From Thermodesulfobacteriota bacterium (GTDB lineage Bacteria; Desulfobacterota_D; UBA1144; Nemesobacterales; N074bin48): DNA of 64,000 bases. Shown here in pieces: positions 1 through 64,000 of the stretch (positions are counted from its first letter, which is position 1; every line of letters begins with the position of its first letter). The notes below the pieces were generated by a model. That model searched no databases. It had not been told where the DNA came from and saw nothing but the letters and a program-made list of their open reading frames with translations. Made by a program: the position numbers and the translations under genes. The stretch lies in the NCBI GenBank assembly GCA_041572575.1, contig JBFFSH010000001.1, forward strand, positions 11,341 to 75,340. The letters are read 5' to 3'.

Positions 1-880
1 GGAGCACATCATCCTTTAAGAACTGTCTGTAATTATCATTAAGATTGAAATCACTAAGTGAACTAAGGCCGGAAATCTTTACCTCCAATCTATCAAGTTT
101 CCTTGGATTATCAATAGTTTTAGATGCAGATATTGCAGTTTTTTCTGTAATATCAACCCTTGCAAGATTTTGATAGCCAGATAAATCCTCATTTTCCTTT
201 ATCGCAACGAGTCCAAGTGAAGATTGGTCCCTAAGAAGCTCCCCTTTATCAGAAATCCATACATTTGATTCAGAATCATTAAAATTAACCTTTATTTTGT
301 GTGCGTTATAACTACCGGTAGATAGATCAATTTTTTCCCTTCCCATAATCTCAATATCGGCTTTTATATCCTCCAGTTTAGACCCCATCAGGAGCATTGA
401 AGGTTCAAAAATATGTAGATTATATTGTTTGCCGGCTGTAAGATCCTGTTTTACTAACCATTTATAAATATAAGAAATTACTACAGGCTCATTAACTATA
501 TCCTGAGTAAATTCCGATTGTCCTGATACGGTGGATGTTTGAAATTTTAGCTTCTTCCCGTATCTTTGGCCTACAGTTTCCAGCTTGAGCCCGACCGAGT
601 TCATTTTGAACTCAAAATTCATTAAATTGCCATTATTTAAGATATATTTTGCAGTAATCTCCATATCGCTTTCAGCGCCTAGCAGTATCATCTTGAGCTT
701 AGAGTATTCATTTATGGTTAAAATATTTCCGTTATTAGTATATGTTGTCTTATTAAAACCTACTCTTTTATTATCTGAATAAATTCCTGAAAACTCTGTG
801 GTCTCAGTCTGCTCAGAATGCGCAGCAGAGAAACTTAAGAATAGTCCAAATATTAAAAGTACTAACACTGACTTTGTCAT
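1..880 (-). CDS. Exported hypothetical protein. 5' end complete (ATG at 880..878); 3' end runs off the window.
   Basis: Manual reverse-complement translation is open from 880 to 1 and begins MTKSVLVLLIFGLFLSFSAAHSEQ, which looks like a signal peptide. The ORF track omits it because it has no stop in the window. Confidence 0.6.
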   Translation of the reverse strand, partial: MTKSVLVLLIFGLFLSFSAAHSEQTETTEFSGIYSDNKRVGFNKTTYTNNGNILTINEYSKLKMILLGAESDMEITAKYILNNGNLMNFEFKMNSVGLKLETVGQRYGKKLKFQTSTVSGQSEFTQDIVNEPVVISYIYKWLVKQDLTAGKQYNLHIFEPSMLLMGSKLEDIKADIEIMGREKIDLSTGSYNAHKIKVNFNDSESNVWISDKGELLRDQSSLGLVAIKENEDLSGYQNLARVDITEKTAISASKTIDNPRKLDRLEVKISGLSSLSDFNLNDNYRQFLKDDVL

Positions 881-893
881 AGTTAATTATAAC

Positions 894-1310
894 CTACTGT
901 ATATCATGTTTATTACTGTCTAGGGCATTTATTATCATAAATACCTTGTTTGACCTTACGGTAACCTTATCGCCCGTATAAAATGTAATCACAAACTGCA
1001 GATCCCCCTTTGCTGTAAAAGGGTAGTCAATATAATTTCTATATATACTCCCATCCTCTACAAAAGAAAAGTCTGATACTTTGGAGGGAAAGTCTGGTTC
1101 CTGCCCATAAACCACGGCATCCCTTATGATCATTTGAGCATTTTTTTCGTAACTCTTTTCTATCCCGAAATCGATTTTACCAAAATATTTATGAACATTT
1201 AACGAACTGAAAATGACAATTAAATCCTTCTCTTCCAATTTGAATGACTCTATTGTCGATTCGGTAACCTCAAAAGCATACTGAAAAAGATCTTCACTTA
1301 TCTTGTCCAT
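894..1310 (-). CDS. Hypothetical cytoplasmic protein, 138 aa, 13 nt upstream of the exported protein on the same strand.
   Basis: ORF track. No recognisable motifs. Tight spacing suggests co-transcription with 1..880. Confidence 0.5.
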   Translation of the reverse strand: MDKISEDLFQYAFEVTESTIESFKLEEKDLIVIFSSLNVHKYFGKIDFGIEKSYEKNAQMIIRDAVVYGQEPDFPSKVSDFSFVEDGSIYRNYIDYPFTAKGDLQFVITFYTGDKVTVRSNKVFMIINALDSNKHDIQ

Positions 1311-1486
1311 GAATATTAATGTTATATCAAACTAATAATCAGAAGATATGTTACGCATCAAAACTAATACTTATGTCTAAATATATAGTGATCTAGAATA
1401 AAATCCATAGCTGATACCGGACATGAAAATAATATTCTATTTTAATTGGCAAGCTACTTATTGACATATTGTATTTATATATTATT

Positions 1487-1511
1487 TTAATATTAAACTA
1501 TTTAATATCAA
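1487..1511. promoter_or_regulatory. Imperfect 11-bp inverted repeat (TTAATATTAAA-cta-TTTAATATCAA) about 24 nt upstream of the marR-like start. Candidate MarR operator.
   Basis: Read directly from the sequence, with one mismatch between arms. A TTGACA hexamer sits at 1461-1466. Confidence 0.3.
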
Positions 1512-1534
1512 TGCATTATTGAGTTTAATAAATT

Positions 1535-1987
1535 ATGGCAACTAAATATAAAGGGACAAGAAGAGAAGTTGGATCGCTAAACGCATTTATTAATCTGCTT
1601 AGAGCCGCAGGCTCCATTGAAGGCAGACTTTCCAAAAATCTTGGAGGATCTGATCTTACAACAAGTCAGTTCGGAGTGCTCGAAGCACTTTTTCACCTGG
1701 GCCCGTTAAACCAGAAGCAGTTAGGAGAAAAAATATTAAAATCAGGAGGCAATATCACCAAAGTAGTCGATAACCTTGAGAAAAAGGGCCTTGTGACAAG
1801 AGAAAAAAATCTGAAGGACAGGCGTTTTTACAACATTGCGCTTACGCAAAAGGGAACAGATATTATAAAATCAATATTCCCGTTGCATGTAAAGGAAATA
1901 GTAAAAGAATTTAGCATTCTTACAGAAACTGAACTCTCAGAGCTTAGGAAACTAACAAGATGTTTAGGCAAACAAAGAAGGGACTAA
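1535..1987 (+). CDS. MarR-family transcriptional regulator.
   Basis: Winged-helix MarR signature region: TTSQFGVLEALFHLGPLNQKQLGEKILKSGGNITKVVDNLEKKGLVTREKNLKDRR. Confidence 0.85.
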   Translation: MATKYKGTRREVGSLNAFINLLRAAGSIEGRLSKNLGGSDLTTSQFGVLEALFHLGPLNQKQLGEKILKSGGNITKVVDNLEKKGLVTREKNLKDRRFYNIALTQKGTDIIKSIFPLHVKEIVKEFSILTETELSELRKLTRCLGKQRRD

Positions 1988-2010
1988 ATATTTAATAGGG
2001 GGGATTTATC

Positions 2011-2715
2011 ATGATACAGATAAGAAAGGCTGAGGATAGAGGAAGTTCTACTATTGACTGGCTGGAAAGTTATCACACATTTTCATTTGGACAATATTAT
2101 GACCCGGACAATATGCAGTTTGGCTATCTAAGAGTAATTAACGAGGACAATATAAAACCCTCCGGAGGCTTTGGAACTCATCCGCACCGAGACATGGAGA
2201 TCATTACCGTTATGATAGACGGACAGCTTGCCCACAAAGACAGCATGGGAAACGGATCTGTTATAAAAAAGGGAGATATTCAAAAAATGACAGCGGGCTC
2301 GGGGATTATGCACAGTGAATTTAATGCATCAGACACAAAAGATGCTCATCTGCTTCAGATCTGGATTACTCCAAACAAGATGGGGCTTGATCCCGGATAT
2401 GAGCAGATTTCTTTGGATAACCTTGGTAGTTTTGAACAAATCAAGCTAATAGCTTCAGCAAACGCAGATACCAAAAAAGGTATAATCAATATTAACCAGA
2501 ATATCGATCTGTTTATCGGTAATTTGGCAAGCGGTAAAAAAGTCGAATTCATCTCCGTTGAGTCTAACAAAATATGGGTTCAAATGATAAGCGGAGAATT
2601 ATCAATTAACAATATAGATATGAAAAGCGGAGACGGTGCTGCTATTACAGATAATTCAAAATTAGAGATTAAATCAAAAAAAGAATCACAGTTTTTAATT
2701 TTTGAAATGAAATAA
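2011..2715 (+). CDS. Pirin-family cupin protein.
   Basis: N-terminal cupin with HPHRDMEIITVMIDG and a metal-binding His cluster (HxH...H...E pattern). 23 nt after marR. Confidence 0.8.
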   Translation: MIQIRKAEDRGSSTIDWLESYHTFSFGQYYDPDNMQFGYLRVINEDNIKPSGGFGTHPHRDMEIITVMIDGQLAHKDSMGNGSVIKKGDIQKMTAGSGIMHSEFNASDTKDAHLLQIWITPNKMGLDPGYEQISLDNLGSFEQIKLIASANADTKKGIININQNIDLFIGNLASGKKVEFISVESNKIWVQMISGELSINNIDMKSGDGAAITDNSKLEIKSKKESQFLIFEMK

Positions 2716-2732
2716 TTCAAAGGAGATAGAGC

Positions 2733-3335
2733 ATGAGCAAAATAAACGTATTAGAGCACAGAATACCGGAATACCCGGTGGATAAATTATTTATCACTCG
2801 CTGGTCACCAAGAGCAATGTCTGGTGAAGCAATAACAAAAGAAGAGCTAATGTCACTTTTTGAGGCTGCAAGGTGGGCACCTTCTGCATTTAATAATCAG
2901 TCATGGAGATTTTTGTATTCACTTAAGGGATCAGAAACCTGGGATACATATTTCGGGCTTCTTGCAGAAGGTAATCAGGCCTGGGTCAACAATGCAGGGG
3001 CTTTAGTTTTGATATTATCAAAGACCACATTTGATTATAATGGAAAGCCAACAAAAACCCATGCGTTTGATATGGGTGCAGCATGGGGAAGTTTTGCACT
3101 ACAGGGCTCAGCAAATGGTCTTGTAATTCACGGTATGCAGGGGTTTGATTATGATAGAGCTAAAACAGAGCTTAAAATACCAGATAGTTATGATATACAG
3201 GCAATGGCTGCAGTGGGAAAACCCGGCAATCCCGCAAGCCTTCCGCAAAAATTAAGAGATATGGAAATACCATCGACCAGAAAGAGCTTGAGTGAAATTG
3301 CAGTTCAAGATGCATCTCTTTTAATAACTGATTGA
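2733..3335 (+). CDS. Nitroreductase-family protein.
   Basis: Length about 200 aa and the WSPRAMS / FNNQSWRF region are typical of NAD(P)H nitroreductase-like proteins. Confidence 0.7.
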   Translation: MSKINVLEHRIPEYPVDKLFITRWSPRAMSGEAITKEELMSLFEAARWAPSAFNNQSWRFLYSLKGSETWDTYFGLLAEGNQAWVNNAGALVLILSKTTFDYNGKPTKTHAFDMGAAWGSFALQGSANGLVIHGMQGFDYDRAKTELKIPDSYDIQAMAAVGKPGNPASLPQKLRDMEIPSTRKSLSEIAVQDASLLITD

Positions 3336-4447
3336 CACCTGCTAAACTGTTGGGTTCAATAATTGCCGCTATGGATTGCCCAACTCTTTCAAACAAGGTC
3401 ATTAATAATGAAAGGCTAACCGAACAAGACGGCCTGTATATGCTTCAAAACTGCGATATGCTCCAGCTTGGCGCTCTTGCCAACTGGATGCGTAAGAAGT
3501 TTAATCCCGAGGGTTATGTTACCTTCGTGGCTGATACTAACCCTAATTACACAAACGTATGTGATACAGAGTGTCTTTTTTGCGCATTCTGGAGACCAGC
3601 GGGGGCAAATGATGCTTATACCATGACGGTGGATGAGGTCATTGACTCGATGAGAACCTCTTTTCATAACGGGGCAACGACGGTGCTGCTTCAGGGCGGG
3701 CATAACCCGGAGATAGGGCTTGATTATTATCTCGATATTATAAAGAAATGGAAACAGGAAATCCCCGATCTTCACCTGCATGCTTTCTCGGCTCCGGAGA
3801 TTAGCGCAATAGCCAAGTATTCAGGCATTGAAACAAAAGAAATTCTACAGCAGTTTTGGGATGCGGGGCTAAGGACAATCCCCGGTGGTGGAGCAGAGGT
3901 TCTTAGCAACAGGACAAGAAAAAAGATAAGCCCACTAAAGATCGATGCCGATCAGTGGATGAAGGTCACCAGAGAAGCGCATGAAATAGGCTTTAAAACT
4001 ACAGCAACGATGATGTTTGGTCATTTTGAAGAGGATGAGGATATTATTGAACATCTGGAGAGGATTAGGCAGCTTCAGGACGAGTTTGGCAATTTCCTGG
4101 CCTTTATTCCGTGGACATTTAAACCAAAGAACACGTTTTTGGAACGGAAACTTCCAAATGAGATAGGTGGTGAAAGATACCTGCGAGTTTTAGCGCTATG
4201 CAGGATTTATCTGGATAATTTTCAGCATGTTCAGGGCTCATGGTTCACTCAGGGCAAAAAAATGGGTTCAATAACCATGAACTATGGAGCAAGCGACATG
4301 GGCGGCACGCTTTACGATGAAAACGTACTCGGCTGCGCAGAGAATAAACTACGTTCTACAGTTGATGAACTGGTATATATGATAAAAAGCGCCGGATTTA
4401 AACCTGCACAAAGAGACACCTTTTATAATATAATAAAAGAGTTTTAA
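3332..4447 (+). CDS. Radical SAM enzyme of the MqnE/MqnC/CofH family (futalosine-pathway-like).
   Basis: CDTECLFCAF is a Cx3Cx2C radical-SAM cluster motif. The 371 aa length and overall similarity fit aminofutalosine synthase or cyclic dehypoxanthinyl-futalosine synthase. There is a 4-nt overlap with the upstream nitroreductase gene. Confidence 0.7.
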   Translation: MTPAKLLGSIIAAMDCPTLSNKVINNERLTEQDGLYMLQNCDMLQLGALANWMRKKFNPEGYVTFVADTNPNYTNVCDTECLFCAFWRPAGANDAYTMTVDEVIDSMRTSFHNGATTVLLQGGHNPEIGLDYYLDIIKKWKQEIPDLHLHAFSAPEISAIAKYSGIETKEILQQFWDAGLRTIPGGGAEVLSNRTRKKISPLKIDADQWMKVTREAHEIGFKTTATMMFGHFEEDEDIIEHLERIRQLQDEFGNFLAFIPWTFKPKNTFLERKLPNEIGGERYLRVLALCRIYLDNFQHVQGSWFTQGKKMGSITMNYGASDMGGTLYDENVLGCAENKLRSTVDELVYMIKSAGFKPAQRDTFYNIIKEF

Positions 4448-4640
4448 TATCTTGCGTATCCTTTTTCTAACACTCTCAAGCTAAATATCTCAAACTATTA
4501 GTTAACAGCCCATTAATCGTGAAATGTTTAACTATATATAACCCTCTTTAGGTTAATGCTCTTTAACTTCTACTAATCTTGAGATTAAAAACAGATACCG
4601 GGAGTTTACCTTGCGGTTTTTTCTATTATAGAAAATTTTA

Positions 4641-4673
4641 GAGGCTGTCCAAACTTAATATTCGAACAGCCTC
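4641..4673. terminator. Hairpin (GAGGCTGT...ACAGCCTC, 8-bp stem) between the convergent radical-SAM and HAMP genes. Possible bidirectional terminator.
   Basis: Inverted repeat read from the sequence. It is flanked by A/T-rich runs on both sides. Confidence 0.4.
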
Positions 4674-4700
4674 AATATTAACAGTGAATTAATTTATAGA

Positions 4701-5606
4701 TTATTTTTTAATCTTGTCTATCATAGACACGATACTTCTTCTCATCAGTTCAAACGATCTTGACAGATTACCAATCTCATCATTTCTATTAATTTCTATC
4801 CTTTCTTCAATATTACCTCTACTGATAGATTCAGCTTTTCTAGTAATATCTAATATTGGTGAAATGATGTTCTTTCTTACCTGTAAATTTATAATCACAA
4901 AAACAATAAAAAACAATATTGTTACAAATCCTATAATATATAGACTTCTTTTTAATGTAATTTCATTAACATCACTAAGTGGCACACCCACAACACTAAG
5001 TCCTACTACTTCTCCCATTTTATAGTTATAACCACTTCTATAGCCGTATGCATTAACTATCTCGGGCGGCACTGTTTGGGGGGTGTTATGACATTTCATA
5101 CACCCAGCTTTACTTACACTTGGTCTTGAGGATACTAGATAGTCTTTACCATTAATTACCCCTTTTTCTGTAATTTCTTTAAGATCTTTATCATCTCTAA
5201 ACCTCTGCAGCAGTGTTTCTTCAAGCCCTATTGCAGTATTTGCCGAATTCAATGGATTATCAGAAGCAATTTTAATGTAGTAGCCTTCCTGTTTTTCCAA
5301 AAACCTTCCTGCAACCCTACCCGTTGCCACTGTACTGGATACTGCAGGCGCTAATATTATATTTTTTTCCAGCAATGTGGGTCTTACATCTTCAGCAATA
5401 TATGTTCTGAGTGATTTAACAAAATCGACTAGGATCGAGAGTTCCTTTTCAGCAGCACTCTCAGTTTGATTTTTTGTAACTGTATAAATAATCGGAACAG
5501 TTGCTATGATAACAAACAGGTATAGAAGAAGAAGTGATATATTGAATTTACTTAATAGACTCCCTCTGTATATACCTTGTGTATTTCCAGTTTGATTAGT
5601 AGCCAT
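4701..5606 (-). CDS. Membrane protein with a periplasmic c-type-heme (CxxCH) sensor-like domain and a C-terminal HAMP domain. No output domain.
   Basis: Two TM segments (LLLLYLFVIIATVPIIYTV and LYIIGFVTILFFIVFVIINL). CMKCH heme-c motif lies between them. A HAMP-like segment follows TM2 and the protein ends about 60 aa later. Confidence 0.6.
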   Translation of the reverse strand: MATNQTGNTQGIYRGSLLSKFNISLLLLYLFVIIATVPIIYTVTKNQTESAAEKELSILVDFVKSLRTYIAEDVRPTLLEKNIILAPAVSSTVATGRVAGRFLEKQEGYYIKIASDNPLNSANTAIGLEETLLQRFRDDKDLKEITEKGVINGKDYLVSSRPSVSKAGCMKCHNTPQTVPPEIVNAYGYRSGYNYKMGEVVGLSVVGVPLSDVNEITLKRSLYIIGFVTILFFIVFVIINLQVRKNIISPILDITRKAESISRGNIEERIEINRNDEIGNLSRSFELMRRSIVSMIDKIKK

Positions 5607-5632
5607 ATTTACCCTCCATGAATATTAATTTT

Positions 5633-6190
5633 TTATTTTGAATATTTTTTTACCAAGTTATTAGCTATATCCAGAAATTTTTTCGAATCAGCTCCATCAT
5701 TAATATTGCCCGCAAGAAATATCAAAAATTGAGTTAACTGTTCCGATGTTAAACTTTCCCCTGTAAGTACATTTTGCTTTGTTTCATCAAATATAAATGA
5801 CGCTGCAGGGCCCAGATAATCTGTAAGAAGCGCTTTAACTTCTTCTGAAAACTTATACATATCAGAAATTTGCAAATCACTATCACTACTTCTAATTTGA
5901 GAAATATTTTTATTAATTACCTCATTATCAGAATCTATTAATTTAAGACGGTCCACAATAGACTGAATCTGAGCAGGGATATCAGATTTAATAAGGTGCT
6001 TGCTATCTATGAACCTAAGTGAGAGAAACTCAGTATTGATCAAATCTTCCATAGCCTTATTACCCATAAAAGCACCACATCTAAGTCCTACAATTTCACC
6101 CTTATCGAAAGAAAGCTGCGCAGACTTGTTATTCGCACATAAAACAATTAGATTTCCAGTCAGTTTTTTATTAATTATTCCATTTATCAT
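5633..6190 (-). CDS. Hypothetical protein, possibly DUF4388-like.
   Basis: The N-terminal LTGNLIVLCANNKSAQLSFDKGEIVGLRCGAF resembles the DUF4388 core. Recalled similarity only. It sits 26 nt upstream of the heme-HAMP gene. Confidence 0.4.
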   Translation of the reverse strand: MINGIINKKLTGNLIVLCANNKSAQLSFDKGEIVGLRCGAFMGNKAMEDLINTEFLSLRFIDSKHLIKSDIPAQIQSIVDRLKLIDSDNEVINKNISQIRSSDSDLQISDMYKFSEEVKALLTDYLGPAASFIFDETKQNVLTGESLTSEQLTQFLIFLAGNINDGADSKKFLDIANNLVKKYSK

Positions 6191-6553
6191 TTATATCATC
6201 TCAACAAATATTGAAGAATATTTTACAACTAATATATTATATAGTAGCAAAAACTATGCCAATAGTCGCATATCGATATTTATTGGGAAAACACTTTAAC
6301 TAACTGAGATTAAAGGAACTTTTTATTAATTGGATTACAGGGAAAACAAGTTAGGGAAACATTTTCCGATAATAGGGGAATTATCCCCCCATAATTCCCT
6401 GAAATAATATAAATTACTGTAATTATTACACTTACAGGCGCTCTGCTCACAATACTTGCCGTGATTCGCTGCAAATTACAAAGTATCCCCTATTCATTCA
6501 AGGTTAGCTGAGAGCACATGAGAACGTAAATTGTCACATATGATTTATAGTAC

Positions 6554-7531
6554 TCATTCATCAAAACTTAAAACCACATTGCTTCTTTTATGACCGGTTT
6601 CTATGAGTCTGTGAGCCTCAGCTATTTCATGAGGCTTATAGGTCTTGCTAATAGTAGGTTTAATCACTCCCGACTCGGCAAGCTCTTTGAGAAACGTCAT
6701 ATCCTTTGCCTGTTTGTAAGCAGGCCTTAGACCCGTGGCAGCAAAGATCACTTTTTTGCTGCCTATTATGGAAGTCCATAGCATCCAAGTGAGATGAGTA
6801 AAGGTAAACACAGTTGCAAGGTAGACCCCGCTTTGTTTAAGTATATTCTTACACTTGCAATAAGAGCTTTTGCCTACCGTGTCGAAAACAAAATCGTAAC
6901 TATATGAACCTCTGGTAAAATCCACAGATGTATAGTCGATAACATGATCTGCACCAAGGGATTTTACAAAATCCAGGTTTGGGGTGCTGCACACTCCGGT
7001 GACCTCTGCGCCAAAGTGTTTTGCAAGCTGCACAGCAGACGACCCAACGCTGCCAGAAGCTCCGTTTATAAGGATTTTTTGTCCGCTTGTGATTTTTGCC
7101 TCATCTCTAAGGAATGGCAGTGCCGTGTTTCCTCCTTCACATACACCGGCAGCTTCAGCATAGCTAAGATTGGAAGGCATAAGTGCAAGTGCACCATCCT
7201 CGGCTATGGCTATATATTCAGCATGGGCTCCAAAAGCAGCCCCCGGTGCTCCAATGACTTTGTCACCGATTGTAAAATTCTTAACATCCTTGCCTACAGC
7301 TTCAATCTGTCCGGCAAACTCAGTACCCAATATAGTAGTCCTTGGTTTTAAAATTCCAAAATAAAGCCGTGCAAAATATGGTTCACCCCTTCTAAATGTA
7401 CAATCAGCACTGGATACCACCGCCGCATGGACTTTTATAAGCACTTCATTTTCTTTTGGTACAGGCTTATCTACTTCTACTATTTTTAAAACTTCCGGCG
7501 GTCCATATTGTGTAAATACAATCGCTTTCAT
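6554..7531 (-). CDS. Zinc-independent MDR-family NADPH:quinone oxidoreductase or alcohol dehydrogenase-like protein.
   Basis: GroES-like N-terminus, a Rossmann GASGSVGSSAVQLAK motif, and 325 aa length. Confidence 0.8.
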   Translation of the reverse strand: MKAIVFTQYGPPEVLKIVEVDKPVPKENEVLIKVHAAVVSSADCTFRRGEPYFARLYFGILKPRTTILGTEFAGQIEAVGKDVKNFTIGDKVIGAPGAAFGAHAEYIAIAEDGALALMPSNLSYAEAAGVCEGGNTALPFLRDEAKITSGQKILINGASGSVGSSAVQLAKHFGAEVTGVCSTPNLDFVKSLGADHVIDYTSVDFTRGSYSYDFVFDTVGKSSYCKCKNILKQSGVYLATVFTFTHLTWMLWTSIIGSKKVIFAATGLRPAYKQAKDMTFLKELAESGVIKPTISKTYKPHEIAEAHRLIETGHKRSNVVLSFDE

Positions 7532-8022
7532 TTTATTTCCTTAATTTTCTCAATAACAATATCAATTGCAGCACAATCATCCTCTGTTTGTTCTTCTTTA
7601 ATATTAGTGAAATACCACACCAGGCATGATTTTTGATCAGGTGTTAACATACTTATCCTCTCATCAAACCATGCTTTTCCACTGATACCAATAATGGGGG
7701 ATCTGTCCTCGATAACTGCCTGTGAAAAAATCCAGAACATCTGATCTGTAATTGGTGAACCGGATTTCAGGTCTTCAATTAGGAATGCCGCTATATAATA
7801 TTGAAATCCTCTTGCAGTCAGCACCCCTATGCAGTCATGATGATATCTGAGTAGTTGGGAATCCAGCTGCTGCCAGGTTTTACCTTTTATAGAATCATAA
7901 AAGTCCTCATCCAATCCAAGTGGATGAACCGTGAGGTCATCATCACCCGGATAGGTAATTTCAGAAAAGGCCTGGGTTATACTGTTTATAAGATAATCTT
8001 TTTCCATCTCTAATGAGACCAA
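7528..8022 (-). CDS. Hypothetical protein, 164 aa.
   Basis: ORF track. Its stop overlaps the start of the quinone oxidoreductase gene (ATGA overlap), so the two are translationally coupled. Confidence 0.5.
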   Translation of the reverse strand: MVSLEMEKDYLINSITQAFSEITYPGDDDLTVHPLGLDEDFYDSIKGKTWQQLDSQLLRYHHDCIGVLTARGFQYYIAAFLIEDLKSGSPITDQMFWIFSQAVIEDRSPIIGISGKAWFDERISMLTPDQKSCLVWYFTNIKEEQTEDDCAAIDIVIEKIKEIK

Positions 8023-8182
8023 ACATAAATATGGATTAATTATATAGAAAACACAAAAAGAATGGATAATAAAAATAATACAATATTAATTTTCGCTGTA
8101 CTATCTGTATTATATGGACATCAAGGCGAATTAGTAAGTATTAATTTGCCATTGCATACTGACAAACAGATCAAACATACAA

Positions 8183-8398
8183 TCACGACTCATTAATATT
8201 ATTTAATGCTATCCTTATAATTGATACTACCAGAATTAAACCCACAAGAATAAGAACTGCTGCCAGGATTTCACCAAAACCATTATTGCTAAAACCTATA
8301 TTGAATGTATTATCATACCATTCAGGCATCCTAAAAATTGAAGCACCAAGCAATATCATCCCTATAGCGCTTATTAAGAATAATACTCTTCCTACCAT
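8183..8398 (-). CDS. Small hydrophobic protein with two predicted TM helices.
   Basis: The ORF has two hydrophobic stretches. There is no homology evidence. Confidence 0.3.
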   Translation of the reverse strand: MVGRVLFLISAIGMILLGASIFRMPEWYDNTFNIGFSNNGFGEILAAVLILVGLILVVSIIRIALNNINES

Positions 8399-8480
8399 GG
8401 TCAGATCTAAAAAAACTCCTGATAAAAACTAAAATATTGTTATATTATAACCGACCCCGATACTTTGTGCCAATATTATT

Positions 8481-9488
8481 TTATATTTCTTTATTTTTTT
8501 CATAAACCTGCCCAAGTTCTGCAACAAGCTCTTTTACACCAGTCCCTACAAAAGCAGATAACAACCTGACCGCAAGCCCTCTATTTCTAAAAACTTCTAC
8601 TATTTCTGTTTGTTCATCCTTACTTAGCGTATCAATCTTATTTAGGGCAATAATCATTGGTTTTTCTAGTAACTCTGAAGAAAACTTATTTAATTCTCCC
8701 TGAAGTATTTCAAACTGGCTCACCGGGTCTTTATTGTCAACAGGGGATATATCTATTAAATACAGCAGGATCGATGTCCTCTCTATGTGCTTTAAAAAGT
8801 TAATTCCTAGCCCTGCACCGGTGTGCGCCCCTTCAATCAGACCCGGAATATCTGCAACTACGAATGTTTTGTGTTCCCCATACTCTACAACACCAAGATT
8901 TGGTATGAGCGTTGTAAAAGGATAATCAGCAATCTTGGGCTTTGCAGCAGATATTCTGGATATTAGAGTTGATTTCCCCGCGTTTGGAAACCCTACAATA
9001 CCTATATCAGCAAGAAGCTTAAGCTCCAGGTCAAGGTTTCTCTGCTCCCCTTCTGTCCCCTCTTCAAACTCCCTTGGTGCCTGATTAACTGAGCTTGCAA
9101 ACCTGGCATTTCCCCTGCCCCCGATGCCGCCTCTTGCAATAACATAGGACTCTCCTTGTTGTTTAAGATCATAAATCACTTCACCAGTATCGGCATCTTT
9201 AACAAGAGTCCCAACGGGAAGAGGCACTATAATATCTTGTCCATATTTTCCATGCTGGTTCTTTCCCCTGCCGTTTGCTCCCCTCTGAGCCTTATAAATC
9301 TTCTTATATCTAAAATCCAATAAAGAGTTTATATTTGCATCGGCAAACAATATTACGTTGCCTCCTTTGCCGCCATCACCCCCACTAGGACCGCCCAAAG
9401 GTACAAACTTCTCCCTTCTAAACGCTACGCATCCATCGCCCCCACGCCCGGCAACAACACTTATATTTGCTTCATCAATAAATTTCAT
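8481..9488 (-). CDS. obg: GTPase Obg/CgtA.
   Basis: N-terminal Obg fold (MKFIDEANISVVAGRGGDGCVAFRREKF...GGPSGGDGGKGG). G-domain with GFPNAGKST and DIPGLIEGA. Confidence 0.9.
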   Translation of the reverse strand: MKFIDEANISVVAGRGGDGCVAFRREKFVPLGGPSGGDGGKGGNVILFADANINSLLDFRYKKIYKAQRGANGRGKNQHGKYGQDIIVPLPVGTLVKDADTGEVIYDLKQQGESYVIARGGIGGRGNARFASSVNQAPREFEEGTEGEQRNLDLELKLLADIGIVGFPNAGKSTLISRISAAKPKIADYPFTTLIPNLGVVEYGEHKTFVVADIPGLIEGAHTGAGLGINFLKHIERTSILLYLIDISPVDNKDPVSQFEILQGELNKFSSELLEKPMIIALNKIDTLSKDEQTEIVEVFRNRGLAVRLLSAFVGTGVKELVAELGQVYEKNKEI

Positions 9489-9559
9489 AATACTTTTAGT
9501 AAAACTAATATATCTAAACCCTTGACACTACACGGGCTTATTAATAATATAAAGAACCG

Positions 9560-10333
9560 ATGAGAAAATTATTACTATTAAATTTAATTACCTTAACATT
9601 AATTATTGGGTGTGGTTCTAAAAAACCAATAGAAGGAAATAACGCAAAGGCAATGTATGACAAAGCCCTGGAAGAGCTGAGCAAGGATAAAGGCGGCTTT
9701 TTTGGCCTTTTTAACGCTACGGACTATGGAACAATTGAAGAAACTCTAAAAGAAATACAAATAAGATATACATACAGTCCATACGCAACGCTTGCCGAGC
9801 TTAGAACAGCAGATACATATTTCAAGCGGGGAGAGTATGAGCAGGCCGCTATAGAGTACGAAGAATTCATTAAAAGACACCCTTCTCACAACGGCACCGA
9901 ATATGCAACTTTTTTTCTGGCACTTTGCAACTTTAAATCTATTAGAGGACACGACAGAGATCCAAGTGGTGCAAGGGAAGCTGTTAAATGGTTAAACGAA
10001 TATATAGAGCAATACCCCGATTCTCCACTAGTCCAACAAGCACATAATAATATAAGAGAAACAATAGATGTACTTGCTGAAAGAGAAATATATATTGGAG
10101 ACTATTATTACAATAAAAATAACTTTAAAGCATCTTCAGAACGCTACAAAACGGTTATAGATCAATATCCCCAGACAACACACTATGCAAAGGCACTATA
10201 CCTTTTAGGAAAGTCATACTCTGATATGAATGAAAATAGCCTAGCTCTATCTGCGCTCAATAGGGTAATAAATGAATTTCCCAATTCAAAATATAATAAA
10301 GATGCTTTAGAGCTTGCATCCAGAATAAAGTAG
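9560..10333 (+). CDS. bamD: Outer-membrane protein assembly factor BamD (TPR lipoprotein).
   Basis: Lipoprotein signal LIIGC and TPR repeats, in YfiO/BamD-like arrangement. Confidence 0.75.
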   Translation: MRKLLLLNLITLTLIIGCGSKKPIEGNNAKAMYDKALEELSKDKGGFFGLFNATDYGTIEETLKEIQIRYTYSPYATLAELRTADTYFKRGEYEQAAIEYEEFIKRHPSHNGTEYATFFLALCNFKSIRGHDRDPSGAREAVKWLNEYIEQYPDSPLVQQAHNNIRETIDVLAEREIYIGDYYYNKNNFKASSERYKTVIDQYPQTTHYAKALYLLGKSYSDMNENSLALSALNRVINEFPNSKYNKDALELASRIK

Positions 10334-10335
10334 GG

Positions 10336-10800
10336 ATGAAAAAGAGCATCAAATATGTAGTACTGACGCTGTTATTTGCACTTCCTATATTATCGTGCGG
10401 AAATGCTGATAACAATGATATCAAAAAAGTGCTCAGTGACAGGCAGACTGCATTTGAGACAAAAGATTTACAACTCTATCTTAGCTGCATTTCTCCAGAT
10501 TATAGCCAAAAAGCAGAAGATTCTGTCATAGGTATTGAAGAACTAAGCAAAAACTTCCAAACAAACACAACAGTTTTTGATACACTAAAAATTACACGAA
10601 AAGACATTAGCATATATATGAAAGGGCAGGGTATTGCCGAAGTGTATCAAAAATCGCTTTTCAACCTAAAGATAGAATCACAATCCAGCAAATTCAAAAC
10701 GGTTGAGAAAATGCTTTTTGAAAAAAAGGGAGGTAACTGGAAGATTGTAAAAGAATCAGAACTTGATCTGTTTAGGGGATTTGTTTTTGGTTCTAAATAG
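10336..10800 (+). CDS. Hypothetical lipoprotein, 154 aa.
   Basis: Signal peptide with a lipobox-like ILSCG. Begins 2 nt after bamD. Confidence 0.5.
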   Translation: MKKSIKYVVLTLLFALPILSCGNADNNDIKKVLSDRQTAFETKDLQLYLSCISPDYSQKAEDSVIGIEELSKNFQTNTTVFDTLKITRKDISIYMKGQGIAEVYQKSLFNLKIESQSSKFKTVEKMLFEKKGGNWKIVKESELDLFRGFVFGSK

Positions 10801-10805
10801 AAAAA

Positions 10806-11171
10806 TTATAATCCAAACTGCTTTTCCACTTTTTCCTGTTCTTCCTTGCAGTTTATACAAAGAGTAGTCTCAGGGCGGGCTTTTAATCTGTTTGCCGATA
10901 TATCTTCTCCACAGTCATCGCACACCCCATAAGTACCGTCCTCAGTCCTGGCTATTGCCTGTTTGATTTTCTGTATGAGTTTTCTCTCGCGGTCTCTCTT
11001 TCTAAGCTCTATGCTTCTATTTGATTCAGACATTGCTCTGTCCAGAGGGTCCGGAAATGGATCATCGCCCTGGCTCAGGTCATCCAGGGTTTCACCTGCA
11101 GTGCCCATAAGCATATCCATACGCTGCTGCAGGAGGTCTTTATACATTTTTAGATCAGTTGCTTTCATCAA
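10806..11171 (-). CDS. DksA/TraR-family C4 zinc-finger protein.
   Basis: C-terminal CDDCGEDISANRLKARPETTLCINCK is a Cys4 DksA-type finger. An acidic coiled region precedes it. Confidence 0.75.
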   Translation of the reverse strand: MMKATDLKMYKDLLQQRMDMLMGTAGETLDDLSQGDDPFPDPLDRAMSESNRSIELRKRDRERKLIQKIKQAIARTEDGTYGVCDDCGEDISANRLKARPETTLCINCKEEQEKVEKQFGL

Positions 11172-11205
11172 ATCCTCAATAAATTAATTAATTTATTACA
11201 TGAGT

Positions 11206-11226
11206 CTATCAATTTATTATTGATAG
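11206..11226. promoter_or_regulatory. Perfect palindrome CTATCAAT-ttatt-ATTGATAG immediately upstream of a TTGACA -35 hexamer (11234-11239) in the divergent dksA-like/mtnA promoter region.
   Basis: Read directly from the sequence: two 8-bp arms with a 5-nt spacer. Confidence 0.4.
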
Positions 11227-11330
11227 TCAATTGTTGACAATGTGAAATATTGTATATATTAAGACATCAATTCTTTTCTAAAATTGGGATTCATCTAATC
11301 ATTAATAATAAAGACCACAGGAGAGTATAG

Positions 11331-12371
11331 TTGAGCAAATTTAGTACAATTGAGTGGAAAGATGGAAGCGTTGTTATGATAGATCAGCGCAAACTTCCTA
11401 CTGAAGAAACGTATATTAAATGCACTACCTCTGCACAGGTCGCAAAAGCCATTAAAGAGATGGTAATAAGGGGCGCTCCTGCAATAGGAGTTGCTGCAGC
11501 AATGGGTGTTGCGCTTGGTGCAAAAAAAATAAGAGCGAAAAATAAGGATATATTTTTTAGTAAGCTAAAATCCTTATCAGATGAAATAGCATCTACCCGC
11601 CCTACTGCTGTAAATCTCTTTTGGGCTGTAAAGAGAATGAATGATCTTGCAAATTCTCTAAAAAATGAGGAAATTGAAAATATTGTTACAAGACTTATCC
11701 AAGAAGCAGAACTTATACGCAAAGAAGACATTGAGATTTGTAAAGATATAGGAAAAATGGGTGCAAAACTGCTAAAAAAGGGAAACAACGTTATTACCCA
11801 CTGTAATGCCGGCGCTCTTGCAACGGCAGGTTATGGTACGGCGCTAGGAGTTTTGAGGGCAGCTAGTGAGCAGGGCAAGAACATTCATGTTTACTCCACT
11901 GAAACAAGGCCCTTTCTACAGGGCTCCAGACTTACCGCCTGGGAGCTTAGTAAAGACAATATCCCTGTGACTATTATTACCGACAGTATGGCAGGCCATG
12001 TTATGAGAAGTAAAAACATCGATGCAGTAGTAGTAGGGGCTGATAGAATAGCTGCAAACGGAGACGTAGCTAATAAAATAGGCACTTTTTCACTATCAAT
12101 ACTTGCTAAGCATCATAAAATTCCATTTTATGTAGCAGCTCCACTATCTACAATCGATGTTAACTGTGCTTCGGGAGACAAAATACCAATTGAACAAAGA
12201 GATCCTGCTGAAATAAGCACTATTAAGGGTAAGAGGATTGCAGCAGATACAGATATCTATAACCCTGCATTTGATATTACACCAAACAAAAATATTGATG
12301 CGATTATTACTGAAAAAGGTGTGATTACTCGTCCTTATATTAAATCAATATCAAAGCTTTTTAATAACTAG
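11331..12371 (+). CDS. mtnA: S-methyl-5-thioribose-1-phosphate isomerase (eIF-2B-like family).
   Basis: MSKFSTIEWKDGSVVMIDQRKLP start plus conserved GAPAIG and HCNAGALAT motifs. Confidence 0.85.
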   Translation: MSKFSTIEWKDGSVVMIDQRKLPTEETYIKCTTSAQVAKAIKEMVIRGAPAIGVAAAMGVALGAKKIRAKNKDIFFSKLKSLSDEIASTRPTAVNLFWAVKRMNDLANSLKNEEIENIVTRLIQEAELIRKEDIEICKDIGKMGAKLLKKGNNVITHCNAGALATAGYGTALGVLRAASEQGKNIHVYSTETRPFLQGSRLTAWELSKDNIPVTIITDSMAGHVMRSKNIDAVVVGADRIAANGDVANKIGTFSLSILAKHHKIPFYVAAPLSTIDVNCASGDKIPIEQRDPAEISTIKGKRIAADTDIYNPAFDITPNKNIDAIITEKGVITRPYIKSISKLFNN

Positions 12372-12895
12372 AGCTCACCGTGTCTTTCAAGCTCAATTTT
12401 GCACGATAGGCAAAGTTTTGCAAAGGGCATCACTCTGAGCCTGTCTTCGCCTATTTCATCCATACAGTTATCGCACTCTCCATAAACACCTTCTTCTATG
12501 CGTTTTAGGGATTCATCGATTTGAATAAGCTTGGTACGCTCTCTATCTGTAAACATAAGAGCAAGTTCTCTGTCTCTGTCATTGGATGCATGATCGTAAA
12601 AATCACCCACGTCATTTTTTAGATAGTCCGATTCATCTTTTATTGACTTTCCGACGTCCTGCAACAGCTCTTTTTTCATCTGCTCAAGCATTAGTTTAAT
12701 TTCATCTTTCCAGTCAGAAGCTTTTGCTTTTTTCGTGGGTTTAGGAGTTGCAGATAAATCTTTAGCAGCAGATGTCTTGGTAGTTTTTTTGGCTGCTTTA
12801 GCGGTAGTTTTCTTAGTGGCTGCCGCACGTGTTGTTTTTTTTGTTTTTTCTGTATCAGCTTTTTTCTGTCTTGGCATATTAGTCTCTGTCATCAC
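12368..12895 (-). CDS. DksA/TraR-family zinc-finger protein with a Lys/Ala/Thr-rich histone-H1-like N-terminal tail.
   Basis: C-terminal CDNCMDEIGEDRLRVMPFAKLCLSCK Cys4 finger. N-terminal 60 aa are KKTT/AKKA repeats. The 3' end overlaps the mtnA stop (convergent). Confidence 0.7.
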   Translation of the reverse strand: MMTETNMPRQKKADTEKTKKTTRAAATKKTTAKAAKKTTKTSAAKDLSATPKPTKKAKASDWKDEIKLMLEQMKKELLQDVGKSIKDESDYLKNDVGDFYDHASNDRDRELALMFTDRERTKLIQIDESLKRIEEGVYGECDNCMDEIGEDRLRVMPFAKLCLSCKIELERHGEL

Positions 12896-13066
12896 CTGAA
12901 AATTTTAAGGTTTATTAAGATAAGCAGGCAATCATTTTTGTCAAGTAATAATCATACAAACTCTGATGTAAAAAATCATGTTTTTTCAAATTTATTACAA
13001 ATGTGATATTATGAGTAAAGCTTATTTTATACCGAATTTAAGATATATTAGTATAGAATTAACTAA

Positions 13067-14620
13067 ATGAGCAACAATCGTTCAGGCAAACGAGAGCTAT
13101 GGAACTCTAAAACAGGCCTTATTCTGGCTATGGCTGGAAACGCTATAGGACTTGGCAATTTCCTTCGCTTTCCTGTACAGGCAGCTGAAAACGGCGGTGG
13201 GGCGTTTATGGTGCCCTATATAATCTCATTTTTTCTCATCGGTATCCCTATTATGTGGTGCGAATGGGCAATAGGCAGATACGGTGGCTCCAAGGGCCAT
13301 GGTACTACTCCTTCGATATTTGCCCTCTTATGGGATCATCCGGCTGCAAAAATAATAGGAGTTCTCGGGCTTTGGATTCCCCTTATAGTAGCAATATATT
13401 ATATTTATATTGAATCCTGGACCCTTGGATATTCTCTTCATTTTCTTCTTGGCTCAAGCCCTGAAATTCCTACTACCAATACTGAAGATGTAAATGCTTA
13501 TATTAAACCATTTGGTGACTTCTTAGGTACATATATCGGAGCTGGTGAAGTATTTTTAAAGCCTTCGACAATGGCTTATACGGCATTTGTAATTACCCTT
13601 ATTATTAATTTCACAATTCTTTTAAAAGGTATTAGCAGGGGTATAGAAATTTTTGCAAAATTCGCGCTTCCCACTTTATTTATACTTGCAATAATTCTTC
13701 TTATTAGAGTATTAACCCTGGATACTCCGCATGGAAATGCCATTGCCGGGCTAAATTTCCTGTGGACCCCCGACCTGCAGGCTCTTAAAAATCCAAACGT
13801 ATGGATTGCAGCAGCAGGACAGATGTTTTTTACTCTTAGCCTGGGTTTTGGAGCAATAATAACCTATGCGTCATATGTTAAGCATGACCACGACATAACC
13901 TTGAGTGGTCTTACTTCGGCATCATTAAATGAAACAGTTGAGGTTGTAATAGGAGGTTCAATTGCTATTCCAGCGGCTGTTGCATTTTTTGGAGTAACAG
14001 GAGCTATTGTAATAGCCCAGTCCGGAGCATTCAGCCTTGGTTTTGTTAGTGTGCCTGCAATATTCGCATCAATGCCTCTTGGAAACTTATTTGGGTTTTT
14101 ATGGTTTTTTCTTCTTTTCTTTGCAGGTCTTACATCGTCTGTTGCTATTACCCAACCAATCATAACATTCTTTCAGGATGAATTTTCTTATACACGAACC
14201 AAGTCGATTGTAGTTTCATATATTATAATTGTAGTAAGCGTAATAATGGTTATTTTTGTAGATAAAACAATTGATGAATGGGATTTTTGGGCAGGAACAA
14301 TAGGAGTTGTCCTTTTGGGGTTTTTTGAGCTTATAATATTTATTTGGATTTTTGGAGGGGAAAAAGCATGGGAGGAAGTAAACAGGCACGGACTTATAAG
14401 AGCTCCAAAGATATTTTATTACATAATGAGATATATAACCCCTCTATTTTTACTTCTGTTGATTGCATTTTGGGGCTATGATTTTCTGCCAAAGATACTT
14501 GAGCAAAGCTCATGGAACATCTGGCTTTCAAGAGCTTATATTATAGGACTTTTTGTATTTTTAACGTTTCTTGTGTTCAGATCAGAATCAAAAAAGGAGG
14601 CTAAGCCAATTGGAAATTAG
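13067..14620 (+). CDS. Sodium-dependent transporter, SNF (neurotransmitter:sodium symporter) family.
   Basis: [13 protein letters not shown]...[11 protein letters not shown] signature, about 12 TM segments, 517 aa. Confidence 0.85.
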
Positions 14621-14715
14621 TGCTCTTATGTTTATGACTGGTTCCTGGGGATTTATTTTATCTCTGTTGACCTACTGCATTTATAAGCTTATGACTGCAA
14701 TAAAGAAATAAAGTT

Positions 14716-15468
14716 CTATTTTTTATAGAAATCTTTTTCCCACTTCTTCTGGTTTTGGCTTGCTTCCTGCATTGCCGGAATATACTGGGCTGCAAAGACC
14801 ATAAATTTATTAATCAAGTTATATGGAAACTTTATTGGTCTTACAAAATCAACAAAGAGCACTACTCTGAAGCCATCAGTATCGTTCCAGACTTCATGTT
14901 CATAGGTATCATCAAATACTATACTTTGCCCTTCATCCCATACATGAATCTGGTCGTCTACTCTTATCCTGCATTTTTCCTTTGGCTGTGGAACTATAAG
15001 CCCCAGATGATATCTTAACACTCCGTTGAAAGGGCCTTTATGAGCCGGGATATGTTTATTGGGCGATAGTATTGAAAAAAATGCTGTCTTCATACCAGGG
15101 ATTTTTTTAAGAATCCTTGCTGTTTCCGGACACCTTTTACAGTTTTCCTTACTTTCAATACCATATCCTGCAAGAAAATAAGTCTTCCAGTTATTATCAG
15201 TAGTTATCGCATCCACCCCAGGCATAATATTCTGGAAATTTGGAAGTTCTGATCTGTGCTTCATTACATCCTCAAGCTCACTTCTAATACTAAGCCACTC
15301 ATCTTCAACTTCTTTTACCCACGGAAAGCTAGAATTATCATATACTGGCGGGTTGCCGTTTATGGAATATCTTTCATTAATTCCCTCAGCCCAGTTAATG
15401 AATGATGAAAGCCCTCCTGCGTACTTTTTGGGTGGATTAAAACCTTTTGAGGTGTTGTCATTACTCAT
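14716..15468 (-). CDS. Aspartyl/asparaginyl beta-hydroxylase-family Fe(II)/2-oxoglutarate dioxygenase (LpxO/OlsC-like).
   Basis: AspH cupin core with HxD/E...H-type motifs (HIPAHKGPFNG...HEVWN). Third gene of a 3-gene operon. Confidence 0.7.
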   Translation of the reverse strand: MSNDNTSKGFNPPKKYAGGLSSFINWAEGINERYSINGNPPVYDNSSFPWVKEVEDEWLSIRSELEDVMKHRSELPNFQNIMPGVDAITTDNNWKTYFLAGYGIESKENCKRCPETARILKKIPGMKTAFFSILSPNKHIPAHKGPFNGVLRYHLGLIVPQPKEKCRIRVDDQIHVWDEGQSIVFDDTYEHEVWNDTDGFRVVLFVDFVRPIKFPYNLINKFMVFAAQYIPAMQEASQNQKKWEKDFYKK

Positions 15469-15477
15469 GATATTAGA

Positions 15478-16788
15478 TCAGCCCTTTTGATTTGAATAAT
15501 TTTTAATATTTAAATAATCTTCTATAAGATGAATAAAAAACAGCAACATTGCAAATGTAAGAAGTCCGAACATCCAGGTGTATCCACCAATAATAGAAAC
15601 AATCATAAATCCCATAGCATAAGCGTTTCTTCTTGACAGCGGCCTTAGAAATAAAATAAACCTTCTTATAAAAGAGGGATTATCCTCGTATTTATCTATT
15701 GTGAAATATTCTACAAGACTTCCCGAGTTTGTATATTTGGAAAGATAATGAAAAGACCAGATTAGAAAGAAGAAAAATACAAACAGGTTAAAAAGGCCAA
15801 AGAATATAGCAAGATTGCTGTCCGACACCCTGTAATATCCTATTGTAAGACCAATAAAAAAGGAGAGCACAGTAAATTGATCAGATATTGTATCCACCCA
15901 CTGCCCGGTTTTGGTTTCCATGAGCTTTACCCTTGCAACTTCACCATCACATCTGTCTAAAACTGTTGCAACATACAAGAAAAAACAGCCCCATACCGGA
16001 TGACCGAGAGCAAGGAATACTCCTGACATCATACCTATTACATTTAACAACACGCTTATCATATTGGGAGTAAGAGAAGTCTTAACAAGCTGCCGGCTTG
16101 TAGGAAGTGAAAATCTGCTGTTTATTTTTCTCGATACCCAGCCAGTAGCGGTTTTACCAACATTTGAGAAAAGTATTTCTTTTGCCTCATTAAAAGATTG
16201 ATCAGTATCATTTAAATGATACCAGTAGCCACTGGTTATTTGCTGATATTTGATTTTTGCTGAAGAGCTCAGTTTATTAGATACGAAACTGCCTATAGAG
16301 TCAGAAGAGTTAATTATCTTTTTAAGCTCCTTACCAGTAGATATGAAAGCACCTATTGCCTGCCCACTGTTTTTAAAGCTGCCTTCAATTTTACCATTGT
16401 TTAGTGTAAGAGAAGGATTATCTAACTCATCTACAAGAATCAAAAAATCATTTTTAGCAATTTTTTGATTAATAAAATCTTTTAGGCTTTCAGGAGTAAT
16501 AACGAGATTGGATTGTAAAACAAGGCAGTGCTCATCATCCAAACTAATCTTTTCTCCCTTTTTATGCCAGTTGACACTAGAAGATATTCTCTTATCAGTT
16601 TCAATATTATCCAGTGCATGATAATTGTCAGTTTGGGTTAGGACGGTAAATTTACTTATACCTGCCCTCTGAGCCACAATTATTAGTCTGTTTAGCTGCG
16701 GAACTCCGACGAGTTCTTTGGTGGGAAATTCGGATAAATCTGCCCCGTCAATGCCGGTGCCGCTTGCAACAATGATTGCATGATACAT
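15478..16788 (-). CDS. Fusion protein: N-terminal degenerate nucleotidyltransferase-like domain plus C-terminal CDP-alcohol phosphatidyltransferase membrane domain.
   Basis: The C-terminus carries D-x2-DG-x2-AR-x8-G-x3-D (DRCDGEVARVKLMETKTGQWVDTISD) and several TM helices. The N-terminal AIIVASGTGIDG resembles a sugar-phosphate nucleotidyltransferase P-loop. Confidence 0.7.
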   Translation of the reverse strand: MYHAIIVASGTGIDGADLSEFPTKELVGVPQLNRLIIVAQRAGISKFTVLTQTDNYHALDNIETDKRISSSVNWHKKGEKISLDDEHCLVLQSNLVITPESLKDFINQKIAKNDFLILVDELDNPSLTLNNGKIEGSFKNSGQAIGAFISTGKELKKIINSSDSIGSFVSNKLSSSAKIKYQQITSGYWYHLNDTDQSFNEAKEILFSNVGKTATGWVSRKINSRFSLPTSRQLVKTSLTPNMISVLLNVIGMMSGVFLALGHPVWGCFFLYVATVLDRCDGEVARVKLMETKTGQWVDTISDQFTVLSFFIGLTIGYYRVSDSNLAIFFGLFNLFVFFFFLIWSFHYLSKYTNSGSLVEYFTIDKYEDNPSFIRRFILFLRPLSRRNAYAMGFMIVSIIGGYTWMFGLLTFAMLLFFIHLIEDYLNIKNYSNQKG

Positions 16789-16796
16789 TTGTAGTA

Positions 16797-17591
16797 TTAT
16801 CTGTTGCTATCAACAACCCTAAGCAATCTTTGTTCGTATGGCACATCCGTCTGGAACTTGCTATCTATAAACTTGCTTGCATTAATTCTTGCTTTAAAGA
16901 GGTCTCCGGGATAGTCAACATCCATCCAGAACATATCTTCTACATCAAAGGATTTAACTTTGTATCCTTTTTCAATGAGCCTGTGTATTGCAGATATATA
17001 CCATTTTTTCTCAGGATTCTCTGACCTCATCTCCTCTTCAATCGATCTTTTTAAAAGCTCTACGCCTGTATCTCTAAAAACCCTTACGCCGACTGATTCT
17101 GCGCTTGGTGAACTCTCAAGTGACTTGCCAACTTCTACGATGTTTCCTTCCTTTACTACAATCTTCATATCCTCATCTTCATACTCGTCTCTTTTCTTTG
17201 CAGGAAGGCAAATCTTATCTTCGAGCATACTGAGCGCCGAATCAAGCACTTCAAGTTCAAACACATCATCACCATTCATCACTACTATATCCTGATCCAT
17301 TTCACCACGTGCTATCCAGAGTGAAATCAGGCTGTTGGTTGTTTGATAGAATGGATTATAAAGTGTCTTAATCTTTAAACCCAGTCCATCGTAGTTTCTC
17401 AGAAAATCTTCTACTTTTTCAAATCCAAAACCAATTACTATTACTACTTCGTCAATCCCGCAAGCTCTAATGCTGTTTATTTGATGTTCAAGGATGGTAA
17501 CCCCGCCTACATCCAACAAACACTTAGGAATATATTTTGTATAAGGATATAGCCTTTTGCCCCTACCTGCTGCAAGTATAATTGCTTTCAT
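16797..17591 (-). CDS. Sugar-phosphate or alcohol-phosphate nucleotidyltransferase (LicC/IPCT-like cytidylyltransferase).
   Basis: MKAIILAAGRGKRLYPYTKYIPKCLL is the NTP-transferase glycine-rich loop. 264 aa. Confidence 0.75.
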   Translation of the reverse strand: MKAIILAAGRGKRLYPYTKYIPKCLLDVGGVTILEHQINSIRACGIDEVVIVIGFGFEKVEDFLRNYDGLGLKIKTLYNPFYQTTNSLISLWIARGEMDQDIVVMNGDDVFELEVLDSALSMLEDKICLPAKKRDEYEDEDMKIVVKEGNIVEVGKSLESSPSAESVGVRVFRDTGVELLKRSIEEEMRSENPEKKWYISAIHRLIEKGYKVKSFDVEDMFWMDVDYPGDLFKARINASKFIDSKFQTDVPYEQRLLRVVDSNR

Positions 17592-17892
17592 TAGTATTTC
17601 TCCAAATTCTCCAAATCAGTTATTACAGTTGCTGAGTTGCAACATAGGTAGGTTTTATAAGTATTTTTGAATAAAAATACACCTTCATCCTACCATCTCC
17701 TTTAATAAACTTAGATTTATAACCTCTTTCTTCTTAGATGTCAATATTATGATGTTTTGTATCTTTTAAAAGATGCATCAAAATTTTAAATTGAATTTTA
17801 CATTAAAATCATAAATATTTCTAACAATCACCACAGAAACTTTCTCAAACTATGGCAATTTGTATAATGTCAGGTAATTTCAAAATTATTTA

Positions 17893-18282
17893 TTACGAGC
17901 CTGCTACCTTCAGCTTTGCAACATGATCTGATATATGTTTAACAGAATTATCATCATTTACATAAATCAGCTTAGGTTTGTGGAGACTAGCCTCATTTTC
18001 TGAGTAATCTGCATAGTTTGCAATTATCACCAGATCGCCTGTTTTTGCCAGATGAGCTGCTGCACCATTTATGCATATATGTCCTGAGTTCCTCTGCCCT
18101 TCTATAACATAAGTGGAAAGCCTGTTACCATTTGTAATGTTATAGATATGCACCTGTTCATATTCCTGCAGGTCTGCAAGATCCATAAGCTCGCGGTCAA
18201 TGGTAACGCTGCCTTCATAGTCAACATTAGCATCTGTAACCGTTGCCCTGTGAATCTTAGATTTTAATAATGTGCGGTGCAT
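17893..18282 (-). CDS. panD: Aspartate 1-decarboxylase.
   Basis: [29 protein letters not shown] with the pyruvoyl-forming G-S site. 129 aa. Confidence 0.9.
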
Positions 18283-18297
18283 TATCTTACCTCCTTA

Positions 18298-19137
18298 TCA
18301 AAGCCTTATATTGTCTATGAGTCTGGTTCCATCCAGCCTTGCTGCTACTGCTACCACATCTCCAGAGCTCACCGCTTTTTTTTCACTTAAATTTTGTCCG
18401 TCTACTATCTCTAAATATTCAATTTCGCGTATATCCGCTTCATTCAAGATTGAATAAGCAGTGTCCAGTAAATTTTTCTTATCATTAACTCCGCTGTCAA
18501 ACTGCTTTTTTACATTAAACAGAGCATCAGATATTGATGCTGCTTGTTGTCTTTTGTCACTTTTTAGATATTCATTCCTAGAACTCATTGCAAGACCACT
18601 CTCCTCCCTTACAATTGGGTGGGACAGAACCTCAACATCCACATTCAGGTCAGAAACCATTTGTCTTATTACACATAGCTGCTGATAATCCTTTTCGCCA
18701 AAAACTGCATAATGGGGTTTTACAATATTGAATAGTTTTAGAACAACTGTAACCACGCCCCCGAAATGACCGGGTCTGAACTTTCCGCAAAGTGGCTTTT
18801 GAATTTCCTGCACTTCTACAGTGGTTTGAAAACCGCCGGGGTACATATTGTCTGCACTCGGGAAAAATATGGCATCTACTCCCAGCTCTTCCAGAAGGTT
18901 TTTATCTTTGTCCAGATCTCTGGGGTATTTATCAAAATCTTCATTGGGACCAAACTGTGTAGGGTTTACGAATATGCTTACTACTAATATGTCTGAAAGA
19001 TTGCGCGCATTTTTTACTAGCTGCAGATGACCTTCATGCAGTGCACCCATTGTAGGTACAAATGAAATAGTATTTCCCTGCGATCTATGTGATTCGGAAA
19101 AGGCTTTCATATCTGCAATATTGTCTATCAGTTCCAT
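18298..19137 (-). CDS. panC: Pantoate--beta-alanine ligase.
   Basis: PTMGALHEGH HIGH-like motif. 279 aa. Lies between panB and panD. Confidence 0.9.
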   Translation of the reverse strand: MELIDNIADMKAFSESHRSQGNTISFVPTMGALHEGHLQLVKNARNLSDILVVSIFVNPTQFGPNEDFDKYPRDLDKDKNLLEELGVDAIFFPSADNMYPGGFQTTVEVQEIQKPLCGKFRPGHFGGVVTVVLKLFNIVKPHYAVFGEKDYQQLCVIRQMVSDLNVDVEVLSHPIVREESGLAMSSRNEYLKSDKRQQAASISDALFNVKKQFDSGVNDKKNLLDTAYSILNEADIREIEYLEIVDGQNLSEKKAVSSGDVVAVAARLDGTRLIDNIRL

Positions 19138-19140
19138 ATT

Positions 19141-19950
19141 TTAATTACTCCAGCTAAAGCTGTTATCTTTTGCAGGGAATTTGGATTTTGTTACATCTGA
19201 AGAAAAAGACTTTATGGCTTTTGTCATTAAGCCTTTAAAATCTGCATACTGTTTTACAAATTTAGGAACTCTGGAACTATGCAGTCCAACAAGGTCGTTT
19301 ATTACAAGCACCTGACCATCACAATGCGGCCCTGCACCGATTCCTATCGTGGGAATTGATACGCTGTTTGTTATTGCTTTTGCAAGCTCAAGAGGTATTC
19401 CTTCCAGTACTATGCTGTAGGCACCAGCAGATTCAGTAGCCTTGGCAAGCTTTATATATCTATTCTTTTCTTTTTTATCCCTGCCCTGAATCTTGTAACC
19501 TCCCATATTGTGAAAGGACTGCGGGCAGAGGCCGATATGACCCATTACAGGAATTCCTGCATTTACTATGGATTTTATTGTGTCTATATACTCATCTGTA
19601 GTTTCGAGTTTTACAGATTCGGCAAATCCTTCTTTCATTAACCGCCCGGTATTTTGTAGTGCTTGTTCCTTTGACGTTTGATAAGACATAAACGGCATAT
19701 CTGCACAGATGTGAGCTGTTTTTGCGCCGCGTGATACCAGCCTTGTATGATAGATCATATCCTCTATAGTTACAGGAATAGTAGTGTCCTGACCTTGTAC
19801 TACATTTCCGAGGGAATCTCCAACCAGGATGATATCTACCCCTGCTTCATCCACAATACGAGCGGTAATGGCATCATAGGAGGTAAGCATGACAAGCTTT
19901 TGCTTATCTTTCTTTTTCTTTATTATGTCGGGCACTCTTATTTTATTCAT
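19141..19950 (-). CDS. panB: 3-methyl-2-oxobutanoate hydroxymethyltransferase.
   Basis: KLVMLTSYDA...ILVGDSLG motif. Leads the panBCD operon. Confidence 0.9.
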   Translation of the reverse strand: MNKIRVPDIIKKKKDKQKLVMLTSYDAITARIVDEAGVDIILVGDSLGNVVQGQDTTIPVTIEDMIYHTRLVSRGAKTAHICADMPFMSYQTSKEQALQNTGRLMKEGFAESVKLETTDEYIDTIKSIVNAGIPVMGHIGLCPQSFHNMGGYKIQGRDKKEKNRYIKLAKATESAGAYSIVLEGIPLELAKAITNSVSIPTIGIGAGPHCDGQVLVINDLVGLHSSRVPKFVKQYADFKGLMTKAIKSFSSDVTKSKFPAKDNSFSWSN

Positions 19951-19992
19951 AATTCATAATTTATTATTCATAAAACATTAGTGCAGCACCCC

Positions 19993-20038
19993 AAAAAAGA
20001 CAAAAAAAAGCCAGCAGAGAGTTTGTCTCTCAGCCGGC
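19993..20038 (-). terminator. Rho-independent terminator downstream of rlpA on the minus strand.
   Basis: On the minus strand, GCCGGCTGAGAG-acaaa-CTCTCTGCTGGC forms a 12-bp stem with 2 mismatches, followed by TTTTTTTTGTCTTTTTT. Confidence 0.6.
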
Positions 20039-20208
20039 AGTCATTTTATATTTTTTATTAGAGGTACGGCTCATTGTTCCGTCCTGATTTTTCCTTTTAT
20101 AAAAAAATAAATCTAATTAAGCTAATCATAAGTCTCAGTTCCTGTTTTTTGGAATCTAAGCTTAGTAAAAATTTAATTACTATATTTATAATGTCAAATT
20201 TCTATAAC

Positions 20209-20904
20209 TTACTCAAGTTTTATTCTTGGCTTATAACCAAGATTTTTTAATTTTTTGTATTCAGCTTCTGCACTGCTTTTCGTATCGTATCCTACCAACC
20301 TTACCCTGTAGTAACTGTCATTATTGTGTGAATATTCATGTACATTTACATTGTCAAAGTTTGCCGAAAGTTTCTTTTTTAGTTTATATGCATTTGATTT
20401 GTCTTTGAACGAACCCACCTGAACAACATACTTACCTTTAAAGTAATTATCTTCCCTGTTAGGAGTGGAAATAACCTCTACTTTTACCTGTGCTGTACCA
20501 GGCCCAATAAGATCAACCTCTTTTGCAGCTGCATAGGATAAGTCAATAACCCTACCGGCAACAAAAGGCCCCCTGTCATTTATCCTTACAATAACGTCCA
20601 TTCCATTCTCAAGATTTGTTACCCTTACAATGGAGTCCATAGGAAGCGCTTTATGGGCAGCGGTAAGTTCATCCTTATCAAATACTTCGCCGCTTGCAGC
20701 CCTTCTTTTATGTTCTTCTATCCCATACCAAGAAGCTAGCCCAACCTGCACATTACCACTTACTTCACCCTCTAAATCTCCCAAACCCGGAAGTTCCTGT
20801 TCCACCGGAGGCCTGGGTTTGGGTTTCCTTTTTGGATAGTACTTGGAAACTCCACAAGACCATGCAAAAATCAGCATACATATCAATAAAAATTCTTTTT
20901 TCAT
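20209..20904 (-). CDS. rlpA: Septal-ring lytic transglycosylase RlpA-family lipoprotein (DPBB domain) with a C-terminal SPOR domain.
   Basis: Lipoprotein signal. DPBB core (ASWYG...TASGE...). C-terminal SPOR-like YVVQVGSF...YRVRLVGY. Confidence 0.8.
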   Translation of the reverse strand: MKKEFLLICMLIFAWSCGVSKYYPKRKPKPRPPVEQELPGLGDLEGEVSGNVQVGLASWYGIEEHKRRAASGEVFDKDELTAAHKALPMDSIVRVTNLENGMDVIVRINDRGPFVAGRVIDLSYAAAKEVDLIGPGTAQVKVEVISTPNREDNYFKGKYVVQVGSFKDKSNAYKLKKKLSANFDNVNVHEYSHNNDSYYRVRLVGYDTKSSAEAEYKKLKNLGYKPRIKLE

Positions 20905-21085
20905 TGCAGTAAATTCATTGAACAGACTTAATCAGATTGGTCTATTCAATAAGTTTTATAAAATATAACCTCATATTTCAAAACTAGATACAAATTTTTT
21001 TAAGAAAATATCACATAACCTTCGCTGATTTCTTGAGTTTACACAACTTTAGAATAGAATATGAATTTTAATATTTTTAAATAAA

Positions 21086-22270
21086 ATGGACAAAAATTCA
21101 GAAGATTTCTCATTAATACAAAGATTACCTAATTATGTTTTTAATTCAGTAAATGAATTGAAAACTAAATACAGGGCAAAGGGAGTAGATATTATCGATC
21201 TGGGTATGGGAAACCCTGATCAGCCTACTCCAAAACATATCGTAGATAAACTGGTTGAATCTGTAACCAAACCAAGAAATCACAGATATTCGGCATCTGC
21301 CGGAATTCCAAAACTAAGGCTTGCAATTTGTGACTGGTATAAGAGAAATTATAATGTTGATCTGAATCCTGACACAGAGGCTGTGGCTACAATCGGCTCA
21401 AAGGAAGGCATTTCTCACCTTATGCTTTCCATACTGTCACCAAGGGATATGGTAATAGTACCAAACCCGGCATACCCCATTCATATTTATTCGGTGATCA
21501 TAGCTAGGGGAGATATTCAGGGAGTTAAACTTTCAGACGATTCTACATTAATTGATGATATAGAAAAAAAAGTTAAAGAAGTCTATCCCAGACCAAAGGT
21601 TCTCTCAATTTCATTTCCCAATAATCCCACAACACAGACAGTAGACCTGGATTTCTTTAAAAGAATTTATGAGCTTGCAAAAGAGTATGGTCTTATAGTG
21701 GTTCATGACTTTGCATATGCAGACCTTTGTTTCGACGGGTATAAGGCTCCGAGTTTCCTTCAGGTAAAAGGAGCAAAAAAAGTTGGTGTAGAGTTTTACT
21801 CTCTGTCAAAAAGTTACAGTATGCCAGGGTGGAGAGTTGGATTTATGGTTGGCAATCCTAAAATAATAGCAGCACTTAAAAGGATTAAGAGTTATATGGA
21901 CTACGGCATTTTTCAGCCGATTCAGATTGCAGCAATAAGCGCACTTAACGGTCCGCAAAACTGCGTAGCTGAGATAACAGAAATTTACAGATCCAGAAGA
22001 GACAGGCTTTGCGAAGGGCTTACAAGGGCAGGCTGGCATATTGAAAAACCAAAGGCGACGATGTTCGTTTGGGGTGAAATACCCGAGCAGTTTAAAAAGA
22101 TGGGTTCTCTTGAGTTTTCTAAGCTATTAATAAAAAAAGCAGGCGTCGCAGTTTCCCCAGGTATAGGTTTTGGAAATCACGGCGAAGGTTATGTGCGCTT
22201 TGCTCTAGTAGAAAACGAGCAGAGGATCATGCAGGCAGTTAGGGGTATAAGGAAGCTTATTAATAGTTAA
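21086..22270 (+). CDS. PLP-dependent aminotransferase, class I/II (AspC/AlaT-like).
   Basis: 394 aa fold-type I aminotransferase. [14 protein letters not shown] contains the PLP lysine. Confidence 0.8.
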
Positions 22271-22361
22271 GTTATCTTTTACTGCTTTATTCAAAATTAT
22301 TAATTATATATTTTCCATCCACATATTTATCTATTTAATTATTCCTTTTAAAAAGGCACTT

Positions 22362-22377
22362 GACAGACAAGTCTGTC
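22362..22377. promoter_or_regulatory. Perfect 16-bp palindrome GACAGACAAGTCTGTC overlapping a TTGACA -35 box (22360-22365), with TATTAT at 22383-22388. Candidate TetR operator and promoter.
   Basis: Read directly from the sequence. Lies about 20 nt upstream of the preferred ATG start of the TetR gene. Confidence 0.6.
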
Positions 22378-22395
22378 TACATTATTATTTATTCC

Positions 22396-22983
22396 ATGAC
22401 AACTAAATCACAAGAAGTATCTCCAAGAGACAGAATAATTAAGACGGCTCTTGATCTGTTTTATAGTCAGGGCTATCTTGCAACTGGAATTAATCAGATA
22501 ATTTCAGAATCCGGCGTATCCAAGAATACTTTTTATTATCATTTCCCCTCAAAAGAGGATTTGTGCGTAGCATATTTAAGAGCACGGCATGATATTTGGA
22601 GCGGATGGCTTAAGGATAAGATAAACGAATTTGACTCTCCTTATGAAAGGTTTATAGCACCTATGGAATTTCTTCATGAGTGGATGCAGGCCTGTAATTA
22701 CAGGGGTTGCGCGTTTTTAAACATTGCTTCAGAGGTTCCTAATCTAAACACAAATATAAGAAGAGAAGTGGTCTATCACAAGAATTCTCTCAATTCCTTG
22801 CTAAAAGAACTAACCAAGGAACTAAAACGTTCAGACTCTAAGTACAGTGATATTGATGAAGAGCTTATCGGTAATTCATATTATGTAATTTTTGAAGGAG
22901 CAATAGTATCGAGTCAGAATTTTGGTGAAATTTGGCCTGTGGAAGCAGCCAGAAAAAATATTGAAAAAATTGTGAATCCCTAA
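22396..22983 (+). CDS. TetR/AcrR-family transcriptional regulator.
   Basis: N-terminal [40 protein letters not shown]. The ORF track begins at a TTG at 22360 that sits inside the operator. The ATG at 22396 gives a canonical TetR N-terminus. Confidence 0.8.
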
Positions 22984-23007
22984 GATATATTTTTTTATCT
23001 TAAATAG

Positions 23008-23023
23008 TACAGACTTGTCTGTA
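23008..23023. promoter_or_regulatory. Second perfect 16-bp palindrome TACAGACTTGTCTGTA, sharing the ACAGAC-NN-GTCTGT core with the first, upstream of the hydrolase gene.
   Basis: Read directly from the sequence. It is 43-58 nt upstream of the ATG at 23066, which is preceded by an AGGAG RBS. Confidence 0.6.
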
Positions 23024-23065
23024 TGTTTAATGCATATAAATAAATCTAATAAAAGGAGAATAATA

Positions 23066-24070
23066 ATGAAACAAGTTAAATCATTTTTAACAAAGACATT
23101 AGTAGGAACAATTGTCGTAATCTCAGTTCTTTTTATAACCCTAGGATATTTAGAGGCTGCAGAGTCAAACCACGAAACAAAACCCAATGAACATAAGACC
23201 CTTCACAAAACAGTAGAGATAGACGGGCTTGAAATATTCTATAGAGAAGCAGGGCCAAAAGATGCACCGACCATACTTTTACTTCACGGTTTTCCGACAT
23301 CATCTCATATGTTTAGAAACCTAATAGAGGAGCTTTCGGATGATTTTCATCTGGTTGCCCCGGATTATCCTGGCTATGGCTTCAGCTCCATGCCTACAGT
23401 GGATGAGTTTGACTACAGTTTTGATAACCTTGCAAATATAGTACATAAATTCACAAAAAAAATAGGACTTGAAAATTACAGTCTGTATCTACAGGACTAT
23501 GGCGCTCCCGTAGGATTTAGACTTTTTACTAAAAATCCAAATAAAGTAGAGGCCCTTATTATTCAAAACGGTAATGCATATGATGAAGGCCTAAGAGACT
23601 TCTGGGTTCCTTTAAAAGCTTACTGGAAGGATAAATCAGATAAAAATGCTGAACCTCTAAAAGGTTTTCTTACGCTCGATGTAACCAAATGGCAGTTTAC
23701 TCATGGAGTAAGAAACCCGCAGACCATAAGCCCTGACAACTGGGGACATGTACAGCCGCTGCTTGACCGTCCGGGCAATCAGGCAATTCAGCTTGAGCTT
23801 TTCTACAGCTACGGCACAAACCCTCCGCTATATCCAAAATGGCAGGCATATATGAGAAACTATCAGCCGCCAACACTCATAGTCTGGGGTAAGAATGATT
23901 ATATCTTCCCGGCAGAAGGGGCTTATCCATACAAAAGAGATCTGAAAAACGTAGATTTTAATATACTGGACACAGGACACTTCGCATTAGAAGAAGATCT
24001 GGATGTGATAGCAAAACACATAAGAGATTTCTACGGTAAAAAGGTTGCAATGAAATCAAGAATTAAATAA
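23066..24070 (+). CDS. Exported alpha/beta-hydrolase (epoxide-hydrolase or haloalkane-dehalogenase-like).
   Basis: Signal or TM segment after [21 protein letters not shown]...[10 protein letters not shown] is an alpha/beta-hydrolase nucleophile-elbow region. The ORF track start at 23015 is a TTG inside the palindrome. Confidence 0.75.
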
Positions 24071-24084
24071 CAAGTAAAAAACTG

Positions 24085-24112
24085 GCCGGGTGCTTACATA
24101 AAAGCATCCGGC
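24085..24112 (+). terminator. Hairpin GCCGGGTGCT-tacataaa-AGCATCCGGC just after the hydrolase stop. Possible terminator or attenuator.
   Basis: 10-bp stem with one G-U pair. No U-tract on the plus strand, but T6 follows on the minus strand. Confidence 0.35.
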
Positions 24113-24145
24113 AAAGTTGAATATAAAAGTAAAAGGGGGTTAAAA

Positions 24146-24808
24146 ATGTTATTAGAAAGAAGGATAGAGACAGGAAATAAAACAAATTATCTAAGTACAG
24201 ATTTAGACTACAACAATATAGCAGATGAGAAGTTGGCTGCACTATATGTAAATGGAAGAGACGAAGCAGCATTCAATGAACTTGTAAACAGATTTGGAGA
24301 CAAGATATACAGGCTTGCAATGAGGATAACCAAATCTCCTGAATCTGCCGAAGAGGTTTTACAAAGGGTATTTGTTAAATTGGTTGGGAAGCTAAGATTA
24401 TTCAGAGGTGACTCAAAGTTATCAACCTGGATTTATACAGTTAGCAGCAATGAAGCATTCAGGTATTTAAGAGAAAGGAATGGTTCGAGAGAATACAGTC
24501 TGGACGAATTAAGTGATAAACAAAGTGATGAACATAAAGGCTGGTTGCAACCAAGGGACACCAATCCAGACCCTGAAAGCAATGCTATTAATACTGAGAT
24601 ATCAGAAATATTGGATAATGCAATTAATGAACTGCAAGAGGAATATCGCACTGTGTTTCAGCTAAGAGATGTTGAGGGTTTATCCAATTGTGAAGTTGCA
24701 GAAATTCTTGGACTATCTATTCCTGCTGTTAAATCAAGGATTCTTAGGGCAAGGACTCAGCTTAAAGACAAATTATCTAAGCAGATTTCTAAAGATATCA
24801 TATCATGA
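24146..24808 (+). CDS. ECF-subfamily RNA polymerase sigma-70 factor.
   Basis: Region 2 (DEAAFNELVNRFGDKIYRLAMRI) and region 4 HTH (LSNCEVAEILGLSIPAVKSRILRAR). AGGGGG RBS upstream. Confidence 0.85.
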   Translation: MLLERRIETGNKTNYLSTDLDYNNIADEKLAALYVNGRDEAAFNELVNRFGDKIYRLAMRITKSPESAEEVLQRVFVKLVGKLRLFRGDSKLSTWIYTVSSNEAFRYLRERNGSREYSLDELSDKQSDEHKGWLQPRDTNPDPESNAINTEISEILDNAINELQEEYRTVFQLRDVEGLSNCEVAEILGLSIPAVKSRILRARTQLKDKLSKQISKDIIS

Positions 24809-24827
24809 AAGGAAAAGAGTCATAAAG

Positions 24828-27800
24828 TTAATATTCAAAATTGAAAAATATATCACCGCCGGATTGCTCGCTTCCTACATCACTGCCTACAGAAAGAAAG
24901 TCAAACAATCGATATTCCACTTTAACTGTATTAGTAGGAATAGATGACCCGGAATCAGATGATGATTTCCTCTCATAGGCAAAATAGATATCATCATTTA
25001 AGTATTTACCTACTTCAAGCTCAGGACCGGATTCACCTGATCCGAATGAGAGTACATCAGGGGAAACATTGTCGCCTAAAACTCCCTTAAGCTGATTAAG
25101 AGCTACCCCACCGGCAAGACCTGTAGCCGCTGATCCAAGTGCAGATCTTTCACCACTTCCAAGTTTGTCAGACGATGTTCCAAAGATTAAATATGAAACA
25201 ATATCAGTTTCCTGCAGTGAAGGATTGCTTGTTAACTTAATCTCAGGATTTTTAACATCTCCACCAATACCTACAAACACGTCCACATCCGAGACATTAT
25301 AAAGAGCAGTAATGTCGAGAAGAGGGTTAAGATCTTTTATCGCCGGGAAATTCACATTTCCTTCCTGTATTTTAAACAGTTTTCCAAATATTTTATATGT
25401 ACCTCTAACCGTCGATATATTTCCCGTTATAAGTGGTTCGTCTTTATATTCCTTATCAATTTTGAGTTTACCTTTAAGCTCAATATTAGCCCCCCTTCCC
25501 CTCACCCAGCTGTTCTTGGGAATCGTGACATTTAGATCCAAAGCCATATGGTCTTTAAAGTAGCTTCCTTTCTCTTCATCCTTGATCACAATCTCATCAT
25601 TTTCGTTAGTCTCTTGATCAACAAATTTAATTTCACTAACCTGTTGTTTTTTCTGCTGCGTAATAGTTATTCGTGTCTTGTTTAGAGTTGCATCTCCGGC
25701 TGCGCTTATATCTTTGCCATTTCCGCTTAACTGCAAATTCCCAGAAAGATCTGTTTTAATTCTTTTTGGGTTAATTCTAAACCTGTCGAATTCTCCCTGT
25801 GCCTTAAAACTCAGATCAGATAAATTAAAATCACCGCTTATACCCGCAGTACCATCTCCGCTGGATATCATAAATTCATTGAATACAGCTTTATCACCAT
25901 CGAATTTCATATTCCCATTATCAATTGTAATTTTATTTTTTAGCTGTTTTAATTTGAATTCTGTATCTTTGATCGCTGTATTTCCGAAAACTCTGGGAGC
26001 TTTTGGTGTACCTTTGATTTTTAAGTCCAGATCGATCACACCATTTATATCATCTAATGTATCTATAAAAGCTGAAAAAGGGCTGAGATTTAGATTTTGA
26101 GAAAATAGTGATAAGTCCATACTAGTAACACCAGAAGATTTTTCATTACTAAAATTTAGATCGGTATTAATAAAGCCTGAGAGATTAAGCTTGTTATTAT
26201 CCTGTAGATCCGAAGTGAGATTTATATCAAATTTCTTATTGCTATACTTTGTATTTAGGTTTAATTTACTTGATGCGAATTCTCTGTATTTAAGGTTGTC
26301 GATAGATAGCTGAGAATTTAGCCTGGGCGCTTTTGTGTTTCCGTTTATATCAAGATGGCCGTTCACTACACCACTGAAAGCTTCCTGTACATTTATTAAT
26401 TCAGAGATATTTTGCAGCTCAAAATTTATAAACTTTATATCACCTTTTAATTCATCACTTGCCGATATATTAAACACACCCTTAATACTGGACCCATTAC
26501 TGCCGAGATCAAGTCCGCTTATCCTTATGCCGTTACTATAGCCTACAACGAGTGTGTCATTGTTCTTAAATTCTGTATCTCCAAAGTTAAGTGTGATTTT
26601 CGAAAATTCTATATTTTTTTCCAATTCCAGATCGGCAATCTTAAACTCCAGGTTGTAATTATTATTGTCATTCTCAGTAAGCAGAATATCGCCGATCACC
26701 CGCCCATTTTTTGTAGATACATCATACTCCAGGCTATTAAATGGTCTGTCATTATATTTTAATCTATTAAATTGCCCCCTTGAATTTATAGTCGAAATAC
26801 CCTCATCAAATGATATAGCGCCCGTGGCATTGCCTTTGTCTGCTATCAATTTTTTTACCTTGAAATCAGACAGCTTGAGAGCATACTCAATGATTGGACT
26901 TTCCAACGTACCTTTAATCTGTCCTTTTATATCAGCTGACCCATGCATACCCAGATCATCTTTAATTTTGGATATAAAATCCAAATTTTCACTTTTTATA
27001 TCATAAGAAAAATCAAGTTTGTCATTTATGGCATTTCCGGAAGCGTTAATATTTACAAAATCAGACAGAAGCTTTACCGATACATTCTCAATCTTGTTTG
27101 GAGAAAATTTAGCTCGGATCGCACCACTTTTTATCTCATTTTTAAATATTCTTGATTTAAGTATATCAATTTGGGAACTTCCTTTTAAACCACTGATGCT
27201 AAAATTTGTGGGCAATGACGCATCAATATTAATCTTTGAATTAATTGAGCTATTATATTTCTTTTTGTTCAACAAATAGCCTATGTCGAGTTTATCGGTA
27301 GAACCCGTAATATCTGCAACAATGAGAGAATCTGAAATATTTAAGACTCCGCCTAGGTTTGCATCGCCAGCCTCACCAATCAAAATAAATTTTCTGATAT
27401 CAGTTTTTAGATCAAAGTTTTCACTTGCATTGAAAAAACCTGAGATCTGTAGTTCAGCGTTCAATGCAGATGCTATTTTTTCTATGTCAGCCGGAATTTC
27501 AGTATCAATATTCGGAACTTTAGATAATCTTGAATAATCAAAATCAGACAACTTTAGAACTGCAAAAAACTCATTATTCTTATCTTTATCGAAAATATTT
27601 TTAAGATCTGTATCAATGCCAATTTCTGCTTTACCGGCATCTCCATCAAGGGTAGCATTTTTCATATTTAGAACAGAATTTTTGATCGATATGTCACCAG
27701 CATCAAATGAGAATTTGTTTTCCAGATATTGAGAATTATCGATATCAATACTAAATTTACCGTTAATATCGTCTGTAGTTGTAAAATCACCTTCACCTTT

Positions 27801-28634
27801 AAAATCCAGGTTCAGTTTGAGTTTTTCGTTACTAAAATCAGTTACCTTTGTTCTGACAGAAAATAGTTTTTCACCCGAATTTTTAAATTCTCCGGACATG
27901 AATATATCAGCGCCATTAAAACCAAACTTTAATTCACCAATTTCAACTTCTTCCTTGCTGAGCTTAAGTGTGGATGAAGATAAATTGTTTATAATTATCT
28001 CATCCGGATCAATATTAATCCGGCCACTATGAAAGTTTATTTCAGCAGCAGCAGGGTTTGTTGCAAGTCTTACTGTAGAATTAAAATCGTTTATATCAAT
28101 AGTTCTTACTGTATCAGCTTGTTTATTAAAAATCGAAACCCTGGTATCTAAAATCTCAAAACTATTTATGGAAACAATCCAGCTAGAACTCTCTTTTTGT
28201 GTGAGTTGTTCATCCTCATTTTTAGGTTCTTTACGACTTAACCGGCTATAGTTCCAGATTCCGTCCTGGTTTTTGCTGAGTACTAGTTTAAGTCCATCAA
28301 TTTTAAAGCTGTCTACATTTATATGCCCCGCTGAAAAATCATTAATAATATTTAATGCACTTAATGGATATCCAAGAGTAATATTTCTAGCTTCCAGAAA
28401 TTTATTGTTATCAATTTCTAGTTCGGTGTCATTTATTACAATTCCATCTATTAAAGCAAAATCCACCTTGCCTATCTTTAACTGCTGTCCCATAGATTTG
28501 CTTACGGAGCTTTTTATAAGATCGACAATCTTATTTTGAACAAAACTCGTCTTAATAAGCAGAGATAATGAAAATATCCCTACAATTAGTAGAACCAGCA
28601 AAACTGAAAATATCTTTATTATTTTAGAACGCAT
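24828..28634 (-). CDS. tamB: Translocation and assembly module subunit TamB (AsmA/DUF490 family).
   Basis: 1268 aa. N-terminal signal-anchor, long beta-rich repetitive body, C-terminal DUF490-like end ...GGDIFFNFEY. Its start overlaps the tamA stop. Confidence 0.8.
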   Translation of the reverse strand: MRSKIIKIFSVLLVLLIVGIFSLSLLIKTSFVQNKIVDLIKSSVSKSMGQQLKIGKVDFALIDGIVINDTELEIDNNKFLEARNITLGYPLSALNIINDFSAGHINVDSFKIDGLKLVLSKNQDGIWNYSRLSRKEPKNEDEQLTQKESSSWIVSINSFEILDTRVSIFNKQADTVRTIDINDFNSTVRLATNPAAAEINFHSGRINIDPDEIIINNLSSSTLKLSKEEVEIGELKFGFNGADIFMSGEFKNSGEKLFSVRTKVTDFSNEKLKLNLDFKGEGDFTTTDDINGKFSIDIDNSQYLENKFSFDAGDISIKNSVLNMKNATLDGDAGKAEIGIDTDLKNIFDKDKNNEFFAVLKLSDFDYSRLSKVPNIDTEIPADIEKIASALNAELQISGFFNASENFDLKTDIRKFILIGEAGDANLGGVLNISDSLIVADITGSTDKLDIGYLLNKKKYNSSINSKINIDASLPTNFSISGLKGSSQIDILKSRIFKNEIKSGAIRAKFSPNKIENVSVKLLSDFVNINASGNAINDKLDFSYDIKSENLDFISKIKDDLGMHGSADIKGQIKGTLESPIIEYALKLSDFKVKKLIADKGNATGAISFDEGISTINSRGQFNRLKYNDRPFNSLEYDVSTKNGRVIGDILLTENDNNNYNLEFKIADLELEKNIEFSKITLNFGDTEFKNNDTLVVGYSNGIRISGLDLGSNGSSIKGVFNISASDELKGDIKFINFELQNISELINVQEAFSGVVNGHLDINGNTKAPRLNSQLSIDNLKYREFASSKLNLNTKYSNKKFDINLTSDLQDNNKLNLSGFINTDLNFSNEKSSGVTSMDLSLFSQNLNLSPFSAFIDTLDDINGVIDLDLKIKGTPKAPRVFGNTAIKDTEFKLKQLKNKITIDNGNMKFDGDKAVFNEFMISSGDGTAGISGDFNLSDLSFKAQGEFDRFRINPKRIKTDLSGNLQLSGNGKDISAAGDATLNKTRITITQQKKQQVSEIKFVDQETNENDEIVIKDEEKGSYFKDHMALDLNVTIPKNSWVRGRGANIELKGKLKIDKEYKDEPLITGNISTVRGTYKIFGKLFKIQEGNVNFPAIKDLNPLLDITALYNVSDVDVFVGIGGDVKNPEIKLTSNPSLQETDIVSYLIFGTSSDKLGSGERSALGSAATGLAGGVALNQLKGVLGDNVSPDVLSFGSGESGPELEVGKYLNDDIYFAYERKSSSDSGSSIPTNTVKVEYRLFDFLSVGSDVGSEQSGGDIFFNFEY

Positions 28635-30438
28635 GACCTATGCTTAAGAAAAATTGAAATCTGTCAATCTCTGGCTCAGGATTTAAAGTATAACCAAAAT
28701 CAACCCTCAAAGGGCCTATTATAGTATCAAACCTAAGACCTGTGCCCACTGCATATTTTATTTCTCCGAAATCGAAATCAAATTCGTCGGGGAATACATT
28801 TCCATAATCAAAAAACAGCACTCCTCCAAGTTTTTTATAGATCGGAAATCTTCCTTCAAGATTACCAAGTAAAAGTGTGTTTCCACCCACGGGCTCACTA
28901 CCACTGTCAAGCGGGCCAAGCTCCTGAAAAGGGAACCCCCTCATAGTTGTGCTGCCGCCTGTAAAAAATCTCTTAAATATAGGAACATCCAGACTATCGG
29001 TACTGCCAAACGGCTGTATCAACCCTATATCCAGTCTTTTTGCAAAAACAATGTTTTTATATTCTTTATATCCGATAAATTCAAGAACGCTTGTAATAAA
29101 ATCTTCATCAGACCCTAAAACCCCTAGAGACGACTCGATATTAAAACTCAGACTCCTTCCACTTGTGGGGTTAAGCGGGTTATCAACTGTGCTGTGGTCT
29201 AGCCCGGCACTTAAAAAAGTAAGGAAATAACCATCATCCTCTACAAAATCAGAAGTAGAACCGGATATTTCCGATAATCGAGACAGCTGGATATCAAAAG
29301 AACTGTAAAAATTTATATTATTGTATATTTTCTTCTTAATCTTATTAGAAAAATTGAGGCTCTCTGAGGTGTAGCTTGGAAAATCATCCCTTGAAGTAGA
29401 AAGAGTAGAGATAAAATCCATGTCTCTGTCAAATAAATAAGGCTGAATTAGTGAAGCGCTTAAGCGCTGAGTAAGAAACGAAAATTTGCCTGAAACCTCT
29501 AAGTCTCTTGCACCACCGAACAGATTTTTATGGTTCCATATAATCTGTCCTCGGAAAAGGTCTTCGGTGCCAAAACCTACTCCAACCTTTACACTCCCAA
29601 GTTTCCGTTGTTCAACACTTATTACGGTATCAACGACTTTTTGCTCCTCATTAAATACAGGATCAATCACAACGGATTTGAAATACCCAAGACCAAATAT
29701 TGCAAGCCTTGTCCTGTCGAGCATTGTTAGAGAATATTCATCACCCGACTTATATAAAATCTCTCTCGATATAATCTTATCGTCTATGTCCTTATTACCC
29801 TTAATGGATACAGTGCCAAAGTAATATTTATACCCCCTGTTAACAGAAATATCTACCTTAGCCCATTTATCTTCCCTGTTTACAAGCGCCTCGGATTTTA
29901 TTTCAGCAAAAGGATAGCCTTTATTTGAAAAATAGTTCGCAATAATATTCTTTGTTTTTTGATACTCTCTTTGCGAGAAATCTTCATTGGACATTACAGT
30001 AGCTGCATCCAAAAGCTCGGCATACTCTTCATCCAATAGTTTTGGCTTCACATCCAGTACAAAATCTTTTACAACCGTTTTTTCGCCACGATCTATATCT
30101 ATTATCACATCAACAAAGTCATCATTTTTTTGCTCAATTAGATATTCTATTTTTACATCATAAAATCCATATTCTTTATATAAATTAGATATCCGTATTA
30201 CATCTTCCTTTAATATTTCTTCGTCAAATACGGGTTTTTTCTTCCAGGGTAAAAACGATGGAAATTCTGTTGCCATATTCTCGGTAATCTCTTTTTTAGA
30301 TACAGCACCAATGTTATTTAATTTGATTTTGGAAATATATATTTCACCCGGCTCATCTTGAGAAAAAACAGGAAAAGGACACAAGAATATAGAGATACAA
30401 TATATTAGTAAGAAATATTTATATGATAAATTCATCAC
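28624..30438 (-). CDS. tamA: Omp85-family outer-membrane protein TamA/BamA-like (POTRA domains plus beta-barrel).
   Basis: Signal peptide, POTRA-like repeats, C-terminal beta-barrel ending in an aromatic residue (...SIGHAF). Directly upstream of tamB. Confidence 0.75.
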   Translation of the reverse strand: MMNLSYKYFLLIYCISIFLCPFPVFSQDEPGEIYISKIKLNNIGAVSKKEITENMATEFPSFLPWKKKPVFDEEILKEDVIRISNLYKEYGFYDVKIEYLIEQKNDDFVDVIIDIDRGEKTVVKDFVLDVKPKLLDEEYAELLDAATVMSNEDFSQREYQKTKNIIANYFSNKGYPFAEIKSEALVNREDKWAKVDISVNRGYKYYFGTVSIKGNKDIDDKIISREILYKSGDEYSLTMLDRTRLAIFGLGYFKSVVIDPVFNEEQKVVDTVISVEQRKLGSVKVGVGFGTEDLFRGQIIWNHKNLFGGARDLEVSGKFSFLTQRLSASLIQPYLFDRDMDFISTLSTSRDDFPSYTSESLNFSNKIKKKIYNNINFYSSFDIQLSRLSEISGSTSDFVEDDGYFLTFLSAGLDHSTVDNPLNPTSGRSLSFNIESSLGVLGSDEDFITSVLEFIGYKEYKNIVFAKRLDIGLIQPFGSTDSLDVPIFKRFFTGGSTTMRGFPFQELGPLDSGSEPVGGNTLLLGNLEGRFPIYKKLGGVLFFDYGNVFPDEFDFDFGEIKYAVGTGLRFDTIIGPLRVDFGYTLNPEPEIDRFQFFLSIGHAF

Positions 30439-30574
30439 CCAAGCTAATATTATAACAATTCCGATAATTACTTAAGAGAATAACGGACTGTATTAAAATG
30501 ATAAGGTAAAATATCAGCCGCAATGAAGTTTAGCAACAGAGATGGAATAAAGCAATTAATTACTTCGCTAAATA

Positions 30575-31309
30575 CTAATCAAACTGCCTTATTTGAGGGA
30601 AAGCAAAGAATTTTTCAAGATCAAGCAATATTAATAGTTCATCATTAAATTCACAAACTCCATGTAAAAAAGGAGCAATTTTATCATCTACCTTTGCTTC
30701 GGTATTCATAATTGAATCCTTTGGAACATTATATATCTGATTTACCTGATCAACTATAATAGCAGAGCTTATTTCTTCATCCAAAGAACGTATAACAAGC
30801 ATTCTTCCCGAATCAAATCTATCCATCTTGGGAATACCCAAATATGTGCCAAGATCAACAACCGAAACAATCTCCCCTCTAATGTTAGTTACACCTCTTA
30901 CCCATACGGGAAGATTTGGTACCGGGGTAACATTGCTGAGAGTTCCTATTTCCAGCACATTTAAAATAGGTATGCCATACATTTTATTTGACAGCGTAAA
31001 TACAATATACTTCTGCTCGTCTATATCCTCTGCCTGAGCTTCTTCTCCAAAGTCAGACATTATTACCTGCCCATAATTCTGCTGTATGGAAGAGTCTATT
31101 TCTGAAATCAGTTTGTCGAGTTCATCACTATCTGAAGATAAATCACTACTGCTACTGCTGCCAATAGATTCTGTAGTCTGTCTGATATTTGCACTCTGAA
31201 AAACACTATTTTGGAGCTCTATGTCTTCGAGATGAAGGTCTTTGGACATAGTTTCTGAAGAGGTGCTTTCACTATTGCTGTTATTATTGGAATCTTTATT
31301 ATCAGACAT
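30575..31309 (-). CDS. CheW-like domain protein with an about 90-aa Ser/Asp/Asn-rich acidic N-terminal extension.
   Basis: CheW core KYIVFTLSNKMYGIPILNVLEI...VWVRGVTNIRGEIVSVVDLGTYLG. Confidence 0.75.
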   Translation of the reverse strand: MSDNKDSNNNSNSESTSSETMSKDLHLEDIELQNSVFQSANIRQTTESIGSSSSSDLSSDSDELDKLISEIDSSIQQNYGQVIMSDFGEEAQAEDIDEQKYIVFTLSNKMYGIPILNVLEIGTLSNVTPVPNLPVWVRGVTNIRGEIVSVVDLGTYLGIPKMDRFDSGRMLVIRSLDEEISSAIIVDQVNQIYNVPKDSIMNTEAKVDDKIAPFLHGVCEFNDELLILLDLEKFFAFPQIRQFD

Positions 31310-31356
31310 AATATTAGTTCTCCGTCTTTATATTATTATATAATTTAATGATTTGT

Positions 31357-31935
31357 TTAAAATTTAATCTTAGAAGCCATCTCTCTTAATTCATCTATAT
31401 GAATTAAATATATTTCCTGCCACTGCTTCTTTATTAAATCTGATCTAAAGCTCGATTCAAACAAACTGAAATAGGACTGAATGATATTTAGAAGAGCTTC
31501 TCGAATTTCATCAAAAATCGGCTGCCGGTCTGATGGATGACTAGCCCAGCCCTTAAATAAATTTATGACAGTATCAGGTGATAATCTATTTTCTTTCAGA
31601 TACAGCAGCTTTATATTTGGATAGTTTTCACTCTGCGATACTAAAAGCTTTTGCAGATAAGATGAATTAACCCTTAACTTTTTTTCGGCAAACCCTACAA
31701 CCTGATTTACCAGATCACACAGTAGTCTTAATCCTTCCTTAGGATCTTTTATTATCTTGTCTTCGGTAAGCTTTACAGTAATAACCTGATTATTTGATAG
31801 AAGCAGCATTAGTTGTTCTTCCAAAGCTGTATCCTGCTGTAACGCTACTTTTGAACTATCATCAGCCATGTTATTTTCACCCTGATTAATACCGCTATTT
31901 TCTTCTGCTTTATTAAATGGCATTCTAAGCTTCAT
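31357..31935 (-). CDS. Hypothetical protein, 192 aa, middle gene of the MshEN-REC/CheW operon.
   Basis: ORF track. It abuts the upstream stop. The true start may be an internal Met (MADDSS). Confidence 0.5.
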   Translation of the reverse strand: MKLRMPFNKAEENSGINQGENNMADDSSKVALQQDTALEEQLMLLLSNNQVITVKLTEDKIIKDPKEGLRLLCDLVNQVVGFAEKKLRVNSSYLQKLLVSQSENYPNIKLLYLKENRLSPDTVINLFKGWASHPSDRQPIFDEIREALLNIIQSYFSLFESSFRSDLIKKQWQEIYLIHIDELREMASKIKF

Positions 31936-34029
31936 TTATGCTGTACCCGCAACACTTACACCCTGTTTTTTTATGGCACTCACAAGTGAGTTTGGTTCAA
32001 ATGGTTTAGTAATATAATCCGTAGCACCTACCAATTTACCCCTCATTTTATCAATGATTCCGTCTTTACCTGAAAGCATTATTACCGGTACTTCTTTTGT
32101 AAGCTCGTTACCCTTGATTATCTTGCAAAGTTGATACCCATCCATATGGGGCAAGTTAATATCTAGAAAGATAATATCAGGTATGAATTCATTTAACTTT
32201 GCTAACGCCTGCATTGCATTTGATGATACTTCTACCTGGTAACCGTGCCTGCTAAGAGTAACAGAAACTATTTTTTGTACAGTAGGGCTGTCATCAACCA
32301 CTAAAATTGTAGGTTTCGATACAGTATCTGCTGGTTGAGCATATTGATCCTGAACTGGAATAACCGGCTCATTTACCGGTGGTGGTGGAGGTGGTATGTC
32401 CGGCTCTACTTCCCTAAGCTCAGGCTTTGGAGGTTCAGCACTTACTGTTGTACCTACATGATTTCCATTACTGTCAATGGTCTTATTAAACGATTCAATA
32501 TTATCATAAGAAGAATCTTCATTTAGTGATCTTAAGTCGGTTTCATTATTTACAGGTGGGACAACATTTCCAATCTCACTCTCTTTCTGCCCGGGAATTT
32601 GGAAGAGGTCTTCCACTTCTTTACCGGGATCAGCAGATTGGGTAGGGGCTGTGGCCCCTGGTTGAGAATCAGCTGCATCAGGTGCTAAATCTGTTTCTGT
32701 ACCTGCACTTTCTGTCTGCATAGTGGGAATTGTAAAAACATCTTTGTTATCAGGAACTTCTATCTGATCAGTTATTTCTTCAGCTTCCAGGCTCAGTTCT
32801 ATTGTCTTATCATCATCCTCTTCACTTGCTGATTGGCTGCTTGAAAATACGTTTAACTCCGGGCTGCTATCTTGCGCTTGTGGAGGTACAGGTATGTTAA
32901 TTGGCTCAGATTTTTGTGATTCTACAGGCTGAAAACCAACTGTAGCCCCAGCCTGTTCTGCAGGAGCCTGAAATAGACTCTGTTCTCCACCTGCCGTACT
33001 AGCTGGTTCACTTTCAGTCTGTTCACTATGCGGCCGCGCATCTACTTCACGACTCTCAGCCGGCGGCTGAAAAAGATTACTCGAGCTATCAGAGCTTTGT
33101 AATGATATATTTTCAAAGCTGCTATCCGAACTCTGTTTTACCCCTCTTACATAATCATCATCTTTTGCAAATACATCAATTATTTCATTTTGATTTGGTT
33201 TTTCATCAGTTGCTTGTGGTTGAGGTTGTGGAGATTGACCGGGAAACTGAGGCTCATCAATTTGTGGTGGTTGAGCTTGAGATTCAGGCTCTGTAGTAAG
33301 CGATGAAGCTAGAGTATCTGCAGTTTCTGTTTTTTCTGATGATACCTGTGGAGACGCTGTAAAAACAGAATGATCTGTCTGTTGAGATTGTGATACTGGC
33401 GGCTCCGGATAGCTTTGTGGTTGCGTTTCAATTTGCGGCTCTGGCTCAGGTTGTGCTGGTTCGGACGGTGCTTGTGCAGCAACTTCAGGTTCAGGCTCTG
33501 ATGGTTGTACTATTTGTTGTTCCTCAGGTTTTTGAACAATAGTTTGTTCTTGTTCAGCTTTTTGCAATGGTTCAGGTTCTTGCTTTTGTACAACCTGTTC
33601 AGCATCAATGTTATGATGATTTACAAGCGCGCTTTTAATACTACTAAATTCTGCTATATATGGTTTTATATTGTGTCCTGTCAAAAATCTTAACTCATCA
33701 ATCAGTACAATATTTGTAGGATCAATCATTGCAACACTCAAGAATGCCCCTTCTAAATCAAATGGAATCAGGTTATTATCGACGGCCGTGTCCTGAGGGA
33801 TTAGCTTTATGACTGATGGCTCAATATTTATCGCTGAAAGGTCTACTCTGGGGAATTGATTGTCTATATTAGTAAGTTCAACAAGTTGAGACTCGGTAAT
33901 ATAACCTTTTCTAATTAATATTTCACCGAGTGATTTATTATTGTTCTTTTGCTCTTCTACAGCTTCTTTTAGGTTATCAAGAGATAAATAACCCTTTTCA
34001 ATAAACAGTTTGGCTAGTTTAACATTCAT
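31936..34029 (-). CDS. Multidomain signalling protein: N-terminal T2SS-E/PilB N-terminal (MshEN-like) domain, about 400-aa Pro/Gln/Glu/Ser-rich disordered linker, and C-terminal CheY-like receiver domain.
   Basis: The N-terminal KLAKLFIEKGYLSLDNLKEAVEEQ...SLGEILIRKGYITESQLVELTN...TNIVLIDELRFLTGHNI matches the PilB/GspE N-domain. The C-terminal ILVVDDSPTV...IIFLDINLPHMDG...VIMLSGKDG...ITKPF is a complete REC domain. Confidence 0.75.
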   Translation of the reverse strand: MNVKLAKLFIEKGYLSLDNLKEAVEEQKNNNKSLGEILIRKGYITESQLVELTNIDNQFPRVDLSAINIEPSVIKLIPQDTAVDNNLIPFDLEGAFLSVAMIDPTNIVLIDELRFLTGHNIKPYIAEFSSIKSALVNHHNIDAEQVVQKQEPEPLQKAEQEQTIVQKPEEQQIVQPSEPEPEVAAQAPSEPAQPEPEPQIETQPQSYPEPPVSQSQQTDHSVFTASPQVSSEKTETADTLASSLTTEPESQAQPPQIDEPQFPGQSPQPQPQATDEKPNQNEIIDVFAKDDDYVRGVKQSSDSSFENISLQSSDSSSNLFQPPAESREVDARPHSEQTESEPASTAGGEQSLFQAPAEQAGATVGFQPVESQKSEPINIPVPPQAQDSSPELNVFSSSQSASEEDDDKTIELSLEAEEITDQIEVPDNKDVFTIPTMQTESAGTETDLAPDAADSQPGATAPTQSADPGKEVEDLFQIPGQKESEIGNVVPPVNNETDLRSLNEDSSYDNIESFNKTIDSNGNHVGTTVSAEPPKPELREVEPDIPPPPPPVNEPVIPVQDQYAQPADTVSKPTILVVDDSPTVQKIVSVTLSRHGYQVEVSSNAMQALAKLNEFIPDIIFLDINLPHMDGYQLCKIIKGNELTKEVPVIMLSGKDGIIDKMRGKLVGATDYITKPFEPNSLVSAIKKQGVSVAGTA

Positions 34030-34422
34030 TCCATTGAGTCCTTAATATGTGCTTAATCTATAGTTTTGTTACACTTTTTTTATATATTTATATATCTAGC
34101 AAGAATTATGCCAATTCAGGAAATAAAATTCCCTATAATATACAGTAAATTAGTATACATAATTATAGTAAATTATAAATTTGAGCACCCCACTCTAATT
34201 TCAAAAACCTGTCTTATTATAACATCATATTAATTAGAAATAAACGCTTATATAATTTCTTATCCAATAATTCAGATTCGATTTCTTTAATAATAACAAT
34301 AAACTTTTTATATTAATCTGTAATTTGAACTGTTTTTGTATAATTTTTAATACAGTCTGCTTAATTTTTATGCATTAAAAATTTTATTTAATTTACAAAA
34401 TATAATGATATTAGATGTTTAA

Positions 34423-34827
<405 letters not shown>

Positions 34828-34881
34828 TAGATTATTACAGCATTTGAAAATAACTTTATAAATTACAAGGAGGAAGGTTAG

Positions 34882-36333
34882 ATGGCAAAATCTACCAAAG
34901 GCGGCGCTCAGAGTCCGCCAAACAATGCAAATGATGTTCTTAAGCTTGTAAAAGATGAGAACATTCAGATTATAGACTTTAGGTTTCTCGATTTTGTGGG
35001 GATGTGGCAGCATTTCAGTACACCCACACATGAATTGGACAAAGAAGCATTCGAAGAAGGACTGGGTTTTGATGGATCAAGCATCAGAGGTTGGCAGTCA
35101 ATTCACGCAAGCGATATGCTAATGATACCGGATCCCAAAACTGCCAGAATTGATCCATTCACTAATATACCAACTCTCGCATTAATATGTGATATTGTAG
35201 ATCCAATAACAAGAGAGCCTTATTCAAGAGACCCGAGAAACATAGCCAAAAAAGCTGTTTCTTACCTCCAGAGCACAGGAATTGCTGACACAGCTTATTT
35301 TGGACCTGAGCTGGAATTCTTTATTTTAGACGATGTTAGATATGACCAGACAGCAAACACCGGATACTATTTTGTAGATTCAGTAGAAGGTATCTGGAAC
35401 TCAGGCACGGATGAAGGACCAAACCTTGGTTATAAACCAAGACATAAAGAAGGTTATTTCCCCTGCCCTCCTACAGACAGCTATCAGGACCTAAGATCCG
35501 AAATGGTTTTAGAGATGGAAAATCTTGGTATAGCAGTCGAAGCTCATCACCACGAAGTATCAACAGCGGGTCAGGCTGAGATAGACATGCGTTTTTCCCC
35601 TCTTGTTGATATGGGCGACAATATGATGTGGTATAAATATATTTGCAGAAATGTAGCAAGAAAATATGGTAAAACAGTTACATTTATGCCAAAGGTTATA
35701 TTCGAAGATAATGGTTCAGGAATGCACATACATCAGTCACTCTGGAAAAAAGGCAAACCACTTTTTGCAGGAAACAGCTACGCAGGAATGAGCGAAATGG
35801 CAATGCATTATATTGGTGGAATACTAAAACATGCTAAAGCTATCTGTGCTTTTTCCAATCCAACAACAAACTCTTACAGAAGACTTGTACCAGGGTTTGA
35901 AGCTCCTGTTAACCTTGCATATTCGGCAAGAAACAGAAGTGCTGCAGTAAGAATTCCTATGTACTCTCCAAGTCCTAAAGCTAAAAGACTTGAAACAAGA
36001 TTCCCAGACCCATCAGCAAACGGATACCTTACATTCTCTGCAATGCTTATGGCTGGCCTTGATGGAATCGAGAACAAAATTGATCCGGGTGATCCTCTCG
36101 ATAAAGACATTTACTCACTTGGACCTGAGGAACTGGAGGGTATCCCTTATGTTCCAGGTTCGCTCGAAGAAGCTCTTAACTCACTTAAAGAAGATCATGA
36201 ATTCCTTACAAAAGGTGACACATTCACAGATGATGTAGTTGAAACATGGATTGACTACAAGATGGAAAATGAAGTTAATCCTGTGAAGCTAAGACCAGTA
36301 CCTCATGAGTTCATGCTTTACTTTGATGTGTAA
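34882..36333 (+). CDS. glnA: Glutamine synthetase type I.
   Basis: 483 aa. GS beta-grasp and catalytic domains ([32 protein letters not shown]). Confidence 0.9.
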
Positions 36334-36362
36334 TTAATTAGAGAATAAAGTTTTTAGATAAC

Positions 36363-36394
36363 AAAAAAAGGCGGCCAAACGGTCGCCTTTTTTT
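36363..36394. terminator. Bidirectional Rho-independent terminator between the convergent glnA and nuoL genes.
   Basis: A7-GGCGGCC-aaac-GGTCGCC-T7. 7-bp GC-rich stem with one G-U pair, flanked by A and T runs. Confidence 0.75.
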
Positions 36395-36549
36395 ATGCCT
36401 AATTCAAATTTTCTATTATCCGTTAGCAGTCTGCAAAAATCAGAAGTAGCAAAAGTTACACAACAAAAGGTTAAAATACCACTATGATGAACTAACCCCT
36501 AATATAGATCAGATGATCATGCAGGAAAAATTATTGATGTACTTATTGC

Positions 36550-38511
36550 TTAGAAAGTTGAAAATATTATATATAGAATAAGAATAAGACCCGCAGTCAT
36601 AACAGCTGCATAGGCTCTTACAAGACCAAACTGAAACTTCCTTACAAAAGTTGATAGGCATGAGAAAAAGCCTGCGATTCTGTTTACAAGCCCATCAACA
36701 ATATTTGAGTCAAACCAAAATGACATCTTTGATGACTCTTTAAACCCGTCTATAAATGTATGCTCATAAACCTCGTCCATATACCATTTGGAGTTGGAAG
36801 CGTTGAACAGAAAGCCAAAGTCCTCATTTGCTGTAATCTTGCTAAGATGTTTAGGCCTATAAATATAGAAATAATAGGCAAGCCCAATTCCCAAAACAGC
36901 TGCAACAATGGAAAGTATAAGTAGATCCATGTGGCTAAAGAAGTGATGACTAACTGCTGATGCATGATGCTGTTCAAGAGGTATAGCTGCCCAGATAAAC
37001 TCTTTAAACTTGTTTACATGGTGCAGTCCAAACATCTCACCAATAAAATCCGGCACGCCAACATAACCGCCTATTACTGATAGAACAGCCAGTACAATCA
37101 AAGGAATTGTCATAGTACTTGGAGATTCATGAAGCTTTTTCATTATATTAGCAGGAACCCTGCTCTTTCCTTCAAAAGTTAGGAAATATAGGCGCATCAT
37201 ATAAAGTGCAGTGAGCATTGCCGTAACAAGTGCTACTGCCCAGTGAATCGCAAATCCTTTTTCGTACAGTTCACCAAGTATCTGATCTTTTGAAAAGAAG
37301 CCTGAGAGAAGAGGTAGGCCTGAAATTGCTAAAGTACCTACAAGAAAAGTCTTGGAAGTTATAGGAAGATATTTCCGAAGCCCCCCCATCTTTCTTACAT
37401 CCTGCTCATCAGACATTGCATGTATTACGCTACCAGCACCAAGAAATAAAAGTGCTTTAAAGAATGCGTGGGTTACTAAGTGAAACATACCAGCGGCATA
37501 GGCGCCGATTCCCACACCCATGAACATAAAACCAAGCTGGCTCACGGTAGAATATGCCAGTACCTTTTTAATATCGGTCTGGCTAAGGGCAATCGTTGCA
37601 GCAAAAAACGCAGTAAATACAGCAATTGTTACAACTATGAATTGCGCTACAGGAGAAGCACTGAAAAATACGGCACACCTTGTAACCATATAAACCCCTG
37701 CAGTTACCATGGTTGCCGCATGAATAAGAGCACTAACCGGTGTTGGTCCTGCCATGGCATCTGGAAGCCACACATAGAGTGGGAACTGTGCCGATTTACC
37801 AACAGCTCCTACAAAAAGCAGAAGCGCTATTGCTGTGATTGTTATAGCTGGGATATTATTTAAAATTGCCTGACTTGAAGCCTGAGAAAAAACGTCTGCA
37901 TAACTAAGAGAGCCAAAAGTTATGAAAATAAGAAATATCGCTATGAGAAAACCAAAGTCACCTATTCTGTTTACTATAAATGCCTTTCTTCCGGCAAGGG
38001 CCTTCTGATCATCATCATACCAAAAACCAATTAACAGATAAGAAGCAAGCCCAACTCCTTCCCAGCCTACAAACATGAGCGGGAAGTTATTACCGAGTAC
38101 AAGAACCAGCATGAAGAAAACAAATAGGTTTAGGTAAGTAAAATATCTGGCGTATGATTTATCATGGCTCATATACCCAATCGAATAGACATGAATCAAA
38201 AACCCAACCCAAGTTATTACTAGAGTCATAATTGCTGAAATATTATCAAAAAGAAAACCAAACTTTATATCCAGCTCACCAGATACTATCCAGGAAAATG
38301 AGGTTTCGACTATGCCGGTTAATCCTTCCGACCCAACAAGAGTATAGAACATATATGTAGCAATAAGGGCAGAAAAGAGGATCGAGCTGCAGGCAATAAC
38401 ACTAACAATGCTTTTTTCAGATTTATGGTCTTGTTTTATTAAACCTGTAGTAAAAAGCAGGCCGTTTATAGCAGCTCCAATAAGTGGAAGTAATATAATT
38501 AAAAATAGCAT
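36550..38511 (-). CDS. nuoL: NADH-quinone oxidoreductase subunit L.
   Basis: 653 aa polytopic antiporter-like subunit. Follows nuoK. Confidence 0.85.
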   Translation of the reverse strand: MLFLIILLPLIGAAINGLLFTTGLIKQDHKSEKSIVSVIACSSILFSALIATYMFYTLVGSEGLTGIVETSFSWIVSGELDIKFGFLFDNISAIMTLVITWVGFLIHVYSIGYMSHDKSYARYFTYLNLFVFFMLVLVLGNNFPLMFVGWEGVGLASYLLIGFWYDDDQKALAGRKAFIVNRIGDFGFLIAIFLIFITFGSLSYADVFSQASSQAILNNIPAITITAIALLLFVGAVGKSAQFPLYVWLPDAMAGPTPVSALIHAATMVTAGVYMVTRCAVFFSASPVAQFIVVTIAVFTAFFAATIALSQTDIKKVLAYSTVSQLGFMFMGVGIGAYAAGMFHLVTHAFFKALLFLGAGSVIHAMSDEQDVRKMGGLRKYLPITSKTFLVGTLAISGLPLLSGFFSKDQILGELYEKGFAIHWAVALVTAMLTALYMMRLYFLTFEGKSRVPANIMKKLHESPSTMTIPLIVLAVLSVIGGYVGVPDFIGEMFGLHHVNKFKEFIWAAIPLEQHHASAVSHHFFSHMDLLILSIVAAVLGIGLAYYFYIYRPKHLSKITANEDFGFLFNASNSKWYMDEVYEHTFIDGFKESSKMSFWFDSNIVDGLVNRIAGFFSCLSTFVRKFQFGLVRAYAAVMTAGLILILYIIFSTF

Positions 38512-38521
38512 TTTTTTGTAT

Positions 38522-38827
38522 TTAACCTTTAAGTAACTTCAGTACATCTATATTAATAGTCTCTTTATTATGATAAATAGATACCACTAGAGCTAAACCA
38601 ACTGCAACCTCACATGCTGCAACTACTAAAGACATAAGCATAAAAACCTGTCCAGTGTTATCGCCATGAAACCTCGAAAAACTCACAAGCGCCAGATTTG
38701 CCGCGTTTAGCATTAGCTCAAGTGACATAAGGACTATAATTAAATTTTTTCTTGTGATTACACCAAAAGCACCTATCACAAAGAGCATAAAGCTTAGCAG
38801 AACGTAGTGGTTTATTGTAACTTCCAT
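38522..38827 (-). CDS. nuoK: NADH-quinone oxidoreductase subunit K.
   Basis: 101 aa with 3 TM helices. Typical NuoK/ND4L. Confidence 0.85.
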   Translation of the reverse strand: MEVTINHYVLLSFMLFVIGAFGVITRKNLIIVLMSLELMLNAANLALVSFSRFHGDNTGQVFMLMSLVVAACEVAVGLALVVSIYHNKETINIDVLKLLKG

Positions 38828-39340
38828 CTAATCTGCGCTCCTTTTTGAAAGTACAATCACACCGATTATTGCAATTAAAATCAGAACGGATGTAAGCTCA
38901 AAAGGCAGTATATAATAAGTAAAAATGCTGGTGCCCACGTTTTCAACAGAGCCGTAATCTTCTGAAACTGAAATATCGGATAACTTGGCAGGTTTTGAGG
39001 TTCCAATCACCACATTTTGCACTATCATTGCAGTTATAAATAGCACTGCAAGAGCAGAGCTTACCTTTAGAGGAACATTCTGTGCATCAAAATTAAGTGA
39101 TTCATCCCTAAGGATCAAAAACATCACAGTAAACATGAATAGCACCATTATGGCACCTGCATAAACGAGAATCTGCACCACAGCCACAAACTGAGCTGAT
39201 AGCATAATATAAAGCACAGAGGTATTAAACAGAGTAAGAACAAGTGCAACTATACTTGCTACAGGGTTGCGGTTAACAACCACGGCAATAGAGCTTGCAA
39301 GCACAGCACACGCAAAGAAATAAAATAAATATGTGTCCAA
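38828..39340 (-). CDS. nuoJ: NADH-quinone oxidoreductase subunit J.
   Basis: 170 aa membrane protein. Abuts nuoK. Confidence 0.8.
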   Translation of the reverse strand: MDTYLFYFFACAVLASSIAVVVNRNPVASIVALVLTLFNTSVLYIMLSAQFVAVVQILVYAGAIMVLFMFTVMFLILRDESLNFDAQNVPLKVSSALAVLFITAMIVQNVVIGTSKPAKLSDISVSEDYGSVENVGTSIFTYYILPFELTSVLILIAIIGVIVLSKRSAD

Positions 39341-39451
39341 TTATTTAAGTCCTGATTATTAGTTCCGGAAAAAAATTTACGTTAGATTATATATGGTATA
39401 TGCGGTAGTCAACCCTTGAATTAGTTTTTTTTAGGAAATTGCAGATAAACC

Positions 39452-39898
39452 TTATTCCAAGTCCTCTAGTGTTTGTGCATCAAGAACATCTCTATCTCTT
39501 CCAGTCGATCTTTTATTCTTAATCAGATCACTCTTTGAAATAAAAGGAAGCAGTAATCCATCCAGAACTAAGTCGTGCTTACTCTTGTATGCGTCCTTAA
39601 AACTAACACCATCAATATCAGTTAAAACATCAATTCTCACAGGAGCAACACCTATCTGATATACAATATCTTTATTTGAAAAAGTCTCAGGTGTTATATC
39701 CTTAAGAGGGGCTCCAAAATCAGATAAAACCTTGTATAGCTTAACTGAATTTTCTGAAGAGTTCTCCACCCATATATCAAAATCACCAGTTGACCTTGTG
39801 TAACCATATGCGGCCATCGCATATGCACCCACAATAAGGAACTTAACCCGACTTTCTAATAAGCTTTTCAACATCTCTTTGTAATCTTTGTTCAACAT
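39452..39898 (-). CDS. Small nucleotidyltransferase-fold-like protein, function unknown.
   Basis: The N-terminus FLIVGAYAMAAYGYTRSTGDFDIWV resembles a minimal nucleotidyltransferase core (G-x...D-x-D). 148 aa. Confidence 0.45.
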   Translation of the reverse strand: MLNKDYKEMLKSLLESRVKFLIVGAYAMAAYGYTRSTGDFDIWVENSSENSVKLYKVLSDFGAPLKDITPETFSNKDIVYQIGVAPVRIDVLTDIDGVSFKDAYKSKHDLVLDGLLLPFISKSDLIKNKRSTGRDRDVLDAQTLEDLE

Positions 39899-40037
39899 TT
39901 TTCCTGTCTTTGAAATACCATACCTCTCTTGTTAGTTCCCACACCATTGATATTCTTTCTTGCGGAGACGCATCTACAAACCCACTATCATTATCTTTAA
40001 GTCGCTTGATAGCCTCAATATTTTTCTTTAGCCGCAT
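39843..40037 (-). CDS. Small ORF, 64 aa, overlapping the NTase-like gene start by 56 nt in a different frame.
   Basis: ORF track. It lies immediately upstream on the same strand. It could be a partner gene, or a frameshift remnant. Confidence 0.3.
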   Translation of the reverse strand: MRLKKNIEAIKRLKDNDSGFVDASPQERISMVWELTREVWYFKDRKNVEQRLQRDVEKLIRKSG

Positions 40038-40055
40038 TATATTATTATATCACAG

Positions 40056-40712
40056 TCAGAACAATTTTTTCACCCCAACCTTCCTACACATATCCTCCAT
40101 TTTACAGATATCACATTTTGGCCCGATAGGCTTGCATAGGTTTTGTCCATAGGCTACAAGTAGTGAGTTTATATCAATCCAATATCTCTTTGGAAGTTTT
40201 TCTCTGAGTGCAAACTCACTCTCATCAGGGGTTTTTGTTTTTATGTACCCCAGGCGGTTAAATATTCTGTGTACATGAGTATCCACGCATATTCCAGGTT
40301 TATTGTATCCTAGCGTAATTACCAGGTTTGCAGTCTTGCGCCCCACTCCTTTAAGTTTTAAAAGCTCATCAAGATCATCCGGGACCCTGGATTCATATTT
40401 ATCTATTAATTCTTTGCACACTTCTTTTATTGTTTTTGCCTTTACTCTGTAAAACCCTGCCGGATAAATTGCTTTTTCGATCTGCGGGATTTTGAGCTTG
40501 AGCATGTCCTTAGAATTGGATGCAAGTTTTAATAGTCTTACAGAAGCCTCTTCTGTTGTTTTGTCCTTTGTGCGAAGACTAATAATGGTTGAGATAAGGA
40601 CATTAAACGCCTTTTTTGATTTATCAGCTTCAACACTTACAAAAGGAGTCTTAAATCTTTTATACTCCTTTTTCAGGACTTTAACTACTTCATTAATATT
40701 TATATCTTCCAT
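40056..40712 (-). CDS. nth: Endonuclease III (HhH-GPD DNA glycosylase with a [4Fe-4S] cluster).
   Basis: HhH-GPD motif LKLKGVGRKTANLV and C-terminal CKPIGPKCDICKMEDMC. The ORF track extends to 40832, but the ATG at 40712 (MEDININEV) gives a standard length. Confidence 0.85.
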   Translation of the reverse strand: MEDININEVVKVLKKEYKRFKTPFVSVEADKSKKAFNVLISTIISLRTKDKTTEEASVRLLKLASNSKDMLKLKIPQIEKAIYPAGFYRVKAKTIKEVCKELIDKYESRVPDDLDELLKLKGVGRKTANLVITLGYNKPGICVDTHVHRIFNRLGYIKTKTPDESEFALREKLPKRYWIDINSLLVAYGQNLCKPIGPKCDICKMEDMCRKVGVKKLF

Positions 40713-40773
40713 TACCAACCCAGATTTGTTATTGTGTATTTTTATAAGATTATAAGTAATTATTAACACAGTT

Positions 40774-41991
40774 ATGGAATATCCAAAGCTAAGATTTGTA
40801 GATACTTTTCCAATTGAGCATGAAGGGGGCAAATATGTTTGCCTTAGAGACCCTCAGGACACAAATGGCAATATGCTCCTTGTAGCCCCTCAGGCAATCT
40901 ATGTTATTTCTTATTTCACAGGCAGTAACTCCATAGTGGACATTCAGCTAAAGATTCTAAAAGAGCACGGAGAATTAATTGAAAAAGACCATATCATACA
41001 GCTTGCTAAGCAGTTAGACGATGCGCTTCTTCTAGACAGTGACAAATATAGAGACCACCAGCTGCAGCTTGAAAATGACTTTAAAAAATCAAAGATTAGA
41101 GAAGCAAGTCATGCGGGTATGTCATATCCGAATGAAAAAGAAGAATTAACCAAATGGATCGACGGCTATTTTGATAATGGGTCAACCCCATCAAAAAATG
41201 GCAAAAATGCAGTAGGAATAATTTCACCCCATATAGATTTTAACCGAGGCGGCAGTTCCTATGCAAAGGCATATAAGGAGTTATTGGACAATGAGAAGTG
41301 TGAGACATTTATTATTTTTGGTACTTCCCATTACGCATCTGTAGATAACCCTTTTATCCTTACAAGGAAAAGCTTTAATACTCCTTTTGGTGAGGTTAAA
41401 GTGGATCTGGATTTGGTTAACAGCATTGATGATCATTGTGACTGGGATCTATATGAGGGCGAGATATTCCATAAATCAGAACATTCAATAGAATTTCAGG
41501 TGGTATTCCTGCAATATCTTTTTGGCAGCAAAAGGGATATCAAAATCCTGCCTATTCTATGCAACTCTTTTTATAGGTTCATTCAGGATGGAAGCTCTCC
41601 TGGAGATGACTACAAAACAGCCTCTTTTCTGGGTAGCATAAAAAATATAGTTAATAAGCTTGGAGATAAGGCAGTAGTCATAGCCGGAGCCGACCTGGCA
41701 CATATGGGAAACAAGTTTGGTGATGCTGAAGCTGTAAACGATAAGATACTCGAGTGGATAAAATCAAGGGATTACTTAAGTATACTGCACACTGAAAATC
41801 TGGATGCTGAAGCGTTTTACAGATCAGTTGAGCAAGAAAAAGACAAAAGGAAAATTTGCGGGCTTTCCCCGATATATTCATTGCTCTCGGTTATTAATGC
41901 AAAAGAAGGCAAGATGCTGGATTATGGTCAGGCGCTAGAGCCGGACACAGGCTCGGTGGTTACCTATACCAGCATGGGGTTTTACTCATAA
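40774..41991 (+). CDS. Memo-like protein (AmmeMemoRadiSam system protein B family) with an about 110-aa N-terminal extension.
   Basis: ASHAGMSYP...GIISPHIDFNRGG...IIFGTSHYA is Memo1/MEMO-family core. Confidence 0.7.
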   Translation: MEYPKLRFVDTFPIEHEGGKYVCLRDPQDTNGNMLLVAPQAIYVISYFTGSNSIVDIQLKILKEHGELIEKDHIIQLAKQLDDALLLDSDKYRDHQLQLENDFKKSKIREASHAGMSYPNEKEELTKWIDGYFDNGSTPSKNGKNAVGIISPHIDFNRGGSSYAKAYKELLDNEKCETFIIFGTSHYASVDNPFILTRKSFNTPFGEVKVDLDLVNSIDDHCDWDLYEGEIFHKSEHSIEFQVVFLQYLFGSKRDIKILPILCNSFYRFIQDGSSPGDDYKTASFLGSIKNIVNKLGDKAVVIAGADLAHMGNKFGDAEAVNDKILEWIKSRDYLSILHTENLDAEAFYRSVEQEKDKRKICGLSPIYSLLSVINAKEGKMLDYGQALEPDTGSVVTYTSMGFYS

Positions 41992-41992
41992 C

Positions 41993-42946
41993 ATGGCAAA
42001 CAAGTTTCCAATTTTTGATGCGCACGAAGATATTGCTTTTCACCTAAGCTACTTCAAAAGGGATTTTGTAGAGCCAAAAACCCCCTGCATGATTACTCTT
42101 CCGGGTCTTAAAAAAGGAAATATCAAATTTGTGTTAAACACCATATTTGTTCATCCAAAGCTAAGGCCTGAGAAAACGACCGAAAATGCAAATTTGCAGT
42201 TTCAGGTATATGAAAACATTTACAGGGATTTCGACTCTGAAATTATAAAAGTACAAAGCAAACAGGATATTGATACAGCCATATCTCAGGACAAGATTGG
42301 CTTTATAACACTAATGGAAGGTGCTGACCCTTTGCAAAAACCTCAGGACCTTTATGAATATTATGATAAGGGCTTAAGAGTAGTAGGACCTTCATGGAAT
42401 AATGCCAACCTGTTTGCATCCGGCCCGGCGACAGAGGATGGCCTCACAGAACAGGGTTATGAGCTTATAAATATAATGAATGAACTAAATATAACCCTTG
42501 ATCTGTCACACCTTAATCAGGAGTGTTTTTGGAACAGTCTGGAAAATTACAAGCACATCCCAATTGCCTCCCATTCCAATGCAAGAGCTCTAACAGATCA
42601 TCCAAGAAACCTTTACGATGAGCAATTAAAAGAAATTTCAGAAAGAGGCGGGGTGATTGGCATTGTACTTTACAACAGCTTTCTTAAAACTACAGATAAT
42701 ATTCCAACGCTGGAAGATATATATAAACATATAGATCATATTTTAAATATCTGTGGAGAAGATCATGTAGGTATAGGAAGCGACCTGGACGGAGCAGAGA
42801 TAAAAGACTTTCCTGAGGATATAAGAGCTATAGAAAATCTGCAAAAAATCCCGGAGTATTTGTATGAAAAAGGTTATTCTAAAGATCTAGTAAGGAAAAT
42901 TTCATATGATAATTTCCTAAGAGTTATAAAAAGTAACCTGAGATAA
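41993..42946 (+). CDS. Membrane dipeptidase (peptidase family M19).
   Basis: FDAHEDIAF start and a His/Asp/Glu metal ligand pattern. 2-nt gap from the upstream gene. Confidence 0.75.
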   Translation: MANKFPIFDAHEDIAFHLSYFKRDFVEPKTPCMITLPGLKKGNIKFVLNTIFVHPKLRPEKTTENANLQFQVYENIYRDFDSEIIKVQSKQDIDTAISQDKIGFITLMEGADPLQKPQDLYEYYDKGLRVVGPSWNNANLFASGPATEDGLTEQGYELINIMNELNITLDLSHLNQECFWNSLENYKHIPIASHSNARALTDHPRNLYDEQLKEISERGGVIGIVLYNSFLKTTDNIPTLEDIYKHIDHILNICGEDHVGIGSDLDGAEIKDFPEDIRAIENLQKIPEYLYEKGYSKDLVRKISYDNFLRVIKSNLR

Positions 42947-42948
42947 AA

Positions 42949-42978
42949 AAAAGCCCGAAGCATAATCTCCGGGCTTTT
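42949..42978 (+). terminator. Rho-independent terminator after the dipeptidase gene.
   Basis: AAAAGCCCG-aagcataatctc-CGGGCTTTT hairpin immediately after the TAA stop. Confidence 0.55.
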
Positions 42979-43061
42979 GGAGGAGGATGGAAACGTAATA
43001 ACTATTTTATTAAATTGTCTATACCTATTTAGATAACGATCAATACAAAGAGATTCAAATC

Positions 43062-44057
43062 ATGAAAATTAAAGTTGGAATTCTTGGAGCTACTGGATAT
43101 ACAGGGGCTGAGTTAATAAGATTACTTACCGCTCACCCAAATACAGAGATTAAATGGCTAACCTCTGAGAGTTTTACAGGACAGAAAATATGTGAAGTTT
43201 TTCCGACATTTAGAAACATTGTTGATCTAAAATGCAAATCAGTAAGAGAAATTGAAGAACTTAAAAAAGTTGATTTGGTATTTTCCTGCCTTCCAAAAGG
43301 TTCGTCCAGCCACTTTTCCAGGTTGTTTTTAGATAAAGGAGCAAAATTTATAGATTTTAGCTCTGACTTAAGATTTAATAAATCCCCAAAAGGCACAAAA
43401 GCTATATATGGCCTGCCCGAACTATTTAGAAATAAGATCAAAAAAACGTATCTTCTTGCTAACCCCGGCTGCTATGCAACTGCAGCATCTCTGGGTCTTG
43501 CTCCACTTATTAACAATAAACTCATAAAAACAGACTCAATAACGATAGATTCCAAGGCAGGACTTTCAGGCGGCGGCAGAGCGCCTGTTGTTTCCAGACA
43601 ATTTTCAGAGGCAAATGATGCGATCTCTGTAGACTCTATATCAGATCATAACCAAAAAACAGAAATAGAAGAGCTTATAAGAAATAGGTACAAAACTAAC
43701 TCAAATCTAATATTCTCGACCTATAATGTTAACATAGACCGCGGTATTTTAACCACCATATCAGCCAAATTAGATGAGTCTGTTACTAAAGAAAAATTGC
43801 ATTCTATATATATGGATTTTTATAAAAACGAGAGGTTTATAAGAATAATAGAAAATGAAGATGCTGTTAGTACTAAAAACATCAGGTTTACTAATTACTG
43901 TGATATTGGTGTAAATATACAGGACAGACATGTAGTATGTGTCACTGCTCTGGACAACCTTGGCAAAGGAGCCTCCGGGCAGGCTGTACAGAATATGAAC
44001 CTGATGTTTAATCTTGATGAATCTGCAGGTTTACTAAATTCAGGTTTATTGCCGTAG
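43062..44057 (+). CDS. argC: N-acetyl-gamma-glutamyl-phosphate reductase family protein (ArgC/LysY-like).
   Basis: N-terminal NAD(P) binding VGILGATGYTGAELIRLL. Catalytic-Cys motif LANPGCYATA. Confidence 0.75.
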   Translation: MKIKVGILGATGYTGAELIRLLTAHPNTEIKWLTSESFTGQKICEVFPTFRNIVDLKCKSVREIEELKKVDLVFSCLPKGSSSHFSRLFLDKGAKFIDFSSDLRFNKSPKGTKAIYGLPELFRNKIKKTYLLANPGCYATAASLGLAPLINNKLIKTDSITIDSKAGLSGGGRAPVVSRQFSEANDAISVDSISDHNQKTEIEELIRNRYKTNSNLIFSTYNVNIDRGILTTISAKLDESVTKEKLHSIYMDFYKNERFIRIIENEDAVSTKNIRFTNYCDIGVNIQDRHVVCVTALDNLGKGASGQAVQNMNLMFNLDESAGLLNSGLLP

Positions 44058-44063
44058 GAATAA

Positions 44064-45533
44064 ATGAATAATTTTTTTGAAATACTTGATAAGTATAAGT
44101 CACTACAAAAATCTGCGCTTATCGAAGAATCTAAAAGCATAAGCTACGAGGAATTATTTAACCTATGCACAAGCCTCTCATCATTTTTATGTAAAAATCA
44201 AATTCATAAAGGTGAGCGGGTTGCCATCTTTATTCCAAATTCCATAGAATTTGCAGTAAGCTTTTTCTCATGTTTAAACCTGGGTGCAGTTGCTGTTCCT
44301 ATAAACCCAAAATTTAAAAAATATGAAATTGAGTACTTTATTAATGACTCCGAGCCAAAACTAATTATTACATCCGATATACTTAAAACATTATTGCTAA
44401 CAGTTAATAAAGAACTGAAGAGCAGAACAATCTCTATTAGTGGTAAAAATCCTGATTTTAATTTACATGAGCTAATATGTTCTGATCGTATTTTAAACCC
44501 TAATTCAACTAGTGAAACGGATAAAGCAGTTTATCTATACTCGACTGGATCTACAGGTAATCCAAAAAGAGTTACAAGAACCCATAAAAATCTGATTACT
44601 CTTGCTAACAACCACAGTGAAACCGTGGGGTTGGATGAATCGGAAAAAATATTGTTTACCCTGCCAATTTCTCATACATATGCCCTTGGCAACTTCATTT
44701 CTGCAATAAAATCCGGTATGACCTGTTATTTACTTGAAGATTTTAACAGGAAAAAAGTAACAGAGATTATTATTAAACAGCAGATAACAATTTATCCTTG
44801 CGTTCCCTTTATACTAGATATCCTGGCTGAATCAAATATTGATCCTGACACATTTAAGAGTCTTAAGCTTGTAATATCCGCAGGCGCTGCGCTTTCTAAA
44901 GAGATATTTGATAAGTTTTCCAATAAATTTGCAAAACATCCAAGACAGCTCTACGGATCTTCAGAAACAGGGGTTATTTCTATAAATCTAAGCAGCAATA
45001 TAGAAAACACATCCGATTCTGTGGGAAGACCCGTAAAAGGGGTTACAGTTAAAATAGTAACCGATGAAGGCAAGGAAGCAGATACCGGAGAATTGGGTGA
45101 AATAATTGTAAAGAGTGAAACAATGACTAACGGATATGATAATATGCCTCAGGAAACCAAAGAGGTTTTTAAAGATGGGTTTTATTATACAGGCGATCTT
45201 GGCTATATGGACAATGACGGAATGATCTATATTAAGGGTCGCAAGAAGCTTATGATAAATATAAGCGGTAATAAAGTCGATCCTGTTGAAATTGAAAATA
45301 TTTTAACTTCACATCCGAAAATACATGAATCCGCTGTAGTAGGAATTACGGATCAAAACAGCACCGAAATAGTAAAGGCTTTTATTGTTTGTGATGAAAA
45401 TATTGAAAGGAAAGATATAATCCAATATCTAATGAATCAGGTTTCAGATTATAAAATACCAAAACTAATAGAATTTGTTCAGTCCATTCCAAAAAGCCCT
45501 ACTGGAAAAATCCTAAGGAACAAACTCAAATAA
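44064..45533 (+). CDS. AMP-dependent synthetase/ligase (adenylate-forming enzyme: acyl-CoA or acyl-carrier ligase).
   Basis: AMP-binding motif LYSTGSTGNPKRV. 6-nt gap after argC-like. Confidence 0.8.
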   Translation: MNNFFEILDKYKSLQKSALIEESKSISYEELFNLCTSLSSFLCKNQIHKGERVAIFIPNSIEFAVSFFSCLNLGAVAVPINPKFKKYEIEYFINDSEPKLIITSDILKTLLLTVNKELKSRTISISGKNPDFNLHELICSDRILNPNSTSETDKAVYLYSTGSTGNPKRVTRTHKNLITLANNHSETVGLDESEKILFTLPISHTYALGNFISAIKSGMTCYLLEDFNRKKVTEIIIKQQITIYPCVPFILDILAESNIDPDTFKSLKLVISAGAALSKEIFDKFSNKFAKHPRQLYGSSETGVISINLSSNIENTSDSVGRPVKGVTVKIVTDEGKEADTGELGEIIVKSETMTNGYDNMPQETKEVFKDGFYYTGDLGYMDNDGMIYIKGRKKLMINISGNKVDPVEIENILTSHPKIHESAVVGITDQNSTEIVKAFIVCDENIERKDIIQYLMNQVSDYKIPKLIEFVQSIPKSPTGKILRNKLK

Positions 45534-45536
45534 ACA

Positions 45537-45788
45537 ATGAGTGAGCAATTAAAACTAAATATTAAAGAAATAATAATAAACAAATTCAATCTTGGCATTG
45601 ATGTCGTCGATTTCGATGAACAAAAGCCCTTTATAGAGTATGGAGTAGGAATTGATTCTGTTGCTAATTTAGAACTTATACTCCAAATTGAAAAGAACCT
45701 TAAGATCAATATAGATGAAGCGCAGGTTAATAGTGAAATACTGTTTAATTTTAAAACTCTTTATAAATTTCTAAGAGATCAGATATGA
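45537..45788 (+). CDS. Acyl or peptidyl carrier protein (phosphopantetheine attachment site).
   Basis: 83 aa with the GIDSV motif around the conserved Ser. 3-nt gap after the ligase. Confidence 0.65.
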   Translation: MSEQLKLNIKEIIINKFNLGIDVVDFDEQKPFIEYGVGIDSVANLELILQIEKNLKINIDEAQVNSEILFNFKTLYKFLRDQI

Positions 45789-45791
45789 CAA

Positions 45792-46520
45792 CTATTTAGC
45801 ATTCTCTTTGGTATTTTTGGTCTCTAGATAACTTGAAAGTGAATCCAGAAACTGTATCCGTATCATTTCTGTGGCCTTTGCAATAGGTTTAATGACCACG
45901 CTGTCATAAACTTCTGAAGCAGTTTCTTCTAATTTGGTATCACCTGCTGTCCTTGCCAGTCTCAGTACTCCTACAGAGTTATAAAACGTAGATTTGGATA
46001 TCGCCTTCTTTGCATCATTAATTCTGAATTCTTCTAAAGCTTTTTGCGCCTCGAGAAGAGAATAAAATCCGACTCCGAAGAACAGGCATAGTATTCTCTT
46101 TACCTCTTCAGCAGACATTACCTCCATTACATTTACCAGTGGAGCTTCCACTATTGCTTCAAGCTGCCTGGTATCACTACCTATAATATTTGCAAGATGC
46201 TTTATCTTATCTTCATCTGCATCTTTCAGAAGACCATTTATGGCGTCTTTAACAAATTCATGGGCAAAGTTATCTCTTATCTCTTCAAGCGACAGGCCCT
46301 CCGATTTAAGAGCTTTAATGTACGCAAGCTTATCCACGGTGTAATCGGGGAAAAACAGGGTTGTAGTCCTGCCCTTATCGTCCTTCACCTTTCTTCTTTT
46401 AGGCTTTGGTATAAGACCTAGTTTTACGCAGGACTTTATAGTCTTTTCAGGATCAGCTCCAAGATTAACATTTTTAACTTTTGAAAATTCAATCAGATCG
46501 GACATAGAAAGATCGGTCAT
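45792..46520 (-). CDS. Hypothetical protein with a possible MerR-like N-terminal HTH.
   Basis: The N-terminal segment loosely resembles a MerR HTH. Weak. Confidence 0.35.
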   Translation of the reverse strand: MTDLSMSDLIEFSKVKNVNLGADPEKTIKSCVKLGLIPKPKRRKVKDDKGRTTTLFFPDYTVDKLAYIKALKSEGLSLEEIRDNFAHEFVKDAINGLLKDADEDKIKHLANIIGSDTRQLEAIVEAPLVNVMEVMSAEEVKRILCLFFGVGFYSLLEAQKALEEFRINDAKKAISKSTFYNSVGVLRLARTAGDTKLEETASEVYDSVVIKPIAKATEMIRIQFLDSLSSYLETKNTKENAK

Positions 46521-46673
46521 ATTCCGATATTAAGGTATTTTGTATGTTTTTGTCAATACAGTAATTTGTTTTTATATTAAATTAGTAAAATAGTTTTAAT
46601 ACTGTATTTTCTTAAAGCAAAATTTGCTAATGATAACGGCAGGTTAAAATTTGAAGGGGTTTGGCAGCGTTTA

Positions 46674-47285
46674 ATGGACATTTTAAAAGATCATAGAATA
46701 GTAGCCGTGATTAGAGCCGAAAATATAGATGAGGCAATGCTTAAGGCAGATGCCTGTATTTCGGGTGGAATAAAAGCGATAGAAATCACTTTTTCCTTTG
46801 ATCAGTGCTGCAGGGCAATTAACAAGATAAAAGAAAATAGCGATATTGTTGTAGGAGCGGGGACAGTGCTTACTGTGGATAATGCTAAGCGCGCAGTAGA
46901 ACACGGTGCTGATTTTATAGTTTCTCCCCATACCTGTAAAAATATTATAGAATTTACGAAAAAAGAGAATAAGGTAGTAATATCGGGAGCTTCTACATCA
47001 AATGAAATAGTTACTGCTCATAGTATAGGTGCAGATATGGTAAAAATATTTCCTGCCAATTTAATTGGCGGCCCAGGATATGTAAAAGCTATCAAGGAAC
47101 CTCTTCCATTTGCAAAGATATTTGTTACAGGTGGTATAAATCTGCAAAATTGCAGTGATTACATAACCTCCGGAGCATCTTTAATAGGAGTTGCAAGCGC
47201 ATTATTTACTCACAACTCACAAACACCGGGAAAAAAGATAACTGAAAATGCTCAGAAATTTGTTGAAAAAGTACATAATATTTGA
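46674..47285 (+). CDS. eda: 2-dehydro-3-deoxyphosphogluconate or 4-hydroxy-2-oxoglutarate aldolase.
   Basis: MDILKDHRIVAVIRAENIDEAMLKADACISGGIKAIEITF. 203 aa TIM-barrel aldolase. Confidence 0.85.
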   Translation: MDILKDHRIVAVIRAENIDEAMLKADACISGGIKAIEITFSFDQCCRAINKIKENSDIVVGAGTVLTVDNAKRAVEHGADFIVSPHTCKNIIEFTKKENKVVISGASTSNEIVTAHSIGADMVKIFPANLIGGPGYVKAIKEPLPFAKIFVTGGINLQNCSDYITSGASLIGVASALFTHNSQTPGKKITENAQKFVEKVHNI

Positions 47286-47326
47286 TACAAGATAGATAAT
47301 ACTTCTAAAACTAATATACCCAACTC

Positions 47327-48796
47327 ATGAATATTCTTTTTATTACATCGGAGTTCGATCCACTTACTAATATAGGAGGTCTTGGTGAAGTTACATCGTC
47401 ACTTTCCAAAGAACTGCAGGGTCTTGGATGCAATGTAAAGATAGTTCTGCCTTATTACAAAGCAGTAAAATCTAATCTGCAAAATCTAAAAATTAAGCCA
47501 AAATCTATTAACAAAACAATTACTACCTGTATTGACTGGCTTGCTGTATCGGCAAAAGTTAAAGAGGTTGAAGTAAATGGTATCACTTGTTATTTGATTG
47601 ATAATAAAGATTATTTTGATAGAAACTACATATACAGCGCATATGGATACGAGCTGGGAGATGATGACCTCAGATTTGGATTTTTCTCACTTTGTGCACT
47701 GCAGCTTGCAAAATCTCTAAATTTTCAGCCAAACATAATCCACTGCCATGACTGGCAGACAGCTTTTGTTCCTTTGTTCCTAAAGTACCGCAAACATTTA
47801 AAAGATGATCCGTTCTATAAATCATCCAAGGTCTTATTCACAATTCACAACCTTTACTATCAGGGGGAGTTCAGAGAGGAGCTACTGGAAACTTTTGGTC
47901 TTCCAGACTACTTGTTTACTAACCAAAACATAGAATTAAAAGGCAAGGTCAATCTGCTAAAAGCAGCAATACTTTTTTCAGATCAGATTACAACTGTTAG
48001 TGAAACTTATGCAAAGGAAATAATAAATCCCGAGTTTGGATTTGGACTGGACAGGGTTCTTAGAAGAGCTTCCCAGGACTCCAATAAAATGCATGGGATC
48101 TTAAATGGGATAGATTACAACCTTCACAATCCCAATTATGATAAAGAGATTTATAAGAATTATGGTTTGGACTCATTGGAAAATAAACAATACAACAAGA
48201 CTAAGCTCAAAGAAGAATTTGGTCTTGATACCAGTGAGGATAAACCATTAATTGCCGTTATATCCAAGCTTACAGATCAAAGAGGCATACAGTTAATAAT
48301 TGACTCATTTTCACAGATTATAGACCTGGGATATCAGCTATTTATTCTTGGAGTGGGTGATTCAAAATATCATAAAGCGCTCTCACATAAAACAAAGAAA
48401 TATAAGGGGAATTACTGTCTGATACTAAAGCAGGATGATCATACAGCAGCAAAGATCTATGCAGGAGCCGACATGATATTGATGCCTTCGAAGTTTGAAC
48501 CCTGTGGACTTGGGCAAATGATTGCGCTTAGATATGGAACTATCCCAGTTGTAAGATCCACCGGAGGTTTAGTGGATACAGTACGTGATTATAGTGAAAG
48601 CAACAAGCCAACAGGTTTTACATTTAAGCAGTTCACAAAGGTAAACCTGCTGGATACCCTCATAAAGGCAATCACAGTTTATGAGCACAAAAATGAATGG
48701 GAAAAGATTATTAAGAACGCCATGAAAGAAGATTATTCATGGAAGGTATCAGCCAAAAAATATTTAGATCTTTATGAAAAAACAATAAAGAATTAA
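47327..48796 (+). CDS. glgA: Glycogen synthase (ADP-glucose type, GT5).
   Basis: MNILFITSEFDPLTNIGGLGEV start. 489 aa. Confidence 0.85.
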   Translation: MNILFITSEFDPLTNIGGLGEVTSSLSKELQGLGCNVKIVLPYYKAVKSNLQNLKIKPKSINKTITTCIDWLAVSAKVKEVEVNGITCYLIDNKDYFDRNYIYSAYGYELGDDDLRFGFFSLCALQLAKSLNFQPNIIHCHDWQTAFVPLFLKYRKHLKDDPFYKSSKVLFTIHNLYYQGEFREELLETFGLPDYLFTNQNIELKGKVNLLKAAILFSDQITTVSETYAKEIINPEFGFGLDRVLRRASQDSNKMHGILNGIDYNLHNPNYDKEIYKNYGLDSLENKQYNKTKLKEEFGLDTSEDKPLIAVISKLTDQRGIQLIIDSFSQIIDLGYQLFILGVGDSKYHKALSHKTKKYKGNYCLILKQDDHTAAKIYAGADMILMPSKFEPCGLGQMIALRYGTIPVVRSTGGLVDTVRDYSESNKPTGFTFKQFTKVNLLDTLIKAITVYEHKNEWEKIIKNAMKEDYSWKVSAKKYLDLYEKTIKN

Positions 48797-48812
48797 ATTC
48801 TATGATTCTAAA

Positions 48813-49115
48813 TCAGATTTCATAATCTACTACTACTCTTTCATCCCTTATCTCATTTACAAAATCAACCACTTTTACATGCTCCGGGTGCTTTTGATAG
48901 GTCTGCAGATCCTCTCTTGAGTCAAATACCGAATACAATGCAACATCATATGCCGCAGCCGATCCGTTAAAATCCATACCTACTTCAATTTCTTTTATAA
49001 CATCTATTTTATCTTTCAGGTCTTCCAATACAGATTTAAGCTCCTTAGCATTTTCTTCTTTACTAACTCCACGAGCACTATCTTTAAGTTTCCACATTAC
49101 TATATGTTTAATCAT
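48813..49115 (-). CDS. Dabb-family stress-responsive alpha/beta-barrel protein.
   Basis: 100 aa with a ferredoxin-like Dabb pattern. Confidence 0.6.
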   Translation of the reverse strand: MIKHIVMWKLKDSARGVSKEENAKELKSVLEDLKDKIDVIKEIEVGMDFNGSAAAYDVALYSVFDSREDLQTYQKHPEHVKVVDFVNEIRDERVVVDYEI

Positions 49116-49209
49116 TTAAGCCTCCATCGGTTTTTAAGTATTCAAAAGTTAACTGAATATTAATAATTATCTAATTCCTTACTGATTTTGAAACACCACA
49201 TATTTAAAT

Positions 49210-50196
49210 TCATATATTTACCAGGTGGGAAACAAACTGATCTGAAATAGATTTCCAGCTCTTTGATTTTGCAAACTTCTGTGCATTGTTCGAAAGGTTA
49301 GTATAATCAGCAAAAACTTTTTCTATACTCTTGGTCAAATTATCCCCCAAGTATCCTGTTACCCCGTTTTCAACTACATCACAGGGGCTTGGAACATCAT
49401 ATGCCACAACGGGAAGCCCGCAGGCCATAGCTTCGAGCATCACCAGACCATATGTATCAAACTTACTCGGGAACACAAATACACCTGCTTTATTATACCA
49501 ATTTACAAGCTCTTTATGATCTATGAAACTAGTATACTCAACATCAGGATAATGCTTCTTAAGTGTGCTTAAGTATGGCCCATCTCCTACCAATATTTTT
49601 TTATATCCTTCAATCGAACAAAAATCATCCAGGTTTTTATCCTTGCTCACTCTTCCTACAAAAATTAATGTATTTCCTCTTACATTGGCAGATCTGCTGT
49701 AATTATTAAACAGTGAAGCATCAACTCCTCTTGCCCAAACCACCGAATTTTTGAAGTTTAACTGTTTTTCTATACTCTTTGTGGTAACCAAAACCCTGCC
49801 ACTAGCCGAATGAAACCATCTTATAAATAAATTTGTAATAAACCTGGGCACTTTATACAAAAGCCAGCCATAGTCTGCAAGCTGTGTGTGATAAGAAGTA
49901 TTAAACTTTATCCCATACTTCTTACAGTAATACCTTGCTGAAAGACCCAGGCTTCCCTCTGTAGCAATATGAACTCTATCGGGCTTTTGCTCTCCAAAAT
50001 AGTTCCTTACGACCTCAAAAGGGTTTTTTAGTATTGGAATATTATAATAAAGATTAAAAAGTGTCACAGAGCCTTCAACGCTGGGATGAAGTACAAAGAC
50101 TTCATGATCAGTAATATTATTAACCACATTTTTAAGTGTATAGACAACACCATTTACCTGAGGTTCCCAGGCATCGGTTACAAGAATTATTTTCAT
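49210..50196 (-). CDS. Glycosyltransferase family 4 (GT-B fold).
   Basis: MKIILVTDAWEPQVNGVV start and C-terminal E-x7-E-like region. 328 aa. Confidence 0.7.
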   Translation of the reverse strand: MKIILVTDAWEPQVNGVVYTLKNVVNNITDHEVFVLHPSVEGSVTLFNLYYNIPILKNPFEVVRNYFGEQKPDRVHIATEGSLGLSARYYCKKYGIKFNTSYHTQLADYGWLLYKVPRFITNLFIRWFHSASGRVLVTTKSIEKQLNFKNSVVWARGVDASLFNNYSRSANVRGNTLIFVGRVSKDKNLDDFCSIEGYKKILVGDGPYLSTLKKHYPDVEYTSFIDHKELVNWYNKAGVFVFPSKFDTYGLVMLEAMACGLPVVAYDVPSPCDVVENGVTGYLGDNLTKSIEKVFADYTNLSNNAQKFAKSKSWKSISDQFVSHLVNI

Positions 50197-50408
50197 AAAA
50201 GTTTCTTTGAGATTGGATATTATAAATAATTAAGCCCAATGTACATAGTCATTAATTCTCTACTTTAGGAGATAGAAATTTTGCTATGTTTCTGGATTTA
50301 TTTTTAGTTAGTAAATGATCGTTATTCTTTATATGGAATGTGCATCAATTATATAAGTAAAACTAAAAATTAATATACATCAATTTTGTGTACAATAGTT
50401 TTAGCAAA

Positions 50409-50849
50409 TTAATGGATGAAAGGAATGAGTCTTTTGGTTCCCCTTTTGTAAATCTGATAATCTGAGTTTCTATATATTATTAATTTTTCTTCATAAACGA
50501 GTTTTACATATAAATCAGCTAATAAAATCAGCCAAACAGCAAATCTTATAATAGAAAAATCATCAATAACGAGCATTAAAGTTACAAGCAATAGGCATGA
50601 GTACATGGGATGCCTTACTAACTTATATGGTCCTTTGGCAACTATTCTTGCATCTTTTGGAAAATTTGGAGTAAGACGGAAATTTTTAAAATTTATTGTC
50701 CAGAGCGCCCACAAACCTAGTGCAATAGCAAGCACATATACTATTTGAAGTGGTAAGCTGTGAGGTATTAATCTTCCTGTAGCCAAAATAAATACAATAC
50801 ATACAAGCTGTATTGCAACAAGAACTATCGATTTAAAGTCTATATTCAT
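50409..50849 (-). CDS. Isoprenylcysteine carboxyl methyltransferase (ICMT) or phospholipid methyltransferase-family membrane protein.
   Basis: GPYKLVRHPMY motif and 4 TM helices. Confidence 0.7.
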   Translation of the reverse strand: MNIDFKSIVLVAIQLVCIVFILATGRLIPHSLPLQIVYVLAIALGLWALWTINFKNFRLTPNFPKDARIVAKGPYKLVRHPMYSCLLLVTLMLVIDDFSIIRFAVWLILLADLYVKLVYEEKLIIYRNSDYQIYKRGTKRLIPFIH

Positions 50850-50886
50850 AAATAAATTAGATAGGAATATGATTGTACAGGTATTA

Positions 50887-51279
50887 TCATAGACATAATT
50901 GCTTACCAGTCAAAAAATTATTGTCAGGTTCATTAAGTTTAATAATAAGTGAAATAGGTCTTTGAGTCCACCTGCCCCAGCTTGGTGTAAGCATAATAAA
51001 CTTTTGATTGATATTTTTTCCTTCAAGTTTGAATATGGTTTTAAATCTGGATTTACTAAGTATAACAAATTCACCTGAATCAATCATATTATTTCTATCA
51101 TCATTTTCAGGACGAGAATTGCCTAAGATCTCGGTTTCTATAGCTATTTGCCTGTTAATGTTAGTTAGTAAATCAAGGCCTGGTAAGTACCACTGTTTAT
51201 TTTTATCATTTGATGAATAAAATATCAGAACCGGTCTATTGTTCACCCTAACTATCACAAAATCACCGGTTTCTCTCAT
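50887..51279 (-). CDS. Hypothetical protein, 130 aa. Its 3' end overlaps the coaX start by 17 nt.
   Basis: ORF track only. Confidence 0.4.
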   Translation of the reverse strand: MRETGDFVIVRVNNRPVLIFYSSNDKNKQWYLPGLDLLTNINRQIAIETEILGNSRPENDDRNNMIDSGEFVILSKSRFKTIFKLEGKNINQKFIMLTPSWGRWTQRPISLIIKLNEPDNNFLTGKQLCL

Positions 51280-52027
51280 ATATTATCCAAAGCCCTTTCA
51301 ATGCTAAATGTTCATCTATTTTTTCAATTGTCTCGCTTTCTTTAGCAATAAGCCCGGCAAGACCGCCTGTTCCAATCACAACTGTACCAGCGCCAAGCTC
51401 TTTTTTTATTCTTCCCACTATTCCATCTACAAGCCCGGCATAACCATAGACAAGACCGGATTGAATGCTCTGGATAGTGGTTTTACCAATAACATTTTCA
51501 GGTTTTTTTATTTCTACCTTTGGCAGTTTGGATGCAGATCCAAATAGCGCTTCAGAGGAAATCGTAATCCCGGGAGTTATCACTCCACCCAGATATTCAC
51601 CTTTTTTAGAAACGCAGTCAAAAGTTGTAGCAGTACCAAAATCTACAATCACAAGACTTCTCTTATACTCCTCAAATGCACCGATTGCATTTACAATCCT
51701 ATCAGCACCAACTTCTTGAGGATTTTTATACAATATTTGCATTCCCGTTTTTACTCCCGGGCCTACAACAACCGGTTCTATATCGAAATAATCGTGAATA
51801 CACTCTACTAGGATATCCTGAAGTGCTGGGACAACACATGAGATTACAGAACCGCAAAGTCCTGATATATTAACCTTCTTATATTCAAAAAGATTTCTTA
51901 ACAGAACTCCGTATTCATCCTGCGTCTTAGTCTTATCAGTCCCTATTCTCCAGGAATGATGTATGCCCTTTGAATCGATCAATCCAAAGACTATATTCGT
52001 ATTTCCTATGTCTACTGCTAATAACAT
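51263..52027 (-). CDS. coaX: Type III pantothenate kinase.
   Basis: MLLAVDIGNTNIVFGL start and ASKHG-fold motifs. Confidence 0.9.
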   Translation of the reverse strand: MLLAVDIGNTNIVFGLIDSKGIHHSWRIGTDKTKTQDEYGVLLRNLFEYKKVNISGLCGSVISCVVPALQDILVECIHDYFDIEPVVVGPGVKTGMQILYKNPQEVGADRIVNAIGAFEEYKRSLVIVDFGTATTFDCVSKKGEYLGGVITPGITISSEALFGSASKLPKVEIKKPENVIGKTTIQSIQSGLVYGYAGLVDGIVGRIKKELGAGTVVIGTGGLAGLIAKESETIEKIDEHLALKGLWIIYERNR

Positions 52028-52203
52028 GGCTACCTATCCTAAAATAAAATCATGGCAGAGTTGATATACATATAATGATTTATTAAAACAATCTTAATCA
52101 TAGCAGTAAACTTTGTAAATCAAAAGGTATAGCATAAATAAATTGTGCAATATTTTACTGATCCTTGACTTAAAACCAAGCAATCGTTAAGGTTTAGATT
52201 CAA

Positions 52204-53502
52204 ATGGATGAAAAATACCTATATATAGAAACTTATGGCTGTCAGATGAATGATTACGATTCACAGAGAATCAAAAATGCTATAGGTATTCCTCAAACGG
52301 ACGATCCCGGTAAGGCTGATATTGTTATCATTAATACTTGCGCTATAAGAGAAAAAGCAGACCAAAAGGCGCTCAGCAGTCTTGGAAAATTTAAACATCT
52401 TAAAAGAGCAAACCCAAATTTAGTTGTAGGTATGACAGGGTGTGTAGCACAGCTTTATGGTGAAAAGCTTCTCAGTAAAGCTTCGCACTTAGATTTTGTT
52501 CTCGGTCCGCGCGCAATACCCAAGCTTGCAGAAATAATAAAAGACGTAGAAATTGAAAGAACAAGAATAGTGGAGACTTCCTACGATGTTGAAGAGCCTT
52601 TTGAAATTCTTCCATATCACGAAAATGAAAAGGTCACTTCATTTTTATCCATCCAGCAGGGATGCAATAAAAATTGTACTTACTGCATAGTTCCTACGGT
52701 AAGAGGAAAAGAAATTAACAGACCGGTTGAGGATATAATGTCCGAAGCTAAGTATCTTGTAGGTAAAGGTGTCAAGGAAATCACACTTATAGGACAGACT
52801 GTTAACTCATGGAAAAATGACGGTCTCAAATTTGCAGACCTGCTAAATATCGTTGGCGAGTTGGAATCACTAGAAAGGATAAGATTTACAACATCCTATC
52901 CAAGAGATTTTACAAAAAAACTAATCAATACAATGAAGACCAATCCTAAAGTGTGCAGCCATATTCACCTTCCCGTGCAGTCCGGATCCAACGAAGTATT
53001 GTCCAAGATGAAAAGAACTTATACAGTGGAGTGGTACCTGGATGTAGTAAACAGACTAAAAGAGGAAATTAATGATATGGCAATTTCGTCTGACATAATA
53101 GTAGGTTTTCCAGGAGAAACCGAACACGATTTTAATCAAACGTTGAAACTTGTTGAACAAGTAGGATTTGATACTTGTTTTTCATTTAAATATTCACCCA
53201 GACCAGCAACTCCGGCTGCTGTTATGGAAAATTCCGTAGACAGTGATACTTCTGGCAGAAGACTCACAATTCTTCAGGAATTACAGAGAAAAATCACATG
53301 TAAAAAGAATGAAGATAGAATAGGTAGAGTTGAAAAAGTGCTTGTCGAAGGAAAAAGCAAGAACGATTTAAACCATTTAATGGGAAGAACCTCTCAAAAC
53401 AGAATAGTAAATTTCAGCTCAAACGAAGATCTGTCCGGAAAATTAGTTAATGTAAAAATAAATAGAGGCTTTCAAAATTCCTTATTAGGCTCTATACTAT
53501 AA
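52204..53502 (+). CDS. miaB: tRNA-2-methylthio-N6-dimethylallyladenosine synthase (radical SAM methylthiotransferase).
   Basis: N-terminal MTTase YIETYGCQMNDYDS. Radical-SAM CNKNCTYC. C-terminal TRAM domain. Confidence 0.85.
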   Translation: MDEKYLYIETYGCQMNDYDSQRIKNAIGIPQTDDPGKADIVIINTCAIREKADQKALSSLGKFKHLKRANPNLVVGMTGCVAQLYGEKLLSKASHLDFVLGPRAIPKLAEIIKDVEIERTRIVETSYDVEEPFEILPYHENEKVTSFLSIQQGCNKNCTYCIVPTVRGKEINRPVEDIMSEAKYLVGKGVKEITLIGQTVNSWKNDGLKFADLLNIVGELESLERIRFTTSYPRDFTKKLINTMKTNPKVCSHIHLPVQSGSNEVLSKMKRTYTVEWYLDVVNRLKEEINDMAISSDIIVGFPGETEHDFNQTLKLVEQVGFDTCFSFKYSPRPATPAAVMENSVDSDTSGRRLTILQELQRKITCKKNEDRIGRVEKVLVEGKSKNDLNHLMGRTSQNRIVNFSSNEDLSGKLVNVKINRGFQNSLLGSIL

Positions 53503-53529
53503 TAGGACTAGTGCTGTGGGGAGAACAGT

Positions 53530-54009
53530 ATGTTGTATGAAATGAAAGTTAGTGGAATTGCTATCGATCCGTTTACAAACACTCCAATCATTATACTTAA
53601 AGACTTAACAGGGGATAAGATGCTTCCTATCTGGATAGGGTTTATGGAAGCAAGTTCCATAGCGATGGAGCTTGAAAAAACACCGAGACTAAGACCACTC
53701 ACCCACGATCTTGTTAAAAATATTTTAGACGACCTGCAGTATTCTGTTAGTAAAGTTGAGCTAACTGACTTAAAAGACAATACATATTATGCAACTATTC
53801 ACTTAAAAAAATCAGATGATATTCATATACTGGATTCCAGACCAAGCGACGCAATAGCAATAGCCATTAGAACAAGCTCCCAAATCTTTGTACATGAAAA
53901 CGTTATAGAAAGCTCAAAGCAATTACAGGCAGTTGATGAGGATAAAGAGAAACTTGCAGAGATCCTGGATAAAATACCCCCTGGAGATTTTGGGAAATAC
54001 AAGATGTAA
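53530..54009 (+). CDS. Bifunctional nuclease family protein (BFN/DUF151).
   Basis: 159 aa with the conserved MLPIWIG...HDL pattern. Confidence 0.65.
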   Translation: MLYEMKVSGIAIDPFTNTPIIILKDLTGDKMLPIWIGFMEASSIAMELEKTPRLRPLTHDLVKNILDDLQYSVSKVELTDLKDNTYYATIHLKKSDDIHILDSRPSDAIAIAIRTSSQIFVHENVIESSKQLQAVDEDKEKLAEILDKIPPGDFGKYKM

Positions 54010-54026
54010 CAACAATAAGAATTTAG

Positions 54027-55460
54027 CTACTTAGCTGCCTCAGCCGTAAGACCATCACTATCTCCTTCACCATCAATTCCATGTTTAACAAGTCTGTATC
54101 TTATTGACCGAAGAGTAATACCTAGTTTTTTAGCGGCTTCGGTTTTATTTCCACCTGTAGACTCCAATGCTTTAAGCAGCATCTTCTTTTCTATATTATC
54201 AAGCATTGCGTCCAGGTTAGTATCAGACGACAAGTCATCCCCCCCTATCTCCACATAGTCTTTACCGCTTACAAGAGGCGGTAGGGTTTCGTGTCTTATT
54301 ATATTAGTTGACTCAAGTGCAATAGAGCGTGCAATAATATTTTCTAACTCTCTTACATTTCCCGGATAACTATAATTTTCCAGGATCTCAAGCGCTTTTG
54401 GTGAGATACCTCTTATCTCTTTTCCCATTTCCTCAGAATATTTATTCACAAAACTCATCGCAAGTGGTGAAATATCTTCTCTTCTCTCTCTAAGTGGGGG
54501 AAGATTGATCTTAATGACGTTTAACCTGTAAAACAGATCTTCTCTGAACCTGCCTTCGGCAATTTCATCCTCTAAGCTTTTATTTGTAGCAGCAATCACC
54601 CTAAGATCAATCGGTGTTGCGTCAACAGTTCCAAGGGATCTTATCATTTTCTCTTCTATTGCCCTTAGAATCTTTACCTGTAAATGTATTGGCAGATCGG
54701 CAATTTCGTCTAAAAATATTGTACCTTTATGAGCCTCTTCAAATAATCCTTTTTTATCCCTTACTGCACCTGTAAAAGAGCCTTTCTTGTATCCAAACAA
54801 CTCACTCTCAATCAATGTTTCAGGAATTGCTCCACAGTTAACTGGTACAAACGATCCCTCACTTCTGTTTCCTGCGTAATGTATAGCTCTTGCTACAAGC
54901 TCCTTACCCGAACCGCTTTCTCCTGTAATCAAAACATTTACATTCAGTTCGGCAACCCTCTTAATGAGTTCAAAAACCTGCAGGATTGCAGGGCTTCTTC
55001 CAATTATATTTCCAAATCCAAACTTCGTTTCCAGTTCACGTTTGAGTCTTGTATTTTCACTAACAAGCCTTTTCTTTTCCAGAGCTTTTTTTATTACAAG
55101 CTTTATTTCATCTATTTTAAATGGTTTTGTAATATAATCGTATGCCCCGTGTTTCATGGCCTCTATTGCTGATTCGTGCGATGCAAAAGCTGTAATCATA
55201 ATAACTGTGGTATCAGGGGCTTTTTCATTTAGTTTTTTAAGCAGATCGATGCCGTCCATTGTCGGCATCTGCACATCGATTATAGCAAGATCAAAAATCT
55301 GAGAATTTATTTTATCCTCGGCATGTTTTCCATCGCCGGCTGTTACAACACTATATCCATCTTTTTGCAGCATTATTTCCAGGAACTCCCTCATCCCCGG
55401 TTCATCATCTACTACAATAATTCTTCCGTTGTTAGCTGCCCCCATTGCAAATCTCCTCAA
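54027..55460 (-). CDS. pilR: Sigma-54-dependent response regulator (NtrC family). PilR-like by context.
   Basis: REC domain, AAA+ sigma-54 activator domain (GESGSGKE, GAFTGA-like, ESELFGY), and C-terminal Fis-type HTH. Adjacent to pilS and pilBTC. Confidence 0.8.
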   Translation of the reverse strand: MRRFAMGAANNGRIIVVDDEPGMREFLEIMLQKDGYSVVTAGDGKHAEDKINSQIFDLAIIDVQMPTMDGIDLLKKLNEKAPDTTVIMITAFASHESAIEAMKHGAYDYITKPFKIDEIKLVIKKALEKKRLVSENTRLKRELETKFGFGNIIGRSPAILQVFELIKRVAELNVNVLITGESGSGKELVARAIHYAGNRSEGSFVPVNCGAIPETLIESELFGYKKGSFTGAVRDKKGLFEEAHKGTIFLDEIADLPIHLQVKILRAIEEKMIRSLGTVDATPIDLRVIAATNKSLEDEIAEGRFREDLFYRLNVIKINLPPLRERREDISPLAMSFVNKYSEEMGKEIRGISPKALEILENYSYPGNVRELENIIARSIALESTNIIRHETLPPLVSGKDYVEIGGDDLSSDTNLDAMLDNIEKKMLLKALESTGGNKTEAAKKLGITLRSIRYRLVKHGIDGEGDSDGLTAEAAK

Positions 55461-55468
55461 AATGCTTG

Positions 55469-57097
55469 TTATTCATCATTTAATGTTTCTTTTCCCATTG
55501 TAATTATAAATGTAGATCCCTCATTTACAGCACTTACGACATCAATCTTGCCATTATAACCCTCTATTACCTTTTGCACAATCACAAGGCCCAGTCCTGT
55601 ACCCGAATTTTTGGTGGTAAAAAAAGGATCAAATATACTTGAAATATTTTTCTGACTAATACCGCAACCAGTATCAGAAATTTTTACTATCACATTTTCT
55701 TTTTCCACCAAGGCTTCTATTCTAATTGTCCCCTGACCCGATATAGACTGCATTGAATTTAGAAGCAGGTTCCAGACAGATTGTTTTAGTCTGTAGCTGT
55801 CACCCTTTACAAATATTTCACTTTGTATCTGCCTTTCTAAATTAATATCCGATCTCTTTATAGTTTTAGAGAACGTATCTAACGTTTCATTCAAGATTAC
55901 AGACATATCAACCGGCAGACCTGTTTTTAAAATTGGATTCGTTAATATCGAGAAATCTTCTACGATCAGATTCATTCTCTCGATCTCCTGTGTTGCTACG
56001 TTCACAAGTCTTAGATTATCTGAGCTGCTCTCCACCTCACTGCTAAGAATTTCTATCGCTCCGCTAATAGCAGATAGTGGGTTTCGGATTTCATGAGCCA
56101 GGCCCGAGGCAAGCTGTCCAAGTATTGCCAGTTTTTCTGTGTTTCTTAGTTTATCCTCCAGGATTTTTATTTCTGTAAGGTCCTGAAATATCAGAATATA
56201 CCCCTGTGTTTGATCATCGTCTCCCTGCAGTAAAGATGAAGAAAATCCCAGAGTAATCTTTTCCCCCTCACTTGTGGTATATAATATTTGTTCCCGTTTT
56301 GTCGAAATAAGATTATCTAAATCTAATGCTGGGAAAAATTCATAAATATCCTTGTTTATTATCTGCTCATCAGACTGCAGGTCCAATATGTTTTTGCTCA
56401 TAGGGTTGGCAGATATTATGTTTCCTTTTAGATCGAGTGTTATGACTCCGCTATCGAGGCTTTTAAGAATATTATCGTTAATATTTTGTAATATACTAAG
56501 ACTCTTCTTACTCTGACCAAGTTCTTTTCTTACAATCCTGGTTTTCTCTGATAAATAGCCACTAAGAATTGCAGCAAGTAAAAAACCTGCAAGGTTGAAG
56601 TATGTACTTACCAGACTTTGCTGATCTATTTGCATACTTGCCTGTAATCTCAATTGATATGAATCATCGGAGTGAAATATCCTTGGTTTTGATGCAACTA
56701 TTACAAGTAATATTATTGCAAGAAAAAATGATAAAGCGTAACTTACCAATCTGTTGGAAAAAATAATATTTGTATAAATTATTATAAGAGCAAATAGGAA
56801 TATGAATGGACTACCCAGTCCCCCTGTTACTACTATAATAATGGATGAAAGTAATACATCTAAAAAAATCTGAAAGGAGTCGATAAGAGTTTTGTATCTA
56901 GATATTACATCCTTAAATGACAGATATACAAGGCTGAATATATATATTACAGCTACTACAAACAGCAGATATAGCGCAACTCTAGTTCTACCGTTTAGGA
57001 AATATATAAGGGCAGAAGAACCGAAAAGTAGGGTCGCAACTAATATTCGGATCAGTACTATTCTATTGATAGTCGAATCTAACCAATTAAAAAACAT
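55469..57097 (-). CDS. pilS: Membrane sensor histidine kinase (PAS, HisKA, HATPase). PilS-like by context.
   Basis: Multiple N-terminal TM helices. H-box LASGLAHEIRNPL. G-boxes GTGLGL. Confidence 0.75.
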   Translation of the reverse strand: MFFNWLDSTINRIVLIRILVATLLFGSSALIYFLNGRTRVALYLLFVVAVIYIFSLVYLSFKDVISRYKTLIDSFQIFLDVLLSSIIIVVTGGLGSPFIFLFALIIIYTNIIFSNRLVSYALSFFLAIILLVIVASKPRIFHSDDSYQLRLQASMQIDQQSLVSTYFNLAGFLLAAILSGYLSEKTRIVRKELGQSKKSLSILQNINDNILKSLDSGVITLDLKGNIISANPMSKNILDLQSDEQIINKDIYEFFPALDLDNLISTKREQILYTTSEGEKITLGFSSSLLQGDDDQTQGYILIFQDLTEIKILEDKLRNTEKLAILGQLASGLAHEIRNPLSAISGAIEILSSEVESSSDNLRLVNVATQEIERMNLIVEDFSILTNPILKTGLPVDMSVILNETLDTFSKTIKRSDINLERQIQSEIFVKGDSYRLKQSVWNLLLNSMQSISGQGTIRIEALVEKENVIVKISDTGCGISQKNISSIFDPFFTTKNSGTGLGLVIVQKVIEGYNGKIDVVSAVNEGSTFIITMGKETLNDE

Positions 57098-57144
57098 TCA
57101 TTAAGTTGTTTAGCAAGTAAGGTAATTAGAATAGTATTATATGT

Positions 57145-58359
57145 CTATCCAGCCATAGTTGCAACTAGTTTAAACATTGGCAGATACATTGCTACTACTA
57201 TTATACCCACTGTACAACCTAAAAAGAATATCATTGCCGGTTCGAGAGCGGACATAAGTGCTGCAACAGCAACATCTACCTCATCTTCATAGAAGTCCGC
57301 AATTTTATTAAGCATGTCGTCCAGATTACCAGTTTGCTCACCTACAGAGATCATCTGAACAACCATAGGAGGGAATATCTTAGGTCTTGTAGCAAGGGGT
57401 TCAGCAAGAAGCTGTCCTTCGCTTACACTCTTTCTTGCATCCATTATTGCCTCTTCAACCACTACATTTCCAGATGCTTTTGCGGTAATTTCCAGTCCAT
57501 CAAGAATAGGTAAACCACCGGCGGTTAGTGTAGCCAATGTACGGCAGAACCTTGCTATTACAGTTTTTAATAATAATGTTCCAATAAGCCAGAGTTTTAG
57601 TAAAAATCCATCAAATAACCTCCTGGCTTTTAAGGAGCGTCGATATAGAGCCGAAACACCTATAACCATCAGAACAATTGCAATTAATATATATATTATA
57701 TTACTTTTAAGCCAGTCACTTATGTTTACAATAGTCTGAGTTAGAGACGGAAGCGTTGTGCCCAGATCCTTAAAAAGTTCAGCAAATGTAGGAACCACGA
57801 ATATCATGATTACAGCAAGCACAATAATTGCTACAGAAATAACAACAGCAGGATAAATCATCGCACCCTTCACCCTTCTCTTAATACCTTCTATTTTTTC
57901 CAGGTATGTAGCAAGTCTTTGTAAAACAACGTCTAAAACACCACCTGATTCTCCGGCTCTGGCTAGATTTGAGTATAAGGTATCGAAAGCCTTAGGATGT
58001 TTTTCCAAAGCATCGGCAAAGGTCGCACCTCCTTCAACATCTTCCTTTACTCTTCCAATTATCTCTTTAAATGCAGCATTTGGCTGCTGTTCTCTAATTA
58101 CCTCAAGTGATCTTACAAGAGGAAGACCCGCATCTATCATCGTAGACAACTGCCTTGTAAAAACAACCAAATCTCGGGTTGGAACACCGCCAAAAGCAAT
58201 ATTCATATTTAATATACTGCTTTTCTCTTTTATCTTATCAGGAATAGGCTGAATCTGCATACCCCTTAATCGTGCCAGTACTGCAGATCTGCTTGGGGCT
58301 TCCATTTCACCTTTTTCTATTCTTCCTCTAAGTCTTCCCTGCCAAGTATAAACAGCCAT
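57145..58359 (-). CDS. pilC: Type IV pilus or T2SS inner-membrane platform protein (GspF/PilC family).
   Basis: 404 aa with duplicated GspF domains and 3 TM segments. Confidence 0.85.
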   Translation of the reverse strand: MAVYTWQGRLRGRIEKGEMEAPSRSAVLARLRGMQIQPIPDKIKEKSSILNMNIAFGGVPTRDLVVFTRQLSTMIDAGLPLVRSLEVIREQQPNAAFKEIIGRVKEDVEGGATFADALEKHPKAFDTLYSNLARAGESGGVLDVVLQRLATYLEKIEGIKRRVKGAMIYPAVVISVAIIVLAVIMIFVVPTFAELFKDLGTTLPSLTQTIVNISDWLKSNIIYILIAIVLMVIGVSALYRRSLKARRLFDGFLLKLWLIGTLLLKTVIARFCRTLATLTAGGLPILDGLEITAKASGNVVVEEAIMDARKSVSEGQLLAEPLATRPKIFPPMVVQMISVGEQTGNLDDMLNKIADFYEDEVDVAVAALMSALEPAMIFFLGCTVGIIVVAMYLPMFKLVATMAG

Positions 58360-58378
58360 ATTATTTACTCCTTAATGT

Positions 58379-59479
58379 TTATCTTCTGATTGCTCTCTTG
58401 TTTCCCTGTGCTGAATTTTGCTCATCCAGAATTCTTTTAATCTCATCTGGTTCCTGACTCTTCGTTAACGTATCTTCGTATGTAATTTGTTTTCTCAAAT
58501 ATAAATCAACCAGGGATTGGTTGAGCGTCTGCATATTCCATTTTTCCTGTCCAATCTGCTGCTGTGAATAAATCTGATGCACTTTATCTTCTCTTATTAG
58601 ATTTCTGATTGCCGGGTTCGGAACCAGAATCTCAACCCCTAATACCCTTCCTCCTCCAACACGTGGTATTAATGTTTGGCATAAGATACCCTCTAAGACA
58701 AAAGACAGCTGTGCTCTTACCTGGGGTTGTTCGTGGGGTGGAAATACATCAATTACACGGTTAATTGTTTGAACAGCCGTATTTGTATGGAGCGTGGCAA
58801 ATGTTAAATGTCCGGTTTCAGACAGAGTAAGAGCAATCTTGATAGTCTCAAGGTCTCTCATCTCACCAATCAGGATTACATCAGGGTCTTCTCTAAGTAC
58901 ACTTCTAAGTGCGTTGTGAAAGCTTTTTGTATCACTTCCCACTTCTCTTTGGTTTACCAGACAGTTCTTATGACTAAACATGTATTCTATAGGATCTTCG
59001 ATCGTAACAATATGCTCTCTTCGTTCCTGATTAATCTGGTCTATCATTGCAGCAAGAGTCGTAGTTTTTCCTGACCCCGTAGGTCCGGTCACTAGAATTA
59101 AACCCCTTGGTTTTTTAATAAGATCATGAACAACAGGCGGATGCCCCAGTTCATTTAAATCTCTAATTTTGTACGGAATAAGCCTAAAAGCACCTGCTAC
59201 TACACCCCTTTGCATATAGATATTGCCTCTAAACCTTCCAAGCTGCTGCATACCAAAAGAAAAGTCAAGTTCCCAGTTTTCTTCAAACTTATGCTTTTGC
59301 ATATCTGTTAATACGCTATAGCAAAGGTCTTTAGTTTCTGGTGGAGTAAGGGGGGGATGCTTAATAGGAACAAGCTTACCATCAACTCTTATTACAGGAG
59401 GTGAGTTGGTAGTAATGTGTAAATCTGAAGCTCCGTTATCAACCATTACCTTTAACAGTTGACTAAGTTGAATGCCCAT
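58379..59479 (-). CDS. pilT: Twitching-motility (retraction) ATPase PilT.
   Basis: 366 aa. Walker A GPTGSGKTTT. PilT-type N-terminus. Confidence 0.85.
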   Translation of the reverse strand: MGIQLSQLLKVMVDNGASDLHITTNSPPVIRVDGKLVPIKHPPLTPPETKDLCYSVLTDMQKHKFEENWELDFSFGMQQLGRFRGNIYMQRGVVAGAFRLIPYKIRDLNELGHPPVVHDLIKKPRGLILVTGPTGSGKTTTLAAMIDQINQERREHIVTIEDPIEYMFSHKNCLVNQREVGSDTKSFHNALRSVLREDPDVILIGEMRDLETIKIALTLSETGHLTFATLHTNTAVQTINRVIDVFPPHEQPQVRAQLSFVLEGILCQTLIPRVGGGRVLGVEILVPNPAIRNLIREDKVHQIYSQQQIGQEKWNMQTLNQSLVDLYLRKQITYEDTLTKSQEPDEIKRILDEQNSAQGNKRAIRR

Positions 59480-59495
59480 AAATTATCCTCCCAAA

Positions 59496-61250
59496 TCAAT
59501 CATCCTGAGATGTATTTCTAACTACCTCTTCAATTGTTGTTATACCTTGCTTGAGTTTTAGAAGTGCACTTTGTCTAAGAGTATGCATTCCCTGTCTTAT
59601 AGCTTCTCTTTTAAGTTCGAGAGCCGACGCACCGCTTAATATAAATTCTTTGATTTCTTCAGTAATTCTTAATACTTCATAGATTGCGATTCTTCCCTTA
59701 TATCCTGTACCCATACAGGTCTTGCAATTTTCTCCGCTTCCCCTGTAAATCACATAATCTGACACTGCTTTAGGTGAAACCCCAAGATCTATGAGTACCT
59801 GTGGAGATACATCCACAACCTCTTGACAATCCGGGCATACTTTTCTTACAAGTCTTTGAGCAAGTATTGCATTGAGTGAAGCTGTAAGCAAGAATGGCTC
59901 AACACCCATGTTGAGAAGTCTTGTAATAGTTGAAGGGGCATCATTTGTATGTAAGGTAGATAGAACAAGGTGACCGGTAAGAGCAGCTTTAATGGATATT
60001 TCTGCAGTTTCGTAGTCTCTTATTTCACCTACTAATATAATATCTGGATCCTGCCTGAGGAACGATCTTAATGCAGACGAGAAATTAAGCCCGATCGCCT
60101 CATGCATCTGCACCTGATTTACTCCGGACAAACTGTATTCTACCGGGTCTTCTGCTGTGGAAATGTTTACATCTTCTCTGTTTAGCTCCATCAGTCCAGA
60201 ATACAGTGTTGTTGTTTTACCACTACCTGTAGGACCCGTAATTAAAACCATACCGAAAGGCTGATAAATTGATTCTCTAAATAGTTTAAGTTCATCTTCA
60301 TTAAAACCGAGTTGTGTCAGGTCAAGCTTCAGGGAATCCTGATCAAGAAGCCTCATAACCACTTTTTCTCCGGTTATTGTTGGAAGACAGGAAACACGAT
60401 ATTCCATGGTTCTGCCCTTACCCGCCTTTATCTTTATCCTTCCATCCTGTGGAAGCCTTCTTTCAGCAATATCGAGATTTGCCATAACTTTAATTCTTGA
60501 TGAAACAGGATTTTTAAGCTGTGGCGGAGGTTTAAGAATATCATACAGTACTCCGTCAATTCTGAGTCTTACCCTATAATCAGTCTCATAAGGTTCTATA
60601 TGAATATCACTGGCTCCTCTTCTTATTGATTCTAATAGTATGTGGTTTACCAGTCTTATTACCGGTGCTTCCTCAGAAGCCTCTTTGAGATCTCCGAGGT
60701 CAAGATCTTCTACTGTAGCAATATCTAGTACAAAGTCTTCTAAATCGCCAAAAAGTTTTCCGACTTCTTCCTGACTCTTTTCTGCTTCAACTTTCTTTTG
60801 CCATTCTTCCTGAGAACCATAGTGCTTCTCAATTGCTGTCTTAATCGATCTTTCCGAGGCTACAACTACTTCAATATTCTGACCCGTAGCAAATTTTAAA
60901 TCATCAATGGCAAAAATGTTTGAGGGATCTGCCATGGCAACAACCAGAGTAGATCCTGATCTGTCTATGGGAACCAGTTTGTGTTTGAGCGCTGAATCCC
61001 TTGGTACCAGGTCCAGGGCTTCTTCTGATACATCGAACTGCTCAAGGTTGATTGCAGGTACTGCATATTGTTTACTCAAATATGCAACAAGCTGGTTTTC
61101 ATCTATGTATCCAAGGTTTAGCAGAGTCTCACCAAGCTTCCTACCCGAGTGCTTTTGCTCCTGGATTGCGCTTTTTAACTGATCAAGATTTATAACATCT
61201 TCTTTGATCAGAATATCGCCCATCTTGGCGCCTGCTTTTTGCTGCTTCAT
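59496..61250 (-). CDS. pilB: Type IV pilus assembly ATPase PilB with an N-terminal MshEN/T2SSE_N domain.
   Basis: 584 aa. N-terminal tandem 24-residue MshEN-type motifs (KMGDILIKEDVINLDQLKSAIQEQ and KLGETLLNLGYIDENQLVAYLSKQ). Walker A GPTGSGKTTT. Tetracysteine CPDC...CKTC. Confidence 0.85.
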   Translation of the reverse strand: MKQQKAGAKMGDILIKEDVINLDQLKSAIQEQKHSGRKLGETLLNLGYIDENQLVAYLSKQYAVPAINLEQFDVSEEALDLVPRDSALKHKLVPIDRSGSTLVVAMADPSNIFAIDDLKFATGQNIEVVVASERSIKTAIEKHYGSQEEWQKKVEAEKSQEEVGKLFGDLEDFVLDIATVEDLDLGDLKEASEEAPVIRLVNHILLESIRRGASDIHIEPYETDYRVRLRIDGVLYDILKPPPQLKNPVSSRIKVMANLDIAERRLPQDGRIKIKAGKGRTMEYRVSCLPTITGEKVVMRLLDQDSLKLDLTQLGFNEDELKLFRESIYQPFGMVLITGPTGSGKTTTLYSGLMELNREDVNISTAEDPVEYSLSGVNQVQMHEAIGLNFSSALRSFLRQDPDIILVGEIRDYETAEISIKAALTGHLVLSTLHTNDAPSTITRLLNMGVEPFLLTASLNAILAQRLVRKVCPDCQEVVDVSPQVLIDLGVSPKAVSDYVIYRGSGENCKTCMGTGYKGRIAIYEVLRITEEIKEFILSGASALELKREAIRQGMHTLRQSALLKLKQGITTIEEVVRNTSQDD

Positions 61251-61639
61251 CTATAAATTATACCTCGAAATTAAAAAACTATGTAATAAATATTAATAGT
61301 GCAATATATGTGCCAATACCATCGGCTAATTTTAGCTGATTAGATAAATCGAAGTATTTATCCCTCCCTATAAGATAATTTCTTCATACTTTTAACCCTC
61401 TTACCCTCTATCCTTTATACTACATTTTTCCTATAAAGTCAATCTGCATGTCCTATATAATTTGTTCTCATAATGTAGGCATATTTAATCTCAAAACTCA
61501 AAGTAAACTCTAAAATAATACATATTACTTTTTATATCATTTATTTTATATGCACTATTTCATTTTTCTTTTGATACGGTAAATAATATCTAGTATATAA
61601 TTAAGTCGTTAATAAAATTACTAATATTATTTAAATTTA

Positions 61640-62959
61640 ATGAATGCCAACAATAAAATAGTGGTTGTAGGAGCCGGTCTTGCAGGAACTGAGGCTGCAT
61701 ATCAGATTGCAAAAAGAAATATTGAAGTAGACCTATATGAAATGCGTCCTCATAAAAAGAGTCCCGCGCACAATACAGATAAGTTTGCAGAGCTTGTATG
61801 CAGTAACTCCCTTAAGTCCAACTATCTTGAAAACGCAAGCGGGATTTTAAAAGAAGAAATGAGAAGACTCGATTCGCTTATCATTAAATCAGCAGATAAA
61901 ACAAGTGTGCCGGCAGGAAAAGCTCTTGCAGTCGACAGAACTAGATTCGCAGACCACATAACCAGTGTTTTAGAACAAAATCCTTATATAAATATTAAAC
62001 GCAGGGAATTTGATAAAATACCAGTAACCATCGGGACACCTGTAATCATTGCCTCCGGCCCCCTAACATCTAAAGACCTATCAAATGAATTAAGTAAAAT
62101 CACCTGCACAGACTATCTTTATTTTTTTGATGCAATCTCACCTATAATAGAAGCTGAAAGCATTGATTTTGACAAAGCGTTTTTTGCATCAAGATATGAT
62201 AAAGGTGAAGATGAGCAGGGGGATTACCTAAACTGTCCGCTTGATAGAGACGAGTATTACAGACTTATTGATGATATAATTTCGGCAGAAAATATTGAAG
62301 TAAAAGAGTTTGATGATGTGAAATATTTTGAAAGCTGCCTTCCTGTAGAAGTTATTGCCGGCAGGGGCAAAGATTCTTTGAGGTTTGGGCCTATGAAGGC
62401 AAAAGGCCTAACAGACCCAAAAACATCCAAACGCCCATATGCTGTACTGCAGCTTAGAAAAGAAAATTATGCAGGTTCTATGTACAACATGGTAGGTTTT
62501 CAAACGAGGCTTAAATACTCAGAGCAAAAAAGGGTATTCTCAAACATTAGCGGGCTTGAAAATGCCGAGTTTCTAAGATACGGAAGCATGCACAGAAATA
62601 CTTATATAAACTCTCCAAAACTTCTCCAGCCCACGCTTCAGCTAAAAAATCACCCAAACATTTTTCTTGCGGGTCAGATTGTGGGGGTTGAGGGGTATGT
62701 AGAATCGGCAGCCATGGGATTAATAGCGGGTATAAATGCCGTTAAGCTCACTCAGGGTTGTGAACCGAAAATACCTTGTGAGCAAACTTCCATCGGGTCG
62801 TTACTAAAATATATTACAGACTCAGGCCTAAAAGAATTTCAGCCTATGAATATAAATTTCGGTCTTTACCCTGAAGTAGAAAAAAAATATACTAAAACTG
62901 AAAAAAGAAGGTATATTGCTGAACGGGCTTTATCTAAAATAACTGAATATATAAACTAA
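61640..62959 (+). CDS. trmFO: Methylenetetrahydrofolate--tRNA-(uracil54-C5)-methyltransferase.
   Basis: FAD-binding [18 protein letters not shown] start. 439 aa. Confidence 0.85.
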
Positions 62960-62969
62960 TTTTTACAAG

Positions 62970-63860
62970 ATGACATTTCAAAAGCTTTTATTAGAATTGC
63001 AAAACTACTGGTCTAAGAAAAACTGCATAATTTACCAGCCCTATGACCTTGAAAAAGGAGCCGGAACTTTTCATCCCGCAACTTTTTTAAGATGCCTTGG
63101 GCCAGAACCCTGGCAGGTAGCTTATGTAGAGCCATCGAGAAGACCCACAGACGGAAGGTATGGAGATAATCCAAACAGACTCCAGCACTACTATCAGTTT
63201 CAGGTAATAATCAAACCTTCTCCGGATAATATCCAGGATTTATATCTGGACAGTCTAAAGCACTTGGGAATTAACCCAAAGGAGCATGACATAAGATTTG
63301 TGGAGGATGACTGGGAATCTCCCACCCTTGGCGCCTGGGGACTTGGATGGGAAGTATGGCTTGATGGAATGGAAATTACTCAGTTTACCTATTTCCAGCA
63401 GGCGGGCGGTATAGACCTCGATCCAATCTCGGTAGAGATTACCTATGGAACAGAGAGAATTGCCATGTACATTCAGGAAGTTGAAAATGTATATGATGTT
63501 GAATGGACAAAGGGAATATCATACGGAGAGATTCACCACAGAGATGAAGTCGAGTTTTCTACATATAATTTTGAAAGCTCGGATTACAAAATGCTTACTG
63601 AGCAGTTCGGCCAGTTTGAAAAGGAATGTGAAAATGCAGCAAAGAATGAACTTTCTTTACCTGCTTATGATTACTGCCTTAAATGCTCCCATACTTTCAA
63701 CCTTCTCGACGCAAGAGGAGTGATAGGGGTTTCAGAGCGTGCAAACTATATTGGAAGAGTGAGAAACCTTGCCAAGATGTGTGCAGAGACCTATCTGGCC
63801 CAAAGAGAAAAAATGGGGTTTCCACTTTTAAAGAATAATCCCTGGACACAGAACAAATAA
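62970..63860 (+). CDS. glyQ: Glycine--tRNA ligase alpha subunit.
   Basis: [39 protein letters not shown] is near-invariant GlyQ sequence. Confidence 0.9.
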
Positions 63861-64000
63861 TGGACAAAGACTTGATACTAGAAATCGGAACCGAAGAAAT
63901 ACCTGCTGGTTTTTTAGAAAGTTCCACTGCAAGACTAAAAGAAATAATCACAAAGGTTTTTTCGGACTTAAACCTGGGATTTAGTGATATTGCAGTTTAC
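63859..64000 (+). CDS. glyS: Glycine--tRNA ligase beta subunit. 5' end only; truncated by the window.
   Basis: ATG at 63859 overlaps the glyQ stop. [19 protein letters not shown] is the canonical GlyS N-terminus. Confidence 0.8.

Follow-up and report, generated by a model that had tools for sequence, protein, structure and literature searches.

The locus raises the question of what is made by a free cytidylyltransferase and a membrane-bound CDP-alcohol phosphotransferase that are encoded side by side. Three minus-strand open reading frames of 264, 436 and 250 aa are concerned, here called g1, g2 and g3. The window, that is, the whole analysed stretch of 64 kb, is ordinary chromosome with flat GC content. 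The genes are separated by gaps of 8 nt (g1-g2, 16789-16796) and 9 nt (g2-g3, 15469-15477), in agreement with the first-pass annotation, whose three domain assignments are upheld by Pfam matches to NTP_transferase, CDP-OH_P_transf and Asp_Arg_Hydrox. The substrate had been called unreadable, and the sequence alone indeed gives no identity. Very probably, g1 and g2 build a phosphodiester-linked polar group.

Gene g1 (16797-17591, minus strand) encodes a stand-alone cytidylyltransferase of the COG1213/LicC-IPCT type, predicted to be active. It matches Pfam NTP_transferase (1.9e-14). The closest solved relative is the T. maritima inositol-1-phosphate cytidylyltransferase 4JD0 (1.5e-14, full length, aligned over residues 2-232), followed by LicC 1JYK. 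Both the nucleotidyltransferase fold and the catalytic Arg, Lys and Asp of this type are present: R13, K23 and D108 are the counterparts of R16/K26/D112, listed as catalytic in TmIPCT (bioRxiv 10.1101/2025.01.09.632243), and all three are kept in 80/80 orthologues. Across the phylum, orthologues share on average 69% identity with the window protein. The protein reaches no equivalog model in the NCBIfam scan; on the IPCT-DIPPS model NF041135 the protein scores 91.3 bits, over the N-terminal half only. 2-Aminoethylphosphonate is one of the substrates used within this cytidylyltransferase family. Inositol-1-P, phosphocholine, phosphoglutamine and phosphoglycerate are used by other members (PMC12275187).

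Gene g2 (15478-16788, minus strand) encodes a fusion protein of 436 aa. Its C-domain, aa 211-436 plus stop (15478-16158, minus strand), consists of a juxtamembrane helix and a six-helix class I CDP-alcohol phosphotransferase, and matches Pfam CDP-OH_P_transf (PF01066) at 4.6e-12 over aa 240-327, with 47 bits against a cut-off of 22. The signature D278-x2-D281-G282-x2-A285-R286-x8-G295-x3-D299-x3-D303 (15880-15957, minus strand), whose absence had been named as grounds for refutation, is perfect; its eight residues are invariant in 79/79 orthologues, bar one V at position 303. The AlphaFold model (pLDDT 80, pTM 0.75) has a juxtamembrane helix at 218-235, then six long helices within 241-431 (241-260, 264-287, 293-322, 325-352, 389-400 and 402-431), so that both marks of class I enzymes, the signature on TM2-TM3 and at least six transmembrane helices with a juxtamembrane helix, are found. 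Foldseek pairs it with 4MND, 4O6N and 5D91, each at probability 1.00. Conservation extends to the cytoplasmic TM4-TM5 loop (Y352 78/79, T353 74/79, x, S355 79/79, G356 79/79, S357 78/79), including its basic residues (R382 79/79, R386 73/79, R387 79/79).

The N-domain of g2, aa 1-210 (16159-16788, minus strand), is cytosolic. Taken alone, it matches RmlA, MurU, HddC and the T. maritima IPCT in structure comparison, and judged from the model it is a full nucleotidyltransferase fold without any of the three catalytic residues. In the profile-profile alignment to the g1 family, g1 R13 stands opposite g2 D14, g1 K23 falls in a g2 gap and g1 D108 stands opposite g2 N94. Across the 79 orthologues, position 14 is N, E or D, with R in 2; position 94 is N, S, C or A, with D in none; the counterpart of K23 is a gap or a variable residue. 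Other residues are kept: G10 in 76/79, G12 in 78/79 and S93 in 78/79, and Q31, R34 and R41 are invariant in a 24-sequence alignment. Since the fold is complete and many residues are invariant while all three catalytic residues are replaced, the domain appears to be a maintained pseudoenzyme domain, still under selection. The earlier description of it as degenerate thus holds for the lost catalytic triad and not for any decay of the domain.

The likeness to IPCT-DIPPS proposed at first pass is real. Residues 4-337 of g2 align to the whole IPCT-DIPPS NCBIfam model, and 4MND, the A. fulgidus enzyme (AF0263, NF041135), is closest to g2 in structure, across both domains (TM 0.65/0.69). The two share the cytosolic nucleotidyltransferase fold, the juxtamembrane helix, the six-TM layout and an identical transferase signature. 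The competent cytidylyltransferase domain that IPCT/DIPPS has on the same polypeptide, with its GxGxR Arg, PK Lys and catalytic Asp, is lacking in g2, whose fused domain has no catalytic triad; activity is predicted on the separate g1. Further differences are the conserved TM4-TM5 loop of g2, the lack of a linked MIPS and the hosts, which, from record titles, appear to be mostly mesophilic bacteria. AF2299 (4O6M/4O6N/4Q7C; profile E 1.4e-24) is the best PDB match of g2 by sequence, ahead of AfIPCT-DIPPS (1.9e-20). It likewise joins an N-terminal cytidylyltransferase-like domain to a CDP-alcohol phosphotransferase. Its extramembrane domain is shorter, with the transmembrane part starting at about 176 (chain numbering, tag included) compared with 215 in g2, where the fold is full-length; of the two, only g2 has the 'YTNSGSL...RPxSRRN' loop. 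AF2299 processes no lipids (PMC4634129).

These matches allow a compatible solute as the product, which is possible at clearly less than an even chance. Gene g1 would make CDP-inositol or CDP-glycerol, g2 would join it to a second soluble alcohol phosphate, yielding a phosphodiester phosphate of the DIP, DGP or GPI kind, and an unlinked phosphatase would then strip the phosphate. AfIPCT-DIPPS and AF2299, which g2 matches best in fold and sequence, fit this, as do the T. maritima IPCT as best solved relative of g1, the six-TM form of g2, its conserved basic R382, R386 and R387 near the acceptor pocket defined in PMC4634129, and its four top NCBIfam matches, all of which take inositol-1-phosphate as acceptor. 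IPCT/DIPPS genes are also reported from non-thermophilic deep-sea Thaumarchaeota. Against a solute, g2 scores 89.9 bits on NF041135, where the equivalog cut-off is 580; the loop motif is missing from AF2299 in the alignment; and no locus has a linked MIPS or phosphatase. The pair is also kept, behind a near-consensus promoter, in assemblies that are marine, groundwater or hot-spring by their record titles, unlike a stress-specific solute. A search of the window's ORFs of 200 aa or more and of annotated flanks turned up no inositol-1-phosphate synthase (MIPS), and no substrate-supplying gene (MIPS, kinase) is linked to g1-g2 in the loci examined. For this reason the inositol logic first proposed, sound in its likeness to IPCT-DIPPS, is only one of several readings.

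Conservation separates the pair from its surroundings. Gene g1 adjoins g2 in 80/80 species-level Dadabacteria loci and lies upstream by 1-15 nt in 79/80, a recurrence which argues against chance. The two remain together in eight loci with broken surrounding synteny and in a marine clade with a g2 of just 31% identity. The unit kept by evolution is the two genes g1 and g2, not all three, and the proposed g1-g2 pathway belongs to the core genome of Candidatus Dadabacteria. Assemblies retaining the pair are marine, sponge-derived, groundwater and hot-spring, as suggested by record titles, and this range suits a housekeeping envelope role. The orthologous loci sit in a housekeeping panBCD/SNF/dksA/mtnA backbone. 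A functional tie to the upstream pantothenate genes (panBCD) is rejected, because g1-g2 have a separate conserved promoter and persist together where panBCD is absent. A tblastn search of a plasmid collection with g2 gave one irrelevant actinomycete match.

The constancy of g1 bears on whether g2 might instead resemble PIP synthase or PgsA and take CDP-diacylglycerol as donor, its N-domain being a structural relic as in AF2299 and g1 a loosely linked gene that supplies something else, or the acceptor. Weaker but real matches to the archaetidylinositol-phosphate synthase model (52 bits) and to PIP synthase (41 bits; both NCBIfam), the structural matches to the RsPIPS and MkPIPS chains and the catalytically dead N-domain speak for it. 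Part of the RsPIPS/MkPIPS match may come from the AF2299 domain, since the crystallised constructs carry that domain fused. With scores on CDP-DAG-using families far under their cut-offs and an absolute g1 adjacency that outlasts rearrangements, this donor is improbable.

Gene g3 (14716-15468, minus strand) is an operon accessory encoding a hydroxylase of the LpxO/OlsC Fe(II)/2-oxoglutarate family, which matches Pfam Asp_Arg_Hydrox at 4e-56 over the full length. It belongs to the same Pfam family as OlsC and LpxO and falls below both equivalog cut-offs, with 335.3 bits against 450 on the OlsC model NF052565, a near full-length match, and 135.9 against 500 on the LpxO model NF033391. H143 and H191, invariant in 29/29 orthologues, fall opposite 'H-x-G-P' and 'E-H-E-V-W' in human AspH, the segments with that enzyme's iron-binding histidines, and are accordingly predicted to bind iron. 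The neighbourhood check over related species finds g3 downstream of g2 in 28/74 loci (38% of species), mostly at 10-30 nt; no consistent linkage to g1-g2 exists. Homologues 59-62% identical stand alone in Verrucomicrobiota, with neither g1 nor g2 nearby. On these two grounds g3 is a lineage-specific, optional add-on outside the pathway logic, and the hydroxylase can no longer be counted, as it first was, among the parts of the pathway. No ornithine-lipid synthase (OlsBA or OlsF) was seen in the window.

The pair is predicted to stand behind its own sigma-70-type promoter, conserved across the phylum. In the window (17716-17744, minus strand), TTGACA (17744-17739), a 17-nt spacer and TATAAA (17721-17716) are read directly from the sequence. 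Alignment of 73 panD-g1 spacers gives the consensus TTGACA with GTTA.A 17 nt on, in 70% or more of the loci; the majority of rows read ..TTGACA-N17-(G)GTTATAAAT or ..AGTTACA.. and the generic promoter scanner missed the g1 promoter because it needs T as the last -10 position. The leader from promoter to start codon (17592-17715, minus strand, about 120 nt) is conserved in length, clade-specific in sequence, and begins with a stretch of purines (AAAGGAG..). When positions 14000-20500 and nine related loci were scanned against Rfam, no known RNA element appeared in the g1 leader; a 'pan motif' upstream of panB was sub-threshold and did not recur at the gathering score among relatives. For 18 marine-clade leaders, RNAalifold gives only a weak consensus (-2.9 kcal/mol). 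A long hairpin from a single leader sequence beats controls. The window leader folds no better than shuffles (z = -1.3), and no riboswitch is claimed for this reason. The window leader contains a small upstream ORF, which was rejected as unconserved; leaders of the L020 type have no ATG.

Outside Dadabacteria, the nearest relatives are single proteins of about 30% identity in which a predicted-active nucleotidyltransferase is fused to the same transferase subfamily. They carry the 'RYTNSGSL' and basic TM5 motifs, as g2 does. Their active nucleotidyltransferase supports the cytidylyltransferase product as the donor of the transferase and only makes sense if that product feeds it, a further point against CDP-diacylglycerol. 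Three distant fused relatives adjoin Wzx-type or HpnL-type flippases and glycosyltransferases, and in two Dadabacteria loci (L058 and L075) a GT4 glycosyltransferase follows g2. The appended hydroxylase, the GT4 genes and these flippases fit a cytoplasmic solute poorly.

The same neighbours suggest an envelope glycan decoration, in which a phospho-alcohol would be put on a lipid-linked or polymeric glycan (LPS, capsule or teichoic-like). The Polysacc_synt (Wzx-like) flippases and GT2/GT4 genes beside the fused relatives and the GT4 gene downstream of g2 in the two loci point that way. The first-pass annotation had held that homologues consistently found in glycan loci would argue for this role; the fused relatives at about 30% identity do have such surroundings, whereas the orthologues lie in the housekeeping backbone. 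Polysaccharide genes were not seen in the 80 orthologous loci, which have panBCD, SNF, dksA and mtnA instead, and the support comes from only three relatives. Glycan decoration is accordingly regarded as quite unlikely. We know of no class I CDP-alcohol phosphotransferase with demonstrated activity on a glycan.

The arrangement that best joins these observations is a two-enzyme CDP-alcohol pathway, for which a membrane-anchored product, a lipid head group, is preferred at about an even chance. From its intact catalytic residues and family membership, soluble g1 would join CTP and a small phosphorylated polar alcohol to give CDP-X. From its intact signature motif and fold, g2 would displace CMP and move X-phosphate to an acceptor hydroxyl at the cytoplasmic face of the inner membrane, giving a phosphodiester. 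The dead N-domain of g2 may either dock g1 or bind CDP-X and pass it on, an enzyme-pseudoenzyme pair thereby taking the place of the covalent IPCT-DIPPS fusion. Inositol-1-phosphate is the single most likely candidate for X; glycerol phosphate, phosphoglycerate, phosphocholine, phosphoethanolamine and others are further candidates. In some lineages the GT4 glycosyltransferase may extend the product, and in that of the window g3 may 2-hydroxylate envelope acyl chains.

A membrane-anchored product is favoured because g3, of the acyl-2-hydroxylase type, occurs in 38% of species, GT4 in L058 and L075, and flippases beside the fused relatives. Genetic work provides a precedent in which a COG1213 cytidylyltransferase and a PgsA-type transferase serve a lipid acceptor together (PMC12275187, PMC9393093). 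In Caulobacter, the COG1213-type CpgD makes CDP-glycerate, the proposed donor for the PgsA-family CpgA on lipid in ceramide diphosphoglycerate synthesis (PMC12275187, PMC9393093, PMC13228409). By description, this is the two-step logic proposed here. CpgA is described with a PgsA domain only, no nucleotidyltransferase-like domain being mentioned (PMC9393093), and the CpgD/CpgA genes lie in a sphingolipid cluster; no sphingolipid genes were seen in the window. The 'alternative' cluster of B. vulgatus and Prevotella pairs an NTP-transferase with a CDP-alcohol phosphatidyltransferase in a proposed, unconfirmed Kennedy-type route to an inositol lipid (Heaver et al. 2022, PMC9246714), and g1-g2 would likewise serve a polar head group. 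That cluster is defined by linked MIPS and HAD hydrolase, both absent from the annotated g1-g2 flanks, which places g1-g2 outside it; unlike g2, it is described with no pseudo-nucleotidyltransferase domain (PMC9246714). On the related NCBIfam model BT_1523, g2 reaches only 31 bits.

Several observations stand against a lipid product. The closest solved relatives of g2, AfDIPPS and AF2299, process no lipids. The six-TM architecture has been linked to soluble acceptors, lipid-acceptor CPT/EPT enzymes having 3-4 extra helices (PMC4634129), and g2 has only six; where TM5 begins, its invariant arginines would fit an acceptor that is soluble and phosphorylated, as in PIP/DIPP synthases. Only three distant relatives supply the flippase and glycosyltransferase contexts, and g3 is weak evidence because it exists in Verrucomicrobiota without g1 and g2. 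Present evidence does not separate a lipid head group from a DIP-like solute.

Dadabacteria, which are uncultivated, occur widely in oceans, sponges, groundwater and soils. We know of no description of their envelope chemistry, and a literature search on Dadabacteria with inositol, lipid or osmolyte found nothing relevant. The pair, which occurs in every examined relative behind its own strong promoter, very probably makes a constitutive phosphodiester compound. Tentatively, and with the balance of probability against it, an undescribed phosphodiester head group or solute, made by g1 and a membrane-tethered dead-domain relay, would be a phylum-wide signature lipid of Dadabacteria. By analogy, the arrangement of g1 and the dead domain would be GMPPA/GMPPB-like and new for CDP-alcohol pathways, and the clade-specific g1 leader might contribute cis-regulation of a new kind. 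Small and self-contained, the pair offers a natural example of an IPCT-DIPPS-type bifunctional enzyme resolved into an active free enzyme and a retained dead domain, and may illuminate AF2299, an archaeal protein known from crystal structures that has a similar cytidylyltransferase-like domain and no assigned function. The product of g1-g2 could serve as a lipid biomarker, or explain the envelope or osmotic adaptation of Dadabacteria.

The operon lies on the minus strand and consists of three genes: g1, a free cytidylyltransferase (16797-17591, 264 aa; Pfam NTP_transferase, 1.9e-14); g2, a pseudo-nucleotidyltransferase fused to a CDP-alcohol phosphotransferase (15478-16788, 436 aa; Pfam CDP-OH_P_transf at residues 240-327, 4.6e-12); and g3, a hydroxylase of the AspH/LpxO/OlsC family (14716-15468, 250 aa; full-length Pfam Asp_Arg_Hydrox, 4e-56). 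Intergenic gaps are 8 nt between g1 and g2 and 9 nt between g2 and g3. The ORF coordinates agree with the positions and spacing of the first-pass annotation, whose domain anatomy and class I signature are also correct according to the Pfam matches and the complete signature in g2. GC content of the window is flat (33-41%), and the window is ordinary chromosome. panB, panC and panD are located upstream of g1 on the same strand; 3' of the operon are a convergent SNF-family transporter, then dksA-like genes, mtnA, bamD and obg. None of the larger ORFs in the 64-kb window encodes an inositol-1-phosphate synthase (MIPS), or a kinase or phosphatase to feed or finish the pathway. The identical g2 protein is present on many metagenome contigs with unchanged gene order; a homologue 85% identical to g2 and more distant ones are labelled as Candidatus Dadabacteria, Thermodesulfobacteriota or Deltaproteobacteria MAGs.

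Other features of the surroundings are as follows. Two DksA/TraR-type zinc-finger genes, 12368-12895 (-) and 10806-11171 (-), stand on either side of mtnA; the longer is extended at its N-terminus by a Lys/Thr/Ala-rich, histone-H1-like segment (KKTTRAAATKKTTAKAAKKTTK...). At 44064-45788 (+), an AMP-binding (acyl-activating) enzyme is followed after 3 nt by an 83-aa ORF; the two may form an acyl-carrier pair and, apart from the operon, are the only candidate set of lipid genes noticed in the window. The region 20126-20197 (-), 176-247 nt 5' of panB, resembles the Rfam 'pan motif' (RF01749) below threshold: it scores 31.2 bits (E = 0.021), and the gathering score is 36.2. Pan motifs are expected at this genomic position. 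In nine related loci no match reaches gathering score.

Pairing of g1 with g2 is obligate and closely spaced. A one-genome-per-species scan with g2 gave 130 relatives, and loci were compared by tblastn survey with ORF extraction. The best 80 of the 130, which were retained, are nearly all Dadabacteria-type MAGs, with a few labelled Spirochaetia, Poribacteria or uncultured bacterium. All 80/80 loci have g1 directly upstream of g2, and in 79 of them 1-15 nt separate the two genes. The two genes remain adjacent in eight loci without panBCD, and also in a marine clade with g2 at just 31% identity; no related genome that was retrieved lacks the pair, and by record titles their habitats are apparently very different. 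Downstream sequence is long enough to judge in 74 loci, and g3 follows g2 in just 28 of these; in Verrucomicrobiota its homologues at 59-62% identity stand alone, in unrelated gene surroundings. The stable evolutionary unit is therefore g1-g2, and neither the three-gene pathway proposed earlier nor its emphasis on the hydroxylase is borne out. g3 is a lineage-specific addition, an enzyme that elsewhere works on its own; in the lineage of the window it is co-transcribed with g1-g2 and mechanistically dispensable to them.

One MAG, JBAUII01, carries two g1-g2 pairs (loci L024 and L030). One pair has the usual panBCD...g3 context; the second, without panBCD or g3, adjoins DUF3179 and CMD genes and could be a paralogous copy or the result of a mixed bin.

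Among solved structures, g1 is closest to the inositol-1-phosphate cytidylyltransferase of T. maritima, 4JD0 (1.5e-14, residues 2-232); the phosphocholine cytidylyltransferase LicC comes second. Critical residues of 4JD0 are R16, K26 and D112 (CpgD paper, bioRxiv 10.1101/2025.01.09.632243). They correspond to R13, K23 and D108 of g1, which are invariant in 80/80 orthologues, and the catalytic apparatus of g1 is judged from these residues to be intact. g1 would thus make a CDP-activated alcohol, CDP-X. X itself cannot be named, because g1 is a COG1213 protein and substrates differ widely within that family, with inositol-1-P, phosphocholine, phosphoglutamine and phosphoglycerate all in use (PMC12275187).

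Residues 1-210 of g2 adopt a full nucleotidyltransferase fold (AlphaFold model, pLDDT 80, pTM 0.75). The g2 model superposes on the entire bifunctional IPCT-DIPPS of A. fulgidus, 4MND (TM 0.65/0.69); on its own, the N-domain matches RmlA, MurU, HddC and TmIPCT. Profile-profile alignment against the g1 family places D14 of g2 at g1 R13, a gap at K23 and N94 at D108. Across 79 g2 orthologues these positions are, respectively, N/E/D (R twice), variable, and N/S/C/A (never D). The N-domain evolves faster than the rest of the pair (mean identity to the window copy 34%, compared with 57% for the g2 membrane domain and 69% for g1). Near-invariant residues are kept in it, and in the glycine loop G10 is found in 76/79 and G12 in 78/79 orthologues. 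The nucleotidyltransferase fold on g2 appears dead yet conserved, the pattern of a maintained pseudoenzyme domain and not of a decaying remnant; it may dock g1 or bind CDP-X.

The class I signature of the g2 transferase domain is complete, D278xxD281G282xxA285R286-x8-G295xxxD299xxxD303, and indicates an intact catalytic apparatus. Best PDB sequence matches are the A. fulgidus CDP-alcohol phosphotransferase AF2299 (profile E 1.4e-24) and AfIPCT-DIPPS (1.9e-20), then PIP synthases. Top NCBIfam matches, all far below cut-offs, are IPCT/DIPPS, archaetidylinositol-phosphate synthase, PIP synthase and the BT_1523 type; inositol-1-phosphate is the acceptor in all of them. The g2 model has a juxtamembrane helix and six TM helices. 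Lipids are not processed by AF2299 or DIPPS, six-TM members use soluble acceptors, and in PIP synthase the acceptor pocket lies between TM4-6, where two arginines hold the phosphate of inositol phosphate (PMC4634129). In g2 the cytoplasmic TM4-TM5 loop is conserved (Y352, T353, x, S355, G356, S357), as are basic residues at the start of TM5 (R382 and R387 in 79/79, R386 in 73/79), all compatible with an anionic acceptor. The nearest characterised relatives of g2, its six-TM architecture and its basic acceptor-side residues point to a soluble DIP/DGP-like phosphodiester, which is a possible, rather doubtful product.

Relatives of g2 were also sought in a representative search of 1.84 billion proteins. 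Near-full-length relatives range in E from about 1e-72 (P0127, on the same contig as locus L088) to 1e-37 (P0129, a marine Dadabacteria orthologue). The next full-length relatives, at about 30% identity (P0130, P0134, P0137, P0138 and P0146), have a canonical nucleotidyltransferase domain (GxGxR, PKPL, MxDH), apparently active, fused to the transferase subfamily of g2. They share the motifs 'RYTNSGSL' and 'KRDFF' and score 242-266 bits on the IPCT/DIPPS model, below cut-off. Fused relatives occur in flippase and glycosyltransferase contexts: an HpnL-like flippase in L092 (6857-10409), a Wzx-type Polysacc_synt flippase with GT2/GT4 glycosyltransferases in L094 (5737-12440), and a Wzx-type Polysacc_synt flippase in L095 (8402-11419). 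An uncharacterised radical SAM protein (311-321 aa) lies directly downstream in 2/3 loci (L092, L094). Most simply, the ancestor was a fused bifunctional protein, and in Dadabacteria catalysis passed to a free copy, with the tethered copy kept for some other role. By analogy with IPCT-DIPPS and these fused relatives, g2 would take CDP-X as donor. A CDP-diacylglycerol-dependent reaction and glycan decoration divide between them the small probability that is left by a soluble or a membrane-anchored product.

Human AspH has its iron-binding histidines in the 'H-x-G-P' and 'E-H-E-V-W' segments. g3 aligns with both, and the corresponding residues of g3, H143 and H191, do not vary in 29/29 orthologues. 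The score of g3 on the OlsC model (335 bits) far exceeds that on LpxO (136 bits), both under cut-off, and g3 is best described as a predicted OlsC-like acyl 2-hydroxylase. In two Dadabacteria lineages without g3, a GT4 glycosyltransferase takes its place after g2 on the same strand (L058, 9437-10609 (+); L075, 9439-10596 (+)), with weak matches to WcaI-type and PEP-CTERM-type glycosyltransferases and to MshA, an inositol-phosphate glycosyltransferase.

The panD-g1 spacer is 301 nt in the window and holds a near-consensus sigma-70 promoter at 17716-17744 (-): TTGACA (17744-17739), a 17-nt spacer and TATAAA (17721-17716). In an alignment of 73 orthologous panD-g1 spacers (L010-L089), TTGACA and the -10 start are the most conserved blocks (at least 70% of sequences). 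The full pattern TTGACA-N17-(G)GTTATAAAT is present in most rows; the promoter reads TTGACA-N17-TATAAA/T, often with G or GT just before the -10. With its own conserved promoter, g1-g2 is transcribed independently of panBCD.

The 5' leader (17592-17715 (-), about 110-120 nt) is clade-specific. Leaders of the marine/sponge clade (L040-type, e.g. L082 at about 7090-7210) contain a 30-pair hairpin, taken from one sequence, that is 85.5% paired across 18 sequences versus 44-54% in slid controls and has 22 compensatory cells (0/500 shuffles); their RNAalifold consensus is weak. The leader of the window folds no better than shuffles (z = -1.3), and the g1 leader has no Rfam match. L020-type leaders (about 20 loci) have a pyrimidine run, CCTTCT, just 5' of the g1 Shine-Dalgarno, and their transcript begins with a purine run, AAAGGAGGAG; the pattern suggests RBS sequestration. 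Leaders of L084-L088 have a GC hairpin, then a T-run, and resemble an attenuator. Leader structure is treated here as a lead and not as an established result.

If a single candidate for X is to be named, inositol-1-phosphate is the best guess, since inositol-phosphate enzymes are the top structural and profile neighbours of both g1 and g2. Even so, the pair has no linked MIPS, and two genes would form a self-sufficient operon only if central metabolism already supplied X-phosphate. A membrane-anchored product has about an even chance of being correct. In its favour are the acyl-hydroxylase or GT4 appended in some lineages, the flippases and glycosyltransferases beside fused relatives, the occurrence of the pair under a near-consensus promoter throughout the related genomes despite apparently varied habitats, and, by analogy, the precedents of Caulobacter CpgD/CpgA (PMC12275187, PMC9393093, PMC13228409) and the proposed alternative inositol-lipid route of Bacteroides (PMC9246714). 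g1-g2 is a real, conserved, uncharacterised system. It belongs to the IPCT-DIPPS/AF2299 kind, and its logic is familiar; its novelty is the split-off cytidylyltransferase and the retained pseudoenzyme domain. The product could be a signature compound of an uncultivated lineage.

Follow-up and report, generated by a model that had tools for sequence, protein, structure and literature searches.

What could a pilus-ATPase domain be doing on a response regulator that is encoded beside a CheW-like protein? In the 64-kb stretch of DNA analysed here (the window), part of a marine Dadabacteria genome, three co-oriented minus-strand genes encode an MshEN–linker–REC protein (697 aa), a protein that we call X (192 aa) and an N-terminally tailed CheW protein (244 aa). 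The first two genes meet without a spacer, the stop codon TAA being followed by ATG with 0 nt between them. The initial annotation had described this layout (a PilB-type N-domain, linker and receiver, a 192-aa gene abutting the stop and a tailed CheW protein), and every sequence-level statement it made about it holds. A promoter and terminator scan found no enrichment over shuffles, and exact look-ups with the 697-aa protein and with P0002 returned 0 matches. The operon comprises the following features.

34029..31936, minus strand: response-regulator gene, 697 aa (open reading frame).
33610..34029, minus strand: PilB-type MshEN/N1 domain, aa 1–140 (Pfam, PDB matches, motif scoring).
32314..33609, minus strand: acidic Pro/Glu/Ser/Gln-rich disordered linker, ~430 aa, about aa 141–572 (composition, conservation profile).
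31936..32313, minus strand: REC domain, aa 573–697, and stop codon (Pfam Response_reg, residue alignment).
31935..31357, minus strand: gene for X, a 192-aa all-helical protein whose start codon abuts the response-regulator stop (open reading frame, profile A2 match).
31309..30575, minus strand: CheW-like protein gene, 244 aa (open reading frame).
31025..31309, minus strand: Ser/Asp/Asn-rich N-terminal tail, aa 1–95 (sequence).
30575..31024, minus strand: CheW domain, aa 96–244, and stop codon; ...IRQFD is conserved at the C terminus (Pfam, alignment).

The receiver domain (Pfam Response_reg at aa 575–687, E 4e-28) bears a signature of the PatA/PilG kind, IMLSGKDGIIDKMRGKLVGATDYITKPF. With positions numbered as in E. 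coli CheY, the equivalents of D12/D13/D57/T87/K109 are D, D, D, S and K, and Y106 is also present. The phospho-acceptor Asp and the other catalytic residues are thus in place, as initially annotated, and none of the five varies within the marine family. Across eight CheA, MCP, hybrid-kinase and PatA-type queries, the best tblastn match of the receiver was the PATAN–REC protein P0020 (E 3e-24, 35% identity); its identity to the receivers of the TPR–REC proteins that head PATAN–X chemosensory clusters is 52–60%. Homologues of the response regulator carry the automatic JGI name 'PilG', the 697-aa protein had no match to a curated PilG/PatA model in NCBIfam, and PATAN/DUF4388 (PF14332) was not found in it at E ≤ 0.1.

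X itself has no match in Pfam or NCBIfam. Profile A2 defines a broad family of 237 representatives that lacks a Pfam model, and X matches the full length of its ~170-residue helical domain, which ends ...I[KQR]F and has invariant Trp130 and Arg137; in X, D35xxxE39 is conserved along the long first helix. Pfam searches at E ≤ 5 with 19 diverse members gave no recurrent family, and no fold relative was recognisable. Members stand alone, are fused to PATAN/DUF4388 or share one chain with MshEN–REC, as in P0099, a 726-aa MshEN–linker–REC–X protein that constitutes a Rosetta-stone fusion. The window X is 36% identical to the X of PATAN–X clusters. By profile and gene context, X belongs to a widespread domain family, so far undescribed, that has ties to PATAN and to chemosensory clusters. 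The gene that had been labelled unknown is the most informative part of the operon. A scan of the genome collection with the X alignment returned one locus only (L005); in a metagenome scan with alignment A4, the patterns lay in the PATAN part and most of the 80 loci were other PATAN proteins. Two identities were considered: that X might be a phosphatase of the CheC/CheX or CheZ type is speculation only (the E-x2-N motif is absent and there is no fold match), and an inter-domain part of PatA is ruled out by the lack of similarity between X and the PatA-type P0020. AlphaFold2 modelling of a REC and X concatenation from a shallow, unpaired alignment gave a pTM of 0.57 and no confident docking.

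The tail of the CheW-like protein, initially put at ~90 Ser/Asp-rich residues, spans aa 1–95, terminates in a conserved helix motif, DELDKLISEIDSSIQ, and leads into a complete CheW domain. Pfam CheW matches aa 101–235 (E 4e-29; 101 bits against a cut-off of 23.5), and the domain aligns with residues 13–153 of E. coli CheW 2ho9, including the GVTN(L/I)RG segment. Of the three operon proteins, CheW varies least: in L001/L005, its identity (80%) exceeds that of X (74%) and of the adjacent Omp85 (68–70%). Its identity to CheW proteins from complete CheA/MCP clusters is 36–38%, and it has the motif LDxLIxxIDxx in common with the CheW-ext proteins of L013, L015, L017, L018 and L021.

PATAN–X proteins occur in conserved clusters of the form [TPR–REC][PATAN–X][CheY][ParA][CheW-ext][MCP][CheA]. 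All six full-length metagenomic PATAN–X loci (6/6) had the order [N-domain–REC][PATAN–X][CheY], and longer contigs run on through ([ParA])[CheW-ext][MCP][CheA]. Since the window REC, X and CheW each have their nearest outside relatives in these clusters, we think it somewhat probable that the operon is a cut-down, rewired descendant of a chemosensory cluster of the PatA/PilG kind, with a PilB N-terminal paralogue as its output and type IV pili as what it tunes. Synteny of the operon held in L001–L003 and L005, which argues for a conserved three-gene unit. Linkage to CheW does not extend to all relatives: the CheW gene is a pseudogene in L004 and absent in L006–L012. The MshEN–REC and X pair is retained in four lineages at the same nuoJKL–glnA–glnB position. 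Receivers of the CheW-less L006/L007/L009 have D57→E, D13→N/S and Y106→N/H substitutions, making them pseudo-receivers; intact receiver and CheW presence thus go together, except in L004, where the REC is intact. These lineages form a graded series that runs from the full cluster through the trio with CheW and the pair with a pseudo-receiver to the single fused chain, and that is suited to studying how streamlined genomes dismantle chemosensory modules.

The N-terminal domain is of the PilB type, with a recognisable MshEN_N four-helix part and a T2SSE_N1 part. Pfam MshEN (PF05157) matches aa 59–138 of the 697-aa protein (E 2e-16), the NCBIfam PilB model covers aa 4–171, and the domain is 38% identical to the N terminus of the window's own PilB. 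In the model of the initial annotation, it is a working c-di-GMP receptor, through which the protein would combine c-di-GMP and phosphorylation signals and link them to chemosensory arrays and the pilus motor. Its two 24-residue segments were placed exactly, at aa 4–27 (KLAKLFIEKGYLSLDNLKEAVEEQ) and aa 33–56 (SLGEILIRKGYITESQLVELTNID) with a five-residue spacer (aa 28–32), as judged by gap-free alignments of aa 2–139 with Myxococcus xanthus PilB 3jc8 (E 2e-24) and of aa 4–110 with residues 9–115 of V. cholerae MshEN 5htl (E 7e-11). The second was correctly located but quoted with only 22 residues; in full it ends ...TNID. The 24+5+24 spacing is in register with MshE residues 9–61, the MshEN fold is complete and the equivalents of L10, G18, L25, Q32, L39, G40, G47 and L54 are kept, all as expected of a receptor.

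Scoring both motifs in the 5htl register gave a different picture, with R9→K, G11→A, R38→S, L58→T and Q61→D. The relaxed c-di-GMP pattern of Wang et al. 2016, [RKPN]hGxxhhxx[GAS]hhxxxxhxxxhxx[QNKRYWST], is needed in both halves and fails in both: motif I at position 3 (Ala for Gly11), and motif II, which starts without Arg or Lys, through Ser at position 1, Thr at position 21 and Asp at position 24. In the same study, binding was abolished when G11 was substituted, and changing a single hydrophobic residue lowered affinity more than tenfold; the authors note that imperfect motifs, such as that of Bd2402, can still bind. Every family member has the same deviations, a sign of strong purifying selection suggesting that the pocket region matters; in sister lineages the motifs are still more degenerate, both Gly3 positions and both Gln being gone, so the family as a whole does not conserve binding. 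The window PilB, by comparison, passes in motif II and has one miss in motif I (10D, the turn Gly/Ala/Ser), maintaining the residues where they are presumably used. No GGDEF motif was found in the 64-kb window, which is weak evidence. From these alignments, c-di-GMP is probably not an input, and the receptor model is unlikely. What survives of the adaptor proposed in the initial annotation is the conserved three-gene unit and its chemosensory and type IV pilus kinship, but not the c-di-GMP part.

[quoted passage not shown] The probable target machine is encoded about 20–27 kb from the operon, where PilB, already noted at 59496–61250, was confirmed and is followed by the remaining pil genes.

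54027..61250, minus strand: pil cluster, context and probable target machine (Pfam).
61250..59496, minus strand: pilB (Pfam T2SSE and MshEN).
59479..58379, minus strand: pilT (Pfam T2SSE).
58359..57145, minus strand: pilC (Pfam T2SSF).
57097..55469, minus strand: PAS histidine kinase, pilS (Pfam PAS/HisKA/HATPase_c).
55460..54027, minus strand: sigma54 response regulator, pilR (Pfam REC/Sigma54_activat/HTH_8).

No pil genes adjoin the operon, and tblastn of PilB, PilT and PilC against the PATAN–X loci sampled found no adjacent pilus genes; the pilus link therefore rests on domain homology and analogy. PilB sits in a PilM socket, with N1–PilM contacts inferred from T2SS homologues (PMC11656802). 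In cyanobacterial PatA-type regulators, PATAN is the output and binds PilC and the N terminus of PilB1; an alpha-clip insertion in PATAN is similar to the beginning of PilB N1, and competition for a common partner has been proposed (Han et al. preprint). The window protein is a response regulator in which a chemosensory-type receiver is tethered by a long acidic linker to a PilB N1/MshEN paralogue. The receiver would be phosphorylated, in the window lineage probably by CheA reached through the co-encoded CheW. Phosphorylation would then alter how REC engages X, which we take to be its conserved partner given the translational coupling here and the fusion in a related lineage. Occupancy by the PilB-like N-domain of PilB docking partners (the PilM stator, PilC or PilB itself) would thereby be controlled, so that pilus extension is raised, lowered or positioned within the cell.

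As the initial annotation had it for the vicinity, neither CheA nor an MCP was detected anywhere in the 64-kb window by tblastn with CheA/MCP references and by Pfam on every open reading frame of at least 150 aa, and nor was ParA. Motility and chemotaxis functions seen in the hydrothermal clade of Dadabacteria are reportedly missing from the pelagic ones, and the supplements of that paper hold no cheA, cheW or pilG entries (PMC8115339). Given both the window result and the report on pelagic Dadabacteria, the phosphodonor of REC may be other than CheA. The same facts would fit a relic, in which a streamlined lineage lost CheA and MCP and kept the trio as a phosphotransfer-free hub, in which the linker, acidic and multivalent, acts together with X and the CheW domain to localize or sequester pilus components. 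Relatives with a pseudo-receiver and no CheW point the same way, as does the frequent phosphorylation independence of orphan PatA-type regulators. The linker, initially described as ~400 residues of Pro/Gln-rich low complexity, proved to be ~430 aa and P/E/S/Q-rich (P 58, E 53, S 49 and Q 48 of 427 residues, counted over aa ~146–572), with a net charge of −63, 18% hydrophobic residues, two conserved islands in the conservation profile (aa ~406–420 and ~496–525) and no tandem DNA repeats; its length among relatives ranges from ~190 to ~455 aa. Hydrophobic-F-[QKST]-x-P motifs recur in it by count, and such repeats are limited to CheW-bearing members, as a multivalent hub would have it, the pattern having been picked post hoc. 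However, strict conservation of the five catalytic receiver residues in the marine family argues against loss of phosphotransfer, and a complete, highly conserved CheW domain is unexpected with its canonical partners gone. We consider the relic improbable, to about the same degree as the c-di-GMP receptor.

A shade less probable again is a more far-reaching proposal, in which X would be an unrecognised core part of a distinct pilus-directed chemosensory class, for example the partner or phosphatase of a PilG-type receiver, and the Dadabacteria system a version pared down to a CheA-independent trio, its receiver-controlled decoy of the PilB docking domain contending with PilB at the pilus base and CheW being re-used as scaffold. 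A target other than the pilus (type II secretion, exopolysaccharide or outer-membrane assembly by TamA/TamB) is very improbable: genes for a TamA-like Omp85 and TamB do lie 136 bp downstream of the operon on the same strand in the marine family, and MshEN has varied partners, including T2SS ATPases and glycosyltransferases, but this adjacency is gone in L006–L012 while MshEN–REC and X persist, the N-domain matches type IVa PilB proteins best rather than GspE, and PATAN, which binds the pilus motor, is encoded in the homologous clusters.

The reading of the operon as a rewired chemosensory module can be set against known systems. The architecture of the response regulator, part of an adaptor initially thought new, is itself not new. 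Supplementary Table 4 of Wang et al. 2016 already catalogues 'MshEN - REC' as Geobacter lovleyi Glov_2262, the domain combination of the window protein, and the study describes Bdellovibrio Bd2402 (REC-MshEN_N-UNK), whose domain order and content differ, as a c-di-GMP-binding response regulator; a long linker, X and CheW are not described there, and the window motifs, as shown above, fail its relaxed consensus. What is new here is the X family and its cluster ties. The family is physically tied to PilG-type receivers, PATAN and CheW/MCP/CheA clusters, making its role testable.

The PATAN–X clusters (L013/L016, L014, L017–L021) have REC, X and CheW in the same order as the window and CheW-ext motifs in common with it, but the window has MshEN in place of TPR, X without PATAN, and no CheY, ParA, MCP or CheA; their organisms are GC-rich (50–74% versus 36% for the window). 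Vibrio ParC/ParP is an array-positioning pair, and the PATAN–X clusters resemble it in setting an N-terminally extended CheW protein beside a ParA-like ATPase. An extra N-terminal CheW-ext motif occurs only where ParA is present; the window, unlike the Vibrio system, has no ParA-like gene, and its CheW does not carry that motif. In the Pseudomonas aeruginosa Pil-Chp system (PilG, PilH, PilI, PilJ, ChpA), a receiver and a CheW-like adaptor govern the place and timing of PilB; there, however, PilG is a single-domain REC acting through FimL, FimX and ChpA, whereas the window protein has three parts and 697 aa, and the neighbouring pilJ and chpA of Pseudomonas have no counterpart in the window.

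The PatA-type regulators (PixG, PixE and PilG of Synechocystis; HmpA of Nostoc) are likewise two-part proteins with a C-terminal REC of apparently similar flavour and an N-terminal output domain that, rather than binding DNA, has a link to the motor of pilus extension, and they too are encoded by the first gene of a CheW-encoding locus. The window protein differs in having a complete PilB-type MshEN/N1 domain, with no DUF4388 detected, and ~430 aa of acidic disordered linker between its two domains; the next gene encodes X rather than CheY, in a locus without MCP or CheA. With the PilB N-domain itself placed on the receiver, the operon is a natural experiment for the published idea that PATAN and the PilB N terminus share or contest a pilus-base partner.

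The operon comprises three minus-strand genes, and its genes, domains and junction are as the initial annotation described them (ORFs, Pfam, NCBIfam and sequence):

34029..31936, minus strand: MshEN-linker-REC gene, 697 aa
31935..31357, minus strand: X gene, 192 aa
31309..30575, minus strand: CheW gene, 244 aa

Pfam placed MshEN at aa 59–138 and Response_reg at aa 575–687 of the 697-aa protein, whose aa 4–171 match the NCBIfam PilB model, and a CheW domain at aa 101–235 of the 244-aa protein; the 192-aa X had zero Pfam matches. The ATG of the X gene immediately follows the stop codon of the MshEN-REC gene, and a GGAG precedes the start of the CheW gene. Every catalytic position of the REC domain is intact, confirming the phospho-acceptor site noted initially, and REC conservation within the family is about 85–99%.

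Outside this family, the nearest REC relatives were TPR-REC proteins heading clusters that encode PATAN-X, a fusion of X to PATAN (DUF4388). The identity is 52–60%, and the segment MLSGKDGxxDKxRGxxxGAxDYITKPF is common to both and, more loosely, to a PATAN-REC protein; by homology, the window REC is predicted to be a chemosensory receiver. The order common to six full-length PATAN-X metagenome loci is TPR-REC (~335 aa), PATAN-X, CheY, ParA-like, CheW with an N-terminal extension (CheW-ext), dCache-HAMP MCP and CheA, the last with two Hpt. The ParA-like gene is absent from the L021 cluster, L014 contains the first three cluster genes only, and the short contigs L019 and L020 end after CheY and ParA. 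The window CheW is 36–38% identical to the cluster CheW, and both have the helix motif LDxLIxxIDxx just ahead of the CheW domain and a C-terminal RQF[DE] tail; the GC-rich contig L015 encodes a standalone X and then such a CheW. By these matches, the three genes of the window operon are the counterparts of cluster genes one, two and five. An extra N-terminal motif of CheW-ext, KALGxDPLDALEDIEW (L013, L017 and L018), occurs only where a ParA-like gene precedes, in contrast to L021 and to window positions 31025–31309, and is reminiscent of ParC/ParP pairing.

A profile of Dadabacteria X sequences, searched against 1.84 billion representatives, matched 237 proteins at E<=1e-3. Among the best 150 of these, 51 were DUF4388/PATAN + X proteins (~280 aa), 43 were X alone and nine carried another N-terminal extension, including P0099, in which MshEN, linker, REC and X form a single chain. 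About 47 were multi-GAF kinases with the match confined to a 45-residue stretch, and most of these disappeared with a broader X profile. X aa 105–150 (NLFKGWASHPSDRQPIFDEI) resembles LExQTATAEILKVIASSPSDVQPVFDAI, a repeated linker/GAF-start motif of multi-GAF histidine kinases (P0106, P0136 and others), a likeness that may reflect either remote homology or convergence. No Pfam family matched X, even at E<=5 across 19 diverse members. AlphaFold2 predicted a confident helical bundle (pLDDT 85), for which no meaningful PDB relative was found, and Trp130 and Arg137 are invariant throughout the broad alignment. The most useful by-product of the analysis is that it defines the X domain family together with the type of cluster in which X occurs.

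The MshEN-linker-REC family is small (~17 clusters), its members are labelled 'PilG' by JGI, and the homologues are named Candidatus Dadabacteria or Thermodesulfobacteriota. The order MshEN-REC, X, CheW, Omp85, TamB downstream of nuoJKL-glnA-glnB is retained in L001–L003 and L005. In this marine family, REC is intact, X is present and CheW is intact and highly conserved (80% identical, versus 68–70% for the adjoining Omp85). L004, the most divergent member, has an intact REC and a broken cheW, with frameshifts, a stop codon and ~58 aa deleted. L006–L009 lack CheW and have a pseudo-receiver REC (D57->E, D13->N/S, Y106->N/H), and in L010–L012 REC is fused to X and CheW is absent. CheW is thus lost or broken in several lineages, and MshEN-REC plus X is the conserved core; within this small lineage sample, CheW accompanies a phosphorylatable receiver. 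The L004 cheW-like gene (8318–8968) is split over three frames and interrupted by an in-frame stop, and its deletion falls in the domain core; the flanking REC, X and Omp85 are intact, and the broken gene is either a true pseudogene or an assembly fault. Beside the MshEN-REC gene, the divergent nuoJ-nuoK-nuoL/glnA-glnB block (34489–38511) is retained in every lineage examined (L001–L012), even with differing downstream genes, which could reflect simple phylogenetic inertia or regulation shared with nitrogen status.

The linker (aa ~146–572; window 32314–33609, minus strand) is indeed long, disordered and of low complexity: it is rich in P, E, S and Q, with a net charge of -63 and 18% hydrophobic residues, and contains no DNA tandem repeat. 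Two islands are conserved, at aa ~406–420 (DDKTIELSLEAEEIT) and aa ~496–525 (ETDLRSLNEDSSYDNIESFNKTIDS). A hydrophobic-F-[QKST]-x-P motif, a pattern picked post hoc, recurs in 3–6 copies (LFQPP, LFQAP, VFTIP, LFQIP) in the CheW-bearing marine family and is missing from CheW-less relatives.

By sequence, the N-domain is a full PilB-type N1/MshEN domain, matching Myxococcus xanthus PilB at E 2e-24, Geobacter PilB and Thermus PilF with similar scores, and the window's own PilB at 38% identity. Because it aligns without gaps to V. cholerae MshEN (5htl; offset 5), key MshE residues could be mapped: R9, G11, R38, L58 and Q61 are replaced by K, A, S, T and D, respectively, and the equivalents of L10, G18, L25, L29 (as V), Q32, L39, G40, G47 and L54 are retained. 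Against the relaxed c-di-GMP motif pattern of Wang et al. 2016, motif I misses at Gly and motif II at three positions; G11 substitutions eliminate binding and single hydrophobic changes cost >10-fold (Wang et al. 2016). These deviations are invariant across all family members, so the motif region is constrained, yet non-canonical. In the related L006, L007 and L009 proteins, Gly3, Arg and Gln are each missing from both motifs, and the fused P0099 has neither of the Arg and lacks the second Gln. In the window PilB, motif II passes fully and motif I has a single miss: its position 10, the turn Gly/Ala/Ser, is Asp. No GGDEF motif was found across the window. The proposed c-di-GMP input through the N-domain is not supported; binding could still occur, since some imperfect motifs, that of Bd2402 among them, do bind c-di-GMP (Wang et al. 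2016), but we consider a real c-di-GMP receptor unlikely.

As first noted for the neighbourhood, CheA and MCP genes are missing: annotation and searches with CheA, MCP and ParA references found none of the three in the 64-kb window. The operon might accordingly be a phosphorylation-independent scaffold remaining after CheA/MCP loss, in keeping with chemotaxis functions being reported as a mark of the hydrothermal clade of Dadabacteria only (PMC8115339); we regard this reading, too, as improbable. Other window features are:

61250..54027, minus strand: pilB-pilT-pilC, PAS kinase and sigma54 regulator (window annotation)
24828-30438, minus strand: TamA-like Omp85 (604 aa, POTRA + Omp85) and TamB (1268 aa)
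4701-5606, minus strand: Tll0287-like sensor (PF11845) + HAMP protein, 301 aa

The first of these bears out the expected pilB elsewhere in the window. No pilin gene comes after the pilB-pilT-pilC-pilS-pilR block, the next ORF (53530–54009, opposite strand) encoding a bifunctional-nuclease-domain protein, and no pilM/N/O/P/Q was seen among window ORFs >=150 aa. The 301-aa protein, possibly a truncated or split receptor, ends right after HAMP and has neither an output domain nor a same-strand downstream partner. The Omp85 and TamB genes overlap by 11 bp and start 136 bp past the CheW gene, an adjacency found in the marine family only. A non-pilus target such as TamAB is very unlikely, because that adjacency is missing in other lineages.

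For the pilus-directed reading, PatA-type regulators provide the analogy. In these proteins PATAN suffices for output; it binds PilC as well as the N-terminus of PilB1, and it carries an alpha-clip related to the beginning of the N1 domain of PilB (Han et al. preprint). The PilM socket docks PilB, with N1–PilM contacts inferred from T2SS structures, and motors compete for this docking site (PMC11656802). Given this likeness and PilM docking, a receiver-tethered N1/MshEN copy could occupy or bridge the docking partners of PilB. We infer that the N-domain would, by this analogy, be the output, that X would be the partner reading receiver state and that CheW would connect the receiver to a kinase. 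An AlphaFold2 model of REC with X gave no confident docking (pTM 0.57).

The initial proposal is supported in part: its chemosensory–pilus link is upheld, and its c-di-GMP input and the novelty of the fusion are not. 'MshEN - REC' (Geobacter lovleyi Glov_2262; Deltaproteobacteria, Deinococcus-Thermus) and 'REC - MshEN_N - UNK' (Bd2402) are both catalogued in Wang et al. 2016, so the fusion as such is not new. The operon represents a pilus-directed response-regulator module of the PatA/PilG kind, in variant form. Whereas PATAN-X clusters carry TPR on REC and X fused to PATAN, here a PilB N-domain takes the place of TPR and X stands without PATAN.

What the first reader, a model, noticed from the sequence alone, without database searches (positions are those of the whole stretch)
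43062..45788. ArgC-like reductase translationally coupled to an adenylating enzyme and a carrier protein
An ArgC/LysY-family N-acyl-gamma-glutamyl-phosphate reductase (GCYAT catalytic Cys motif) sits here without any other arg genes nearby.

It is followed after 6 nt by an AMP-dependent synthetase/ligase (489 aa). After 3 more nt comes an 83-aa carrier protein with a GIDSV phosphopantetheine-site motif.

A terminator hairpin upstream at 42949-42978 separates this trio from the Memo/dipeptidase pair.

In LysW/ArgW-type pathways, an ArgC homologue reduces a carrier-protein-bound acyl phosphate. Here the carrier is an ACP/PCP-like protein loaded by an adenylating enzyme. That suggests reduction of a carrier-tethered carboxylate to an aldehyde (amino-aldehyde or fatty-aldehyde formation) by an unusual reductase, or at minimum a non-canonical context for argC.
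Basis: inference. Interest (0 to 1): 0.5.

Follow-up and report, generated by a model that had tools for sequence, protein, structure and literature searches.

The report
Rewired ArgC with ligase and carrier
An entire bacterial lineage (Dadabacteria) keeps an arginine-pathway-type reductase that has lost its otherwise invariant phosphate-binding histidine, always joined to an acid-activating enzyme and a carrier protein, which points to an undescribed three-protein way of reducing a carboxylic acid to an aldehyde.

Summary
Three tightly spaced + strand genes sit behind a terminator hairpin: ArgC-like (43062-44057), ANL adenylating enzyme (44064-45533) and an 83-aa phosphopantetheine carrier (45537-45788).

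The order ArgC-like, then ligase, was found in all 55 untruncated contexts examined. These are Dadabacteria/Thermodesulfobacteriota MAGs (13 clusters at 70% ArgC identity), and the flanking genes change completely between them. The carrier gene follows wherever the contig continues. No ligase orthologue was found without the ArgC-like gene.

The "ArgC" passes the argC equivalog HMM but belongs to a monophyletic offshoot. The second His of the HRH motif is present in 139 of 139 canonical representatives. In 99% of 171 clade members it is Gln. Arg209 and the side-chain pocket residues A183, Y203 and L233 are also lost. Cys149, Arg114, Arg185 and Glu213 are kept.

Best reading (about 0.5): a split carboxylic-acid-reductase-like module. 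The ligase loads an acid onto the carrier, and the ArgC-derived Cys enzyme reduces the thioester to an aldehyde.

The substrate is unknown. A polar, possibly glutamate-family acid is plausible.

I could not test whether these genomes hold a second argC or lack argB. I found no description of this module in the literature library.

The parts
42949..42978 (.). G+C-rich hairpin with A and T runs on both sides. It is a bidirectional intrinsic-terminator-like site that closes the Memo/M19 dipeptidase pair and separates it from the trio.
   Evidence: Read directly. scan: 12 pairs, 6 G-C. The stem is conserved in L007, L008, L013 and L009.
42979..43061 (+). 83-nt leader or promoter region of the trio. 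It includes a G-rich box GGAGGAGGATGG (42979-42990) that is conserved in five relatives. Function unknown.
   Evidence: Alignment A3. No Rfam family matches.
43062..44057 (+). ArgC-derived NAD(P)H-dependent Cys reductase (331 aa). Kept: Cys137 (DaArgC numbering C149), Arg104 (Mtb R114), Arg173 (R185), Glu201 (E213). The HRH motif is replaced by His196-Asn197-Gln198. Pocket residues Y203, A183 and L233 are replaced by Asp191, Gly171 and Asn222.
   Evidence: The clade is monophyletic in 26 of 30 NJ bootstraps.
43647..43655 (+). Codons 196-198 (His-Asn-Gln), at the position of the canonical HRH phosphate and carbonyl-binding motif.
   Evidence: HMMER alignment to 1VKN and 8AFU. Clade-wide alignments.
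44064..45533 (+). ANL-superfamily adenylating enzyme (489 aa). It has an acyl/aryl-type A4 motif (PISHTYALGN) and the A10 lysine (PTGKILR). It starts 6 nt after the ArgC-like stop.
45537..45788 (+). Stand-alone phosphopantetheine carrier protein (83 aa) with attachment Ser41 (codon 45657-45659) in EYGVGIDSVA. It starts 3 nt after the ligase stop.
   Evidence: In subclade 2 it overlaps the ligase stop by 4 nt.
45792..46520 (-). Convergent 242-aa protein with a weak MerR-type HTH. It is a conserved neighbour of the trio throughout subclade 1 and absent next to it in subclade 2. Membership in the module is doubtful.

Best explanation
The three genes form one conserved, co-translated module that works like a carboxylic acid reductase split into three proteins.

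Proposed mechanism:
1. The ANL enzyme adenylates a carboxylic acid and transfers it to the phosphopantetheine thiol of the dedicated carrier protein.
2. The ArgC-derived enzyme takes the acyl group onto its conserved active-site Cys by transthioesterification.
3. It then reduces the acyl-enzyme with NAD(P)H and releases an aldehyde.

What is shown:
- the gene trio, its tight spacing and its unbroken conservation;
- monophyly of the ligase-linked ArgC clade;
- loss of His210, Arg209, Tyr203, Ala183 and Leu233;
- retention of Cys149, Arg114, Arg185 and Glu213.

What is inferred:
- that the carrier is loaded by the ligase;
- that the thioester is the reductase's substrate;
- the identity of the acid.

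The acid is probably small and polar, and perhaps still a glutamate-family omega-carboxylate such as N-acetylglutamate or glutamate. Reasons: the enzyme derives from ArgC, Arg185 is retained, and the pocket positions are polar.
For: 1. Linkage. The genome scan with the ligase and tblastn/ORF analysis show that all 46 species-level genomes with a ligase orthologue (45% identity or more) have the ArgC-like gene directly upstream and the carrier directly downstream. Two further loci are cut by contig ends. Nine more contexts reached from the ArgC side agree. That gives 55 adjacencies, forming 34 clusters at 90% ArgC identity, 13 at 70% and 8 at 60%. Gaps are mostly 0-17 nt, and ligase/ACP overlap by 4 nt in subclade 2.

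2. Flanks are not conserved. The marine lineage has Memo/M19 and eda/glgA. Most of subclade 1 has polA and DUF8083/rpoD-like genes. Thirty loci have trpB-trpA-DHH. One has leuA.

3. The ligase orthologue group ends abruptly. The next hits are 35% identical or less and have neither ArgC nor this ACP.

4. Active site. Gln replaces the second His of HRH in 119 of the 120 nearest homologues and in 99% of 171 clade sequences. That His is present in 139 of 139 canonical representatives. Only four positions are at least 80% conserved in canonical ArgC and below 30% in the clade: A183, Y203, H210 and L233. The literature assigns these to substrate contact. HRH binds the phosphate and carbonyl, and His219(Mtb) activates Cys (PMC12041015). 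GAG, S178, Y203 and L233 hold the branched N-acetylglutamyl side chain (PMC10170137).

5. Monophyly. The clade is recovered in 26 of 30 NJ bootstraps, with no close canonical sister.

6. Contrast. The best canonical hit, P0123, sits in argC-argJ-argB.

7. Precedent (established knowledge, reviewed in PMC12041015). The same superfamily contains thioester reducers: the ASADH-derived archaeal malonyl-CoA reductase, and CoA-acylating DmpF-type enzymes that lack an identifiable catalytic His.

8. Ligase polarity. The ligase has clade-invariant polar or charged residues (N183, H184, S203, T205, N210, R229, R294, S299, N308) where its nearest ANL relatives are hydrophobic.
Against: - There is no biochemical evidence of any kind.
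- Both subclades score above the argC equivalog cut-off (331 and 323.5 bits against 233.6). Automated annotation treats them as the housekeeping enzyme.
- No second argC was seen. The nearest canonical ArgCs belong to other phyla.
- Arg114, the main phosphate ligand in ArgC/LysY, is 100% retained.
- One nested member (P0057) keeps Y203 and HRH and still has the ligase. The linkage therefore does not strictly require the His-to-Gln change.
- The lost pocket positions are variable rather than fixed to new residues. This looks like relaxation, not a redesigned pocket.
- All cases may descend from a single ancestral juxtaposition, so the 55 contexts are not 55 independent events.
- No fusion protein joining these domains was found among the top 120 ligase relatives.
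- No conserved downstream enzyme that would use the aldehyde lies nearby.
Confidence: 0.5

Rival explanations
1. Housekeeping argC with unrelated passengers. [quoted passage not shown] The ligase and carrier do an unrelated job, such as acyl activation for lipid or cofactor metabolism. They have simply stayed in the same operon since one ancestral insertion.
For: - The protein passes the TIGR01850 equivalog cut-off in both subclades.
- Cys149, Arg114, Arg185, Glu213 and the C-terminal DNLxKGAxGQAVQNMN motif are intact.
- No canonical paralogue turned up among the nearest homologues.
- The module lies among housekeeping and amino-acid biosynthesis genes (trpBA, leuA, nadE, birA).
- P0057 keeps HRH.
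Against: - It requires a coincidence. The only known ArgC clade lacking the 139-of-139 invariant His is also the only one welded to a ligase and carrier.
- Four substrate-contact positions are lost together.
- Subclade 2 carries Asp-Asp-Gln in place of His-Arg-His and Thr at G182. That position, when enlarged in DaArgC, excludes the native substrate.
- Gene order survived while every flank changed.
Confidence: 0.25
2. Thioester route into arginine or proline biosynthesis, a special case of the best explanation. The ligase activates the gamma-carboxyl of N-acetylglutamate (or glutamate) on the carrier. The rewired ArgC reduces that thioester to the semialdehyde. The pair ligase plus carrier thereby replaces the kinase ArgB (or ProB), analogous to fungal Lys2 but in three proteins.
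For: - The reductase descends from ArgC and keeps the carboxylate-binding Arg185.
- Some members (L022, P0057) keep the whole N-acetylglutamyl pocket.
- The ligase and ACP occupy the place held by argJ-argB after canonical argC (L098).
- The module is universal in a lineage with small genomes and sits beside trp and leu genes.
- The ligase pocket positions are polar or cationic.
- No argB or argJ was found in the 64-kb window or in 1.44 Mb of related loci. This is uninformative by itself.
Against: - Y203, A183 and L233, which hold the N-acetylglutamyl side chain, are not conserved in most members.
- The route costs ATP to AMP instead of ATP to ADP.
- The presence or absence of argB, argJ, argD and proBA in these genomes could not be examined.
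Confidence: 0.2
3. Fatty-aldehyde or lipid module. The ligase is an acyl-ACP synthetase for fatty acids. The ArgC-like enzyme acts as an acyl-ACP reductase that makes fatty aldehydes for alcohols, waxes or alkanes.
For: - The best family and structure matches of the ligase are fatty-acyl-CoA synthetases: PRK06187 at 377 bits (below its cut-off of 476) and FadD13 3R44 at E = 7e-66.
- Sources name the ligase 'long-chain acyl-CoA synthetase'.
Against: - The ligase is short (489 aa) and reaches no fatty-acid equivalog cut-off.
- Its clade-invariant residues at A4/A5 positions are polar where relatives are hydrophobic.
- The reductase pocket replaces Leu233 and Tyr203 by Thr, Arg, Asn, Gln, Asp or Gly.
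- No aldehyde-deformylating, alcohol-forming or acyltransferase gene is linked.
Confidence: 0.05

Closest known systems
[quoted passage not shown]
   Same: - Same fold and length.
- About 50% identity to T. maritima ArgC, and above the equivalog HMM cut-off.
- Keeps the catalytic Cys in NPGCYxT, Arg114, the GR of the GAGR motif, Glu213 and the C-terminal DNLxKGAxGQAVQNMN motif.
   Different: - The HRH motif becomes H-N-Q in the window and D-D-Q in subclade 2.
- Y203, A183 and L233 are lost.
- The window protein also lacks about 14 residues just after Arg104.
- It is never next to argJ/argB and always next to an ANL ligase and a carrier.
LysY/LysW (amino-group carrier protein) lysine and arginine pathways of Thermus and archaea
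   Same: An ArgC homologue acts on a substrate that is covalently held on a small acidic carrier protein.
   Different: - LysW holds the substrate by an amide on its C-terminal Glu, and the reduced group is still an acyl phosphate made by the kinase LysZ.
- Here the carrier is a phosphopantetheine (PP-binding) protein and the activating enzyme is an ANL adenylase.
- No LysX or LysZ genes are adjacent.
- LysY keeps the catalytic His (His209). This clade does not.
- LysY structures score much lower than ArgC (121 against 234 bits).
Carboxylic acid reductases and fungal Lys2 alpha-aminoadipate reductase (A-PCP-R)
   Same: Same proposed logic: adenylation of a carboxylate, thioesterification to phosphopantetheine, then NADPH reduction to an aldehyde.
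   Different: - Those are single polypeptides.
- Their R domain is a short-chain dehydrogenase-type reductase that reduces the thioester directly, without a Cys acyl-enzyme.
- Here there are three separate proteins and a GAPDH-fold, Cys-dependent reductase.
Thioester-reducing members of the GAPDH/ASADH superfamily (archaeal malonyl-CoA reductase 4DPL; DmpF-type acylating aldehyde dehydrogenases), and cyanobacterial acyl-ACP reductase by mechanism
   Same: - Cys acyl-enzyme formed from a thioester, followed by hydride transfer.
- Malonyl-CoA reductase likewise arose from an acyl-phosphate reductase (ASADH).
   Different: - Those enzymes use CoA or fatty acyl-ACP.
- They derive from other branches, not from ArgC.
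- They are not coupled to a dedicated ligase and carrier.

Membership tests
[quoted passage not shown] | Whole-protein match to the curated equivalog model TIGR01850, and the ArgC fold | tested here: met
   331.1 bits (window) and 323.5 bits (L030) against a cut-off of 233.6. The best PDB match is ArgC 1VKN, E = 1.9e-68.
[quoted passage not shown] | Catalytic Cys nucleophile (Cys158 Mtb / C149 DaArgC) | tested here: met
   Cys137 in NPGCYAT. The Cys is present in 100% of clade and canonical sequences.
[quoted passage not shown] | HRH motif: the second His activates Cys, and the motif binds the phosphate and carbonyl of the acyl phosphate | tested here: not met
   The window has His196-Asn197-Gln198. 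Gln is found in 99% of 171 clade sequences, against His in 139 of 139 canonical representatives. Roles are taken from PMC12041015 and PMC10170137.
[quoted passage not shown] | Pocket for the branched N-acetylglutamyl side chain (S178, G182-A183-G184, Y203, L233) | tested here: not met
   Conservation in canonical versus clade sequences: Y203 99% versus 16%; A183 94% versus 28%; L233 81% versus about 0%. G182 is Thr in subclade 2.
[quoted passage not shown] | Phosphate-binding Arg (Arg114 Mtb / Arg102 LysY) | tested here: met
   Arg104 in the window. The Arg is present in 100% of the clade.
[quoted passage not shown] | Genomic or pathway context with argB and the other arg genes; sole argC of the genome | tested here: inconclusive
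   No arg gene was found in the 64-kb window or in about 17-kb flanks of about 50 relatives. Whole genomes could not be read.
[quoted passage not shown] | [quoted passage not shown] | not testable with these tools
   Needs an enzyme assay or complementation experiment.
Carboxylic acid reductase / Lys2 type (A-PCP-R) | ANL adenylation unit with core motifs, including the A10 lysine | tested here: met
   PF00501 at 249 bits and PF13193 at 62 bits. Motifs YLYSTGSTGxPK, YGSSETG, GDLG and PTGKILR are invariant.
Carboxylic acid reductase / Lys2 type (A-PCP-R) | Phosphopantetheine carrier with a conserved attachment Ser | tested here: met
   PF00550 is above its cut-off. Asp40-Ser41 is invariant. Actual modification was not tested.
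Carboxylic acid reductase / Lys2 type (A-PCP-R) | SDR-type terminal reductase domain fused in one polypeptide | tested here: not met
   The reductase is a separate protein of the Semialdhyde_dh (GAPDH-like) fold. No fusions were found among the top 120 ligase relatives.
LysW/AmCP-dependent pathway (LysX-LysZ-LysY) | LysW-type carrier, ATP-grasp LysX and kinase LysZ next to the ArgC/LysY homologue | tested here: not met
   The carrier is a PP-binding protein. The neighbours are an ANL ligase, a MerR-like protein, eda and glgA. No AA_kinase or ATP-grasp genes occur in the flanks.
D-alanyl carrier system (DltA/DltC) and exosortase-associated ligase plus ACP | Equivalog-level match of ligase and carrier; companion genes (dltB/D, or the exosortase set) | tested here: not met
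   TIGR03098 scores 262 bits against a cut-off of 592. ACP models are all far below their cut-offs. The A4 motif has His, not the alpha-amino-binding Asp. No companion genes are present.

The most novel reading that the evidence does not exclude
Dadabacteria make (N-acetyl)glutamate semialdehyde by a phosphopantetheine-thioester route. An ANL ligase and a dedicated carrier protein replace the kinase ArgB (and possibly ProB). An ArgC that has swapped its phosphate-binding HRH motif for H/D-x-Q reduces the carrier-bound thioester. This would be a new variant of arginine or ornithine biosynthesis. It would also be the first ArgC-type enzyme working on an acyl-S-carrier, and a bacterial three-protein counterpart of fungal Lys2.
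Probability: 0.2. Interest if true: 0.85.

Novelty: new variant of a known kind. Interest (0 to 1): 0.66.

Why it matters
Reduction of a carboxylate to an aldehyde is known in a few forms:
- kinase plus Cys-reductase (ArgB/ArgC, Ask/Asd, ProB/ProA);
- the same chemistry on a LysW carrier;
- fused A-PCP-R(SDR) enzymes (CAR, Lys2);
- direct acyl-CoA or acyl-ACP reductases.

A module that joins adenylation and a phosphopantetheine carrier to an ArgC-fold Cys-reductase would be a new combination. It would also be a natural example of an acyl-phosphate reductase re-tooled for thioesters, as ASADH was re-tooled into malonyl-CoA reductase.

There is a practical consequence. [quoted passage not shown] Metabolic reconstructions of this widespread marine, sediment and sponge lineage may therefore be wrong about arginine synthesis in either direction.

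The module is small, soluble and defined by clear sequence signatures, so the question is directly testable. It may also offer a compact carboxylate-reducing part for pathway engineering, since ArgC has already been engineered as a formyl-phosphate reductase (PMC10170137).

Tried and rejected
1. Ornithine-lipid OlsHI carrier. The ACP hit to NF052616 scores only 24.5-34.8 bits against a cut-off of 130. That pathway uses a GH3-like enzyme in planctomycetes. Rejected.

2. DltA/DltC, exosortase-associated ligase plus ACP, petrobactin AsbD and cispentacin AmcB. All are far below their cut-offs and no companion genes are present.

3. Riboswitch or leader RNA upstream of the trio. There are no Rfam hits in the whole window at gathering threshold.

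4. Search for a Rosetta-stone fusion (ligase-ACP-ArgC). All top 120 ligase relatives are stand-alone proteins of about 490 aa.

5. Search for argB and argJ. There were no hits. This is uninformative, because only the regions around the trio were available.

6. Looking for a canonical paralogue as the nearest sister of the clade. None stands out: all canonical representatives are about 41-42% identical. The nearest ones come from Bacteroidota, Deltaproteobacteria, Bacillota and Thermovibrio. The best one sits in an argCJB operon of an unrelated organism.

7. Literature. Searches on Dadabacteria with arginine, genome streamlining or metabolic reconstruction, and on ArgC with acyl carrier protein and adenylation, gave nothing on this module or on arginine gaps in Dadabacteria.

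8. The 242-aa convergent neighbour. It has only a weak MerR HTH match and no PDB relative. It is absent next to the trio in subclade 2, so it was not counted as part of the module.

9. Structure prediction was not run, because the tools return no coordinates and could not have resolved pocket geometry.


Full report
**Observation.**
The three ORFs exist exactly as described: 43062-44057 (331 aa), 44064-45533 (489 aa) and 45537-45788 (83 aa), all on the + strand. They are separated by 6 nt and 3 nt. Upstream lies a 12-bp G+C-rich hairpin at 42949-42978, flanked by A and T runs. Pfam and NCBIfam give these assignments:
- Protein 1: Semialdhyde_dh plus Semialdhyde_dhC_1, and TIGR01850 argC at 331 bits (cut-off 233.6).
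- Protein 2: AMP-binding plus AMP-binding_C, with no equivalog reached. The best match is the PRK06187 subfamily at 377 bits, below its cut-off of 476.
- Protein 3: PP-binding at 25.3 bits, above its cut-off of 20.8.

Neighbours are Memo and an M19 dipeptidase upstream. Downstream are a convergent 242-aa MerR-like protein, eda and glgA. No other arginine gene was found among the annotated ORFs of the 64-kb window. The source is a low-G+C Dadabacteria/Thermodesulfobacteriota MAG that recurs in many metagenomes.

**Is the neighbourhood conserved?**
- Close relatives (ArgC 65-74% identical) are syntenic over the whole region, which says little.
- At 44-53% ArgC identity the flanks are entirely different (polA, hypothetical genes, DUF8083, an rpoD-like gene). 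The block ArgC-like, ligase, carrier, convergent 240-aa gene persists.
- A scan of one genome per species with a ligase alignment returned 80 loci.
- Every locus with a ligase orthologue (45% identity or more) has the ArgC-like gene immediately upstream and the carrier immediately downstream. That is 46 genomes; two more loci are cut at the contig end.
- Ligase identity then falls to 35% or less, and those generic ligases have neither partner.
- A second subclade consists of many complete 1.5-2.4-Mb chromosomes. Its ArgC is only 36-39% identical to the window's and its ligase 45-48%. It has the trio in yet another context, trpB-trpA-DHH(441 aa)-trio-nadE, with ligase and carrier overlapping by 4 nt.
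- A third, high-G+C branch (P0116) has leuA, then the ArgC-like gene, then a ligase 37% identical over the 203 aligned residues of the partial ORF.
- In total I verified 55 adjacencies. They form 34 clusters at 90% ArgC identity, 13 at 70% and 8 at 60%. There was no exception among untruncated contexts.
- Many further ArgC and ligase database hits share the same longest-contig length, for example 190966, 132979, 281895, 104698 and 148613 bp.

**What is this ArgC?**
It aligns at about 50% identity with T. maritima ArgC (1VKN), but one motif stands out. Canonical K-H-R-H-V-P-E reads D-H-N-Q-K-T-E in the window.
- In all 50 ligase-linked ArgCs from the loci, the second His is Gln.
- Subclade 1 reads H-(N/D)-Q. 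Subclade 2 reads D-D-Q.
- Of the 120 nearest database homologues, 119 have Gln there.

To see how unusual this is, I searched 1.84 billion cluster representatives. I then compared 139 canonical representatives with 171 clade sequences:

| Position (DaArgC numbering; R114 is Mtb) | Canonical | Clade |
|---|---|---|
| H210 | His 100% | Gln 99% |
| H208 | His 99% | His 52% |
| R209 | Arg 79% | Arg 8% (mostly Asn, Asp, Ser) |
| Y203 | Tyr 99% | Tyr 16% |
| A183 | Ala 94% | Ala 28% |
| L233 | Leu 81% | about 0% (Thr, Arg, Asn, Gln) |
| C149, E213 | 100% | 100% |
| R114 | 99% | 100% |
| G184 | 99% | 100% |
| R185 | Arg 67% (Lys 22%) | Arg 100% |

Only four alignment positions are at least 80% conserved in canonical ArgC and below 30% in the clade: A183, Y203, H210 and L233.

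The literature gives these residues their meaning:
- In M. tuberculosis ArgC, His219 (the second His) is proposed to activate Cys158. [quoted passage not shown] S178, G182, A183, Y203 and L233 accommodate the branched N-acetylglutamyl side chain, and enlarging S178 and G182 excludes the native substrate (PMC10170137).

So the clade differs from ArgC precisely at substrate-contact positions. Subclade 2 even carries Thr at G182 and two acidic residues where His-Arg sit.

A neighbour-joining tree recovers the clade, including subclade 2, as monophyletic in 26 of 30 bootstraps. No canonical ArgC is a close sister; all are about 41-42% identical. The nearest canonical sequences come from unrelated phyla. 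The best of them, P0123, lies in a textbook argC-argJ-argB operon.

**Mechanistic reading.**
Two clade-specific peculiarities coincide. One is loss of the acyl-phosphate-binding motif. The other is obligatory coupling to an adenylating enzyme and a phosphopantetheine carrier. The simplest account is that they are causally linked:
1. The ligase loads an acid onto the carrier.
2. The reductase accepts the thioester on Cys137.
3. It reduces the acyl-enzyme with NAD(P)H.

This is the chemistry of carboxylic acid reductases and Lys2, but with a GAPDH-fold Cys enzyme in place of the SDR-type R domain, and split into three proteins. The superfamily has precedents for thioester substrates: archaeal malonyl-CoA reductase derived from ASADH, and DmpF-type acylating dehydrogenases for which no catalytic His is identifiable. 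All steps beyond the sequence facts are inference.

**Substrate.**
It is unknown. Several points argue against long fatty acids:
- The reductase pocket became polar.
- The ligase carries clade-invariant polar or charged residues (N183, H184, S203, T205, N210, R229, R294, S299, N308) where its nearest relatives are hydrophobic. Several of these lie inside the A4 and A5 core motifs. From general knowledge of ANL structures these motifs line the acyl pocket; I did not verify this structurally.
- The ligase A4 motif has His rather than the alpha-amino-binding Asp of amino-acid adenylation domains.

A glutamate-family omega-carboxylate is an attractive candidate:
- The enzyme descends from ArgC and Arg185 is retained.
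- A sub-branch (L022, P0057) keeps the full N-acetylglutamyl pocket.
- The ligase and ACP occupy the position of argJ-argB.
- The module is universal in this lineage and sits beside trp and leu genes in several branches.

In that case the module would bypass ArgB. Against this, the N-acetylglutamyl pocket residues are not conserved in most members.

**Caveats.**
- Arg114 is fully retained.
- P0057 keeps HRH and still has the ligase.
- The lost positions vary rather than being re-fixed.
- All cases may trace to a single ancestral juxtaposition.
- Subclade 2 genomes are closely related to each other.
- No fusion protein was found.
- I could not read whole genomes, so I cannot say whether a canonical argC or an argB exists elsewhere. 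Searches of the fetched 1.44 Mb were negative but uninformative.

The housekeeping-ArgC-with-passengers reading therefore remains a serious rival, at about 0.25.

**Comparison and novelty.**
The protein fails two defining features of functional ArgC (the HRH motif and the side-chain pocket) while meeting the fold, Cys and Arg114 criteria. [quoted passage not shown] The module is:
- not a LysW system (wrong carrier, no LysX or LysZ);
- not a CAR or Lys2 (no SDR R domain, not fused);
- not DltA/DltC or an exosortase-associated pair (scores far below cut-offs).

Searches of the paper library found no description of an ArgC-type reductase coupled to an adenylating enzyme and ACP, nor any discussion of arginine synthesis in Dadabacteria.

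I rate it a new variant of a known kind: carboxylate reduction through an activated acyl-enzyme. Interest is 0.66. The ArgB-bypass version has a probability of about 0.2 and would deserve about 0.85.

Noticed in passing
window 42979-42990: A G-rich box, GGAGGAGGATGG, lies directly after the terminator hairpin and about 70 nt before the ArgC-like start. It is invariant in five relatives in an otherwise AT-rich, poorly conserved spacer. The ATG inside it opens only a 3-codon ORF in the window and non-homologous 15-16-codon ORFs in relatives, so it is probably not a leader peptide.
   Followed up: partly
window 45792-46520 (- strand): A 242-aa protein with a weak MerR-type HTH and no PDB relative is convergent with the carrier gene (stop codons 3 nt apart). 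It is more conserved than the trio itself: 88-90% identity where ArgC is 73-74%, and 56-58% where ArgC is about 50%. It stays next to the trio throughout subclade 1 but not subclade 2.
   Followed up: partly
L030 3319-6833; L088 3431-6939; also L020, L025 and all subclade 2 loci: In 30 loci the trio is preceded, in the same orientation and with a gap as short as 5 nt (L088), by trpB, trpA and a 441-aa DHH-family phosphoesterase with weak similarity to Mn-dependent inorganic pyrophosphatase. This is probably the ancestral context. A pyrophosphatase-like enzyme next to a PPi-releasing ligase may or may not be meaningful. The window lineage lacks this gene nearby.
   Followed up: partly
window 43371-43400 (ArgC-like residues about 104-113): The marine sublineage's ArgC-like protein (331 aa) lacks about 14 residues immediately after the phosphate-binding Arg104, relative to the 345-aa relatives and to 1VKN (DLRFNKSPKGTKAIYGLPE against [32 protein letters not shown]).
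   Followed up: no
window 40774-41991; L098 3281-4066 and 9481-9999: A Memo / AmmeMemoRadiSam-system protein B homologue lies upstream of the ArgC-like gene in the window lineage. In the unrelated organism that carries the best canonical argC (L098), an AMMECR1 gene abuts argC and a LigB/Memo-like gene lies 6 kb upstream. This is possibly coincidence.
   Followed up: no
L096 1215-2249 (P0057); P0183: Two atypical clade members. P0057 keeps Tyr203 and the full HRH motif yet is followed by the ligase. It nests beside L022 (Y...HRQ), so it is either a retention or a one-nucleotide reversion. P0183 has A-E-D at the HRH position; its context is unknown.
   Followed up: partly
window 39452-40037 (- strand): Two small overlapping ORFs (148 aa and 64 aa) without Pfam hits sit between nuoJ and the HhH-GPD glycosylase gene. 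They are present in the window lineage but replaced by other genes in L007 and L008. This may be a small mobile or toxin-antitoxin-like insertion.
   Followed up: no
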